Assembly: GCA_964507075.1 (NCBI GenBank)
Contig: CAZDOL010000001.1
Location: forward strand, 43,040-75,039
Source of the DNA: an uncultured Gammaproteobacteria bacterium
Lineage (GTDB): Bacteria > Patescibacteriota > Patescibacteriia > UBA2591 > UBA6264
Length of the DNA stretch: 32,000 nucleotides
Reading direction: 5' to 3'
The notes beneath the pieces are model-generated. The model was not told the DNA's origin and did no database searches. It saw nothing but the letters and a program-made list of their open reading frames with translations. How positions within the stretch are numbered: position 1 is the first letter of the stretch; the number at the start of each line of letters is the position of its first letter. Shown here piece by piece: positions 1-32,000 of the stretch. The position numbers and the translations under genes are program-made.

Positions 1-63
1 GAATCTTCTACAATGCAAAACAAGGAAGGATCTACTAAGAGCAATAGATAAAAAAAACAAAAC

Positions 64-1317
64 ATGAAATACCACATTGTTACCTACGGCTGCCAAATGA
101 ATGAATCAGACTCAGAAAGAATAGCTCACATATTAAAAACAGCGAATCATAAATCAGCCCCCGATATTAATGGGGCTGATTTAATTGTGGTTAATATGTG
201 TTCGGTTAGGCAATCAGCAGTAAACAGAATTTATGGATTAAGTAAAAAATTAGCTGATATTAAAAAAAATAAACCTGAACTAAAAACGATTCTTACAGGA
301 TGCATTTTAAAGGCAGATCGAAAAAAAATGGAAAATAAATTTGACCAAATAATCAGCATTCAAGATATTGATTGTCTTTTCAGTCCTGTTTCAACCGAGC
401 ATTATCTTTCGGCCCTCCCCCTTTATTCCTCTTCCTTCTCGGCTTATGTCCCAATTATGACCGGCTGTAATAATTTTTGCTCTTATTGTGTTGTGCCTTA
501 TGTGCGAGGCAGAGAATATTCCCGTCCAACTTCAGAAATCATTACTGAAATTCAAAAAATCGTTAAAAGAGGTTATCATGAAATTATATTATTGGGACAA
601 AATGTCAATTCTTATAAAAATAAAAATGGTCAGCATTTCCCTGAACTACTAAAAACCATTCACAATATCCCTGGTAATTTTTGGCTCAGTTTTATTACCT
701 CTCATCCTAAAGATTTTTCCGATGAATTAATTGAAGTAATGGCTAATTCTCCAAAAATTTGCCCCTATCTCCACTTAGCTGTTCAGTCCGGGGATAATCA
801 AATTCTCAAAAAAATGAACCGAAATTATACCATAGAACAATATAAAAAAATAATATCTAAAATTCGCCGAAAAATACCACAAATCAACATTTCTACTGAT
901 ATTATTGTAGGCTTTCCGGGAGAAACAAAAAGACAGTTTGCGCACACTAAAAAATTAATGAAAAAAATTAAGTTTGATATGGCATATATCGCTCAATACT
1001 CACCTAGGCCAAACACCAACGCAGCCAAATTGAAAGACAATATATCTACCAAAGAAAAGAAAAAAAGAGATAAAATCCTAAATCAAATCTTAACAAAAAC
1101 AGCCCTTCAGAATAACCAAAAATATATTGGTCAAAAAACTGAAGCCTTAGTTATTAATCCCTATCAGGCCAAAACAAAAAGTTTTAAAAAAATTAAATTA
1201 GACAAACCTGCTGTTCCAGGCGCATTCATTTCTTGCCAAATTACCGCTGCTCAAGCTTGGAGATTAATCGGGCATCCTCTTGATGCGACGCAAAATAACA
1301 ACATAAATTCCAATTAA
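64..1317 (+). CDS. miaB: tRNA methylthiotransferase, MiaB/RimO-family radical SAM enzyme
   Basis: 417-aa ORF. N-terminal MTTase motif YGCQMNESDSE, radical-SAM cluster CNNFCSYC (CxxxCxxC), TRAM-like C-terminus. The 3' end overlaps the convergent ORF by 54 nt. Confidence 0.85.
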   Translation: MKYHIVTYGCQMNESDSERIAHILKTANHKSAPDINGADLIVVNMCSVRQSAVNRIYGLSKKLADIKKNKPELKTILTGCILKADRKKMENKFDQIISIQDIDCLFSPVSTEHYLSALPLYSSSFSAYVPIMTGCNNFCSYCVVPYVRGREYSRPTSEIITEIQKIVKRGYHEIILLGQNVNSYKNKNGQHFPELLKTIHNIPGNFWLSFITSHPKDFSDELIEVMANSPKICPYLHLAVQSGDNQILKKMNRNYTIEQYKKIISKIRRKIPQINISTDIIVGFPGETKRQFAHTKKLMKKIKFDMAYIAQYSPRPNTNAAKLKDNISTKEKKKRDKILNQILTKTALQNNQKYIGQKTEALVINPYQAKTKSFKKIKLDKPAVPGAFISCQITAAQAWRLIGHPLDATQNNNINSN

Positions 1318-1953
1318 CAAAATACCGAGGGGGATAATATTCCACTGCAAATTAAACCTCACAATACTATTATACAAACCGTGAAGTAAGAAAGCCCAAA
1401 AAAGACCGAGTAAGGGAAGATATCTTGAATATTTGGGATTAAATTTGACTAATCCCCAATAATACCCAATGATTCCTCCTGTTAAAAAATGAATTAATGT
1501 TGTGGTCAATCCCCTAAGCAAAATAAGGCTTGTGCCAGACCATATATTCGGAGACAAAAAACCATAAAGGATATTTTCACTAAAGGCAAACCCTAAACCT
1601 AAAGTCATGCCATAAATAAAACCATCCCTAATTTGATTAAAATGTTGAGCTCGATAAATTCCCAAACGAAAAATAACATATTTTGCCAATTCTTCAAATA
1701 GACCATCAATTAAAAAAGAACAGAATAATATCATCAAAATTGGACCTAAAATTAAATTCTTTTCACTCCAATCAGTTAAATTGCCCGTAATCAACATTAA
1801 AGGGATGGTAACTAAACATCCCAACAAAAAAACTCTAAAAATTTGCCCAGCTGGTTCTGGGGCCGAACGATCTAATCTTAAGCAAACCAAAAGCCATATT
1901 CCAATGGGCAAAGCGCTGAATAATAAATAAATTAAAAAAATTTGATAATTCAT
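1264..1953 (-). CDS. PrsW-family intramembrane protease-like membrane protein
   Basis: 229-aa polytopic membrane ORF with FEELAKY (EExxK-like) and HGLYN (HxxxN) motifs remembered from the PrsW family. Assignment is by motif memory only. Confidence 0.55.
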   Translation of the reverse strand: MNYQIFLIYLLFSALPIGIWLLVCLRLDRSAPEPAGQIFRVFLLGCLVTIPLMLITGNLTDWSEKNLILGPILMILFCSFLIDGLFEELAKYVIFRLGIYRAQHFNQIRDGFIYGMTLGLGFAFSENILYGFLSPNIWSGTSLILLRGLTTTLIHFLTGGIIGYYWGLVKFNPKYSRYLPLLGLFWAFLLHGLYNSIVRFNLQWNIIPLGILLIGIYVVILRRIKRMPD

Positions 1954-1977
1954 AGCATCTTTAATGCTACCTCAACT

Positions 1978-2916
1978 ATGAAAAAAAATAAACCCCCATT
2001 AATAATCATTTGTGGACCAACTGGCTCGGGCAAAAGTTCTCTTGCTTTAAAATTGGCCAAAGGATGTTCAATAAAAAATCAAAATGTTGAAATTATATCC
2101 GCGGACAGCAGGGCTATTTATAAAGGAATGGACATTGGCACTGCCAAGACATTGCCAAGCGATAATAACGGAATCACGCATCACATGATTGACATTGTTG
2201 ACCCAAGTCAAAAATTTACCGTAGCTTTATTTAAAGAAAGGGCCACAAAAATTATTAAAAAAATCCATCAACAAAAAAGAATACCCTTTCTTGTTGGCGG
2301 CACAGGATTATATATCAGCGCCATTGTTGACAACTTAACAATCCCTAAAGTTAAACCAGATGAAAAAATCAGAGCTAAAATGGAAAAAGAAATCAATAAT
2401 AAGGGCCTAGATTTTGTCTGGCAAAAATTATTAAAAATAGATCCACAAGCCAAACACTTTGTGCAAAAAGAAAATCCTCGTCGAGTGATTAGAGCCATAG
2501 AAGTTTGTTTAAAAACAGGACAACCCTTTTCTCAACTACGAACTAAAGCCCAACCAAAATTTGAAACCCTACAAATCGGCCTTAAAACAGAAAGAACAAA
2601 ACTATATTCTCAAATTAATCAAAGGGTAGAACAAATGATTAAAAATGGATTAGTGAAAGAAGTTAGAGAATTGATTAAAAAATATCCCGCATCTAATCCA
2701 GGTTTGACCAGCATCGCTTATCAAGAAATCATATTATATCTGGAAAATAAGATTACACTACAAGAAGCAATTGATTTAATTAAAAAAAATACGCGCCATT
2801 ACGCACGTCGTCAAATAACTTGGTTCAAGAAAGATAAACGCATTCATTGGGTTGCTACATATTCCCAAGCAAATCAACTAATCAAAAATTTTCTGCTTCA
2901 CCAATCAAGAAACTGA
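1978..2916 (+). CDS. miaA: tRNA dimethylallyltransferase
   Basis: P-loop GPTGSGKS close to the N-terminus, and a conserved TRHYARRQITWF C-terminal region. The ORF is open from 1942, but the ATG at 1978 (MKKNKPPLIIICGPTGSGKS) gives the canonical N-terminus. Ends in TGA. Confidence 0.9.
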   Translation: MKKNKPPLIIICGPTGSGKSSLALKLAKGCSIKNQNVEIISADSRAIYKGMDIGTAKTLPSDNNGITHHMIDIVDPSQKFTVALFKERATKIIKKIHQQKRIPFLVGGTGLYISAIVDNLTIPKVKPDEKIRAKMEKEINNKGLDFVWQKLLKIDPQAKHFVQKENPRRVIRAIEVCLKTGQPFSQLRTKAQPKFETLQIGLKTERTKLYSQINQRVEQMIKNGLVKEVRELIKKYPASNPGLTSIAYQEIILYLENKITLQEAIDLIKKNTRHYARRQITWFKKDKRIHWVATYSQANQLIKNFLLHQSRN

Positions 2917-2927
2917 ACACCCTAACA

Positions 2928-2958
2928 AAAAGTTTGGACACCGAGTGTCCAAACTTTT
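2928..2958. repeat. REP-like palindrome, variant TGGACAC (AAAAGTTTGGACAC-CGA-GTGTCCAAACTTTT), at a bidirectional-terminator position
   Basis: Perfect 14-bp stem and 3-nt loop, with an A-run on the left and a T-run on the right. Lies between convergent miaA and the transposase-like gene and abuts the latter's stop codon. Identical copy at 25465..25497. Confidence 0.9.
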
Positions 2959-3642
2959 CTACTCTAATAGAAATCTCTTAATTCGCTTATTTTCCTTTAT
3001 TCTCTTTAAAGAATCTTTAGCAAACCCTTTATAAGCCTCCGCATTGCCAAATTGGTCCAATACAATATCCTTTTCACAAAAACCTTTCTTATTTCTATTG
3101 TTTTTATTAGAATCACTCTCAACGTATTCGTCCCAGCTTGATTTAAAAAGTTCAGTGGCCGAGCCACTGAACTTTTCTAAATTATGTACCTTATAATTTA
3201 AATTAATATAAGTACTTAAGTGCAATAAATATTCATTAGAACCTATATGAATCGCTTGGTATTTCCCTTGACACAATGACCCGCTCCGTTTATATTTTTT
3301 ATTAAAATATTCTGTATATCCAGTGCCTAACCTATGCATAAATTTTTGAATCCCCTTGTCAACTAATTGTTTCAAAATAAAATGATAATGATTCGGATTT
3401 AAGCAATAACAAACAAAATTAACCAATTTTTTCTTTTTGGAAAGTTCAGTGGCCGAGCCACTGAACTTTTTTCTCAATCTCTTTGCTTCATAAATACTAT
3501 CAATTGGATTCATAGTATTAAATTCTTCCATGCTCAAAAAAAATCTATTTAAATCTTCTTGGCATTCAAAAATTATACGCTTATCTACTCCACGATTATA
3601 GATATGATAATATTCGTCATTAACAAATTTAACTTTTCTCAT
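2959..3642 (-). CDS. IS200/RayT-like HUH (Y1) tyrosine transposase (REP-associated tyrosine transposase-like)
   Basis: 227 aa. YHIYNRG N-terminus, HUH motif NPNHYHFIL, FMHRLGTGYTEYFNKKY...G, tyrosine motif STYINLN, and a WSS-like SSWDEY. Flanked and internally punctuated by palindromes of one family. Confidence 0.75.
   Translation of the reverse strand: MRKVKFVNDEYYHIYNRGVDKRIIFECQEDLNRFFLSMEEFNTMNPIDSIYEAKRLRKKFSGSATELSKKKKLVNFVCYCLNPNHYHFILKQLVDKGIQKFMHRLGTGYTEYFNKKYKRSGSLCQGKYQAIHIGSNEYLLHLSTYINLNYKVHNLEKFSGSATELFKSSWDEYVESDSNKNNRNKKGFCEKDIVLDQFGNAEAYKGFAKDSLKRIKENKRIKRFLLE
3146..3176. repeat. REP-like palindrome, variant CAGTGGC, inside the transposase-like CDS (encodes KFSGSATELF)
   Basis: AAAAGTTCAGTGGC-CGA-GCCACTGAACTTTT, a perfect 14-bp stem. 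The same about 30 nt recurs at 3441..3469. Confidence 0.9.
3441..3469. repeat. REP-like palindrome, variant CAGTGGC, inside the transposase-like CDS (encodes KFSGSATELS)
   Basis: AAAGTTCAGTGGC-CGA-GCCACTGAACTTT, a perfect 13-bp stem, read in the same frame as the copy at 3146. Confidence 0.9.
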
Positions 3643-3673
3643 ATATATATTTATATCTCTTTTAAAGACTAAT

Positions 3674-3702
3674 AAAGTTTGGTGACCGAGCCACCAAACT
3701 TT
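3674..3702. repeat. REP-like palindrome, variant TGGTGAC/GCCACCA, directly after the gatB stop codon
   Basis: AAAGTTTGGTGAC-CGA-GCCACCAAACTTT with one A/C mismatch in the stem. Lies between the gatB stop (3703) and the transposase-like gene start (3642). Confidence 0.85.
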
Positions 3703-5202
3703 TTATAAAAATTTTGTTAATAACTTCTTGATTAAATCTGGGCTTATTTGCCCTTTTGTTTTTTTAACTGTTTGGCCTATTAAAAATTGAATGGCATTAG
3801 GATGACCCTTTTTGATTTTATCCACTATTTCAGAATTATTTTTAATAACATCTTGAACAATAACTTCTATCTTTTCTGATTCAATAATTTCCAGAGAACC
3901 AAACTCTAACAACAAAGAGCCAGCATCTTGTCCTGTTTGAAACATTTTTTTCAAAATTTTTCGACCTAAAATATTAGATAACTTTTTCTGATATATTAAA
4001 ATAATAAACTCAGTAAAATTTTCACAAGAAACACTGGATTCTTTTTTATTAGATTCTTGTGAAAAAACTAAATAATAATTGATGAACCAATTGGCAATTA
4101 ATCTAATTATTTTTTTCTTATTTCTTTGCCATATCTCTGGTTCACTAGCGTCCATTCCTTCACAAGAACTAATCCAGTCTTGCATTTTTTTGATAACCTC
4201 TTCTATGAAATACAATCGAGTTGGCAATGCAGTCAATATTCTAATTTCATCTTCTGAAAAGCAATATTTTTTTCGCCAACGCTTCCTTTGCTGAGCTGGC
4301 AATTCGGGCAAAGATTTGCTTAATTTTTTAATATCAAATGGAAATTCTTTGGATTTGGTAAAAAAAACTGGTAGATCTGGCTCCTTAAAATATCTATAAT
4401 CTTTGGTCTTTTCTTTACTTCTCTGCTCAACTGTAATTCCTTTTTGTGCATCCCAACCACGCGTTATCTCTATTTTCTGCACTCTGTTATCGCGCCACAG
4501 CTCAGTCTGTCTTTTGATTTCATACCTTAGAGCATCTTCTACAGCCTTAAATGAGTTAAGGTTTTTTATCTCTGTTTTGGGATAAAGATTATCTCCGTTG
4601 TTTTCTGGTCTTAAAGAAATGTTGACATCACACCTCATCTGCCCATTTTCCATTTCTGCATTGGAAACATTTAATGCCCGAGCTATCTCCTGTAATTCTT
4701 GTAAAAAAAATTTAGCCTGAGAAGGACTCTCTATATCCGGTTTAGTTACTATTTCAGCCAAAGGCACTCCTGCGCGATTAAAATCCAATAAGCTATAACC
4801 TTCTTTTGAATGCAGTAATTTAGCAGTATCTTCCTCAATATGTATTCTCTCTAAATTAATTCTTTGTCCCTTGATGTCCAAATGTCCTCCAATAATTAAA
4901 GGAGAATAATATTGACTAATCTGATATCCTTTGGGCAAGTCTGGATAAAAATAATTTTTACGATCAAACCAAAAACTTTCCGCTACCTCTCCCTTTAATG
5001 CTAACCCTAAAAGCAAAACTTTTTCTATTACTTTTTTGTTTAAAACTGGCAAAACCCCAGGATGACCCAGGCAAGTTGGACAAACATTAATGTTGGGTAA
5101 AACACCCTGAACCTTATTCAAGCAAGAACAGAATAATTTGCTCTTTGTGTTAAGTTCCAAATGAATTTCTAAGCCAATAATAGACTTTAAGTTAAGATGC
5201 AT
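3703..5202 (-). CDS. gatB: Asp/Glu-tRNA amidotransferase subunit B
   Basis: 499 aa. IGLEIHLELNTKSKLFCSC...CPTCLGHPGVLPVLN and RCDVNISL signature regions, with a C-terminal YqeY-like tail. Confidence 0.9.
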   Translation of the reverse strand: MHLNLKSIIGLEIHLELNTKSKLFCSCLNKVQGVLPNINVCPTCLGHPGVLPVLNKKVIEKVLLLGLALKGEVAESFWFDRKNYFYPDLPKGYQISQYYSPLIIGGHLDIKGQRINLERIHIEEDTAKLLHSKEGYSLLDFNRAGVPLAEIVTKPDIESPSQAKFFLQELQEIARALNVSNAEMENGQMRCDVNISLRPENNGDNLYPKTEIKNLNSFKAVEDALRYEIKRQTELWRDNRVQKIEITRGWDAQKGITVEQRSKEKTKDYRYFKEPDLPVFFTKSKEFPFDIKKLSKSLPELPAQQRKRWRKKYCFSEDEIRILTALPTRLYFIEEVIKKMQDWISSCEGMDASEPEIWQRNKKKIIRLIANWFINYYLVFSQESNKKESSVSCENFTEFIILIYQKKLSNILGRKILKKMFQTGQDAGSLLLEFGSLEIIESEKIEVIVQDVIKNNSEIVDKIKKGHPNAIQFLIGQTVKKTKGQISPDLIKKLLTKFL

Positions 5203-6568
5203 TTTTAGCGGTTAAAATTACGGGAATAGTCATTAATATAATTTGTAAATCAAATAATAAAGACCAGTTCTCTATATAATAAATATCTAATTTTGCTTCT
5301 TCTTCAAAAGATAATTTTGAACGACCAGAAATTTGGGGTAAACCAGTTAACCCAGGTTTAATGGCTAATAACTGCTTGTGATGTAAGGCATAATTAGCTA
5401 TTTCTTGGGGTTCGTGAGGACGCGGACCAACCAAGCTCATTTCTCCATTGATAATATTAAATAACTGAGGTAATTCATCCAAACTTGTTTTGCGCAAAAA
5501 ACGACCAAAACGAGTTATTCGCGGATCATTTTTCATTTTAAACAAGGGCCCCTCCCTTTCATTATGTTTTAATAACTCCTTCTTGAGTTTTTGTGCGTTA
5601 GGAATCATAGAGCGAAATTTATAAAGCTTAAAAGGATGATTTTTTTGACCAATTCTTTTAAGGCTAACAAAAACCGGTCCGCGAGAATCAATCCTAATAA
5701 TAACAACCAAAATTAAAAAAACTGGAGACAAAAGTATTAAAGCCAAAAAAGCGATGATTAAATCAAAAAAACGTTTGACAATTCTTCCCCAACCACAAAG
5801 AGCTGTTTGTCCTAAAGTAATAATTGGAACGCCATTAATTGCTTCCATCTGCACATTACTTGCTAAAGAACCAAAAATGTCAGCCGCATATCTAAAAATA
5901 ATTTGATGCTCCTGGCAAAAATCAATAATTTTCAATACTTCTGAGCGCTCTAAAAGAGGGTCTGTTTGGATAATTTGATTTATCTCTCTTGTCCGCCCCA
6001 ACCATTTCTCTTGTAAATTTGAAAATGATTTGGGATTACCTAAAACTTGATACCCAACCCCAGAATTATTTTGTAAATAATTAATAATTTGTTCTGTGGT
6101 TTTGTCTTTTCCTAATATTAAAACTGGTTCTAGATTTTTTCCCTTTCTATAAGCTGACAATTCTAAAACATGAATCAACGCCCTTCCCATACTAACAAAA
6201 ATAATAGAAACTATCCAAGCTGCTAAAATAATAAAACGGGAAGAAAAATATTCTCCTTTAAAAAAAATAAAAGCCACAATAAGCATTATACCCATAGAAC
6301 AAGCTAAAAATATTTTAGGAACTTCTTTGGAAAACCTGCGTTTCAATCCCAGATTATAAAGACCAGATAAAATAAAAATGCCTAGCCAAAGCAAAGCAAT
6401 TAAAAGAATTGAAATAAAATATTCCTTAAATGGAATTTCGTAAATAACCGGTCGCAAGCTTGTGAATGCAGTAAAACGTAAGAAATAAACAAAAACTCCG
6501 GACAAAATCAACATAAGATAATCTGCGGGTACTAAAAAAGTAGCAAAAAATAAATCATTTCTTTTCAT
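5192..6568 (-). CDS. Polyprenyl-phosphate glycosyl-1-phosphate transferase (bacterial sugar transferase, WbaP/EpsB-like)
   Basis: 458 aa. Multiple N-terminal TM helices plus a C-terminal catalytic region: KRFFDLI...LSPVF, GPVFV, RFGRFLRKTSLDELPQLFNIINGEMSLVGPRP. Overlaps gatB by 11 nt. Confidence 0.85.
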   Translation of the reverse strand: MKRNDLFFATFLVPADYLMLILSGVFVYFLRFTAFTSLRPVIYEIPFKEYFISILLIALLWLGIFILSGLYNLGLKRRFSKEVPKIFLACSMGIMLIVAFIFFKGEYFSSRFIILAAWIVSIIFVSMGRALIHVLELSAYRKGKNLEPVLILGKDKTTEQIINYLQNNSGVGYQVLGNPKSFSNLQEKWLGRTREINQIIQTDPLLERSEVLKIIDFCQEHQIIFRYAADIFGSLASNVQMEAINGVPIITLGQTALCGWGRIVKRFFDLIIAFLALILLSPVFLILVVIIRIDSRGPVFVSLKRIGQKNHPFKLYKFRSMIPNAQKLKKELLKHNEREGPLFKMKNDPRITRFGRFLRKTSLDELPQLFNIINGEMSLVGPRPHEPQEIANYALHHKQLLAIKPGLTGLPQISGRSKLSFEEEAKLDIYYIENWSLLFDLQIILMTIPVILTAKNAS

Positions 6569-6599
6569 ATGATTTTTAGTATAACAAAAAATAAAACAA

Positions 6600-6625
6600 A
6601 ATCCCAGAGCATAAGCTCGGGGATT
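6600..6625 (-). terminator. Intrinsic terminator downstream of RNase P RNA
   Basis: On the minus strand, hairpin AATCCCCGAGC-TTAT-GCTCTGGGATT is followed by TTTTGTTTTATTTTTT. Confidence 0.6.
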
Positions 6626-6629
6626 AAGT

Positions 6630-7006
6630 ATTTTAGATAAACCTATAAGCCGAATTCTGTTCCGTTAATTTTACAAAAAACGGGATGACTATTTATCTAG
6701 ACTTAATGTTACCATTAAACTCTAACGACCTACCGAAATTTGGTCTTGCACTCAAATAAGGATTTAGCCGTTTCATCGTGACCTTTGTTCTATAATCACG
6801 CTCACCCTCTTAAATAAATTTGAGAGGGTGCCTCAACTTTTGCAAGTTTTGGCGTCTCTGTTCGCACCTCTACTGATTTCGTCTAAAATAGATAAAATCA
6901 GCGACGGGAATTACCCGCTATCCTTCTCCTTGTCGCCAAGGGAGTGTTCGGACTTTCCTCTTAACAACCCATAAGGGCTATCAAGCAGCCATCTAGTTTA
7001 TCTACT
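6630..7006 (-). ncRNA. rnpB: RNase P RNA (bacterial type)
   Basis: A 473-nt ORF-free gap. The minus strand carries GAGGAAAGTCCGAAC (P4 5' strand / CR-I) and ACAGAATTCGGCTTATAGG (CR-V, P4 3' strand). Terminal P1 pairs TAGATAAAC (about 7004) with GTTTATCTA (about 6634). Ends are approximate (+/-10 nt). Confidence 0.85.
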
Positions 7007-7041
7007 TAATATGATGGCATAATTTCTCTAAAAAATCAAGG

Positions 7042-7452
7042 TTAAGAAAACAAATTTTGATCAATAACTTGATTTACGAGACTGTCAGCTTTTTTGTTTT
7101 TTTCTCGTGGAATATGATAAAAATTAACTTGTTTAAAAGATTGAGACAAATTCCAAACTCTTAAAAACAAAACCCCTAGTTCTTGATTTTTCACCTTATA
7201 TCTTCGGTTTAATTGCTCCACAATTAATTTGCTGTCTAAATAACAATCCACAATGCTTGCTTTTAATTTTTTTACTTTTTCTAATCCCGAAATAAGAGCT
7301 TGATATTCAGCTTTGTTATTTGTTGTATGGCCCAAAAACTGAGAATGTTCTTGGATAATTTTGTGGTTGCTGTCATAAATAACAACCCCAATTCCTCCTG
7401 GGCCTGGGTTTCCACGAGCTCCACCATCAGTATAAATTATATATTTCATCAT
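7042..7452 (-). CDS. rnhA: Ribonuclease HI-like protein
   Basis: 136 aa. YTDGGARGNPGPGGIGVV, NNKAEYQALISGL and REKNKKADSL, which carry the DEDD catalytic residues. Confidence 0.8.
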   Translation of the reverse strand: MMKYIIYTDGGARGNPGPGGIGVVIYDSNHKIIQEHSQFLGHTTNNKAEYQALISGLEKVKKLKASIVDCYLDSKLIVEQLNRRYKVKNQELGVLFLRVWNLSQSFKQVNFYHIPREKNKKADSLVNQVIDQNLFS

Positions 7453-7456
7453 TTTG

Positions 7457-9154
7457 TTAATTTGATTTTTTAATATCTACTACTTTCATTTGTAATTCTC
7501 GTGTCCCATTCCATTGATTAACGTCTAATTTAAAAACTATATCTATTTTCTGCCCTTGTTTAAAATTAGTCATTATAGAAGCAGAGTTAAAATAAATCAT
7601 TTTACGACCTCCTTCTACAAAAAGACGATAATGCTGATTATTTTTACCCACTGATTGAATTTTTTCTAAAATTATATTTTTTACTAAAAAATTGGGCTGA
7701 GAATTTTCGCAACCAAATGGCTCAAACTTAATCAATTCTTCGTACAAATTCCAATTAATGTCATCTGGGTTAATTTCTGCTTCAACAGATAATTTAGGAG
7801 CTATCGCATCTAAATCTAAAACTTGCTCTGCTTTTTTCAAAATTTTTTCTTTAAAATCATCAAAACAACCTGTTCCATTTAGGGTAAAACCAACTGCTCC
7901 ACTGTGCCCACCAAAGCCCTTAAAATATTTACCCTCCGTCTTGAGAAAAGCAAACAAATCAAATCCGCTAATAGAACGCCCAGAACCAGTAAGATTTTTG
8001 CCCTCTTTTCTTAAAATTAAAGCTGGCCTGTAAAAAGCGTCAACTAATTTATTAGCTACTAAGCCCAAAACGCCACCTGGCCAATCTTCTCCTAAAGCTA
8101 TAATAATTTTATCTTTCTCGTTAACCTTAATTGATTTAAAAACTTTTTCAGTTATCTTCTGTCTTTGCGTGTTTAATAAGTTCAGGTGTTGAGCATGTTC
8201 ATCAGCTTCACTTTGGTTAAGAGACAAAAATAAACCCAAGGCATCAGTGGCATGATTAATGCGACCAGCAGCATTAATTCGTGGACTCAATTGATAGCCA
8301 ACATTACCTGCATTCAAAGAACCTGTCTCAAGGGAAGAATGTTTTATTAATGATTTCAGTCCTAAATTACGAGTTTTATTTAAAACAACCAAACCATATT
8401 TGCTTAAAACCCTATTTTCTCCGAGCAAGGGCATAAAATCCGCGATTGTACCAAGAGCTACTAAATCTAACAGCCATTTTTCGGTCGCCTCTTTATCTGA
8501 AAGAGGACAATCTTTATGTCTTAATAATCCCTGAATTAATTTAAACGCTACCCCCACTCCAGCCAAAAATTTAAAAGGATATTTCTCTCGTTCTAATTGG
8601 GGATTAATTATGGCCAAAGAGTTTGGCAACTTAGATGGTTCGCGATGGTGGTCAGTTACAATCACGTCAATATTTGATTTATTAGCTAAGTCAATCTCTT
8701 CAATATTAGAAACCCCACAATCACAAGTAATAATCAAATCTATTTTCTGTTTGATAAAATCTTTGATAGCCTTCTTGTTAAGCCCATAGCCATCTTTTTG
8801 TCGGTCAGGAATATAAACATGCAAGTCTTTTATTCCTATTTTTTTAAACACCTCAAATAAAATAGTTGAAGATGTCACTCCATCTGTGTCATAATCTCCG
8901 CAAATAACCACCTTTTCATTATTTTTAATTGCTTGATATATGCGACTAACAGCTTTTTTCATATCCTTCAATAAAAAGGGGTCGTGGATATCTTGAGAAT
9001 AATCAGGATGCAAAAATTTATCAATCTTTTCTTGGGTTTTAATCCCTCTGTTTGCCAGCAATTGTAAAATAACCGAATTAATCTCCGGAAATTTATTTTG
9101 AAAATCTTTAGAAATTGGGGGAAAAACCTCCCAAATTTTCTGCATATCTTTCAT
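7457..9154 (-). CDS. recJ: Single-stranded-DNA-specific exonuclease RecJ
   Basis: 565 aa. DHH motifs ICGDYDTDGV, ITCDCG and VTDHH, a DHHA1-like GGHSGAVGF, and a C-terminal OB-like region. Confidence 0.9.
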   Translation of the reverse strand: MKDMQKIWEVFPPISKDFQNKFPEINSVILQLLANRGIKTQEKIDKFLHPDYSQDIHDPFLLKDMKKAVSRIYQAIKNNEKVVICGDYDTDGVTSSTILFEVFKKIGIKDLHVYIPDRQKDGYGLNKKAIKDFIKQKIDLIITCDCGVSNIEEIDLANKSNIDVIVTDHHREPSKLPNSLAIINPQLEREKYPFKFLAGVGVAFKLIQGLLRHKDCPLSDKEATEKWLLDLVALGTIADFMPLLGENRVLSKYGLVVLNKTRNLGLKSLIKHSSLETGSLNAGNVGYQLSPRINAAGRINHATDALGLFLSLNQSEADEHAQHLNLLNTQRQKITEKVFKSIKVNEKDKIIIALGEDWPGGVLGLVANKLVDAFYRPALILRKEGKNLTGSGRSISGFDLFAFLKTEGKYFKGFGGHSGAVGFTLNGTGCFDDFKEKILKKAEQVLDLDAIAPKLSVEAEINPDDINWNLYEELIKFEPFGCENSQPNFLVKNIILEKIQSVGKNNQHYRLFVEGGRKMIYFNSASIMTNFKQGQKIDIVFKLDVNQWNGTRELQMKVVDIKKSN

Positions 9155-9166
9155 ACTTTATTTTTA

Positions 9167-9191
9167 TTGGTGGCCGAGCCACCAAACTTTT
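9167..9191. repeat. REP-like palindrome, variant TGGTGGC with a degenerate left arm, after the alr stop codon
   Basis: TTGGTGGC-CGA-GCCACCAAACTTTT. 8-bp perfect stem with the same loop and right flank as the other family members. Lies between alr and recJ. Confidence 0.75.
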
Positions 9192-9202
9192 ACTTAAGTT
9201 TA

Positions 9203-10318
9203 TTATTTATAAATTCTTGGTATGTCTGAGTTAATCTTAGTAACTACCTCATAATTAATAGTTCCTATTTTTTTTGCTATATCATCTGCGCTAATAATGC
9301 GATTATTTTGCTTACCAATTAAAACTGCTTCATCCCCTGCTTTAACTTTAGCCACACGAGAAACATCAACCATAATTAAATTCATACAGACACGCCCCCT
9401 AATTGGACAAGAAATTCCGCGGATTAATACTGAACCACAATTAGAAAGACGACGATCATAACCATCAGCATAGCCAACGGGCAAAACAGCCAACTTGGTT
9501 TTAGAACGAGTTATAAAAGTGCAATCATAACCTATGGAAACTCCTGCTGGTAAAGATTTAACCTGAATTATTCTTGTTTTCCAAGATAAAACTGGTTGCA
9601 AATTAATTGAAAAAGATTTTTTATTGGCCATTCTTTGAGTGTCTTTTGATGGCCATAAGCCATAAAGACCAATCCCTACTCTAACCATATTAAAAAAGGT
9701 GTGAGGATTGTTAATAATTGTCGCTGAACAAGCAGCATGAGCTAATGGTATTTGCCTTTGGTCAATAATTTTTAGAAATTTTTGAGTTTGTTGATTGGTA
9801 TAGGATTGATTTTTAGATTCTGAATCAGCATAATGCGTAAAAATCCCTTGTAAATTTAAATGCTTAAATTTTTTAATTTTTTTTATAAAATCATCGGCTT
9901 GTTCTGGCAAAACTCCAATCCTGCTAGCGCCAGTATCAATCTTGACATGAATATTAACAATTTTATTTACTTTTTGTCCTTCTTGGGCCAGAAAACTGGC
10001 TTGAGACAAAGTATAAACTGGAAAATCAATATTTTGACGAATTGCCTCTTTCACATCAGAAGAAAGAGGATAATAACTCAAAATAAAAATAGGGGCCCTA
10101 ATCTTGGCTTGACGCAATAGTAACGCTTCTTTTAGGTTAACTACCCCCAACCAATCAGCCCCTGCCGATAAGCAAAATTTTGCCACCGCTAACATACCAT
10201 GACCATAAGCATTTGATTTTACTATGGCCATAATTTGTCTTTGCGACCCAACTATTTTCCGAAATTGTTTTAAATTATTTTGAAGACACGATTTTCTAAC
10301 TTCAATCCAAGTTAACAT
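9203..10318 (-). CDS. alr: Alanine racemase
   Basis: 371 aa. PLP-lysine motif VKSNAYGHG, with C-terminal VGYADGY and R.CM motifs. Confidence 0.9.
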   Translation of the reverse strand: MLTWIEVRKSCLQNNLKQFRKIVGSQRQIMAIVKSNAYGHGMLAVAKFCLSAGADWLGVVNLKEALLLRQAKIRAPIFILSYYPLSSDVKEAIRQNIDFPVYTLSQASFLAQEGQKVNKIVNIHVKIDTGASRIGVLPEQADDFIKKIKKFKHLNLQGIFTHYADSESKNQSYTNQQTQKFLKIIDQRQIPLAHAACSATIINNPHTFFNMVRVGIGLYGLWPSKDTQRMANKKSFSINLQPVLSWKTRIIQVKSLPAGVSIGYDCTFITRSKTKLAVLPVGYADGYDRRLSNCGSVLIRGISCPIRGRVCMNLIMVDVSRVAKVKAGDEAVLIGKQNNRIISADDIAKKIGTINYEVVTKINSDIPRIYK

Positions 10319-10335
10319 AGGAATATCAAATTGAC

Positions 10336-11796
10336 TTATTTCTTTGGTTTTAAAATTGGAAACAAAATAACCTCTCTAATGTTCTGAGTATTGGTCAGAA
10401 TATTGACCAATCTATCAATCCCTATTCCTTCTCCAGCTGTTGGGGGCATACCATATTTTAAGGCAGTTATAAAATCTTGATCAGAGCTCTGCGCTTCTTC
10501 GTCTCCCTGTTCTCGTAACCGACTTTGGTCTTGAAACCTTGTTTGCTGATCTAAAGGATCGTTTAATTCAGAAAAGGCATTACATATCTCCATCCCTTTA
10601 ACCAACAATTGAAATCTCTCCACATAGTTAGGACGATCTGGAATTTTCTTGGCTAAAGGAGATAATTCCAATGGATGATTGATTATAAAAGTGGGCTGAA
10701 CAATTTTAGACAAAACAAATTCTTTATATAATTCATCTAATATTTTGCCCCTACCCCAAGTTTTATCTATTTTTATGCCTAAAGATTTTACTTGAAATGT
10801 TAAATCTTTAATTTCCTTATACTCATCAATGTCAATCTTTGTTTCTTTAATTATGGCTTGTCGAAAATCTAAACAAGGATAAGGTGGCTTAAAATTAATA
10901 ACTTGCCCTTGACATTCTATCTTTAAATCAGAAAAACCTAAATTTTTCAACAAAAAAACCATTAATTCTTCGGTCAAAAGCATTAAATCATTGTAATCGG
11001 CATAAGATTGATAAAATTCTATTTGAGTAAATTCAGGGTTATGGGTCCTATCTAATCCTTCATTACGAAAACAGCGAGCAATTTCATATACTCTTTCTAT
11101 GCCACCAATAATCAACCTTTTTAAATAAAGCTCGGGAGCAATTCTTAAATAAAGCTCAGTATTTAGGGCTTGATGATGAGTTATAAAAGGTTTAGCTGTA
11201 GCTCCTCCAGCTAAGGTTTGTAAAATGGGTGTTTCTACTTCCAAAAAATGCCTATGATCAAAAAATTCTCTAATTAGTTTAATTATTTTACTGCGAACAG
11301 CAAAAATTTTGCGCACTTCAGGATTAGAAATTAAATCTAAATAACGTTTCCTGAATCTAGTTTCAATATTTGATAAGCCATGCCATTTTTCAGGCAAGGG
11401 CAAAAGTGATTTACATAAAAGCAAATAAGCTTCCGTCCTAAGAGTGTTCTCTCCCTTTTTGGTTTGAAAAAGTTTCCCTTTAATTTGCAAAAAATCACCA
11501 ATATCAATATTCTCTACAAAAAAATTATAATCCTTTTGCCCTAATTCATCTTGATTTAAAAAAAATTGAAATCGACCCGAAGAATCTTCTAAATTAGCAA
11601 AACAAGCCTTACCGTGCAATCTTAAAAGAACTAAACGGCCCGTCAAAATTACCCTTTTGCCAGCTTTTTCTATTTGATTAAAATTAGAATCTGCTTCTTG
11701 ACAAGTATGAGTACGCTTTCCCTTAGAAGGATAAGGATTGACACCTTGCTGAATAATATTTTTTATTTTCTTTATCCTGTCGGATTCAATGCTCAT
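10336..11796 (-). CDS. lysS: Lysyl-tRNA synthetase, class II
   Basis: 486 aa. N-terminal OB anticodon-binding region and class II motifs (FLEVETPILQ, RCFRNEG, GEGIGIDRL). Confidence 0.9.
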   Translation of the reverse strand: MSIESDRIKKIKNIIQQGVNPYPSKGKRTHTCQEADSNFNQIEKAGKRVILTGRLVLLRLHGKACFANLEDSSGRFQFFLNQDELGQKDYNFFVENIDIGDFLQIKGKLFQTKKGENTLRTEAYLLLCKSLLPLPEKWHGLSNIETRFRKRYLDLISNPEVRKIFAVRSKIIKLIREFFDHRHFLEVETPILQTLAGGATAKPFITHHQALNTELYLRIAPELYLKRLIIGGIERVYEIARCFRNEGLDRTHNPEFTQIEFYQSYADYNDLMLLTEELMVFLLKNLGFSDLKIECQGQVINFKPPYPCLDFRQAIIKETKIDIDEYKEIKDLTFQVKSLGIKIDKTWGRGKILDELYKEFVLSKIVQPTFIINHPLELSPLAKKIPDRPNYVERFQLLVKGMEICNAFSELNDPLDQQTRFQDQSRLREQGDEEAQSSDQDFITALKYGMPPTAGEGIGIDRLVNILTNTQNIREVILFPILKPKK

Positions 11797-11867
11797 AAAA
11801 TTAATATTCTTAAAAAATGTCCTAAATTAAGTTTAACATTTATAAAAAAAGAAACAAGAAATTAAAT

Positions 11868-12028
11868 TAGACCTATTGTATAATAAATTACGTAACGAAA
11901 TTTTCAGATTTTGAGGCAAATTTTCAAAACAATTTTTGAGGTTTAGCCTAGCTAAGCTAAAAAAAATTTTGGGGAATTTGGCCAAAATATGTAAATTGCA
12001 GTAGTAAAATTATTATGCAATAGGTCTA
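11868..12028. repeat. 161-nt foldback element bounded by 19-nt inverted repeats (MITE-like or structured RNA)
   Basis: TAGACCTATTGTATAATAA (11868..11886) versus the reverse complement of 12010..12028, TAGACCTATTGCATAATAA (18/19). The interior halves are also loosely complementary. The right end abuts the greA stop codon. Confidence 0.7.
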
Positions 12029-12487
12029 TTATACAATCTGGACAATTTTAATATCTATAATTCCCGCAGGGGCTTGTAATTTAACCTGTTTATTTTTTTT
12101 CTGACCAATTAATGCCTTGCCTAATGGAGACTCGCAAGAAATACAGCCCTGGCTTGGGTCTGCTTCGTTACTCCCTACAATCAAATATTCTTTAACCTGC
12201 AAATTAATTTCCAAAACTACTTTAGAGCCCACTGAAACCACTTCTCTGCTTATTTTATCTTGATCAATAATTTTAGCCTCTTTTAATAATTTTTCTAAAC
12301 TTTTTACTTTCATCTCAGCAAGCGCTTGCTCTTCTTTGGCAATTTCAAATTCAGCGTTTTCAGACAAATCACCCATTTCAATAGCTAAACTAATCCTCTT
12401 AATAATTTGAGGAATTTTAACTATTTTCAAAAATTCTAATTTTTCTAAAATTTTTTCTTTTCCTTTGGGTGTTAAAAATTCAGTCAT
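12029..12487 (-). CDS. greA: Transcription elongation factor GreA
   Basis: LTPKGKEKILEKLEFLK..., coiled-coil N-terminal domain and a C-terminal FKBP-like region (VSVGSKV...SPLGKALIG). Start placed at the ATG at 12487 (MTEFLTP); the ORF extends to 12526. Confidence 0.85.
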   Translation of the reverse strand: MTEFLTPKGKEKILEKLEFLKIVKIPQIIKRISLAIEMGDLSENAEFEIAKEEQALAEMKVKSLEKLLKEAKIIDQDKISREVVSVGSKVVLEINLQVKEYLIVGSNEADPSQGCISCESPLGKALIGQKKNKQVKLQAPAGIIDIKIVQIV

Positions 12488-12622
12488 AAATAAATAATTA
12501 AAGAGAAACAAAAAAACGACTCCCAATGAAAGGTGTTAATTGGGTTATATGAAAATAACTAATTGTGAGCAAAGCGAATAACAAGGTTCTGACGAGCGAA
12601 GCGAGGAATGGTTCTTATAAAT

Positions 12623-12946
12623 TTACTTCTGAAGTGAGAATTTTATATCATCTGGAATAGGTATTTCTTGCTTTTTGCTCACCCCTGGATAACGCCAGGC
12701 CGTAATAATCTTTACTTTCTTACCTTCTATTAATTGATACATTAGCCATATCTCCGTTGGGCGCTTACAAGAACCAACAGTATTCATAATGGCTATAGTG
12801 GTTGGAGCAATGCCTTCTTCGCGCCGTTCATGCTTATAAAATAACTTTCTTAATTTTTGTTCTGAAAGGCCATAATGTTTCATTTTTTCTATAGCATGTT
12901 TGGTCCAAACAAAATGTTGATCATTCTGTGGATATTTAAAAAACAT
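12623..12946 (-). CDS. Small DUF4258-like (toxin-like) protein
   Basis: 107 aa from the ATG at 12946, 9 nt after the ftsA stop. TKHAIEKMKHYGLSEQKL and the C-terminal IITAWRY resemble the DUF4258 pattern (HAxxRMxxRGIS ... ITVY). Motif memory only. Confidence 0.4.
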   Translation of the reverse strand: MFFKYPQNDQHFVWTKHAIEKMKHYGLSEQKLRKLFYKHERREEGIAPTTIAIMNTVGSCKRPTEIWLMYQLIEGKKVKIITAWRYPGVSKKQEIPIPDDIKFSLQK

Positions 12947-12954
12947 AAACGATC

Positions 12955-14196
12955 TTAATATGAAAATAGATTCTTGAACAAACTCTTTAATCCTTTGCCC
13001 TGAGAAGAAAAAACACTTCCTCTTGTTTCTTTTTGACTTGGGCGCTTCATGCCCCAAATAACCAAGCCCACAGCTGTAGCAAAACTAATATCTAATGCCT
13101 TATTATTGCCGCTAACAAAACCGCGAGAAGAACCCAAGGAAGAAGGAACTTTAAAAATACTTTTAGCTACATCGGTCAAACCTTCCAGTTTAGATCCAGC
13201 ACCAGTTAAAACAATCCCTGCTGGCAATTTTCCCCTGCGTCCTATACTAACTAATTCTTCGTCAATAAGTTTAAACATTTTTTCGCACCGTCCCCTAATA
13301 ATTTTGGAAACTTCTTTTTTGGAGGCCGACCCTCTCTCTCTTTGGTCTAAACTTGCAAAATCGATTTTTTCGGTTTTAATCATACTAAGTGGCAAAGCTG
13401 TTCCATAATTAACCTTAATCATCTCTGCCAAATCTATTGGCACCCTTAATCCAATTGCCACGTCAGTGGTAATATAACGGGAACCAAGTGGAATAATTTT
13501 AACGCTTAAAATGTTCCCTTCTTCAAATACAGCAATATTAGTAGTAGTATTACCGATATTCACTAATAAAACTCCTAATTCTTTCTGCCTTTTGTCCAAC
13601 ACTGCTTCGGCCGTAGCTAAAGGATTAACAACCAACTCATTAATTTTAACGCCAGTCCGAGCAAAACATTTAGTTAAATTTTTAATTTGATTGGTTAAAC
13701 CCAAAATAACTTGCGCGTCTACTTCCAAACGAGTTCCAGTCATGCCAACTGGATCAATAATGCCTGGTTGATTGTCAATGGAAAAACTGCGTGGCAAAAT
13801 ATGCAAAATTTCATAATTAGCAGGAGTGGCTACTGTCTGTGCAGCTTCTAAAACCCTACCCACGTCATCATCTTTGACTGCTCCGTCCGCCCTAGCAACT
13901 GATATTACTCCTCTGCTCTCCTGAGAAACTATATGAGTTCCAGAAACTCCTACAAAAATATCCTGAACTGGCAAACCAATAACTTTTTCAATCTGTTCTA
14001 AACAAGCAGAAATACTGGAAACAGCATCTTCAATGTTGGTAATTTCCCCTTTGCTAATTCCTTCAGAGTGAGTTTCAGCTACTCCAATTATATCTAAAAT
14101 TCCTTCTGAGCGAACTTGACCTACGGCTATTCTAATATAATTTGATCCTAAGTCTATTCCACTAATAATTTTTTGCCTGTTACGTACCATAAACAA
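12955..14196 (-). CDS. ftsA: Cell division protein FtsA
   Basis: 413 aa. Actin-fold phosphate motifs IDLGSNYIRIAVG, VNIGNTTTNIAVF and LTGAGSKLEG. Confidence 0.9.
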   Translation of the reverse strand: MFMVRNRQKIISGIDLGSNYIRIAVGQVRSEGILDIIGVAETHSEGISKGEITNIEDAVSSISACLEQIEKVIGLPVQDIFVGVSGTHIVSQESRGVISVARADGAVKDDDVGRVLEAAQTVATPANYEILHILPRSFSIDNQPGIIDPVGMTGTRLEVDAQVILGLTNQIKNLTKCFARTGVKINELVVNPLATAEAVLDKRQKELGVLLVNIGNTTTNIAVFEEGNILSVKIIPLGSRYITTDVAIGLRVPIDLAEMIKVNYGTALPLSMIKTEKIDFASLDQRERGSASKKEVSKIIRGRCEKMFKLIDEELVSIGRRGKLPAGIVLTGAGSKLEGLTDVAKSIFKVPSSLGSSRGFVSGNNKALDISFATAVGLVIWGMKRPSQKETRGSVFSSQGKGLKSLFKNLFSY

Positions 14197-14581
14197 AATT
14201 TAAAATTTTTTCTGCATTCTGTTGCATCAATAATGCCTGTTTCTTTATTTTATGACTGTATCCCAAAATATGAAGAAAACCATGCACTAATAAAATGGAT
14301 AATTCCTTTTTTCTGCTGTGCCCCTGGGTTTTAGCTTGATTTATTAACCGAGGCCAACAAATAATAATTTCAGCCGGATCTTCAAAAGACAAAACATCTG
14401 TTATTTTGTTTTCTTTCCGATATTTCCTGTTCCATTTTTTTATTTCTGAATTACCAACCAAGGCTACAGACAAAACATCTATATTCTTGCTTTTAATTAT
14501 ATCAGCCGATTCTAACAGGATATCTTTAATCCATTTCTTATTAATAGGAGCAGAAACAACATTATTGACTTCAATTAGCAT
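14180..14581 (-). CDS. ybeY: rRNA maturation endoribonuclease YbeY
   Basis: 133 aa. Zinc motif HGFLHILGYSH (HxxxHxxGxxH). Overlaps the ftsA start by 17 nt. Confidence 0.85.
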   Translation of the reverse strand: MLIEVNNVVSAPINKKWIKDILLESADIIKSKNIDVLSVALVGNSEIKKWNRKYRKENKITDVLSFEDPAEIIICWPRLINQAKTQGHSRKKELSILLVHGFLHILGYSHKIKKQALLMQQNAEKILNFVYGT

Positions 14582-14587
14582 AAACGA

Positions 14588-14794
14588 TTACTCTCCTAAA
14601 GAGGTTAAGGGCTCTACAATTATGGCTTGATTGGGACAATTCTCTTCTGCTAATTTATTGCAACCCAAAATTTCAACCGAAGATTTCAAAACTATTGCTT
14701 TTCCATCCTCGCCCATTTCATAATTGGCAGGGCAAACAGCGCTACAGGCGCCACACCCAATGCATTTGTCCTTGGTTAAAAGAATCTTGAACAT
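14588..14794 (-). CDS. Small 4Fe-4S ferredoxin
   Basis: 68 aa. CIGCGACSAVCP plus a distal CP. Confidence 0.75.
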   Translation of the reverse strand: MFKILLTKDKCIGCGACSAVCPANYEMGEDGKAIVLKSSVEILGCNKLAEENCPNQAIIVEPLTSLGE

Positions 14795-14806
14795 ATTTTT
14801 TCTGAA

Positions 14807-15076
14807 TTATTTCTTGCCTTTTCCCCCTTTTTCCTCTTTTGTGTCCTTAAAGACCTTTTTTATATCTTGAGCGCCATCCCGAACTTCATCTTTCATCTCT
14901 TTAATCTCATGAGCTGCTTTTTTGGCAATATCTAAAAATTTATCTTTAGCTTTTCCTATCTTTTCTTTTAATTCGCCCCTAGTTTTTGTTCCAGATTCTT
15001 TAGCGAAAAGCAATCCTAAAATAGCGCCAAAAATACTGCCCAAAAAGCCGGCTTTAAAAATTTTTTTAATAGACAT
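14807..15076 (-). CDS. YtxH-like small membrane-anchored protein
   Basis: 89 aa. N-terminal glycine-rich TM helix (GFLGSIFGAILGLLFA) followed by a charged helical tail. Confidence 0.55.
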   Translation of the reverse strand: MSIKKIFKAGFLGSIFGAILGLLFAKESGTKTRGELKEKIGKAKDKFLDIAKKAAHEIKEMKDEVRDGAQDIKKVFKDTKEEKGGKGKK

Positions 15077-15087
15077 AAAATTTAAAA

Positions 15088-15957
15088 TTAATTTAATTTA
15101 TTATCCTTTAATTTTAACACTTTTGGATTATTTAATAAAGAAGGATACAAATATTTTTTCTTTTTATTCTTTTTTATTTTATCCCAACCAGAAAGAATAA
15201 CAACTGCTTCCGAAGCCACTAAACCTAATTTCTTTTCATCCTCCTCTTTTACGACAAATTTATCTTTATCTTCTGAAAAACTATCTACTATTAAACAAAT
15301 AGCTCCAGCTCGCAAATTATAAAGACTGGCCAATGTTAAGATTGGGGCAACTTCCATTTCAATATTGCTAACTTTTGCCATTTGTAGCTTAGAAATAAGT
15401 TCCTTGCTTTCTGGGTTAGAATAACCTCCGAATCCTTCACGTCCTTCTCCTACATAAAAAGAATCTTGACTAGCAGTTAATCCTAAATGATATTTAATAT
15501 CTAACTTCTCGCAGGCCTCAATTAAGGCCAACACTACTTCATAATTAGCCAAAGCAGGATATTCTAAAAAAATATAATCTTGGCTAACACCTTCTAATCT
15601 AACTGCGCCCGTAGAAATTACAAAATCTCCTAATTGAATCTCTGGCTGCAAAGCACCAGCTGTTCCCACGCGAATAAATGTATCTGCCCCCAAACGAGCA
15701 GCTTCTTCTATGGCAATTGTGGCTGAAGAGCCTCCAATCCCAGTTGAAAGACAAGAAATATCCACTCCCTTAAATTTGCCTCTCATAGAAAAAAATTCCC
15801 TATTTTCTGCTACTTTTTTCTTTCTATCCCAAACTTGGGCAATTTTATTAACCCTTTGGGGGTCGCCTGGTAAGAGAAGATAATTAGCTAAATCACCAGC
15901 TCCACAACCAATATGATATTGTTTTTTTTTCTTGGAACTTATTTTTTTTAATGGCAT
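15088..15957 (-). CDS. Nucleoside phosphorylase (PNP/UDP family, uridine phosphorylase-like)
   Basis: 289 aa. LLPGDPQRV, STGIGGSSATIAIEE, RVGTAGA and NIEMEVA motifs, with Lys-rich termini. Confidence 0.75.
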   Translation of the reverse strand: MPLKKISSKKKKQYHIGCGAGDLANYLLLPGDPQRVNKIAQVWDRKKKVAENREFFSMRGKFKGVDISCLSTGIGGSSATIAIEEAARLGADTFIRVGTAGALQPEIQLGDFVISTGAVRLEGVSQDYIFLEYPALANYEVVLALIEACEKLDIKYHLGLTASQDSFYVGEGREGFGGYSNPESKELISKLQMAKVSNIEMEVAPILTLASLYNLRAGAICLIVDSFSEDKDKFVVKEEDEKKLGLVASEAVVILSGWDKIKKNKKKKYLYPSLLNNPKVLKLKDNKLN

Positions 15958-16006
15958 ATATAATATTTTACTATTATTCTTTTAATTTGTTAAGAGCTTA
16001 TTAATT

Positions 16007-17500
16007 CTATTTCAATCTCTTTTTAAGCTCTTTAACTAACTTAGTAACATCAACTTTTTCCTGGTTGCCTGTTTTCATGTCGCGAATAATAATAGTTTTG
16101 TCTTTGGTTTCTTGCTGGCCCAAAATTAAAGTCAATTTAACGCCCATTTCATCTGCTATTTTCATTTGTGATTTTAGGCTAGTTTTAGCCAAATTCTCAG
16201 CTATTTTAATTCCCTGTTTCTGTAAATCATTAAAAATCCTTAAGGCCTGACGCGCAGCTGATTCTCCAATTTGAGCAAAGAAAACCTGCGGGCCTTGGCT
16301 CAGAGATACTCTCACTCTCTGAATTTTAATTTCATTAATAATTCTCTCCAAGCCGTAAGATACTCCGGTCCCCGGAGTTTCACGCCCACCTAAACTTTCT
16401 ATCAAAGGATCATATCTCCCTCCCCCGCCTAAAGCTGTTTGGCTTGAATTTGAATCTTCTTCGCCCTCAGAAACAGCTGGCCATAATTCAAAAACTGTTC
16501 TGGTGTAATAATCTAAACCTCTAACTAAATAAGGATTTAAAGTATAAACCACATTTGCTTCGTCTAAACATTCTAAAACTTTAGTAAAATGATTTTTGCA
16601 ATTTGGGCATAAAAAATTAATTAATTGCGGAGCTTGACGCGTGATTTCTTGACATTGAGGCACCTTACAATCTAAAACCCTTAATGGATTTTTGCTTAAA
16701 CGCTTTTGGCAATCTGGACAAAGCGTTCTGCTCCTAGAGCGTAAATACTTTTTTAATTCCTCTCGATATGTAGTTCTACAATTCAGACAACCCAAACTAT
16801 TAATTTGAATATTAATTTGAAGTCCTAAATCCTGAAAAAGTGTTTGAGAAAATAGAATAATTTCCGCATCAATTAAAGGACTTTCTGATCCTAAAACCTC
16901 AAGCCCAAATTGATAAAATTGACGAAAACGGCCAGCCTGCGGGCGTTCATAACGGAATACCGGTCCATAGTAAAAAAATTTCAAGGGCTGGGGAAGATTA
17001 AACATCCCATGTTCAATATATGCTCGCGCGACAGAAGGGGTAAATTCTGGTCGTAAAACCACTTTTTTTCCGCTGCGATCTGTAAATTGATACATCTGTT
17101 TCTCTACTATATCTGTAGCTATTCCTGTTGATTTCTCAAATAAAGCCCTTTCTTCTAGAATAGGAGTAATTATCTCTTGAAAGCCATAAGCTTTGGATAA
17201 TTTGACTAATTTTTTTATCAAATATTCCCTAACTATTTGGTCTTCAGGCAAAATGTCTTTCATGCCACGCAAAAGCTTGGGAGTATATCTAGACCTACTA
17301 ACTTCAATCGCTTCTGTTTTCTTGTTTATAACTTTTAGTTTTGAAATTTTCTTCTTGCTGATTTTTGCTTTAATAACTTTTGCCAACTTAATCTTCTTGG
17401 CCCCAACAATAACTCGTTTCTTTTTAGGCTTTACTTTACGCTTTATTAAAGCCTTTTTAGAACTCTTTGGCTTCTTTTTGGGATTTTTTAATTTTGCCAT
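16007..17500 (-). CDS. hisS: Histidyl-tRNA synthetase with an about 70-aa Lys-rich N-terminal extension
   Basis: 497 aa. Core starts at LLRGMKDILP. Class II motifs FRYERPQAGRFRQFYQ and GGGRYD, Cys-rich insertion (LCPDC...NPLRVLDCK) and a C-terminal anticodon-binding domain. Confidence 0.9.
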   Translation of the reverse strand: MAKLKNPKKKPKSSKKALIKRKVKPKKKRVIVGAKKIKLAKVIKAKISKKKISKLKVINKKTEAIEVSRSRYTPKLLRGMKDILPEDQIVREYLIKKLVKLSKAYGFQEIITPILEERALFEKSTGIATDIVEKQMYQFTDRSGKKVVLRPEFTPSVARAYIEHGMFNLPQPLKFFYYGPVFRYERPQAGRFRQFYQFGLEVLGSESPLIDAEIILFSQTLFQDLGLQINIQINSLGCLNCRTTYREELKKYLRSRSRTLCPDCQKRLSKNPLRVLDCKVPQCQEITRQAPQLINFLCPNCKNHFTKVLECLDEANVVYTLNPYLVRGLDYYTRTVFELWPAVSEGEEDSNSSQTALGGGGRYDPLIESLGGRETPGTGVSYGLERIINEIKIQRVRVSLSQGPQVFFAQIGESAARQALRIFNDLQKQGIKIAENLAKTSLKSQMKIADEMGVKLTLILGQQETKDKTIIIRDMKTGNQEKVDVTKLVKELKKRLK

Positions 17501-17538
17501 ATATTATACATTAAATTTATATTCTAATGTTCTAATGA

Positions 17539-18108
17539 TTAAAATACTGGAGTTTCAATTAATCCGAATCTATCAAAAGGCCAACCCCTTAAACTGGCTC
17601 GACCAACTATTCTATTTTCTTTAACTGCTCCAAAAGATCTTGAATCCAAACTCATGCTCCTGTTATCTCCCAAAACATAGTATTCGTCGTTTTCTAATTG
17701 AATTTCTATTTTGCCTGGAGTGGCTAATCCTGGAGCTAAATAATCCCCTTCGTTCAATTTTTCTCCTTTAAGAAATTCTGAATTAGTAATATAAATCTCG
17801 CCTTTTTCTATAGAAATTTTTTCACCTGGCAAACCAATAATTCTTTTAATTAGGTAATCCTTGTCATTTGCCGGTGGATGGAAAATAATCACATGTCCTC
17901 TTTCTGGCGCATTCAAACGATAATTAATCTTTCCAACTATTAAATAATCTTTATCATAAAAATTCGGCTCCATAGAAGGCCCAATAACATAAAAGGGCTG
18001 AAAAATAAAATAATGAATGGGCCAAACTATCACAAAAGCAATAATTGCTAATTTAATTATATCAAAAACAAATAACAGGAAAAATGGAACTTTTCTTTTA
18101 ATTTTCAT
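17539..18108 (-). CDS. lepB: Signal peptidase I
   Basis: 189 aa. N-terminal TM helix, catalytic GPSMEPNF, RIIGLPGE and GDNRSMSLDSR. Confidence 0.9.
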   Translation of the reverse strand: MKIKRKVPFFLLFVFDIIKLAIIAFVIVWPIHYFIFQPFYVIGPSMEPNFYDKDYLIVGKINYRLNAPERGHVIIFHPPANDKDYLIKRIIGLPGEKISIEKGEIYITNSEFLKGEKLNEGDYLAPGLATPGKIEIQLENDEYYVLGDNRSMSLDSRSFGAVKENRIVGRASLRGWPFDRFGLIETPVF

Positions 18109-18439
18109 CTTTTTTTTCTTTTAGACTTATGCTCCTAACTATTTTAGCAATTCGGGTATCCATAATATGTAAACGAACAGTAAAATAAAAAATAAAATAA
18201 AAAATAGCCGCCAAAGAAAAATAAACCACTACATCTGCGCCTCTGCCGACCCCCAGAAAACGAGCTAGATAATCAGTAGCTTCGGGATAAATTACTATTG
18301 TGCTAGCTATTAACCAAAAAAAGAGCCAAATTAAAAAATTAGTAACTCTAATCTGTTGATTCTTTAATCTCCTCCCTAAACGAATAAAAATTATTAAAAC
18401 AAAAAGTAAAAATAATATTTTAAATAAAATCATAGTCAA
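18098..18439 (-). CDS. DUF2304-like small membrane protein
   Basis: 113 aa, 3-4 TM helices, GVGRGADVVVYFS motif. Typical partner of a GT2 glycosyltransferase. Confidence 0.6.
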   Translation of the reverse strand: MTMILFKILFLLFVLIIFIRLGRRLKNQQIRVTNFLIWLFFWLIASTIVIYPEATDYLARFLGVGRGADVVVYFSLAAIFYFIFYFTVRLHIMDTRIAKIVRSISLKEKKDEN

Positions 18440-18445
18440 AAAAAA

Positions 18446-19147
18446 TTATTTAATGAATTTGCGCAAAAGAAGGTTAAAAAAAGTTTTAATACCGGTAGAT
18501 AAATTTTGGGTCTTACCCAAATCAGGTTTAGAAGAAGAATATTCAGTATAAATTCCCTCAATTGGAATTTCTTTTAATCGTAAATGATTATTTTTTATTT
18601 CTTTAAAAAATTCAGAAGAAACTTCCATTTCTCTGCTTTGGATATTTATTTTCTCTAAGGCCAAAGAATTAAGCGCTCTTAAACCTGATTGGCTATCAGT
18701 TGTTTTGATTCCGAACAAAAAGAAAGTAAATAGATTGGCGAACCAATTGTAAAACCATCTAATGGCTGGAACAGATTCGTCTCTTTGGTTAAAAGATTTC
18801 CCTAAAAAGCGTGAGCCGACAACAAAATCAGCCCTGGACTCTTCTATGGGTTTAATTAATAAAGGAATATCTTCGGCTCTGTGCTGTCCATCAGCATCCA
18901 TGGTAACTACTATTTCTGGATGGTATCGGCGAGCCGCCATTAATCCTGTAGCTAAAGTAGACCCTAATCCTAAATTTATAATATGACGATATGTCTTGGC
19001 GCCAGCTTCCATAGCTATTTGGCCCGTTCTGTCCGTCGACCCATCATCAACAACAATTACCAAAGAACTCTCTCTAAGGGCTGCGCGAACGACCCCAGCA
19101 ATAACTTTTTCTTCATTGTATGCAGGGATAACAACTATAATTTTCAT
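18446..19147 (-). CDS. Family 2 glycosyltransferase (polyprenyl-phosphate glycosyltransferase-like)
   Basis: 233 aa. VVIPAYNEE, VVDDGSTD and MDADGQH motifs. Confidence 0.85.
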   Translation of the reverse strand: MKIIVVIPAYNEEKVIAGVVRAALRESSLVIVVDDGSTDRTGQIAMEAGAKTYRHIINLGLGSTLATGLMAARRYHPEIVVTMDADGQHRAEDIPLLIKPIEESRADFVVGSRFLGKSFNQRDESVPAIRWFYNWFANLFTFFLFGIKTTDSQSGLRALNSLALEKINIQSREMEVSSEFFKEIKNNHLRLKEIPIEGIYTEYSSSKPDLGKTQNLSTGIKTFFNLLLRKFIK

Positions 19148-19156
19148 TAGAAATTT

Positions 19157-20200
19157 TTATTCGTCATATTTTTCTACCAAAGGTTGCAAAAGAATACGAT
19201 TAGCCTTTACGTAATCAATCATCTTTTCTAATCCTGCTTCTAAGGTAATGACAGGAAACCATTCTAATTTTTGTTTAATTAAAGATATGTCTGGCAGACC
19301 CAAGGGTCTCATGAATGACAAAAATTCTTTGAATTTAATACTTGAAGTTGAGCCTGTTAAATCAATAATCCGTTGAGCCAAGTCTGTCAAAAAATATTTA
19401 CGAGAATCTCCTAAATTAAATGGACCAGATTCCTCTGAAGACATTATCTTGGTTAGCCCTTGAATAATGTCATCAATATAGCAGAGAGAAGTAGCAAATT
19501 TTTCATCTCCGTAAATCACTAAAGGCTTATTATTCAGGGCCTGCAAAACAAAATCAGGAACCATCTGACCATCAAACAGCATTTCTCGTGGACCATAAAC
19601 CCTAAAAATACGAGCTATTTTAGCATCTATATTATATTTTTGACGATAAGTGATTATTGATGTCTCACTAATTCTTTTTCCCTCATCATAGCAAGCCCTA
19701 GGACCAGTAAAATCAACTTGGCCTAAATCAATTTCTTTAATCAAATTATCTCCGCCTGGACCATAAACTACTGACGAAGAAGCAAAAAGCAACCTTGATT
19801 GATAAAACTTGGTTAATTCTAGTATATTAATCGTTCCAAAAATATTAGTATGGAGAGTTTGAATTTGAGAATTATCAAAATTCTTAACAGAGGTAGGGCA
19901 AGCTAAATGGTAAATCTCTTGTATCCCGCGCAGTTTAATCTGAAAATCTTTTAATTCAGAGAATTGAGTCAAGTCTAAAGATTGATTAATGTCATACTTC
20001 AGTAAGCGAAAATTCGGCTTTTGTAAAAGATGCTTAATGTTTTCAATGTGGCCACTGTAAAAATTATCCACACAAATAACATTATCTCCGTCTCTGACCA
20101 AATGGTCACAAAGATGAGATCCAATAAAACCAGCTCCGCCCGTAACTAAAACATTCTTTTTATCTCCCTGATAAAATTTTTGTTTTTCTTTTGACGACAT
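19157..20200 (-). CDS. NAD-dependent sugar epimerase/dehydratase (UDP-glucuronate decarboxylase-like SDR)
   Basis: 347 aa. VLVTGGAGFIGSHLCD Rossmann motif, DNFYSGHIENIKHL and a YDEGKR (YxxxK) catalytic motif. Confidence 0.75.
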   Translation of the reverse strand: MSSKEKQKFYQGDKKNVLVTGGAGFIGSHLCDHLVRDGDNVICVDNFYSGHIENIKHLLQKPNFRLLKYDINQSLDLTQFSELKDFQIKLRGIQEIYHLACPTSVKNFDNSQIQTLHTNIFGTINILELTKFYQSRLLFASSSVVYGPGGDNLIKEIDLGQVDFTGPRACYDEGKRISETSIITYRQKYNIDAKIARIFRVYGPREMLFDGQMVPDFVLQALNNKPLVIYGDEKFATSLCYIDDIIQGLTKIMSSEESGPFNLGDSRKYFLTDLAQRIIDLTGSTSSIKFKEFLSFMRPLGLPDISLIKQKLEWFPVITLEAGLEKMIDYVKANRILLQPLVEKYDE

Positions 20201-20214
20201 AATAAATAATTAAA

Positions 20215-22353
20215 TTATTTTGTTATAATCCTAGATAAACTAATTTTTCCCTGAGGATTGATGTCTGTTATTTTAACTTGAATTTTATCTCCCTCTTTCA
20301 TAATATCGCTAGGATGATTGATTCTACGATCACTCATTTTAGAAATATGCAATAATCCATCTTGTCCTGGCACTAATTCTATAAAAGCTCCGAAGTCCAC
20401 AATTTTCACCACTCGACCCTCAAAAATTTCTCCTGCTTCTAATTCTCGCGTGATGTCTTTAACCCATTTAACCGCCCTAGATAATGATTCTTTGTCAGGA
20501 GAAGAAATAGACACAGTGCCAGTTTGTTCAATTTCAATCATGGCCCCAGTTTTATTAATAATCTCATTGATTATTTTGCCGCCCGGACCAATTACATCCC
20601 TAATCTTTTCAGGATTAATTTGAAAGACTATTACTCGCGGAGCGTATTGAGATAATTCCTCTCTTTCTTTGCTTAAGACACTAATCATTTTATCTAAAAT
20701 TTGAGAACGCGCTTTTTTAGACGCCTCAAGTGTCTCTTTGATAATTTCGGGCGTTAATCCTTTTGTTTTTGTGTCTAACTGTATAGCTATGATACCCTCT
20801 TTGCTTCCAATAACCTTAAAATCCATTCCGCCAGGCCCATCCTCTAAATCTTGCATATCAGTTAAAACCTTATAACGCTTAAAACCATTAACGTCTTCTT
20901 CTGACGCTAGACCAATGGCTATTCCAGCCACTGGTTTTTTAATTGGGATGCCAGCATCCATTGACGCTAAAACTGAAGCACAAAGAGATGCCATAGAGCT
21001 AGAACCATTAGAGGAAAGAACCTCTGAGACAATACGAATAGTGTAAGGGAACCCTTCTCTGTCTGGGATTATTGGCAACATCCCCTTCTCAGCCAAAGCG
21101 CCGTGCCCTATTTCTCTACGGCTTGTTGACCTCATTGGCTTGGTTTCGCCAGTGCAAAATGGAGGAAAATTATAATGATGCATAAATGGTTTGCGGATAT
21201 TTTCTTCCATTGTGTCCAAATATTGTTCAGAACCTGGTGCTCCTAATGTTACAATAGAAAGCACTTGAGTTTCACCTCGTGCAAAAAGAGCTGAACCATG
21301 AACCCTTGGCAATACTCCGGCACTACAACTTATTGGACGAATTTCGTCAAGTTTACGTCCATCAATGCGCTTATCTTTGTCTAAAATTCCTAAACTAACT
21401 TGATGGTAAATTAATTCATTAGCATATTCAATCGCTTTTGTACGTTTTTCTTTGCCAATATTTTTTTCTAAGAGAATCTCTTCTAATTTTGCTCTTGTTT
21501 TCTCAGCAGCACCAATTCTATCTTTTCTGCTTTTCAATAGTTCGGAAAACAAATATTTCGGCGCCTCTTTATTAACAATATCCTCTGTCATCTTTTTTAG
21601 CTCCTCTCTGGTTGGTTTTTCGTCTGATGAAGGTGCTTTGATGATTAGGGGTATTTTTTCTTTCCCAGCTTTTTTTTCAATCTCTTTTATAAAATCATTG
21701 ATTTGATCGCATGCCTTAACTCCATACTGAATTGCTTCAGCCATTACTTCATCACTCACATCTTTAGCGCCGGCCTCAATCATTAAAACACGACCATTAA
21801 GCCCACTAACAAATAAATCTAAATCGCTTTTCTCTCGTTCATCATAACTTGGATTAAGAATCCATTGTTCTTTATTTTCTGTATCGCCCAAAGACCTAGA
21901 TACACGAACTCCTGCTATTGGCCCTTCCCACTCAATGTCAGAAATAGCCAAAGCAATAGAACTAGCGCAAAATGCTACAACATCTGGATCATTTTCCTGG
22001 TCAACTGAAAGAACAGTTAATACAACTTGCACTGCCCGACGACAATCTTGGTTAAAAAGAGGTCTAACTGAACGATCAATTAAACGACCAGTTAAGACTG
22101 CTTCATCAGCGGGTCTAGTTTCTCTCTTAATAAAACGCGAACCCTTTATTTTGCCCGCAGCATAAAACCTTTCCTCATATTCAACAGATAATGGGAAATA
22201 ATCAACCCCCTCCCTTTGTGAAGACCCTAATACTGCTGTAGCTAACACAGTAGTTTCACCATATTGGACAACACAACTACCATTTGCTTGGCCAGCAACT
22301 TCCCCAATCTTAACAATCATCTTTTTTCCTCCGATTTCTTTTGTAAATTCCAT
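20215..22353 (-). CDS. pnp: Polynucleotide phosphorylase
   Basis: 712 aa. Two RNase PH-like domains, then KH (GPGGKIINEI) and S1 (GEIFEGRVVKIVDFGAFIEL) domains. Confidence 0.95.
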   Translation of the reverse strand: MEFTKEIGGKKMIVKIGEVAGQANGSCVVQYGETTVLATAVLGSSQREGVDYFPLSVEYEERFYAAGKIKGSRFIKRETRPADEAVLTGRLIDRSVRPLFNQDCRRAVQVVLTVLSVDQENDPDVVAFCASSIALAISDIEWEGPIAGVRVSRSLGDTENKEQWILNPSYDEREKSDLDLFVSGLNGRVLMIEAGAKDVSDEVMAEAIQYGVKACDQINDFIKEIEKKAGKEKIPLIIKAPSSDEKPTREELKKMTEDIVNKEAPKYLFSELLKSRKDRIGAAEKTRAKLEEILLEKNIGKEKRTKAIEYANELIYHQVSLGILDKDKRIDGRKLDEIRPISCSAGVLPRVHGSALFARGETQVLSIVTLGAPGSEQYLDTMEENIRKPFMHHYNFPPFCTGETKPMRSTSRREIGHGALAEKGMLPIIPDREGFPYTIRIVSEVLSSNGSSSMASLCASVLASMDAGIPIKKPVAGIAIGLASEEDVNGFKRYKVLTDMQDLEDGPGGMDFKVIGSKEGIIAIQLDTKTKGLTPEIIKETLEASKKARSQILDKMISVLSKEREELSQYAPRVIVFQINPEKIRDVIGPGGKIINEIINKTGAMIEIEQTGTVSISSPDKESLSRAVKWVKDITRELEAGEIFEGRVVKIVDFGAFIELVPGQDGLLHISKMSDRRINHPSDIMKEGDKIQVKITDINPQGKISLSRIITK

Positions 22354-22468
22354 AATCTTATCTTTTTAATGGGGACTGTCCCCTTTTTCCGTGCCCTGCA
22401 AACTCGCTTTAGTTCTACATCGTATCCAGATTTTTTGGATTTGGCACGATTTAACTTTTTTTTATTAT

Positions 22469-23053
22469 TTATTTTTTATTTATTATTTTTTTATTTCTAT
22501 TCCAGTTATTATTTTGTTTATGTCTTGTTGTAACTTTTTTTCGGATCAAAAAATCGCTCCCCCTTCCTCCTAAATCCGAAAAATCATCCACTTTTTTTAT
22601 TAGATTAGAGGAGGTTGTCCTCTTAAAAGACAATAACTCAACTCGGCAACCCTTATTTTCCTTTAAATATTGAACCAAAGGAATAAAGTCGCCGTCGCCA
22701 GTAACTAAAACCACTACATCTAATTTATCAGCTAACTTGATAGCATCCACCGCCAAACCAACATCCCAGTCCGCTTTTTTCATTCCTCCAGGAAATATTT
22801 GTAAATCCTTAACCTTTAATTCAAAGCCATATTTAGAAATGGTTTCAAAAAATGCCTGTTCTTCGGAAGTATTAGAACAAATTACATAAGCAATGGCTCT
22901 AATGAGTTGCCTATCTCCTACAGCTACGCTCAAAATTTTATCAAAATTTACATTAGCGTTGTACAAATTTTTGCCAGAATGATACATGTTCTGGACGTCA
23001 ATAAAAACGCCCACTCTCTGATCTTTATGCTGTTGATCATTACGTTTAGACAT
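22469..23053 (-). CDS. NYN-domain (LabA/DUF88-like) predicted ribonuclease
   Basis: 194 aa. VGVFIDVQNMYHS and VVLVTGDGDFIPLV motifs, with a Lys/Asn-rich C-terminal tail. Confidence 0.7.
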   Translation of the reverse strand: MSKRNDQQHKDQRVGVFIDVQNMYHSGKNLYNANVNFDKILSVAVGDRQLIRAIAYVICSNTSEEQAFFETISKYGFELKVKDLQIFPGGMKKADWDVGLAVDAIKLADKLDVVVLVTGDGDFIPLVQYLKENKGCRVELLSFKRTTSSNLIKKVDDFSDLGGRGSDFLIRKKVTTRHKQNNNWNRNKKIINKK

Positions 23054-23111
23054 ATAATTAAATTACTTTAATTTTTATACGATAATATTTAATTTCAAGC
23101 TCTGCTTATAA

Positions 23112-23384
23112 TTATTTACGTTTTATTTTTTTAATAATTTTTTCATAACTAACCGCATCATTAATTTTTAAATATTTAATAAATTTGCGGCGCTCACTAA
23201 CTTTTTGAACTAAACTGCGTCTGCAGGAAAAATCATGAATATGTTTTTTCAAATGTTCAGTCAATTCTTTGATTTCCTTACCCAAAAGACCTATTTGAAC
23301 CTCTGCAGAACCAGTATCTTGAGGATTTTTTTGAAAATCTTTAATAACTTCTTGTTTTTTTTCTTTTTTCGCTTTATTTGCCAT
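23112..23384 (-). CDS. rpsO: 30S ribosomal protein S15
   Basis: 90 aa. TGSAEVQIGLL...LTEHLKKHIHDFSCRRSLVQKVSERRKFIKYL. Confidence 0.9.
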   Translation of the reverse strand: MANKAKKEKKQEVIKDFQKNPQDTGSAEVQIGLLGKEIKELTEHLKKHIHDFSCRRSLVQKVSERRKFIKYLKINDAVSYEKIIKKIKRK

Positions 23385-23481
23385 AAATCTTATATTTTAC
23401 CAACAAATTATATCTCCTTTTATCATATATTATCTTAATATAAATGTCAAACTTTACTCTGAACAAAAGCGTCGTGAAATC

Positions 23482-23510
23482 TTGACAAAACGCCAAATAA
23501 TCAATAGAAT
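23482..23510 (+). promoter_or_regulatory. Sigma-70-type promoter, TTGACA-17-TAGAAT, 9 nt upstream of the recombinase ATG
   Basis: TTGACA at 23482..23487, a 17-nt spacer, TAGAAT at 23505..23510, ATG at 23520. No Shine-Dalgarno sequence. Confidence 0.6.
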
Positions 23511-23519
23511 AAAAAAAGT

Positions 23520-24449
23520 ATGCCTACTGAAATAAAAAAATTAATCACTGAATTTTTAGAATATTTAGAAATTGAAAAAGGTTGCAGTCCTTTAACTATC
23601 AGGAATTATGATTTTTATTTGCAAAGATTTGTTAAACAATCTAAAATAAACTCTCCAAAAGAAATCACCAAAGAAACTGTTAGACAATTCCGCCTTTGGT
23701 TATCGCGTTTAAAAAATTATCATCAGGATAATTTATCTTTAGCAACCCGAAACTATCATTTGATAGCCATTCGTTGTCTTCTTAAATATCTGGCCATTAA
23801 AGATATTCCCTCTTTAGCTCCTGAAAAAATTGAACTAGCCAAAACAGGAGAAAGGCAAATATCCTTTTTAGAGGGGGATGATTTAGAAAAATTACTTGAC
23901 GCTCCCCTTCAAGTGAAACAAAAAGAAATTATTACCTATCGCGACAAAGCTATTCTGGAACTGCTTTTTTCAACTGGCTTAAGGGTTTCTGAATTAACCA
24001 ACCTCAAAAAAGAAAACATAAATCTCAAAAAAGATGAATTCAGCATAAAGGGCAAGGGCCAAAAATGGCGTCTGGTGTTTCTGTCTAACCAAGCCAAATA
24101 TTGGTTAAAAAAATATTTAGAAAAAAGAACCGACATTGACCCAGCACTTTTTATACGTTATGATAGGGCATCAAAAAATAACCAAAAATCACTAGGTATT
24201 ACTCCTCGTTCTGTCCAAAGATTGGTTCAAAAATATTCTAAAGTTGCCGGCTTAACTCGCAAAATCAGTGTTCATACTCTTCGGCATAGCTTTGCCACCG
24301 ACCTATTGTCTGGTGGAGCCAATTTACGAGCAGTTCAAGAATTGTTAGGACATCGAAATATAACTACTACTCAAATTTATACTCATGTCACAAATCAACA
24401 TTTAAGAGAAATATACCAAAATTTTCACGACCAAAAAAGAAAAAAATAA
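23520..24449 (+). CDS. Tyrosine recombinase, XerC/XerD family
   Basis: 309 aa. N-terminal SAM-like core-binding domain (FLEYLEIEKGCSPLTIRNY) and catalytic residues in TGLRVSEL, HTLRHSFAT and GHRNITTTQIYTHV. Confidence 0.85.
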   Translation: MPTEIKKLITEFLEYLEIEKGCSPLTIRNYDFYLQRFVKQSKINSPKEITKETVRQFRLWLSRLKNYHQDNLSLATRNYHLIAIRCLLKYLAIKDIPSLAPEKIELAKTGERQISFLEGDDLEKLLDAPLQVKQKEIITYRDKAILELLFSTGLRVSELTNLKKENINLKKDEFSIKGKGQKWRLVFLSNQAKYWLKKYLEKRTDIDPALFIRYDRASKNNQKSLGITPRSVQRLVQKYSKVAGLTRKISVHTLRHSFATDLLSGGANLRAVQELLGHRNITTTQIYTHVTNQHLREIYQNFHDQKRKK

Positions 24450-24494
24450 CGCTGAAGATTGAATAATTTGAAAATTAAAGGATTAAGGGATTTG

Positions 24495-24535
24495 ATGTTC
24501 CTATGTTCTCATGTTCAAATGTTCTCATGATTCAT
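24495..24535. repeat. Tandem 8-bp repeat (ATGTTCCT ATGTTCTC ATGTTCAA ATGTTCTC ATGATTC AT)
   Basis: ATGTTC begins at 24495, 24503, 24511 and 24519, with a degenerate unit at 24527. Abuts the tRNA-Arg 5' fragment copy. Confidence 0.85.
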
Positions 24536-24548
24536 GCCCCTATAGTTC
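24536..24548 (+). other. Duplicated 13-nt copy of the tRNA-Arg 5' end (GCCCCTATAGTTC)
   Basis: Identical to 24652..24664 (acceptor 5' strand plus the first D-stem strand of the intact tRNA-Arg). Confidence 0.85.
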
Positions 24549-24651
24549 CCTCCTTCGCTCAAATTTGCATTTGAGCTTCGGAAGGGCAAGCATCAACATT
24601 AAAAGGTTTGCTCGCCCATCGAAGCTTCGATGTAAATCGAAGCGTAGTTGG

Positions 24652-24726
24652 GCCCCTATAGTTCAACGGATAGAACGAGAGACTTCTAATCTCTAGATAG
24701 AGGTTCGATTCCTCTTGGGGGTACCA
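24652..24726 (+). tRNA. tRNA-Arg (anticodon TCT), CCA encoded
   Basis: Hand-folded cloverleaf. Acceptor GCCCCTA/TGGGGGT (two G-T wobbles), D arm GTTC-AACGGATA-GAAC, anticodon arm AGAGA-CTTCTAA-TCTCT, T arm AGAGG-TTCGATT-CCTCT, discriminator A, CCA. Confidence 0.9.
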
Positions 24727-24732
24727 TTTCAT

Positions 24733-24770
24733 GGCGGCTATAGTTCAATGGTAGAACAGCGGATTGTGGG
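24733..24770 (+). pseudogene. Truncated tRNA-His (GTG): 5' half only, ending at the anticodon loop
   Basis: G-1, acceptor GCGGCTA, D arm GTTC-AATGGTA-GAAC, anticodon stem GCGGA and loop TTGTGGG. No matching 3' stem, T arm or TAGCCGC acceptor strand anywhere downstream. Confidence 0.7.
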
Positions 24771-24790
24771 TTTATCCACAGCACGATGTT

Positions 24791-24819
24791 TTGACATCTA
24801 TATAAAATTAGGCTATAAT
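24791..24819 (+). promoter_or_regulatory. Perfect consensus sigma-70 promoter, TTGACA-17-TATAAT, 7 nt upstream of the HNH gene ATG
   Basis: TTGACA at 24791..24796, a 17-nt spacer, TATAAT at 24814..24819, ATG at 24827. No Shine-Dalgarno sequence, so the transcript is predicted to be leaderless or nearly so. Confidence 0.7.
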
Positions 24820-24826
24820 AGTAACC

Positions 24827-25303
24827 ATGCCTTATGTTAGATGTAAAATCTGTGATAAAAAATTCTACACCAAGCCATCGTACTTAAAACTTGGTTGGGG
24901 AAAATATTGCTCAATAAAATGTAAACGCATAGCCCAGTTAAAGGGGAAATTTGTAAAATGTCATACTTGCGGCAAAAAGACATGGAAAGCTCCCAAAGCA
25001 TTGAAGCATTCAAAAAGCGGGAATTTCTTTTGTTGTAAATCATGTCAAACCATATGGAGGAATCAATATTATTCTGGACCAAAACATCCTAATTGGAAAG
25101 GCGGAGAACATAGGCAATATAGAAAAATATTGCTTAAAAATGGCAAAACACCAGTTTGTCAAATCTGTGGACTAAAAGATAAAAGAGTGCTTATAGCACA
25201 TCATAAAGATAGAAACCGAAAAAATCAGACCATTGAAAATCTTATATGGTTATGTTTAAACTGTCATCACCTAGTGCATCATTACAATAAATCTATCCAT
25301 TAA
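24827..25303 (+). CDS. HNH endonuclease with N-terminal zinc-ribbon repeats (free-standing homing-endonuclease-like)
   Basis: 158 aa. CxxC pairs (CKICDKK...CSIKC, CHTCGKK...CCKSC) and an HNH core CQICG...HHKDRNRKNQTIENLIWLCLNCHHLVH. Confidence 0.85.
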   Translation: MPYVRCKICDKKFYTKPSYLKLGWGKYCSIKCKRIAQLKGKFVKCHTCGKKTWKAPKALKHSKSGNFFCCKSCQTIWRNQYYSGPKHPNWKGGEHRQYRKILLKNGKTPVCQICGLKDKRVLIAHHKDRNRKNQTIENLIWLCLNCHHLVHHYNKSIH

Positions 25304-25313
25304 TAATTATTAT

Positions 25314-25388
25314 GGCGACCTTGGTGTAGGAGTAGCACAAAAGCCTGTGGAGCTTTCGGCAGGGGTGCAAATCCCCTAGGTCGCCCCA
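25314..25388 (+). tRNA. tRNA-His (anticodon GTG) with encoded G-1:C73 and CCA; atypical T loop
   Basis: G-1, acceptor GCGACCT/AGGTCGC, D arm GTGT-AGGAGTA-GCAC, anticodon arm AAAGC-CTGTGGA-GCTTT, T arm AGGGG-TGCAAAT-CCCCT, discriminator C, CCA. Starts 10 nt after the HNH stop codon. Confidence 0.8.
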
Positions 25389-25393
25389 TAAAA

Positions 25394-25418
25394 ACATCTC
25401 TTTTTTAGAGGTGTTTTT
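25394..25418 (+). terminator. Intrinsic terminator after tRNA-His
   Basis: ACATCTCT-TTTTT-AGAGGTGT hairpin (one G-T pair) followed by TTTT. Confidence 0.65.
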
Positions 25419-25464
25419 GTGTATAAAAAATACTTGCCCATGTCGGACCTAGGCAAGACTATTA

Positions 25465-25497
25465 AAAAAGTTTGGACACCGAGTGTCCAAACTTTTT
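25465..25497. repeat. REP-like palindrome, variant TGGACAC, identical to the copy at 2928..2958
   Basis: AAAAAGTTTGGACAC-CGA-GTGTCCAAACTTTTT. Lies between the tRNA locus (+) and the convergent minus-strand gene ending at 25520. Confidence 0.9.
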
Positions 25498-25519
25498 AAT
25501 TCCCAAACTCTTAATTTTA

Positions 25520-26941
25520 TTAAAAAATAGGGGTTCCTTCAGCGTAAGATTTGATTTCTTCCAATTTAATTTCTACTACATCTGAAAAACTAAAATTTAA
25601 TTTTTCTAAAATCTGAGGTGAAGTTACCCATCTCTTTATCTTTTGGTCCAATAAATAAACCTTCTCTCCTCCCTCTGCTCTGATTAAATAATTTTGAGGC
25701 AAAGCCCTGATAATTTCCTGACCAACAGTAACTATTTCATCAAACTTACCATAAGCATCAACCATTGCTTGGCTTAACATATGTCTAATAGTACCATTTT
25801 GGGAAACCAAATAAACCTTTTCGTCTCCCTCAGCCCGAATAAATTTTACCAAAGGCATTTCTTGGATAGTATGCCCTAAACTAACAATACCATCCCAAAT
25901 ACCCCCAACACCCTCAAAAACATTCGGAGCATTAAGCCATAAACGAAAACCATTTAAATTAAGATAAACCTTTTCGTCGTCTTTTTCTTTAATAAACTGA
26001 ACATCACTATCCTGTAAATCCCCTTCTTCCTCAAAAAAACGAATAATTGGATCGGGCTCATATGGCACAATTGAAGAAATACAAAACACTGAAGATTCGC
26101 AATTAACATTAAAGGTTTCTTCTTTCCAAGAATCATTTAAATATTTGGATTCTGCTTGTTCTAATTTTGTCCAAAGCAAAAAATTATTTCCTGATTTATT
26201 GGTTAAATATCCATATTTATAGTCGTCATCTACTCCTTCTGGCTGGTATTTGAATCCATATTTATAATTTGTCCTATAATGCAAAGTTGCTGAATCCAAG
26301 ATATTCTCTAAAGCGTTCCATTGATTCTCTTTTTCCGATTCCCGAATACTAACAATTGGATAATGACCAAAATATTTATAATACTTATCTAAAACTTTCT
26401 TCATTCTGTTTAAATCTGATGCCCTTTTCTTATCTCTATTTTTGGGTCCATTTTCAGAAAGATCTTTTAATTCTGTTCTTAAATATAATTCATCAATCTC
26501 TGGAGATAGATTAGGATTGGATGTAGCTAAAAATATCTTAAGACGCATTTTTTTGGTAATAGTATGGGGTTCAAAGGAACTGCCCCAGGTTAAAGGATAT
26601 TCTCTAATATCGTCGTCAAAGCTAATAAAAGCTAAAACATGAGTTCCTGCTGGCTGGCTATAAACACCCGTAAGAGTCAATGAATAAATATGAGGATTAA
26701 AACGAATATCATCTGTCCATAAAACCCCAGAAGAAACAAAACCCTCTTCTTGCTCTTCTAAAGTTACATTACCTCTTTCCCAATGAATTGTGCTGTAATC
26801 CCAATCAATAATTCCAGATGAATTGAAATCATATTTTTTTTCAGCATACTTGATGGGAATCGGTCCCAAAGCTAAAAGCGCCCGCGCAGGGATTATAGAA
26901 ATAAAAAAAATGCTTAAAATAATTATCTTAAATCGTCTCAT
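25520..26941 (-). CDS. Secreted protein of unknown function with three C-terminal ~50-aa repeats
   Basis: Start placed at the ATG at 26941 (MRRFKIIILSIFFISIIPARALLA signal peptide). The mid-region NRDKKRASDLNRMKKVLDKYYKYFGHYP resembles the conserved helix of pilin/pseudopilin globular domains. C-terminal repeats carry (I/L)(K/R)xExxEKVYL. Confidence 0.6.
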   Translation of the reverse strand: MRRFKIIILSIFFISIIPARALLALGPIPIKYAEKKYDFNSSGIIDWDYSTIHWERGNVTLEEQEEGFVSSGVLWTDDIRFNPHIYSLTLTGVYSQPAGTHVLAFISFDDDIREYPLTWGSSFEPHTITKKMRLKIFLATSNPNLSPEIDELYLRTELKDLSENGPKNRDKKRASDLNRMKKVLDKYYKYFGHYPIVSIRESEKENQWNALENILDSATLHYRTNYKYGFKYQPEGVDDDYKYGYLTNKSGNNFLLWTKLEQAESKYLNDSWKEETFNVNCESSVFCISSIVPYEPDPIIRFFEEEGDLQDSDVQFIKEKDDEKVYLNLNGFRLWLNAPNVFEGVGGIWDGIVSLGHTIQEMPLVKFIRAEGDEKVYLVSQNGTIRHMLSQAMVDAYGKFDEIVTVGQEIIRALPQNYLIRAEGGEKVYLLDQKIKRWVTSPQILEKLNFSFSDVVEIKLEEIKSYAEGTPIF

Positions 26942-26977
26942 ATTTAATATTAAAGCAAAAAATAGGCCTTTCGTCAA

Positions 26978-27113
26978 CCCCCACACCAAACAGCAATACA
27001 TTTTTAATGCGAGCCGTTATTTAACGGTTTAATTTATTTATTCGTTGCAAATTTATTTTGCTTCAAAAAAGCTTAAAATGCAAGAGAGCATTATTGCTGT
27101 TATGGTGTGGGGG
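26978..27113. repeat. Long inverted repeat (21/22-nt arms) enclosing 93 nt in the intergenic region
   Basis: CCCCCACACCAAACAGCAATA (26978..26998) versus the reverse complement of 27092..27113, CCCCCACACCATAACAGCAATA (one-nt indel). Confidence 0.8.
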
Positions 27114-27163
27114 TCAACCCCATGACAAACCCGTCGGGTTAGTCATCTAGGTTGGTCATAGGT

Positions 27164-27964
27164 TTAATTTCTAAACTTTTTAATTATCAAAATAATTAAA
27201 ATTATTCCCAAAAATATAGCGCTAACTATAAAATATGGTTTCAAAGATTCAAAATTAATAACACGAGTATGGCCTGAACCTTCTAAAGTTAAAAATCCTA
27301 AACTTGCTTGTGGCAAAATATCGGGTTCAATTGCAATAAAATTAATGTCTTGGTCGCTACGGGGCAAAAGCCTTAACTCATCATTGCTTTGATTTAATAT
27401 CCCTATGATTTCTAAATTATCTCCCTCTTGAATAATCCCTTTGTTAATTTTTGCGTATTCTTTAATATAAATTGTTATCTCTGATTGCCCGTTGCTGATA
27501 AAAATCCGCGAACCAGTTCTTTCTATAACCTCACCCTGAATCTTGAGCAATTTACCAACCAAACTATAATTAATCTCTTTAATCTCAACTACTTGTGGCT
27601 CAATTATCAACTGGCGCTCCAAAATTCCAATATCCTCTTGGCTTTTAATATTAATTCTCTTTTCTTCTCTTGCTTGAGAAACAACACCCTGAACTGCAAT
27701 TTTATCACCTCTTTTTAATTTTGGAAAATCTTTGTAATAGGAGTAAATTTGAACTCCATTAATATAAAAAAACTGGAGTCCTAAAACCCCAGGTTCAACT
27801 ATTACTATTCCTTCTGTTTTAACCGTTCTGCCAACATCTAATTCTTTAATGTTCTCTGGCGAAACATATTGAAAATCAACGGCAAAAACTTGATTACAAA
27901 ATATTAAAAATATCAACAAGAAAACAAAAAAACCAACAATTCTTATTTTTTTAATATTTGTCAT
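27164..27964 (-). CDS. Membrane-anchored extracytoplasmic protein with two OB-fold-like repeats
   Basis: 266 aa. N-terminal signal/TM and C-terminal TM (FIVSAIFLGIILIILII). Two internally similar modules (VGRTVKTEGIVIV...GDKIAVQGVV and VGKLLKIQGEVIE...GDNLEIIGIL) resemble the OB folds of extracellular nucleases and DNA-uptake proteins. Function not established. Confidence 0.45.
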   Translation of the reverse strand: MTNIKKIRIVGFFVFLLIFLIFCNQVFAVDFQYVSPENIKELDVGRTVKTEGIVIVEPGVLGLQFFYINGVQIYSYYKDFPKLKRGDKIAVQGVVSQAREEKRINIKSQEDIGILERQLIIEPQVVEIKEINYSLVGKLLKIQGEVIERTGSRIFISNGQSEITIYIKEYAKINKGIIQEGDNLEIIGILNQSNDELRLLPRSDQDINFIAIEPDILPQASLGFLTLEGSGHTRVINFESLKPYFIVSAIFLGIILIILIIKKFRN

Positions 27965-27982
27965 ATATATTTTTTTGAAAAC

Positions 27983-28007
27983 TTTTTGGAGACTTAGTCT
28001 CCAAAAA
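27983..28007. terminator. Palindromic hairpin with A/T-run flanks (bidirectional terminator-like) after the giant gene
   Basis: TTTTTGGAGAC-TTA-GTCTCCAAAAA, an 11-bp stem. Located 88 nt downstream of the stop at 28095. Confidence 0.55.
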
Positions 28008-28054
28008 AAATTCTCTCCAATCTATAACATCTTAAAAAATAATAGACCCAAAAT

Positions 28055-28078
28055 CCTAAGTACCTAAGTACCTAATCC
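28055..28078. repeat. Tandem 8-bp repeat (CCTAAGTA CCTAAGTA CCTAATCC)
   Basis: Read directly from the sequence, in the spacer downstream of the giant gene. Confidence 0.8.
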
Positions 28079-28094
28079 CCCAATTACCCAACCC

Positions 28095-31000
28095 TTATTC
28101 TTCTTCTGTTTCTACGGGAGGGAAACAAATTGTATTGCCATTAGGACAACATGGATCGCCACTAATTGCGGGACAATCATCACCCGTCCAATCGCAATCT
28201 GAGAAAGGTGACTCTCCTGCTTCACTGGTAGCAGTTGTTTTATAATAATAATTGACATAAGGCAAAATGCGTTTGTCGGTATAGCAACAAATGCTTGCGT
28301 CTCCTGCTATAGTAATGCCACAATTGCCGTCAGGATTGCCCTGGATATGACAAACATAATTTGGACAGTTTGTGCAATTTGATTCATCTTCTAAAGCATA
28401 GCCACAATTTGTATCCAATCCTTGAATATGACACTCACCGCTTAAACTGCAATTATCATATCCACAATTGCCCGCTTCATAATCAAATTTAATCTGCTCA
28501 GCTGTTCTTGCAACATTATAAATCGCCACATTGTCAATCAAACCATTAAAAAACATTCCAGCTGATTGTAAATGCCTGCCTATAACTAATTCCTGATTAT
28601 TTGTATCAATACTGCCTACAATTACTGTTGTATTCTTCAATATTCCGTCAACATAAATTTTTATATTCACTCCATCATATGTCCCTGCAAGGTGGTGCCA
28701 TTGATCAAATGTTATTGAATCGCCAGAATCCGCTTCATAAGGAGAATCTGATACAGATATTCTGAAGCGAGGCTTGCCTGAGGTTAAATTTAATTCATAC
28801 ATAGCATACGGGTCTTCAAAAGATGTATGTCCTTTAGACACGACTCTTGCGTCATAAGACATTGTTCCGTTTGTTGGCTTTATCCATGCCTCAACCGTTA
28901 TCGCCCCTGTAATCTCTATACCAGTCTTACTTGGAACTGTTATATAATCACCACTCCCATCAAAATCCCCGGCATAACTAAATTTACCACTAGGCGTAGT
29001 GCTTAACAAATTCTCGGCTGTTCCATGATTTGCAGGGGTCTGATTAGAAGAATCCCTAACTTCTTTATTGATTCCATCCCAACTACTTTCATTCATCTTC
29101 CATTGAGCCATTAACCCAGTATAATCCATTCCTTCTCCTAAATGACTTATCATTCCAAAATTTTCACTACTACTTAAAGAATTATAAACATTGTATCCAT
29201 CTGCGCTACCATCGGGCTCCCAACCCCATGTCAACTGAATCTCTCCACAAGTATCATCATCAATTGTCGGAGTCTCAGGACTACAAAGTGTTGTTCTTTT
29301 CCATACTGGGATAGGGTCGTTAGAATTATATGTTGAACCAGTTTCGTTATGAGCTTGTATTTTATAACAATAACCAGTATTGGCGATTAGTCCAGCATCT
29401 TGAAGAGAACACTCCTCGTCTGTGCAAGCACCACTCAAGACATTTCTTTCAGTATAATCACAAGTAAGGCATCCAGCTTCTTCTTCGCCATCGCAACGCT
29501 CATAAGTATAACTTTCCGCCCAAACCGAAGGATCCCAATAGACAAACAATTGCTCGCATCCTTCAGTATTATTAATCTCTGTAATCTCAAAATCAAATGG
29601 AGCTGGTGGGTCGCCATATTCATGGTCATAATCATCCCAACCAACACAGTATGGGTCTTTTTTATTATAGTCCGCCAATACTTGCGCAGCTATTCTGGCA
29701 ACATTATAAATAGAAACATTGTCAATTAGCCCATGAAAAAAAACATTAGAGTCGGTTACATTACTTCTGCCAATCCATAAATTATTAACCCCCAACGTGA
29801 TTATCGTACCTAATCCAGTATATGATTGTTCGTCTTCTGCTCCTCCATCAATATAAAAAGTAATCGTCTTGTCAGTATCGTCACGCACAACCGCAATATG
29901 ATGCCAATTAGTATCATTGATTGTGCCTACACTATATCTATTCACATCAGTGGTCCCGTCTCCAAAAATAATCGTTAATTGGTCAGCGCTATTTATTTCA
30001 AAACGCAAAAAATGATCTTTGCCTGATGCTGATGTTATATTATCAGACATAATAACATCACGAGTATCAATTGAATTTCTCTTAATCCATGCTTGTATTG
30101 TTGTTGTTGGAACCTCCAAGCTATCTCCGCTTCCGCAATCTATATAATCATCAAATCCGTCAAATTCGCCCGCGCTATTAAATATGCCATCAGTATTTGG
30201 AACTGCTCCATAAGCAGTGCCGGGATATTTGGGCAATGGACTACTATCCACTACACCATTAGTTATTGGACCAGCGCTATTAACCCAACTCGGCTCATCC
30301 ATCAACCAATTAGCAACCAAACCCGTTGTATCCATGCTTGTGTCCGCATATCTGTTGGCCATATATCCACCAATAGTATAAAAAGTATCATAATCATCTA
30401 AATAAAGTCCCCAAACCTTACCAGCCTTAGTGGCACCTTGTAATTTCAACCACCCTCCATCTCCCAAGGCAACAACCTTAGCCCAACCAGAAACTTCCAT
30501 TTTAGCATCCGCCCAAATATCTTTTGCGCTTCTGCCCGAAAGAAATCCAACATTAGCACAAGACCAAATTGCTACATTATCAATAACACCATTAAAATAA
30601 GTATCCATTTCCAAATCTCCCATTTTTGCGCCAACATATAACTCATTATCTTTGTCAGACAAAGAGTCAGGAGGAGTTTGTAAAGGAAATTCTACATCTA
30701 CTCGCGCACCATCAACAAAAAGTTGCAGAGAAGCATCATTAGTGCCGACTTTTGCTATATACTTGCCCACCACATGATGCCATTTGGTTGTATCAGTAAT
30801 TGGAGCATTACGACAAAATGCACCTAAACCCTCACATGTAGCGTCTGCAGAACAAAGAGTGTTTTCGTTGCTACCACCAAAACAAATTCCCAGAGCTTGG
30901 GTAATCGTGGCTTCAACTTCACTCGCATTAGCCACGCTAAAATTTAATCTATTATTTAAATCAAACCAAAGGCGATAACTTTTGCCCTCAACAGCTTCAT

Positions 31001-31958
31001 CCCATTTGCCAATAATTGTCTGTTCACTACCAATTGTTCCTCTTTTCACCCATGCCTCCACCGTTAAATTCCCACTGATACTCAAACTCTCGCTGTCATC
31101 TGCCTGAATATAATCATCCTCGCCATCAAATTGCAAAGCGTCTTCAAATTTTCCATTAGCCAAAATCGGAAGGTCGTTACCGCTTAGTGTGTTGCCATAA
31201 CCATAATTAGAACTGTCCGTGAGCGCTTCTGCTATATCCCCGTTCATTTTCCAATGCGCTTTTAGTTTATCTCCATTTGCCGAATAACAAGGAGCCTTAA
31301 GTGTGCTTATATCTAAAAAATTTTCTACGCCATCACCAGAACAACTAAAAACACAGGTACCACCCGGACAGCCATCGTCATTAATGCATGTTTGATTATC
31401 ATCGTTGCTACATATCCATGTTGGCTTACCAACACAAGCCCATGGAAATGGCCATCCATGAGGTGGCTTAACATTGTCCGGACAACCAGAGCAATCAGTA
31501 CAAGTATTATAATTCTGACAAGAAGTACAATCGGCGCACTTACAACTCTTGCCAAAACAAATCCACCCAACTTTATCTGACCAAGCATAACCCATTAAAG
31601 CATCACCAATATAATTTCCTAACGATGTATCAACATAAGTAACTCCGTAATTATTTTGCCACGACCCCCCCGAACCATTCAGTTCCTCTGGACAATCTAA
31701 TCCCCCCGAGCAACAATTTTCAAAAACATAATCATAATCAAAATCATTGTAACAATTCATAGAAATCCATCCCATATTTTCCCCCCACGCCCAACCACGA
31801 ACATTGTCACTGGTTCCCGCCTCTACGCCCATAAAATTATTTTCCCACCATTTTAAAATCTGAGAATGATTAAAAATAATAAAAAACCCCAGAATAATTA
31901 ATATCCCGGAAATTAACAAAATTTTAAAACTCTTTTTTTTATATAATTTCAAACCCAT
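28095..31958 (-). CDS. Giant (1287 aa) N-terminally anchored, Cys-rich surface protein with three LamG (concanavalin-A-like lectin) modules
   Basis: Signal-anchor FKILLISGILIILGFFIIF and GWAWGENMGWISMNC / GYAWSDKVGWICFG motifs. Three LamG_3-like units at about aa 232-467, 547-765 and 948-1160 (nt about 30558..31265, 29664..30320, 28479..29117). Each unit has xFDGxDDYI, TVEAW(V/I)K, WHH(V/I/L), (F/Y)(V/I)DG and FxG(V/L)IDNV(A/S)I. FN3-like spacers and Cys-rich N- and C-terminal regions. Confidence 0.8.
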   Translation of the reverse strand: MGLKLYKKKSFKILLISGILIILGFFIIFNHSQILKWWENNFMGVEAGTSDNVRGWAWGENMGWISMNCYNDFDYDYVFENCCSGGLDCPEELNGSGGSWQNNYGVTYVDTSLGNYIGDALMGYAWSDKVGWICFGKSCKCADCTSCQNYNTCTDCSGCPDNVKPPHGWPFPWACVGKPTWICSNDDNQTCINDDGCPGGTCVFSCSGDGVENFLDISTLKAPCYSANGDKLKAHWKMNGDIAEALTDSSNYGYGNTLSGNDLPILANGKFEDALQFDGEDDYIQADDSESLSISGNLTVEAWVKRGTIGSEQTIIGKWDEAVEGKSYRLWFDLNNRLNFSVANASEVEATITQALGICFGGSNENTLCSADATCEGLGAFCRNAPITDTTKWHHVVGKYIAKVGTNDASLQLFVDGARVDVEFPLQTPPDSLSDKDNELYVGAKMGDLEMDTYFNGVIDNVAIWSCANVGFLSGRSAKDIWADAKMEVSGWAKVVALGDGGWLKLQGATKAGKVWGLYLDDYDTFYTIGGYMANRYADTSMDTTGLVANWLMDEPSWVNSAGPITNGVVDSSPLPKYPGTAYGAVPNTDGIFNSAGEFDGFDDYIDCGSGDSLEVPTTTIQAWIKRNSIDTRDVIMSDNITSASGKDHFLRFEINSADQLTIIFGDGTTDVNRYSVGTINDTNWHHIAVVRDDTDKTITFYIDGGAEDEQSYTGLGTIITLGVNNLWIGRSNVTDSNVFFHGLIDNVSIYNVARIAAQVLADYNKKDPYCVGWDDYDHEYGDPPAPFDFEITEINNTEGCEQLFVYWDPSVWAESYTYERCDGEEEAGCLTCDYTERNVLSGACTDEECSLQDAGLIANTGYCYKIQAHNETGSTYNSNDPIPVWKRTTLCSPETPTIDDDTCGEIQLTWGWEPDGSADGYNVYNSLSSSENFGMISHLGEGMDYTGLMAQWKMNESSWDGINKEVRDSSNQTPANHGTAENLLSTTPSGKFSYAGDFDGSGDYITVPSKTGIEITGAITVEAWIKPTNGTMSYDARVVSKGHTSFEDPYAMYELNLTSGKPRFRISVSDSPYEADSGDSITFDQWHHLAGTYDGVNIKIYVDGILKNTTVIVGSIDTNNQELVIGRHLQSAGMFFNGLIDNVAIYNVARTAEQIKFDYEAGNCGYDNCSLSGECHIQGLDTNCGYALEDESNCTNCPNYVCHIQGNPDGNCGITIAGDASICCYTDKRILPYVNYYYKTTATSEAGESPFSDCDWTGDDCPAISGDPCCPNGNTICFPPVETEEE

Positions 31959-32000
31959 CTTTCTTTTAATGTTTGGTTATTGCCTGCCCCGTGGGAGCCT

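Follow-up and report, generated by a model that had tools for sequence, protein, structure and literature searches.

A probable REPtron-like unit of Patescibacteria: a RAYT-like gene with cognate hairpins on both flanks and within its own reading frame

Known RAYT systems comprise hundreds of diverged repeat copies and offer no simple read-out, and to our knowledge the copying of REPs or REPINs by RAYTs has never been directly demonstrated. RAYT proteins are characterized by an NP(L/V)(R/K)xG motif adjoining the catalytic tyrosine and by a conserved N-terminal threonine, and their genes evolve faster than neighbouring genes and co-vary with the REPs (PMC2817692). REPtrons also exist in genomes devoid of large REP families (PMC2817692, PMC3733652, PMC5581495). 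The locus described here was found in a window of 32,000 nt (the whole stretch of DNA that was analysed) and consists of a RAYT-like gene accompanied by four related hairpins, two of which are located within the gene itself. We know of no description, for RAYT-like genes, of such a four-hairpin layout in which the copies within the ORF change together with the others.

The RAYT-like gene lies on the minus strand (2959..3642) between gatB and miaA and was delineated by ORF calling, a Y1_Tnp profile match and a fold match. Its 227-aa translation contains the motif EYYHIYNRG, a HUH motif in NPNHYHFIL (H85 and H87) and a tyrosine motif, STYINLN (Y145), an IS200/RayT layout that the initial annotation had correctly read from the ORF; H85, H87 and Y145 are invariant across 120 homologues. 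The Pfam Y1_Tnp profile (PF01797) proposed there as a check matches residues 58-147 at 30.9 bits, above its cut-off of 23, whereas the NCBIfam equivalog for RAYTs sensu stricto (NF047646, REP_Tyr_transpos) yields 20.3 bits for a cut-off of 80. In the AlphaFold model (pLDDT 79) the single catalytic tyrosine, Y145, falls within helix 136-147, and the protein carries an extra C-terminal domain. Searching PDB sequences with the sequence profile of the enzyme family returned nothing useful and fold comparison alone worked: the top Foldseek match in the PDB was 4er8_A (E=3.9e-4, TM 0.58 normalised to the target), which is the E. coli TnpA_REP/RayT with a REP hairpin bound, and the next matches were the TnpA proteins of IS608 and ISDra2. 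Motifs, profile and modelled fold together identify the 227-aa protein as a Y1 HUH enzyme with a TnpA/RAYT fold, a RAYT-like member of the single-strand DNA endonucleases/transposases.

As first reported for positions 2928-2958 and 3674-3702, the gene is bracketed by palindromes, which are 29 nt long and perfect or near-perfect. The upstream hairpin, AAAGTTTGGTGAC-CGA-GCCACCAAACTTT (3674..3702), has a single A.C mismatch in its stem, directly adjoins the gatB stop codon and is found 31 nt, and not 32 nt as originally given, ahead of the ATG of the RAYT-like gene. The downstream hairpin, AAAAGTTTGGACAC-CGA-GTGTCCAAACTTTT (2928..2958), with a perfect 14-bp stem, adjoins the stop codon of the RAYT-like gene and has the convergent miaA on its other side. 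The original inventory of the family contained this flanking pair but lacked two copies within the ORF, at 3441-3469 and 3147-3175. Intragenic hairpin 1 (3441..3469, perfect 13-bp stem) codes in frame for K59-FSGSATE-L67, a loop joining a helix to the strand that runs into the HUH motif, and intragenic hairpin 2 (3146..3176, perfect 14-bp stem) codes in frame for K157-FSGSATE-L165, directly past the helix of the catalytic tyrosine. Both are identical over 30 nt, share a common reading frame and are spaced by 294 nt, i.e., 98 codons. The downstream hairpin recurs unchanged at a dispersed site (25465..25497), with a tRNA gene on one side, itself equipped with a terminator-like hairpin, and on the other side ORF 25520-27001 (minus strand), whose 3' end faces the copy. 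The motif as originally written, with an N7-CCGAG-N7 centre, has zero literal matches; the actual pattern, AAAGTT-N7-CGA-N7-AACTTT, occurs in five exact copies in the window vs 0.42 expected with two mismatches allowed in the expectation, and none of 100 shuffles reached five copies. Single-stranded DNA folds computed for the five copies have energies of -10.8 to -16.4 kcal/mol, with z-scores of -6 to -9.

Since the peptide KFSGSATEL is encoded twice, once per intragenic hairpin, and the peptides of the two sites are identical inside each protein, the repeat could be taken for a protein-level motif of which the DNA palindromes would be a by-product. Such a reading is hardly credible, as it is contradicted by the identical sequence in the non-coding flanks and at dispersed sites; moreover the peptides differ freely between orthologues, their codons pair as reverse complements about the central codon, and the site-1 peptide belongs to a loop modelled with low confidence (residues 62-69). 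For annotation purposes, the repeated 9-aa peptide of these "transposases" should be regarded as a DNA feature and not as a protein motif.

A comparison of 74 homologous units, all taken from other members of the Patescibacteria, revealed a layout common to dozens of species, with hairpins upstream of the gene, at codon ~59 (site 1), at codon ~157 (site 2) and just past the stop codon. The upstream hairpin is present in 66 of the 74 units and the downstream hairpin, a few nt from the stop, in 59; flanking cognate hairpins are therefore the rule across the gene family, in agreement with the initial proposal that they are cognate to the gene. The intragenic hairpins were detected in 57/74 units at site 1 and 47/74 at site 2, with the codon phase kept in 47 of 53 and 43 of 44 cases, respectively, and distant paralogues (27-42% identity) have a cognate hairpin at site 1 as well. 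In about one quarter to one third of the units, one or both intragenic hairpins are no longer detectable and the catalytic motifs are intact, so that the gene can do without these copies. The hairpins of the family have the consensus ACTTGG-N5-loop-N5-CCAAGT without any conserved flank; the outer stem (ACTTGG/CCAAGT) is conserved over the units while the inner stem varies between species. No intragenic hairpin was found in classical or proteobacterial relatives (E. coli rayT, a Rhodospirillum plasmid gene, Pseudoalteromonas). These sequence comparisons place the four-hairpin layout at the base of a large Patescibacteria family, whose hairpins can change freely in their inner stem and loop.

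Conservation of position and phase over such a deep radiation, paralogues of 27-42% identity included, would also be expected if the intragenic hairpins were selected regulatory sites, acting through attenuated transcription or translation of the enzyme's mRNA, or through operator-like binding of the protein to its gene, to limit a dangerous nuclease, the match among copies being held by selection for recognition. The placement of the upstream hairpin in the spacer that separates the ATG from the gene before it and the TTTTT that follows intragenic hairpin 2 on the coding strand in the window's lineage fit this reading, and hairpins have previously been proposed to down-regulate RAYT and IS200 (PMC3733652). 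However, the T-run is missing in most lineages and the units without intragenic hairpins have intact genes. G.T mismatches are not enriched in the stems (11/63), which favours DNA over RNA; given also that hairpin orientation relative to the flanking genes shows no preference (12 vs 14) and that no Rfam family was found at the hairpin site, an RNA element, which would show G.U enrichment and a strand or orientation preference, is unlikely. The mismatches shared between copies (see below) reflect copying and not independent compensatory selection. We therefore find it doubtful that regulation accounts for the intragenic hairpins, although a regulatory effect is compatible with the explanation that we prefer, as an added effect.

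The hairpins of a given unit resemble each other far more than those of other units, the inner 5 nt being identical in 58% of within-unit pairs vs 1.1% of between-unit pairs. Syntenic gatB-X-miaA orthologues (the window, L111, L082, L083 and L084) each have a different hairpin variant, implying that the copies were replaced in place, and paralogous units inside one genome have their own variant each, as exemplified by two units of L018 located 6 kb apart. Among imperfect hairpins, 8 of 13 within-unit pairs have the identical mismatch, either as a direct or as an exact reverse-complement copy, which shows that entire hairpins are copied; sequence identity between copies ends at the palindrome edges. 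Orientation between sites is approximately random, with upstream/downstream pairs being direct in 20 cases, inverted in 12 and different in 15, while all the copies of the window point one way. The window's own unit exhibits three variants over its four sites, hence its homogenisation is incomplete. Altogether, these patterns of sequence identity indicate that whole hairpins of ~23-30 nt are copied again and again from site to site, in either orientation, and that this maintains the likeness among the four hairpins of each unit.

We consider it probable, if well short of certain, that the locus is a REPtron-like unit in which a RAYT-like gene and its four cognate hairpins evolve in concert through enzyme-driven copying. 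The enzyme would be expected to bind the short hairpin as single-stranded DNA, and its fold and association with the hairpins suggest that it performs the copying by cutting and rejoining single-stranded DNA at these sites; cutting and joining of these very hairpins by the 227-aa protein is thus a prediction from fold and association. It would act chiefly beside its own gene, where each existing hairpin would serve as a landing site and be repeatedly overwritten, which would explain the persistence of perfect palindromes within the ORF. The latter may be tolerated because they encode surface loops that frame the catalytic core, and a likely side effect of hairpins in and around the gene would be to damp its expression. 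A 0.75-kb unit contains ~3 hairpins, whereas cognate copies in the flanks number ~1 per 35 kb. This gene-proximal bias could partly correspond to distance-dependent recombination rather than to a protein acting in cis.

Copying of ~30-nt tracts may alternatively occur by template switching at replication forks with the outer stems as microhomology, a process for which no enzyme of this kind is needed. More generally, template switching or short-patch gene conversion among nearby copies could homogenise the hairpins, the enzyme being at most their original disperser. The conserved outer stems, 6-9 nt on both sides, would supply the microhomology; copying is limited to near neighbours, with units 6 kb apart remaining different; and the lone-arm tandem duplicates that adjoin 11 of 78 dispersed copies resemble products of slippage or strand switching. 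Strand switching in palindromes is also known to flip their loops. Yet enzyme-free homogenisation leaves unexplained why in-ORF hairpins occur in one gene family only, why each paralogue retains a variant of its own and why one and the same variant spreads to tens of distant unique sites. It is also at odds with L171, the sole decaying pseudogene copy and a single locus, where both remaining hairpins have decayed. We consequently judge it unlikely. No intact family hairpin was found in L171, L172 and L173, a small sample of related loci without an intact gene (25 kb in total).

Returning to the REPtron-like reading, a bolder version can be put forward tentatively: phylum-wide, domesticated HUH enzymes may run a hairpin "overwrite" drive, in which a hairpin of ~25 nt would be excised and re-inserted, either way round, wherever a copy already exists; sites in the enzyme's own ORF would thereby be continually rewritten. 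The in-frame pair may in addition allow a programmed loss of the 98-codon catalytic core, a possible built-in off-switch. In the L171 remnant, a hairpin-to-hairpin deletion was not seen: the sequences brought together by its internal deletion are two stretches coding for SL(x)K. As to a swapping of the N-terminal, core and C-terminal modules between hairpins, no clear chimeras were found, and pairwise module identities correlate only weakly (r 0.24-0.29). If true, such a drive would add site-specific, template-directed sequence homogenisation to the activities of Y1 enzymes as a new mode, and the gene would be the first one known to harbour the substrate of its product in the coding sequence and to rewrite it there.

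Beyond the units, the identical palindrome is dispersed in related populations as tens of copies at unique extragenic sites, which lends weight to the earlier idea of a mobile or maintained repeat; in this genome, one dispersed copy was found among 39 kb examined. Intragenic copies in the metagenome set are confined to the RAYT-like gene in eight of nine cases, the ninth being in a doubtful ORF, and none was found in any other recognisable gene. The hairpins therefore constitute a low-copy dispersed extragenic repeat that is almost never inside other genes.

The initial annotation had gone further, placing every extragenic member at a terminator position and suggesting that the hairpins may double as the terminators of a compact genome; taken to its end, this reading makes the hairpins chiefly the intrinsic terminators of a streamlined genome, with the RAYT doing no more than maintaining them. 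The three extragenic members of the window (2929, 3674 and 25467) are indeed each downstream of a gene 3' end, but that statement applies to three copies only, and hairpins at three gene ends in 32 kb are few for a terminator set. In the window's lineage, A-runs and T-runs flank the hairpins, the latter consisting of 4-5 T partly paired within the stem. For 17 of 66 extragenic copies the beginning is at most 2 nt from a stop codon, and copies are overrepresented about twofold in convergent regions, and there only (p=0.004), as a coupling to termination would have it. On the other hand, divergent regions are not significantly avoided (7/73 vs 12.7% expected, when 73 copies are sorted by orientation class), and ~87% of the intergenic length is downstream of some gene regardless, so that the positional bias is weak and the distribution among orientation classes is close to that predicted from intergenic length. 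Outside the window's lineage the wider family has the hairpin without the T-run. A consensus terminator scan flagged only one of the five window copies, because the T-run sits inside the stem, and is therefore not decisive. A separate canonical terminator-like hairpin adjoins the copy at 25467, and identical hairpins lie within the enzyme's ORF. A primary role as terminators is thus quite improbable, even though some extragenic copies may assist transcription termination in the window's lineage with its A/T runs.

The unit also has the general appearance of an insertion sequence, being 0.75 kb long with a hairpin at either end, and the gene is absent at the equivalent site in L172 and L173 while its neighbourhood differs in distant species. 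Nonetheless, a recent arrival of an active IS200/IS605-type element between gatB and miaA, with the flanking hairpins as its ends, is very improbable. Synteny is retained among orthologues that share no more than 79-84% identity in GatB, the figure for the RAYT-like protein being 70-72%. Near-identical copies are absent within genomes, where paralogues are ~50% identical, and searches of plasmid and phage collections revealed no close relatives, with distant partial matches only in plasmids and none in phages. The L171 site decays in place without clean excision, and the extra C-terminal domain of the protein is a further discrepancy. Nucleotide identity is 59-79% in the gene region vs mostly 80-88% in the flanks, i.e., the gene evolves faster than its neighbours. 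Sequence and synteny thus argue that the RAYT-like gene is chromosomal and inherited vertically.

The value of this unit as an experimental system stems from the reduction of the substrate to four copies at fixed positions within 0.75 kb. As two of the four copies are translated, each switch leaves its trace in the protein as well as in the DNA, and hundreds of natural replicates are available over Patescibacteria. Testable aspects include the copying step (tract length, orientation, common mismatches), its dependence on the enzyme and its cost to the gene. It is also of interest that ultra-small, streamlined genomes retain a self-referential repeat-and-enzyme system.

Among known systems, IS200/IS605 elements (IS608 and ISDra2 TnpA) share with the Patescibacteria unit the catalytic fold and the HUH and tyrosine chemistry; their ends have subterminal hairpins recognised as single-stranded DNA, and the own hairpins of IS200 damp transposase expression, two further likenesses. 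Unlike them, the Patescibacteria unit is not multicopy and mobile but syntenic across species, its protein is larger owing to a C-terminal extension, and its hairpins are perfect palindromes of variable orientation, some of which are in coding sequence. Rickettsia palindromic elements and the intragenic REPs of other bacteria are likewise short in-frame palindromes translated as extra loop peptides (PMC3733652). Those elements are spread over many unrelated host genes, whereas here essentially only the gene of the enzyme presumed to act on them is concerned, at ancient fixed sites where the hairpins change together with those of the flanks. The hairpins of the window's lineage resemble bidirectional intrinsic terminators in their GC-containing stem, A-run and T-run sides and frequent position past a stop codon, but differ from such terminators in that their T-run is short and paired in the stem and that identical copies lie within an ORF.

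REPtrons, such as those of E. coli RayT/YafM and the Pseudomonas RAYTs, remain the closest described systems. The initial identification as RAYT-like is borne out by fold, flanking hairpins and co-variation, but the protein is not a RAYT in the strict sense given the NCBIfam score and several other departures. BLASTP revealed no similarity between the 227-aa protein and E. coli RayT, and both RAYT hallmarks are absent, YINLNYKVH and YHIYNRG being found instead of NP(L/V)(R/K)xG near the tyrosine and of the N-terminal threonine; YIHLNP is present in more distant Patescibacteria paralogues. The family consensus of the hairpins is devoid of the GTAG or CGTC tag of REPs, the flanking copies are not consistently inverted as they are for RAYTs sensu stricto (Nunvar 2010), and dispersal is low, with ~1 copy per 35 kb. 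Like REPtrons, the Patescibacteria units encode a Y1 HUH enzyme, with RayT bound to a REP hairpin as its best structural match, and have cognate hairpins on both sides of the gene, often directly past the stop codon. Gene and hairpins co-vary and the gene evolves faster than its neighbours; one to three copies of the gene are vertically inherited per genome; and hairpins are scattered over extragenic sites too, for the most part close to 3' ends. What sets the Patescibacteria units apart from E. coli rayT, which has no internal REP-like hairpin, and from REPtrons at large is the presence of two extra cognate hairpins that sit at conserved codons of the ORF and are read in frame. Relative to REPtrons, the novelty is thus the conserved intragenic hairpin copies that evolve in concert.

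The RAYT-like gene (RAYT, REP-associated tyrosine transposase) occupies 2959..3642 on the minus strand, between gatB (3703..5202, minus) and the convergent miaA (1942..2916, plus), and its 227-aa product contains EYYHIYNRG, NPNHYHFIL and STYINLN. This ORF, its motifs and two flanking palindromes were reported in the initial annotation and are confirmed here; one palindrome starts at 2929, after the stop codon, and the other at 3674, ahead of the ATG and abutting the gatB stop codon. Two further copies, missed at that stage, lie inside the ORF at 3441 (site 1, K59-FSGSATE-L67) and 3147 (site 2, K157-FSGSATE-L165); they are identical over 30 nt, spaced by 294 nt and read in one common frame. The motif as first written matches nothing, whereas its corrected form, AAAGTT-N7-CGA-N7-AACTTT, matches exactly at five places, compared with an expectation of 0.42 even when two mismatches are tolerated. 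Folded as single-stranded DNA, the five reach -10.8 to -16.4 kcal/mol (z-scores -6 to -9). The fifth, dispersed copy at 25467 is located 3' of the second of two tRNA genes (24652-24723 and 25315-25385, both plus) and of a separate terminator-like hairpin (25390-25418).

Other elements were seen in the same genome. At or adjoining the RNase P RNA gene (6630-7004, minus) are conserved hairpins, one near 6600 and one, inside the gene, near 6803; they recur in the comparison loci L082-L084. A second, intergenic palindrome type, TTTTTGGAGACTTAGTCTCCAAAAA (27983-28007, with imperfect longer arms at 27964-28026), shares the outer design of the family hairpin, while its inner stem resembles cassettes from other species (L007, L163); possibly it is the cognate hairpin of another RAYT-like gene located elsewhere in the genome. 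Next to thrS, 7 kb past the window's left end (16255-17813 of L001, a stretch of the window's genome), lies a pair consisting of an MjaI-like restriction enzyme and an N6/N4 DNA methylase.

The 227-aa protein matches Pfam Y1_Tnp at 30.9 bits (cut-off 23) and the NCBIfam RAYT equivalog at only 20 bits (cut-off 80). BLASTP revealed no similarity to E. coli RayT, and the family profile matched no PDB sequence. An AlphaFold model (pLDDT 79, pTM 0.78) that draws on 120 homologues, in all of which H85, H87 and Y145 are invariant, best matches 4er8, the E. coli RayT-REP hairpin complex, followed by the TnpA proteins of IS608 and ISDra2. In this model the site-1 peptide forms the lowest-confidence loop (residues 62-69) and site 2 comes after the Y145-bearing helix. 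Unlike RAYTs, the protein lacks both the NP(L/V)(R/K)xG motif and the N-terminal Thr (PMC2817692). Fold match and profile scores together identify it as a Y1 HUH enzyme with a RAYT-like fold, outside the curated RAYT family; the RAYT/REP reading proposed at first was right in kind, but strict family membership is not supported.

More than 4,000 relatives share 55-78% identity with this protein, all named ones being from Patescibacteria and some being called RayT by JGI; a 50%-clustered library holds 202 representatives below 1e-30. Protein alignment shows that the site-1 and site-2 peptides are equal within a protein and unlike between proteins (e.g., KFRSSAPKL twice, KFGGSASKL twice, LGNPVSK twice). 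Counting stems of at least 8 bp, of 74 gene units, each a gene with its hairpin sites, from 79 loci of GTDB genomes, 66 have an upstream hairpin (starting 37-60 nt ahead of the ATG), 57 have one at site 1, 47 one at site 2 and 59 one right behind the stop codon. The consensus is ACTTGG-N5-loop-N5-CCAAGT, with the outer 6 bp 75-94% conserved, the inner 5 bp variable and the flanks unconserved; RAYT-associated REPs differ in carrying a GTAG head. Palindrome centres fall in the same codon phase in 47/53 cases at site 1 and 43/44 at site 2. More distant paralogues (27-42% identity, RAYT-like YIHLNP motif) likewise bear cognate hairpins of their own, both in the flanks and at site 1. Another distant paralogue, the second gene of L059 (reverse strand, ~5291-4600), carries an in-frame cognate hairpin at gene nt 266, just behind the HUH strand; intragenic copies are thus not confined to the two canonical sites. 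None were found in three controls, E. coli rayT and the Rhodospirillum plasmid and Pseudoalteromonas homologues. Some genes are flanked by head-to-head doublets or fused double palindromes (L083, about 5894-5959; L013, 5823-5858 and 6524-6559; L052; L031; L080), and the 29-bp composite stem of L083 is reminiscent of REPIN doublets. Three short matches to a local hairpin arm (TGGAAACT...AGTTTCCA) inside gatB of L055 (14859, 14885, 15539) could be coincidental hits of 8-nt arms.

The hairpins of a unit change together. Within a unit, 58% of hairpin pairs agree in all five inner bases, versus 1.1% of pairs between units, and all six site combinations behave alike in this. Orthologues at the same gatB-miaA position (GatB 79-84% and RAYT-like protein 67-72% identical) carry differing variants: TTTGGACAC, TTTAGGAGC and AATGAGAGGC at all four sites of L111, L082 and L084, respectively, and TTGAGAAGC in L083, where one further copy, downstream of the gene, is the same as those inside the window's ORF. 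The window unit itself bears TTCAGTGGC at both intragenic sites, TTTGGACAC downstream and a near-TTTGGTGGC form upstream. Units sharing a genome have a separate variant each, such as two in L018 only 6 kb apart. Evolution of the gene outpaces that of its neighbours (59-79% nucleotide identity versus mostly 80-88% in the flanks), as has been reported for RAYTs (PMC2817692).

Identity between copies ends at the palindrome ends. The asymmetric loop shows which way a hairpin points, and this is close to random from site to site as well as with respect to flanking genes (12 versus 14). Repair of each hairpin by compensatory mutation is contradicted by imperfect hairpins, which share exactly the same mismatch within a unit in 8 of 13 pairs (L011, L049, L069 and L074), as direct or exact reverse-complement copies. 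Entire hairpins are therefore copied between sites, and in both orientations. G.T pairs show no excess among stem mismatches (11/63), which speaks against selection acting on an RNA structure.

The gatB-miaA site also records loss. At least eight related populations have an intact gene there, whereas in L171 (5001-5242) a decaying remnant persists, in which ~60 N-terminal codons with stop codons are joined by an internal deletion to the last codons and both remaining, flanking hairpins are degenerate. The gene is absent from L172; the outgroup L173 (GatB 60% identical) has only a solitary degenerate family-like hairpin, ACTGCGGAGCTCAGCTCCTAATT (5004-5022), matching variant ACTTGGGAGCTCAGCTCCCAAGT by eye at 19/23 positions. 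In distant species the gene neighbourhood is not conserved. Given this history, the lack of near-identical paralogues and the lack of close relatives in plasmid and phage collections, the unit behaves like a domesticated, occasionally lost REPtron (a RAYT gene with flanking REP hairpins) rather than an active insertion sequence.

Template switching independent of the enzyme could also keep the hairpins alike and is a serious alternative. We infer that the encoded enzyme performs the copying, because of the known chemistry of its fold, the more than 100-fold enrichment of hairpins at the gene, the paralogue-specific variants and one natural experiment, in L171. The most likely mechanism, which we favour with moderate confidence, is that the Y1 enzyme, acting mainly in cis, would repeatedly overwrite existing hairpin sites, including the two that its own product tolerates in loops; as a side effect it would probably also damp its own expression. 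Of 78 dispersed copies, 11 (including L094 572, L104 1749, L128 6868, L134 1903, L135 2572, L141 10146, L146 1785, L152 7065 and L158 106, where ATCCAGAGCTTCCAAACTTTT is repeated) have a tandem duplicate of a single arm that begins again at or close to the loop; nicking or strand switching at the tip of the hairpin may have left these traces.

Scanning metagenomes with AAAGTTNRGNNNCCGAGNNNCYNAACTTT yielded 82 loci, which with the window contain 105 family palindromes; only 7 of these loci have a RAYT-like gene. Of these palindromes, 78 have 70 nt or more of flank on each side; each of the 78 lies in a different flanking sequence, and they have nothing in common beyond ~31 nt. Nine copies fall within ORFs, eight in RAYT-like genes and the ninth in a doubtful ORF. 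A few variants recur across samples, TGGAAGC being the commonest. Cognate copies occur about once per 35 kb in GTDB flanks, and 39 kb of the genome that contains the window have one dispersed copy. A conserved ~40-nt GC-rich module, CCGCTCGGAAACGCAGACTGGGAGCGGGCTGGGGAAGGCA, adjoins about twelve of the dispersed palindromes and forms a composite repeat with them (L127, L128, L131, L135, L138, L155, L089, L115, and two copies each in L142 and L152). Tandem regions contain 50 copies, convergent regions 16 and divergent regions 7, and 17/66 begin no more than 2 nt from a stop codon. Relative to intergenic length, convergent regions have about twice the expected number (p=0.004) and divergent ones are not significantly avoided. 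Published REPs share this positional bias (PMC3733652), and the hairpins therefore behave like a low-copy REP family. The initially proposed coupling of hairpins and terminators is not supported; a terminator role is possible in the window's lineage, where A/T-runs flank the hairpins, and is not general.

REPtrons are already known, some of them from genomes that lack REP families, and so is the co-evolution of RAYTs with REPs (PMC2817692, PMC3733652, PMC5581495). Host genes with in-frame palindromic repeats have been described as well, for example those carrying Rickettsia RPE and repair genes carrying REPs (PMC3733652). In these three papers and in full-text searches we found neither cognate REPs conserved inside a RAYT ORF nor a REP/RAYT system of Patescibacteria. 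REPtrons and in-frame palindromes are thus known, while cognate hairpins conserved inside a RAYT-like ORF, and this in Patescibacteria, appear to be new.

Follow-up and report, generated by a model that had tools for sequence, protein, structure and literature searches.

Palindromic hairpins around and within the gene of a RAYT-like Y1 HUH enzyme in Patescibacteria

The RAYT-like gene and its palindromes

The window, as the whole 32,000-nucleotide stretch analysed here is called, carries an open reading frame (ORF) for a 227-aa protein in the gene order gatB-RAYT-miaA-prsW. The same order is found in a syntenic orthologue locus (L081), where the RAYT-like protein is 72% and GatB 80% identical at the amino acid level. 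Such synteny would fit a low-copy, vertically inherited (domesticated) gene, as RAYTs are; a 78% relative (L082), however, has no GatB-like sequence upstream of the gene, and the end of its upstream ORF appears QueA-like by eye. Across the loci compared, 278 neighbours fell into 206 clusters, with small syntenic groups present.

The encoded protein matches the Pfam family PF01797 Y1_Tnp (E 3.3e-7, 30.9 bits vs a cut-off of 23), and a homologue search returned 4159 homologues. Its HuH motif is H85-Y86-H87 (window 3382-3390) and its catalytic tyrosine is Tyr145 (3208-3210); H85, H87, and Y145 do not vary among 120 homologues. Searching the PDB by sequence, with the protein or with a 120-sequence profile, gave no meaningful match, and only the fold search succeeded. 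With the AF2 model of the protein (pLDDT 79.4), the best Foldseek match in the PDB was 4er8_A, the E. coli REP-associated tyrosine transposase, and IS608 TnpA structures were also among the top matches. An HuH motif, a single Tyr on a C-terminal helix, and an IS200-like fold place the protein in the Y1 HUH (TnpAY1 / IS200-like) superfamily. The original prediction of a Y1 HUH RAYT-like host gene is supported by the Pfam match, the invariant H85, H87, and Y145, and the structural match to 4er8_A.

Table 1. Position of the RAYT-like gene and of the hairpins in the window
Feature	Position	Strand	Description
RAYT-like Y1 HUH enzyme gene, 227 aa	2959..3642	-	ORF list, Pfam, homologues, fold search
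Site-1 intragenic hairpin	3441..3470	-	13-bp stem, loop TCG (coding strand); K59-L67
Site-2 intragenic hairpin	3146..3176	-	14-bp stem, loop TCG (coding strand); K157-L165
Upstream hairpin, same family	3674..3702	-	TTTGGTGGC / GTCACCAAA, one mismatch
Downstream hairpin, same family	2928..2958	-	TTTGGACAC stem, perfect, 14 bp
Dispersed intergenic copy	9167..9185		TTGGTGGCTCGGCCACCAA; between alr-like and recJ-like ORFs
Dispersed intergenic copy	25465..25497		TTTGGACAC type, same as downstream hairpin
Dispersed intergenic hairpin, related type	27983..28007		TTTTTGGAGAC-TTA-GTCTCCAAAAA

Two identical 30-nt palindromes lie in frame inside this ORF. The sequence AAAGTTCAGTGGCCGAGCCACTGAACTTTT occurs exactly twice on the plus strand of the window, at 3147-3176 and 3441-3470, and had no match in 100 dinucleotide-preserving shuffles. 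This recount upholds the repeat that had been predicted from the sequence alone, including the peptide KFSGSATEL encoded twice in the same frame (residues 59-67 and 157-165). The two-copy repeat stands as described; its spacing is 294 nt, or 98 codons, and not 295 nt, with the first copy beginning at 3147 (not 3146) and the second at 3441. Both copies are perfect palindromes with a 3-nt loop, and folded as single-stranded DNA the two reach -15.2 and -13.8 kcal/mol (z = -8.2 and -6.6). Site 1 occupies the linker that precedes the HuH strand, a low-confidence loop in the AF2 model (pLDDT <50, residues 62-69) that joins helix 50-59 to strand 74-81. Site 2 is directly past the catalytic-Tyr helix and ahead of the conserved SSW. 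An assembly artefact, which had been considered at the outset, is excluded because an independent JGI contig (L080; 99.3-99.5% nucleotide identity to the window, 26 mismatches over 11.7 kb) has identical hairpins at all four positions, and because paired hairpins are found at both sites in most orthologues.

Related palindromes around the ORF, together with three dispersed copies, had been overlooked in the original prediction (Table 1). The upstream hairpin, centred 46 nt 5' of the ATG, lies in the space that separates the gatB stop from the RAYT start, and the downstream hairpin is directly 3' of the RAYT stop codon, where RAYT and miaA converge. The dispersed copy that shares the downstream type is 77 nt past tRNA-His and adjoins the end of a convergent ORF; the alr-like and recJ-like names beside another copy are Pfam labels from the syntenic contig L080. 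Relative to that copy at 9167-9185, a perfect representative of the upstream type (TTGGTGGC), the internal copies have TG>CA in all four arms, which amounts to 8 coordinated changes. An Rfam scan of window positions 2700-3900 returned nothing at gathering scores.

Hairpin layout and concerted change among orthologues

The four-hairpin layout is a family trait, conserved across a large Patescibacteria family. In a sample of 80 Patescibacteria loci, a hairpin was detected upstream of the gene in 71, at site 1 in 50, at site 2 in 52, and downstream in 60, and at least three of the four positions were filled in 61. The upstream hairpin is most often centred at -26. The downstream hairpin lies 11-18 nt past the stop codon in those 60 loci, and the count rises to about 70 of the 80 when hairpins overlapping the stop are included. 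The intragenic sites and their phase are kept among orthologues of 46-78% protein identity, and in 86 of 87 intragenic hairpins the 3-nt loop is exactly one codon. At a given intragenic site, 28-30 of the 80 genes are without a hairpin, yet all keep the catalytic residues. Since about a third of the orthologues have no detectable hairpin at one intragenic site, the intragenic hairpin is dispensable.

Occupation of sites 1 and 2 in most orthologues and on all major branches does not agree with the proposal of lineage-specific insertions, and a lineage-specific gain is rejected by a neighbour-joining (NJ) tree, midpoint-rooted and built with no outgroup, in which hairpin-bearing genes are found on all major branches. 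The hairpins may have an ancient origin followed by losses or may have been gained recurrently, two histories that look alike on a midpoint-rooted NJ tree. Simple additions of 10 codons fare no better, as linker length is nearly unchanged by the presence of a hairpin. The site-2 linker has a median of 11 aa with or without one, and the site-1 linker is only ~4 aa longer with one. Linker lengths and alignments point instead to overprinting of an existing linker.

An intragenic intrinsic terminator had also been proposed, and in the window's small clade a T-run does follow the site-2 copy on the coding strand. However, a run of five or more T past the hairpin was found in 3 of 52 site-2 copies and in none of 50 site-1 copies among the orthologues, and a consensus terminator scan made no call at either intragenic copy. 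The scan and the T-run census do not support a terminator with a GC-rich stem and a conserved U-tract.

The stems covary, and the copies evolve in concert within a locus while differing between genomes. Within a locus, 71.5% of 281 pairs have the same apical 8-nt stem; between loci, 3.4% of 7451 same-position pairs do. The syntenic orthologue L081, for example, has a stem different from that of the window and identical at its own four positions. At the protein level, the site-1 and site-2 peptides share at least 6 of 7 residues in 53% of 118 metagenome homologues (5.4% in cross-protein controls). Covariation was assessed at site 2 in an alignment (A3) that takes the His153 and SSW codons as anchors. 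Double, compensatory changes were present in 13 of 13 stem pairs, with 129 double-change cells vs 45.5 +/- 5.7 in shuffles; 81.8% of the cells were paired, vs 19-49% when the partners were slid, and G:U pairs were few.

Change is unevenly distributed along the hairpin. The basal stem (TTGG/CCAA) is nearly invariant, the apical 4 bp and the loop are variable, and basal bases specific to position are retained in intragenic vs extragenic copies (CAACTTGG vs CACTTGG). Stems are perfect in 180 of 243 hairpins. Loop orientation relative to the gene is near random between positions, and extragenic loops comprise 25 of the stop type and 22 of their complements. Within genes, 30 of 87 loops (TCA/TTA) are one flip away from a stop codon. 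One truncated gene copy (L001), with a flipped TGA loop, stops precisely at the 3' foot of its site-1 hairpin.

Matching hairpins are strongly concentrated at the gene, their density falling from about 3 in ~1.1 kb to 0.9 per 10 kb at distances of 250-1000 nt and to 0.14-0.2 per 10 kb farther out. In total, 27 were found in 1.02 Mb of flanks (0.26 per 10 kb), which extrapolates to tens per Mb on the basis of contig flanks only; in the window, 31 kb contain 3 dispersed copies. No match to the internal variant, in either loop orientation, was found in a scan of a metagenome collection, but the collection evidently does not include the JGI contig that carries the variant, so the scan is uninformative on copy number. 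Second copies of the gene, present in 12 of 79 loci, are divergent paralogues or a fragment. Paralogous RAYT-like genes are accompanied by different hairpins of their own, located upstream of, within, and downstream of the gene, and paralogues in the orthologue loci have a YIHLNP motif. The hairpins also enter unrelated genes. One GatB (L063) contains a 16-aa in-frame ELGNSVSKCLLETEFP insert that is absent from GatB of the window and of L081, and LigA-like and KsgA-like ORFs in related loci likewise contain in-frame hairpin insertions.

Maintenance of the hairpins

The favoured interpretation, with a probability of roughly 0.6, is that the locus is REPtron-like and that copying at the DNA level also maintains the cognate hairpin in two permissive linkers within the enzyme's gene. 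Both palindromes would be copies of a hairpin element that belongs to the RAYT-like enzyme, which is predicted to be a Y1 HUH single-strand DNA nuclease/transferase. The resulting REPtron-like nest would consist of one hairpin 5' of the start, one 3' of the stop, and two in the coding sequence. Hairpins of the intragenic family also flank the gene in most of the 80 loci, and the gene therefore carries copies of its own candidate substrate, as had been supposed; judged from sequence, these hairpins are candidates for what the enzyme binds or cuts. The intragenic pair would sit in flexible linkers on either side of the HuH-to-Tyr catalytic core. Since the copies are read in the single phase in which the 3-nt loop is a codon, they would yield a short Gly/Ser/Thr/Lys-rich linker that the protein can tolerate. 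We infer that the copies stay alike because apical stem-loops are copied at the DNA level from one hairpin to its neighbours. This homogenisation is most likely driven by the enzyme acting preferentially at its own locus; palindrome-perfecting template switching may contribute to it or suffice. The intragenic hairpins would then be chiefly a tolerated side effect of hairpins being mobilised near the gene and not a dedicated terminator. Against this reading count the missing 5' GT[AG]G tag of canonical REPs, the apparently low genomic copy number, and the dispensability of the intragenic hairpins.

Homogenisation could also proceed by host replication or repair with the encoded enzyme uninvolved. 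Intrastrand template switching would perfect quasi-palindromes and flip loops, and slippage or gene conversion would act between nearby copies. The mostly perfect stems and the free flipping of extragenic loops agree with this, as do the retained position-specific basal bases; an invariant base under a variable apical stem and loop is expected of patch conversion primed from the base. Host processes alone appear quite unlikely, however, as they leave unexplained the clustering at RAYT-like genes far above flank density, the separate hairpin type of each paralogous RAYT-like gene, and the arrival of new in-frame copies in distant genes. The conservation of exact sites and phase at 46-78% protein identity and on all major branches could alternatively reflect a selected function. 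The intragenic hairpins would in that case be cis-regulatory sites that limit a potentially toxic nuclease by binding, cleavage, attenuation, or premature termination, when the enzyme, RNA polymerase, or the ribosome encounters them in the gene or mRNA. The stability of the hairpins is consistent with such control, as are the T-run in the window's small clade, the loops one flip from a stop, and the flipped TGA of the truncated copy. Selected control is nevertheless possible rather than likely, given the rarity of the T-tail, the lack of a terminator at the internal copies in the consensus scan, and the genes with intact catalytic residues that lack a hairpin at one or the other site. Near-random loop orientation between positions and the presence of the same hairpins in unrelated genes also argue against it.

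In a further reading, the four-hairpin scaffold would be a working part through which the enzyme or template switching reversibly silences the gene, by loop inversion or by in-frame excision between hairpin feet. Since the two identical direct hairpins, 294 nt (98 codons) apart, enclose the catalytic core exactly and roughly one in three intragenic loops (TCA/TTA) would become a stop codon if flipped, the gene might be able to switch itself off reversibly. The enzyme's own substrate could thereby serve as a self-limiting switch, although the working scaffold as a whole is very doubtful. The truncated copy, with its flipped TGA loop and its end at the foot of the site-1 hairpin, and the ~50:50 orientation of extragenic loops would be compatible with a switch. 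Finally, the repeat might represent a selected duplicated peptide, or a chance or assembly duplication, with the DNA palindrome incidental. The pattern (K/Q)(L/F)G-x-x-x-x-(S/P)K(L/S) does recur at both sites in many homologues, which favours a peptide motif. However, identity at the nucleotide level extends to non-coding copies outside the ORF, both arms change together, flipped loops alter the central residue only, and orthologues do not as a rule keep the peptide with non-palindromic synonymous codons. Together with the shuffles, none of which matched, and the same sequence in an independent assembly, these observations make such origins extremely improbable.

For the question of how RAYT-type enzymes spread and maintain their hairpins, and of how the two co-evolve, this clade is a compact natural system: four cognate hairpins lie within ~1 kb, coding constraint acts on two of them, and defined substrates for biochemistry are at hand. 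As stems change in concert between genomes, the copying, flipping, and decay of hairpins can be read from the sequence. The in-frame palindromic 'decoration' of proteins, described in Rickettsia and some REP-rich bacteria, is extended to the reduced genomes of Patescibacteria, and hairpins are associated with a RAYT-like branch that is close in its motifs to a subclass described as lacking them.

Comparison with known systems

Insertions of the same hairpins in other genes, such as gatB, make the analogy to Rickettsia palindromic elements (RPEs) apt. RPEs, as summarised in PMC3733652, are likewise in-frame palindromic repeats in protein genes of a reduced genome, tolerated in linkers, and no tie of theirs to a cognate Y1 enzyme gene is reported. 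In contrast, the hairpins described here are simple, 19-45 nt long, and concentrated at and within a RAYT-like gene. RPEs are sequence families specific to Rickettsia and are inserted in many unrelated genes; organism and sequences differ, and only the in-frame insertion behaviour is shared, so these hairpins are not RPEs. IS200/IS605 elements, which have multiple near-identical copies per genome, distinct subterminal LE/RE hairpins, and often tnpB, encode a TnpA with the same HUH/Tyr fold and likewise have hairpins at both gene ends. Unlike IS200/IS605, the gene has no Y---Q motif and no tnpB (the window contains no adjacent tnpB-sized ORF), its locus is syntenic with a 72% orthologue, and second copies are divergent paralogues and not identical IS copies; it is therefore not placed in this group.

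The E. coli RAYT/TnpAREP is the best structural match (PDB 4ER8), and it shares cognate hairpins that bracket the gene and one hairpin family per enzyme. E. coli REPs, however, are imperfect, GTAG-tagged, extragenic, and present in hundreds of copies (PMC3479197; PMC2817692). RAYT repeats, dispersed in intergenic space, typically exceed 100 per genome, against which 0.26 hairpins per 10 kb of flank looks low. As for RAYTs, a cognate palindromic repeat is found on both sides of the gene, with stems that match within the locus (window 3674-3702 and 2928-2958). No 5' GT[AG]G was seen at the hairpin foot, by eye on the listed sequences and not by a formal motif count; extragenic copies are symmetric and read 5'-(C)CACTTGG...CCAAGTG(G)-3' (AAAGTTTGG...CCAAACTTT in the window). 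The class-2 Y---NP motif is replaced by Y[IV]NLN followed by a variable residue, and the NCBIfam model REP_Tyr_transpos (NF047646) scores 20.3 bits vs a cut-off of 80.

In its motifs, the enzyme resembles subclass 2.1 / Bertels Group 1 / TIRYT, with NHYH, FQ, YINLN, and SSW vs NH[YF]H, FQ (or W[EQ]), Y[IV]xLN, and an SS tail (PMC6006769; PMC5581495; PMC3733652), and in length, with 227 aa vs a median of 238 aa. Group 1 flanking 16-mers are of low copy, ~12 times per replicon (PMC5581495), and some TIRYT repeats are self-complementary (PMC3733652), like the hairpins here. However, subclass 2.1 is reported without nearby REP-like sequences (PMC6006769), whereas hairpins are clearly present in this family. 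The subclass 2.1 tyrosine motif also ends in NP (Y[IV]HLNP), where the Pro is absent here, and its C-terminal domain is HTH-like, whereas Pfam found no HTH/DnaA_C tail in this protein.

In-frame REPs inside tnpAREP genes have been reported for TnpAY1 subclass 2.4 (Quentin, Siguier, Chandler, Fichant, 2018, BMC Genomics 19:475; PMC6006769), and these are a closer precedent than the RPEs, which had been put forward as the best-known one. Intragenic REPs are unmentioned in Nunvar 2010 (PMC2817692), and a literature search combining Patescibacteria with RAYT/REP turned up no paper on the subject. Subclass 2.4 shares with the present family a Y1 HUH gene that has cognate REP flanks and frame-preserving REPs in its own coding sequence (PMC6006769). 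Its internal REPs are in a peripheral variable region (PMC6006769); the sites here are outside the HuH-Tyr interval (59-67 pre-HuH, 157-165 post-Tyr) and fixed across the family, and the repeats are short perfect palindromes without the GT[AG]G tag. The motifs are NH[IFV]H / WQ / YIxNNP in subclass 2.4 (PMC6006769) and NHYH / FQ / Y[IV]NLN here, and these differences in motifs and hairpin sites set the family outside that subclass. Subclass 2.4 hosts are mainly Cyanobacteria and Bacteroidetes (PMC6006769), and the present hosts are Patescibacteria. The intragenic hairpins described here are a new variant, in a different clade, of the published in-frame REPs within tnpAREP genes.

A RAYT-like gene among copies of its own hairpin

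Copies of its own hairpin surround the RAYT-like HUH gene and also occupy two permissive linkers inside it, where they are in frame. The stems covary, the loops flip, and the same hairpin inserts in frame in other genes. The 227-aa product matches Pfam Y1_Tnp (E 3.3e-7) and, weakly, NCBIfam REP_Tyr_transpos (20 bits; cut-off 80). It has 4159 database homologues; the matches listed are Patescibacteria/Parcubacteria proteins, and some sources call listed homologues RayT. The HuH residues H85 and H87 and the tyrosine Y145 are invariant in 120 homologues. The AlphaFold model built on the 120-homologue alignment (pLDDT 79.4, pTM 0.78) has as its best PDB match 4er8_A, the E. coli REP-associated tyrosine transposase with a bound REP hairpin, followed by IS608 TnpA.

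The plus-strand 30-mer AAAGTTCAGTGGCCGAGCCACTGAACTTTT is present twice in the ORF and has no match in 100 shuffles. Both copies are perfect palindromes whose stems of 14 and 13 bp enclose a 3-nt loop. Their folding energies as single-stranded DNA are -15.2 and -13.8 kcal/mol, with z of about -8 and -6.6. Both read KFSGSATEL (residues 59-67 and 157-165). The two identical in-frame palindromes of the original prediction are real; their spacing is 294 nt (98 codons) rather than 295 nt, and the frame is kept. The model places site 1 in a loop of low confidence (residues 62-69, pLDDT <50) between helix 50-59 and the HuH-ward strand, and site 2 after the Tyr helix, at pLDDT of about 70-79. An assembly artefact is ruled out because the independent contig L080, which is 99.3-99.5% identical in nucleotides (26 mismatches in 11.7 kb) and differs by two amino acids in the RAYT-like protein, shows the same four hairpins.

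Palindromes of the same design (AAAGTT...CCGAG...AACTTT), overlooked by the original prediction, lie on both sides of the ORF, and the flanking palindrome translates in frame as KFGHRVSKL. Intergenic copies are also dispersed in the window. The one at 25465-25497 is 77 nt 3' of tRNA-His, a terminator-like position with convergent genes on either side.

Hairpins and other features in the window and in related loci
Locus	Feature	Coordinates	Strand	Remark
Window	RAYT-like ORF	2959-3642	-
Window	Site 1 hairpin	3441-3470		Linker before HuH strand
Window	Site 2 hairpin	3147-3176		Linker after Tyr helix
Window	Upstream hairpin	3674-3702		Before start; one mismatch
Window	Downstream hairpin	2928-2958		Starts directly 3' of stop codon
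Window	Dispersed intergenic copy	9167-9185		Perfect copy of upstream type, TTGGTGGC
Window	Dispersed intergenic copy	25465-25497		Identical to 2928-2958
Window	Dispersed intergenic copy	27983-28007
Window	RNase P RNA class A	6630-7004	-	116.5 bits
Window	tRNA-Arg(TCT)	24652-24726	+
Window	tRNA-His(GTG)	25315-25388	+
L001	Truncated RAYT-like copy	14728-14982
L007	Partial tandem duplication	10469-10543		Intragenic hairpin, FEDFGDLEDFGDLVSK
L007	Other palindromic repeats	2747-4403		GAGACTCGGTTTCCCGTTGGAAACCGAGTCTC x5, TTTACACAGGTTGAACCTGTGTAAA x3
L018	In-frame hairpin	1598-1618		LigA-like ORF (by eye from motifs)
L053	In-frame hairpin	5645-5667		KsgA/RsmA-like ORF (by eye from motifs)
L061	In-frame hairpin	10011-10033		KsgA/RsmA-like ORF (by eye from motifs)
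L059	In-frame hairpin	3548-3570		Another ORF
L063	GatB ORF	14470-15912
L063	Three in-frame hairpins	14856-14902, 15533-15561		Within GatB ORF
L082	Two tandem hairpins	1060-1147		Upstream of RAYT-like gene
L030	Second RAYT-like gene	100-597
L033	Second RAYT-like gene	451-1095
L040	Second RAYT-like gene	7314-7721
L022	Second RAYT-like gene	2137-2658
L023	Second RAYT-like gene	3743-4345
L066	Second RAYT-like gene	4830-5291	-
L073	Second RAYT-like gene	7243-7683	-

Family-wide layout and concerted change

The window palindromes are one instance of a family-wide architecture. Orthologues (46-65% identity) were collected from 79 fetched genomic loci, all of which appear to be Patescibacteria-type MAGs, though depositors labelled several records otherwise. 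With hairpins defined by a stem of at least 8 and at most one mismatch, the upstream position is filled in 71/80 loci (centre most often 26 nt 5' of the ATG), site 1 in 50/80, site 2 in 52/80, and the downstream position in 60/80 (centre 11-18 nt 3' of the stop); in about 10 further loci a hairpin overlaps the stop codon. In 61/80 loci, three or all four positions are filled. At the protein level, the peptides at the two sites match each other in nearly every homologue, and they vary by homologue (KFRSSAPKLF twice in P0004, KFGHRVSKLF twice in P0015). The intragenic hairpin has multiplied locally in some members: P0009 has three copies, two of them at site 2 (KFGSSAPKL...KFGSSAPKL), and L007 shows a partial tandem duplication. 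In L007, a cluster of other palindromic repeats also precedes the RAYT-like gene by about 6 kb. L082, the locus of a 78%-identical relative (P0002), has tandem upstream hairpins; no GatB-like sequence is seen upstream of its gene, where the ORF end resembles QueA by eye, so synteny of the locus does not extend to every close relative.

The hairpin is a DNA-level, co-evolving structure, and copies within a locus evolve in concert. For site 2, the alignment used no anchors other than the codons for the invariant His153 and for SSW, and was thus not fitted to the structure. It shows compensatory double changes in 13/13 stem pairs, with 129 double-change cells against 45.5 +/- 5.7 in shuffles, pairing in 81.8% of cells against 19-49% with slid partners, and few G:U pairs. 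The basal TTGG/CCAA is nearly invariant, while each of the apical 4 bp uses 3-5 Watson-Crick pair types. Within a locus, 71.5% of 281 hairpin pairs agree in all of the apical 8 nt of the stem; between loci, 3.4% of 7451 pairs at the same position do so. Likewise, a protein's own two sites share at least 6/7 residues in 53% of 118 metagenome proteins, compared with 5.4% in cross-protein controls. The syntenic orthologue L081 (gatB-RAYT-miaA-prsW; 72% identity for RAYT, 80% for GatB, 83% for MiaA) has a different stem (TTTAGGAGC) that is identical at all four positions. The window's internal copies differ from the perfect dispersed copy of upstream type (9167-9185) by TG>CA in all four arms, eight coordinated changes that only copying would explain.

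The loop is exactly one codon in 86/87 intragenic hairpins with 3-nt loops, and a flip therefore alters the central residue only (LGHRVSK/LGHSVSK in L012). Among extragenic copies, stop-type loops (TAA/TGA) are about as common as their complements (25 vs 22); intragenic copies occur in the sense orientation only (30 vs 0).

Origin and spread of the hairpins

The site-2 linker (His153 to Ser168) has a median of 11 aa both with and without a hairpin, and the site-1 linker is about 4 aa longer with one (20 vs 16). Linkers such as HGLENVLYKSSW, seen in some members that lack a hairpin, resemble the usual GL...Y.WSS linker of COG1943 proteins. With the variable linkers masked, an NJ tree rooted at its midpoint has hairpin-bearing genes on every major branch and hairpin-free ones nested in several places. 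The hairpins thus overprint two pre-existing flexible linkers and are not the lineage-specific insertions that had been proposed; either they are of ancient origin, with later losses, or they have been renewed time and again. An intragenic terminator had also been proposed from the T-run after the copy at 3146 on the coding strand. The T-run is present, but a consensus scan called no terminator at either internal copy, and among the orthologues a run of at least five Ts comes after only 3/52 hairpins at site 2 and 0/50 at site 1, so a terminator is not what the family conserves. What stands of the earlier interpretation is the in-frame palindromes, with the enzyme's candidate substrate inside its own gene.

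Several observations support the hairpin as a copyable element linked with the enzyme. Matching hairpins cluster at the gene (about 3 in roughly 1.1 kb); 250-1000 nt away there are 0.9 per 10 kb, and farther out 0.14-0.2 per 10 kb, with copy number extrapolated from the flanks. A second RAYT-like gene lies within 10 kb in 12/79 loci. Distant paralogues in the same loci, many with the classical YIHLNP, are each accompanied by a distinct hairpin of their own, found upstream and downstream and often also in frame within the ORF, usually in the same pre-HuH loop and in one case between HuH and Tyr. In L063, GatB contains the locus's RAYT-type hairpin in frame three times: two adjacent copies encode a 16-aa insert, ELGNSVSKCLLETEFP, lacking in the window and L081 GatB, and a third lies further on. 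These are true in-frame insertions, an RPE-like decoration of a housekeeping protein. The hairpins in the L018, L053, L061 and L059 ORFs use two different reading phases, LGxxxSK or LExELPS. The truncated gene copy in L001 (85% nucleotide identity to the intact one) runs from just past the expected upstream-hairpin position to the exact 3' foot of the site-1 hairpin, where the loop is flipped, TCA>TGA, to a stop codon.

The apical stem-loop may be copied in register from one hairpin to a neighbouring one, with priming on the conserved basal stem. Both IS200/IS605 TnpA and E. coli TnpAREP bind hairpins in single-stranded DNA and cut them; by this analogy, the likely driver would be the enzyme, with a preference for sites close to its own gene. 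Template switching by the host at quasi-palindromes could play a part or be enough on its own, and a putative regulatory role through enzyme binding to the hairpins remains a rival.

Comparison with known systems

A literature search turned up no account of this arrangement in Patescibacteria. Intragenic REPs have been described in many genes, recalling the Rickettsia RPEs (De Nocera et al., 2013, PMC3733652). Group 1 RAYTs have flanking 16-mers at only about 12 genomic occurrences (Bertels et al., 2017), in line with the low hairpin density of the present family. By motif comparison only, the family (NHYH/FQ/Y[IV]NLN/SSW) looks more like subclass 2.1, which is reported to have no REPs, than subclass 2.4 (Quentin et al., 2018, PMC6006769). 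The closest precedent is subclass 2.4, whose "unique feature" is REPs inserted within tnpAREP genes with the frame undisrupted (Quentin et al., 2018). Besides its motifs, the present family differs in host phylum, in hairpin type (short, perfect palindromes that lack GT[AG]G) and in hairpin positions, which are outside the HuH-Tyr interval and fixed across the family. The finding is a variant of an already published phenomenon.

Follow-up and report, generated by a model that had tools for sequence, protein, structure and literature searches.

The window, a stretch of 32,000 nucleotides of DNA, carries beside a truncated tRNA-His gene what is in our judgment, at a probability of about 0.7, a free-standing HNH homing-endonuclease cassette specialized on tRNA-His genes. 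Comparison with relatives shows that in the window lineage an import of ~612 bp has taken the place of the resident tRNA-His from position 38 through to the 3' end, and what is left of the gene is, judged from its sequence, a dead 37-nt scar. The imported segment consists of a TTATCCACA motif, a 12/12 sigma-70 promoter, the gene for a 158-aa HNH protein and a complete tRNA-His of foreign type. A sequence-only reading had proposed a tRNA-His 5' half, a perfect TTGACA-17-TATAAT promoter, a 158-aa HNH endonuclease gene and, 10 nt past it, a complete tRNA-His(GTG) of differing sequence, followed by a terminator, and all of these parts were found where it had placed them. The features of the region are as follows:

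24536 to 24548, + strand: 13-nt 5' remnant of a tRNA-Arg(TCT), GCCCCTATAGTTC, a second scar (repeat family D1, L085 alignment)
24549 to 24651, + strand: structured insert of 103 nt that separates the tRNA-Arg remnant from the complete tRNA-Arg (blastn)
24652 to 24726, + strand: complete tRNA-Arg(TCT) of resident type (ARAGORN; Rfam, 69.9 bits)
24733 to 24769, + strand: 5' remnant of the resident tRNA-His, ending at G37 in the anticodon loop (sequence, HMM, relatives)
24770 to ~25381, + strand: imported window-specific segment, ~612 bp, replacing resident tRNA-His positions 38 to ~70 (blastn, alignments)
24772 to 24780, + strand: TTATCCACA motif, the same as the consensus DnaA box (perfect match)
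24791 to 24819, + strand: sigma-70-type promoter TTGACA-17-TATAAT (12/12 match)
24827 to 25303, + strand: HNH endonuclease gene, 158 aa (ORF, Pfam, PHROG, AlphaFold)
25314 to 25388, + strand: complete foreign-type tRNA-His(GTG) with G-1 at 25314, C73 and an encoded CCA (ARAGORN, Rfam)
25387 to 25421, + strand: intrinsic-terminator-like hairpin and T-run of the resident flank (fold, relatives)

The tRNA-His scar and its HNH-free counterparts

The tRNA-His remnant begins with G-1 (24733) and the acceptor 5' strand GCGGCTA (24734 to 24740), continues through a D arm (GTTC/AATGGTA/GAAC) and ends with the anticodon-stem 5' strand GCGGA followed by TTGTGG (24764 to 24769). Analysis by nhmmer showed a match to a tRNA-His HMM over positions 1 to 37 (E=4.7e-7), and Rfam gave a partial, sub-threshold tRNA match at 24739 to 24800 (17.3 bits). 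All 37 nucleotides (37/37) are identical to the intact tRNA-His of L089 and L221. As the sequence-only reading had predicted, alignment with related genomes revealed uninterrupted GCGGCTA-type tRNA-His genes, carried at the same place by L087, L089, L091, L085 and L221; the HNH-free intact allele reads GGCGGCTATAGTTCAATGGTAGAACAGCGGATTGTGGTTCCGCTGACGAGGGTTCAATTCCCTCTAGCCGCCCCA, and XerC identity in the relatives that have it is 85 to 95%. Synteny is kept in the relatives (PNPase-NYN-S15-xerC-tRNA-Arg-[tRNA-His]-473/476-aa gene-DUF5689-LamininG), no HNH gene was found in them by tblastn, and the gene is absent from six relative lineages with XerC 75 to 95% identical to that of the window. In blastn comparisons with eight HNH-free relative loci, homology to the window stops at 24769 and returns at 25380 to 25383. 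The HNH gene is present or absent, with sharp borders, at one locus in the window lineage, and likewise in that of L052; no relative was found that has the half-gene without the HNH gene. The perfect match of the remnant and the syntenic, HNH-free intact allele bear out the proposed invasion scar, in which the resident tRNA-His was disrupted and replaced. The proposed insertion at the anticodon loop stands as to the break, which follows G37, but not as a simple insertion, as positions 38 to ~70 were replaced.

Group I introns of bacterial tRNAs sit in the anticodon loop, which is also where the break falls, and the break is followed by a hairpin, as might be expected of a split or intron-containing tRNA-His whose halves are joined at the RNA level by a group I intron or by trans-splicing. 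However, the window holds no 3' half complementary to GCGGCTA and no TAGCCGCC in a tRNA-like context, the sole same-strand match to TAGCCGCC, at 18205, being within coding sequence and without tRNA features. Rfam detected no intron or other RNA family at the cassette at E<=10, neither a ribozyme core nor a completing 3' exon was found, only ~56 nt and 10 nt of non-coding sequence surround the ORF, and a complete, independent tRNA-His follows. RNA-level joining is accordingly exceedingly improbable, and with no Rfam intron, no 3' exon, and a promoter and start of its own, the HNH gene is not inside an intron or intein.

The complete tRNA-His was called by ARAGORN at 25315 to 25388 and scored 58.1 bits with the Rfam tRNA model. 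Its G-1 follows the HNH stop codon after a gap of 10 nt, and its T-loop is unusual in having G55 (GGGGTGCAAATCCCC). It matches the resident allele in 51 of 80 aligned columns, and the HNH-linked tRNAs of L005, L084 and L004 at 65/75, 64/75 and 61/76 positions, respectively (80 to 87% identical); these belong to the closest HNH homologues and lie in other genomic contexts. The terminator-like hairpin (-18.1 kcal/mol, z=-7.1) had been proposed as part of the cassette. The same sequence follows the intact tRNA-His in L087, L085, L091 and L221, and because these HNH-free relatives have it, we assign the terminator to the resident locus instead.

A Phage_integrase-family gene (23520 to 24449) lies 200 nt 5' of the tRNA pair, and tRNA genes are classical attachment sites of integrative elements, so that site-specific integration by this neighbouring tyrosine recombinase, with the tRNA gene as attachment site, had to be weighed. 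The recombinase gene is at the same place in all HNH-free relatives, which indicates an XerC/D-like housekeeping gene. The imported segment has no recombinase within it and no flanking direct repeats were found, so the internal integrase and the 3'-part direct repeats at both ends that mark a tRNA-targeting integrative element are lacking. Moreover, the 5' part of the tRNA is retained here, whereas such elements displace the 3' part, not the 5' part. We consider this integration very improbable.

The HNH gene and its promoter

The N-terminal part of the window protein holds two Cys4 zinc-ribbon (TRASH/MYM-like) modules, and its C-terminal part is a predicted beta-beta-alpha-metal HNH domain. 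With curated profiles (Pfam PF01844 and PF13392, judged by gathering score), it scored 21.0 bits for Pfam HNH, just under the cut-off of 21.4; among family members, 23/41 matched HNH and 27/41 matched HNH_3 at E<0.01. The match to PHROG phrog_1271, "HNH endonuclease," is full length (E=2e-15). Residues C111, C114, H125, H126, N138, C143, C146, H147 and H151 are invariant in 41 homologues, and the HNH motif (His-His ... Asn ... His) is framed by two CxxC zinc pairs. The AlphaFold model (pLDDT 86) has strands at 122 to 126 and 139 to 143 and then a helix at 144 to 153. Profile matches in the PDB are to HNH domains only (group II intron maturase and IscB); a Foldseek search against the PDB gave no significant match, with weak partial ones to the Cap5 HNH and McrA at E>0.1. 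These data identify the protein as a predicted member of the HNH (beta-beta-alpha-metal) superfamily.

The -35 hexamer TTGACA (24791 to 24796) and the -10 hexamer TATAAT (24814 to 24819) form the region's sole 12/12 match. Between the end of the -10 hexamer and the HNH ATG are 7 nt, a distance that implies an HNH mRNA that is leaderless or nearly so and shares its transcript with tRNA-His; the window HNH gene is probably leaderless. Across 82 family loci, the promoter scores >=10/12 in 54; 49 loci have 6 nt between -10 and ATG, and 12 have 7 nt. The TTATCCACA motif perfectly matches the DnaA box 9-mer TTATNCACA, a consensus that may not be that of CPR bacteria, and its CCACAG core lies exactly 9 nt 5' of the -35 hexamer. 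CCACA[AG] recurs in 35/82 loci, at 9 nt in nearly all of them, where shuffled sequences would lead one to expect 0.68; the family consensus is [TA][TA][AT]TCCACA[AG] at a fixed 9 nt from -35, Microgenomates-type loci having ..CAGA[AG] instead. Together with TGTGG of the remnant, the motif forms an inverted repeat (hairpin -12 kcal/mol, z=-2.8).

Several derivations of these elements were rejected. The motif is not the complement of the linked tRNA's anticodon loop, as positions 32 and 38 do not co-vary and L004 and L006 contradict it. Nor is it half of a CRP-like palindrome, TGTGG-N6-CCACA, since the spacing is anything between 2 and 8 nt and no left half is present wherever tRNA-Arg abuts the cassette. 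For the promoter as a T-arm relic the spacing fits, yet the tRNA HMM stops by position 44 and there is no 3' T-stem strand. In order to ask whether the motif-plus-promoter unit is specific to the cassette, metagenomes were scanned with CCACAR-N9-TTGACA-N17-TATAAT, which gave at least 120 matches; among the 120 matches listed, 3 are HNH cassettes and the rest are unrelated, and 9 have the full TTATCCACA. The scan thus says nothing about specificity, although it drew attention to the likeness of the motif to a DnaA box.

The family across Patescibacteria

The HNH family comprises 360 GTDB species loci, all labelled or recognizable as Patescibacteria (CPR), a group of ultra-small bacteria, on bacterial chromosomes with housekeeping neighbours. 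The phage-type setting suggested by the sequence-only reading did not hold, as the family sits on chromosomes across CPR and is not phage-borne. No relative on viral contigs exceeds 32% identity and no close relative was found in phage records; homologues of full length in phages are free-standing HNH genes that lie between the terminase and portal genes or between the holin and amidase genes. We inspected 80 loci, picked by best protein match and so biased against decayed copies. A tRNA-His(GTG) lies 7 to 116 nt 3' of the HNH gene on the same strand in 78/80, the contigs of the remaining 2 ending too early to show it, and the HNH ORF is intact in 80/80. The HNH dN/dS of 0.01 to 0.13 indicates strong purifying selection and is as low as that of gyrB/nusG-like neighbours. 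At 20 loci, tRNA-His 5' remnants of differing sequence types start at position 1, end at 28 to 44 and sit ~50 to 57 nt 5' of the HNH ATG. The closest HNH homologue, in L004, forms the same module in an unrelated context, after metK; no donor emerges from the sampled HNH genes, this nearest one being only 75% identical. In the pairs L050/L061 and L040/L043 the HNH genes are more similar, with lower dS, than the flanking host genes, and downstream tRNAs track HNH clades loosely. L223, which appeared to combine a 100%-identical HNH with a 79%-identical host, was discarded as the same organism as L052 with a pilM deletion.

Every ORF is intact, dN/dS equals that of housekeeping neighbours, and the promoter, leaderless start and TTATCCACA-type motif at a fixed 9 nt are conserved, all of which would suit a domesticated operon: an old, vertically inherited HNH-tRNA-His unit that serves its host, for example as a regulator or protector of the tRNA locus or by keeping out foreign DNA, and that relatives without HNH have lost. 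However, the unit is absent from six lineages related to the window genome and two related to L052, it is patchily distributed, with 360 loci set against many thousands of CPR species, its closest homologue occupies a different genomic context, and its phage relatives are typical free-standing homing genes. In addition, the intact remnant-type tRNA-His of close relatives cannot arise by deletion from the window arrangement. We regard domestication as unlikely.

The neighbouring tRNA-Arg gene bears a scar as well. In the window, the tRNA-Arg remnant and its upstream spacer align to the start of the intact tRNA-Arg of L085, and the complete tRNA-Arg is identical to the latter at 74/74 positions. 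The 103-nt insert is absent from relatives by blastn, has no other copy in the window or examined loci and belongs to no Rfam family; positions 24535 to 24655, which span it, have an MFE of -45.9 kcal/mol. L052, which has two relative lineages without HNH, shows reversed polarity, with a foreign remnant and a complete tRNA-His of resident type. The proposed pairing of a resident remnant with a foreign complete tRNA thus holds for the window but is opposite in the L052 lineage. The tRNA-Arg of L052 also has a 5' remnant, broken at the T-loop. These observations show that junctions are not limited to the tRNA-His anticodon loop and that remnants can travel with the cassette. Co-conversion of flanking markers is seen as the foreign tRNA-His downstream in the window and as the foreign tRNA-Arg and remnant upstream in L052.

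Left junctions within tRNA-Arg (at position 13 in the window, in the T-loop in L052 and as a remnant in L021), the reversed polarity of L052, from which the flanks are mosaic, and the known competence of Patescibacteria (PMC10633639) could instead reflect entry by natural transformation, with illegitimate recombination, facilitated by homology, joining diverged tRNA clusters and with the HNH gene a passenger that has no role in site choice or cutting. A passenger would not, however, sit directly 5' of tRNA-His in 78/80 loci from many CPR lineages, its invariant catalytic residues and dN/dS of 0.01 to 0.13 would not be expected, and the remnant ends cluster in the anticodon arm (positions 28 to 44). 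We find this account improbable. Counted against the homing reading were the L052 reversal, the loose tracking of tRNA and HNH clades, the 75% identity of the nearest HNH, the housekeeping-like dN/dS and the best-match sampling.

Proposed homing mechanism and known systems

Under the homing reading, the HNH protein would cut tRNA-His alleles that lack HNH within or close to the anticodon arm, a site that we infer solely from the remnant end points. The break would be repaired off cassette-bearing DNA, probably acquired via natural competence, which has been demonstrated in Patescibacteria (PMC10633639). Short conserved tRNA sequences may serve as recombination anchors, with the remnant or tRNA-Arg to the left and, to the right, the 3' end of tRNA-His and the terminator, and flanking tRNA sequence would be co-converted over variable distances. 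Because about one-third of its positions differ, the linked tRNA-His would escape cutting, and as the cassette supplies the essential function, the arrangement would behave like a cleave-and-rescue element. The resident terminator would now close the cassette transcript; the (presumably only) tRNA-His of the cell would be made from the cassette promoter and share a transcript with the nuclease mRNA.

The cassette would be a variant of known free-standing homing endonucleases, and literature searches found no published description of an HNH/tRNA-His cassette. Phage T4 SegB and phage T5 F-TflI/II/IV are free-standing homing endonucleases inside tRNA gene clusters, and SegB recognizes an 11-bp T-psi-C motif of tRNA genes (PMC2330249, PMC13096335). 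As in those systems, the endonuclease gene stands alone between tRNA genes and is predicted to be transcribed with tRNA; homing that drags neighbouring tRNA genes along by co-conversion is also counted as shared. SegB is, however, a GIY-YIG enzyme and SegB and the F-Tfl enzymes are all phage-borne, whereas here neither a GIY-YIG domain nor a phage genome was found and the HNH family is chromosomal in Patescibacteria. Unlike them, it goes with a single tRNA species and comes with a consensus promoter of its own, and a truncated resident tRNA is left beside a complete replacement. In intronless homing by SegF/SegG and MobE in T-even phages, the endonuclease-free allele is cut near the insertion site and repair copies the endonuclease gene with flanking markers (cited in PMC13096335). 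In phages both flanks are homologous, which yields a clean allele swap, and the hosts are co-infecting phages, whereas the cassette has a non-allelic left join, leaves a 5' gene fragment and involves distantly related bacteria.

The same logic and type of evidence apply to mobile ORFs of fungal mitochondria that bring a foreign gene end with them, in Allomyces atp6 and Glomus atp6, atp9, cox2 and nad3 (PMC3630166). There, too, a replacement piece of the target gene moves together with the ORF, the native piece is unexpressed and near-identical to the gene of a sister species, and the inserted piece is divergent. The fungal ORFs replace the C-terminal coding part of protein genes, displace the native fragment downstream and encode LAGLIDADG or GIY-YIG enzymes in organelle genomes, whereas the cassette encodes an HNH enzyme on a bacterial chromosome and supplies a whole tRNA gene, the native 5' fragment staying upstream and the native 3' part being deleted. 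An intron-encoded bacterial homing endonuclease with a PD-(D/E)XK fold shares the type of target predicted for the cassette, the anticodon region of one tRNA gene in a bacterial chromosome; there splicing restores the tRNA, whereas in the cassette, which has no intron, a second complete gene restores function.

No homing-endonuclease family combining a chromosomal location, a phylum-wide range in Patescibacteria and dedication to a single tRNA gene would have been described before. The family also shows how distant lineages can come to swap a tRNA gene that is essential and single-copy, which bears on phylogenies built from tRNAs and on genome annotation in CPR. The compact natural design of promoter, leaderless nuclease and rescue tRNA resembles engineered cleave-and-rescue drives, and it makes available a small zinc-ribbon-HNH protein whose DNA target can be predicted, the intact and replaced alleles having been identified.

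More tentatively, the cassette may be a naturally occurring "cleave-and-rescue" gene drive whose object is an essential tRNA gene present in single copy. The nuclease would destroy the resident tRNA-His, and a divergent, resistant copy would be expressible only through the nuclease's promoter and ORF, with the DnaA-box-like site tying expression to replication state. Such a drive, spread over most Patescibacteria lineages, might be a main cause of their unusually diverse tRNA-His. If so, the host could not cheaply shed or inactivate the nuclease, which would explain the housekeeping-level purifying selection.

The housekeeping-like dN/dS, which indicates strong purifying selection on a supposedly selfish gene, amounts to a stronger constraint than expected of a purely selfish, fixed homing gene.

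Replacement of a resident tRNA-His gene in the window

The sequence-only reading had described a tRNA-His remnant, a promoter, an HNH endonuclease ORF, a complete tRNA-His and a terminator, in that order, and sequence, ORF, tRNA and fold analyses located each element as described, including the perfect TTGACA-17-TATAAT promoter.

Features of the window locus
24652-24726, + strand: tRNA-Arg(TCT) (ARAGORN, Rfam)
24733-24769, + strand: tRNA-His 5' remnant, with G-1 at 24733, acceptor 5' strand GCGGCTA, normal D arm, anticodon-stem 5' strand GCGGA and last bases TTGTGG
Between remnant and promoter, + strand: GTTTATCCACAG (from sequence)
24772-24780, + strand: TTATCCACA motif (from the window sequence)
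24791 (TTGACA) and 24819 (TATAAT), + strand: promoter, 17-nt spacing, 12/12 consensus match
24827-25303, + strand: HNH ORF, 158 aa
25314/5-25388, + strand: complete tRNA-His(GTG) with G-1, C73 and CCA, 10 nt past the HNH stop (ARAGORN, Rfam)
25387-25421, + strand: strong hairpin with T-run (terminator), -18.1 kcal/mol, z=-7.1

The remnant starts after a 6-base spacer from the tRNA-Arg and, when compared with an HMM derived from 80 such tRNA-His sequences, aligned to its positions 1-37 (E=4.7e-7). A matching 3' half, named in the sequence-only reading as a finding that would speak against it, was sought across the window as a segment able to pair with GCGGCTA, and none was found; Rfam detected no intron or other RNA family in the window. 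A split or intron-containing tRNA-His is thus contradicted by the data.

The exact HNH protein occurs in this species only (24 contigs), and the next-best match among 5.8 billion proteins is 75% identical. Relatives were chosen via a graded identity series of the neighbouring XerC-like recombinase, and six loci were fetched (95, 92, 91, 91, 85 and 75%). The HNH gene was absent from all six, and the gene order PNPase-NYN-S15-xerC-tRNAs-473/476-aa gene-DUF5689-LamininG was kept wholly or partly in the 85-95% relatives. The uninterrupted GCGGCTA-type allele expected in related genomes was present 9-20 nt past tRNA-Arg in four of these loci (L087, L089, L091 and L221) and 1.8 kb further on in a fifth (L085), with an unrelated insertion in between. 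The window remnant is identical to the alleles of L089 and L221 at 37/37 positions.

In blastn alignments with these relatives, homology to the window ends at 24769 and starts again at 25380-25383, within ...CGCCCCA. Because it stops and resumes at these points, the alignments show that about 612 bp (24770-25381) took the place of resident tRNA-His positions 38 to about 70. The proposed insertion at the anticodon loop therefore stands as to the break at 24769, which lies in that loop, but not as to a simple insertion. The hairpin terminator and the flank beyond are common to the window and the HNH-free relatives; on this comparison the terminator, previously assigned to the cassette, is resident. 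The complete tRNA-His matches the resident allele in only 51/80 aligned columns and is 87%, 85% and 80% identical to HNH-linked tRNAs of other genomes (L005, L084 and L004, respectively). These comparisons show a foreign origin for the complete gene and bear out the claim that the resident tRNA-His was disrupted and a different one supplied. Integrase-mediated insertion is contradicted by the data.

A DnaA-box-like 9-mer with one mismatch (TTATACACA; 25418-25426, - strand) lies just beyond the terminator, in resident flank that the HNH-free relatives also have. Two unrelated CPR lineages have a gene for an NYN-domain protein, a predicted ribonuclease, within 1-2 genes of the tRNA-Arg/tRNA-His pair, whether the cassette is present or absent (window 22469-23053; L052, a cassette locus, 3724-4296; L225, its HNH-free relative, 8775-9338).

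A family of HNH-tRNA-His units in Patescibacteria

The HNH protein belongs to a CPR-wide family: when each GTDB species, represented by one genome, was scanned with a profile, 360 loci with an HNH relative emerged. We inspected the best 80 by protein match, a sample biased towards intact HNH genes and spread over many lineages of Parcubacteria and Microgenomates. In 78/80 loci a tRNA-His(GTG) lies 7-116 nt beyond the HNH stop, in the same orientation (762 nt in L048), the contigs of the other two ending first, and the usual upstream neighbour is tRNA-Arg(TCT). The locus with the 75% homologue, L004, has the module seen in the window (5' tRNA-His part, promoter, HNH, complete tRNA-His and similar terminator) in an unrelated context, downstream of metK. 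These data show a conserved promoter-HNH-tRNA-His unit with a patchy distribution.

Remnants of tRNA-His 5' ends, of several distinct sequence types, were found in 20 loci, including the window and L004; they start at position 1, end at positions 28-44 and lie about 50-57 nt ahead of the HNH ATG. Six further loci have partial remnants. No remnant occurs where tRNA-Arg directly adjoins the cassette, which suggests that the remnant states form a decay series.

In the HNH protein, two Cys4 modules with weak matches to TRASH, MYM and YacG-like domains occupy the N-terminal side, and the HNH domain follows at the C terminus. Across the family there is no variation in the catalytic His-His, Asn and His or in either CxxC pair. 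Its AlphaFold model is confident (pLDDT 86), and Foldseek against the PDB gave no significant match. PHROG phrog_1271 matches it full length, and the wider superfamily comprises 3800 clusters at E<=1e-10. Phages have homologues that align over the whole length at about 30% identity; these too are free-standing HNH genes, located between terminase and portal in HCTV-5 and between holin and amidase in a Geobacillus phage. Both gaps are classical homing endonuclease gene positions.

The family upstream consensus is [TA][TA][AT]TCCACA[AG], 9 nt, TTGACA, 16 to 18 nt, TATAAT, 6 or 7 nt, ATG, and promoters score at least 10/12 in 54/82 loci. Since the distance from -10 to ATG is short and fixed and no Shine-Dalgarno sequence is present, the HNH mRNA would be leaderless. 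CCACA[AG] is present in 35/82 loci (shuffled expectation 0.68), with few exceptions at a distance of exactly 9 nt from the -35; in Microgenomates-type loci this place is taken by ..CAGA[AG]. The window motif TTATCCACA matches the consensus DnaA box. Read on the opposite strand, the core TCCACA gives TGTGGA, the anticodon loop of tRNA-His, so that remnant and motif make up inverted repeats, of 9 bp in L008 and L052 and of 7 bp, with a compensatory change, in L011. TTATCCACA may be a binding site for DnaA, an operator on which the HNH protein acts, or an anticodon-stem relic kept under constraint.

Two metagenome contigs (L142 and L186) have three tandem TTATCCACA boxes directly upstream of TTGACA-17-TATAAT, the last 9 nt from the -35, which is the geometry of the HNH cassette. 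The full TTATCCACA occurred in 9 of the 120 matches listed in a motif-promoter scan, many of which repeat a single gut sequence.

An atypical tRNA-His with G55 for U55 in the T-loop (GTGCAAAT) is found in the window (25314-25388) and in 15/80 HNH-linked genes (e.g., L004, L005, L015, L024, L072 and L084). The D-loop GG is missing in 13 of these 15, which consequently lack the canonical G18/G19-psi55/C56 elbow pairs, whereas 61 of the 65 other tRNAs have GG. In L004, the S-adenosylmethionine synthetase gene (1444-3969), just upstream of the cassette, is interrupted according to Pfam by an intein that includes a LAGLIDADG endonuclease domain, a second selfish element adjoining the first.

Selection, mosaic flanks and a proposed route of spread

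The HNH ORF is intact in all 80 loci, which were picked by best protein match. Between related pairs its dN/dS is 0.01-0.13, a level as low as that of the gyrB- and nusG-like genes flanking it when those genome pairs are compared. Passive import with the HNH gene as a passenger is, in our judgment, improbable. We consider it equally doubtful that HNH-tRNA-His is a domesticated host operon. In two pairs (L050/L061 and L040/L043), HNH is 87% identical and the flanking proteins 55-72%, with lower HNH dS, which fits a more recent common ancestry for the cassette than for its hosts. With tRNA-His behind the nuclease promoter and ORF, loss of promoter or cassette would cost an essential tRNA; speculatively, this dependence may contribute to the strong constraint.

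A second lineage was examined by comparing cassette locus L052 with its PilM relatives L224 and L225, which lack HNH and have tRNA-His directly after tRNA-Arg. Their tRNA-His matches the complete HNH-linked tRNA-His of L052, not its remnant, which resembles GGTGTA-type tRNAs that are HNH-linked elsewhere. The complete tRNA-Arg(TCT) of L052 (2806-2880), which adjoins the cassette, is foreign-looking, unlike that of the HNH-free relatives, and is preceded by a resident-type 5' remnant (2726-2785; HMM positions 1-52, broken at the T-loop, E=1e-8). In L021, a tRNA-Arg(TCT) 5' remnant (positions 2-21) likewise lies upstream of the complete gene beside the cassette. The window tRNA-Arg(TCT) has, relative to its relatives, a 116-nt insertion after tRNA position 13 (24536-24651), in which a highly structured sequence of 103 nt (-45.9 kcal/mol) is joined by a repeat of tRNA nt 1-13. 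As a result, the complete tRNA-Arg has a 13-nt 5' remnant ahead of it, and the layout of fragment, insert and complete tRNA is that seen at tRNA-His, without an ORF. Judged from these flank comparisons, imported tracts vary in their ends, and remnants can be either resident or carried along, so that diverse remnants are not simply countable as independent invasions. Repeated homing with variable co-conversion would give this pattern.

In the route we propose, the HNH protein would cleave the anticodon arm of tRNA-His genes that lack HNH, and the break would be repaired from cassette DNA gained by natural competence, with short conserved tRNA sequences as recombination anchors. The divergent linked tRNA-His would resist cutting and rescue the cell. 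Natural competence has been shown for Saccharibacteria (PMC10633639). The closest systems are T4 SegB and the T5 F-Tfl enzymes, which lie in phage tRNA clusters (PMC2330249, PMC13096335), intronless homing in T-even phages, and fungal mitochondrial mobile ORFs, which introduce a gene end of foreign origin, the native one persisting as a fragment (PMC3630166); by analogy, the Patescibacteria family may work like these. It differs in being chromosomal, CPR-wide and in fixed linkage to one tRNA species, and the replacement gene it brings is a complete one under its own promoter; its enzyme, an HNH protein, is of another family than SegB. We found no published description of an HNH-tRNA-His cassette in the literature.

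Insertions and repeats beside the tRNA pair

In the closest relative (L085, XerC 95%), an insertion of about 1.8 kb with a DUF4116 gene (3571-5400) parts tRNA-Arg from tRNA-His. Its ends (CCCTCCCTGCC...GGAAGGG; ...GCTTGCTCGCCATCGCAGGCGGTGAAATACG) resemble those of the 103-nt window insert, a likeness that may point to a family of tRNA-associated mobile elements, with the window holding a miniature derivative. On the xerC side of the tRNA-Arg remnant are four tandem 8-nt units (ATGTTCNN; 24495-24526), kept in L085 (about 3455-3490). In L091, palindromic repeats ATGTACGAGGTCGAACCTCGTACAT, paired with an identical linker, lie on both sides of the tRNA-Arg/tRNA-His pair (about 4990-5070 and 5330-5410) and look like a miniature inverted-repeat element.
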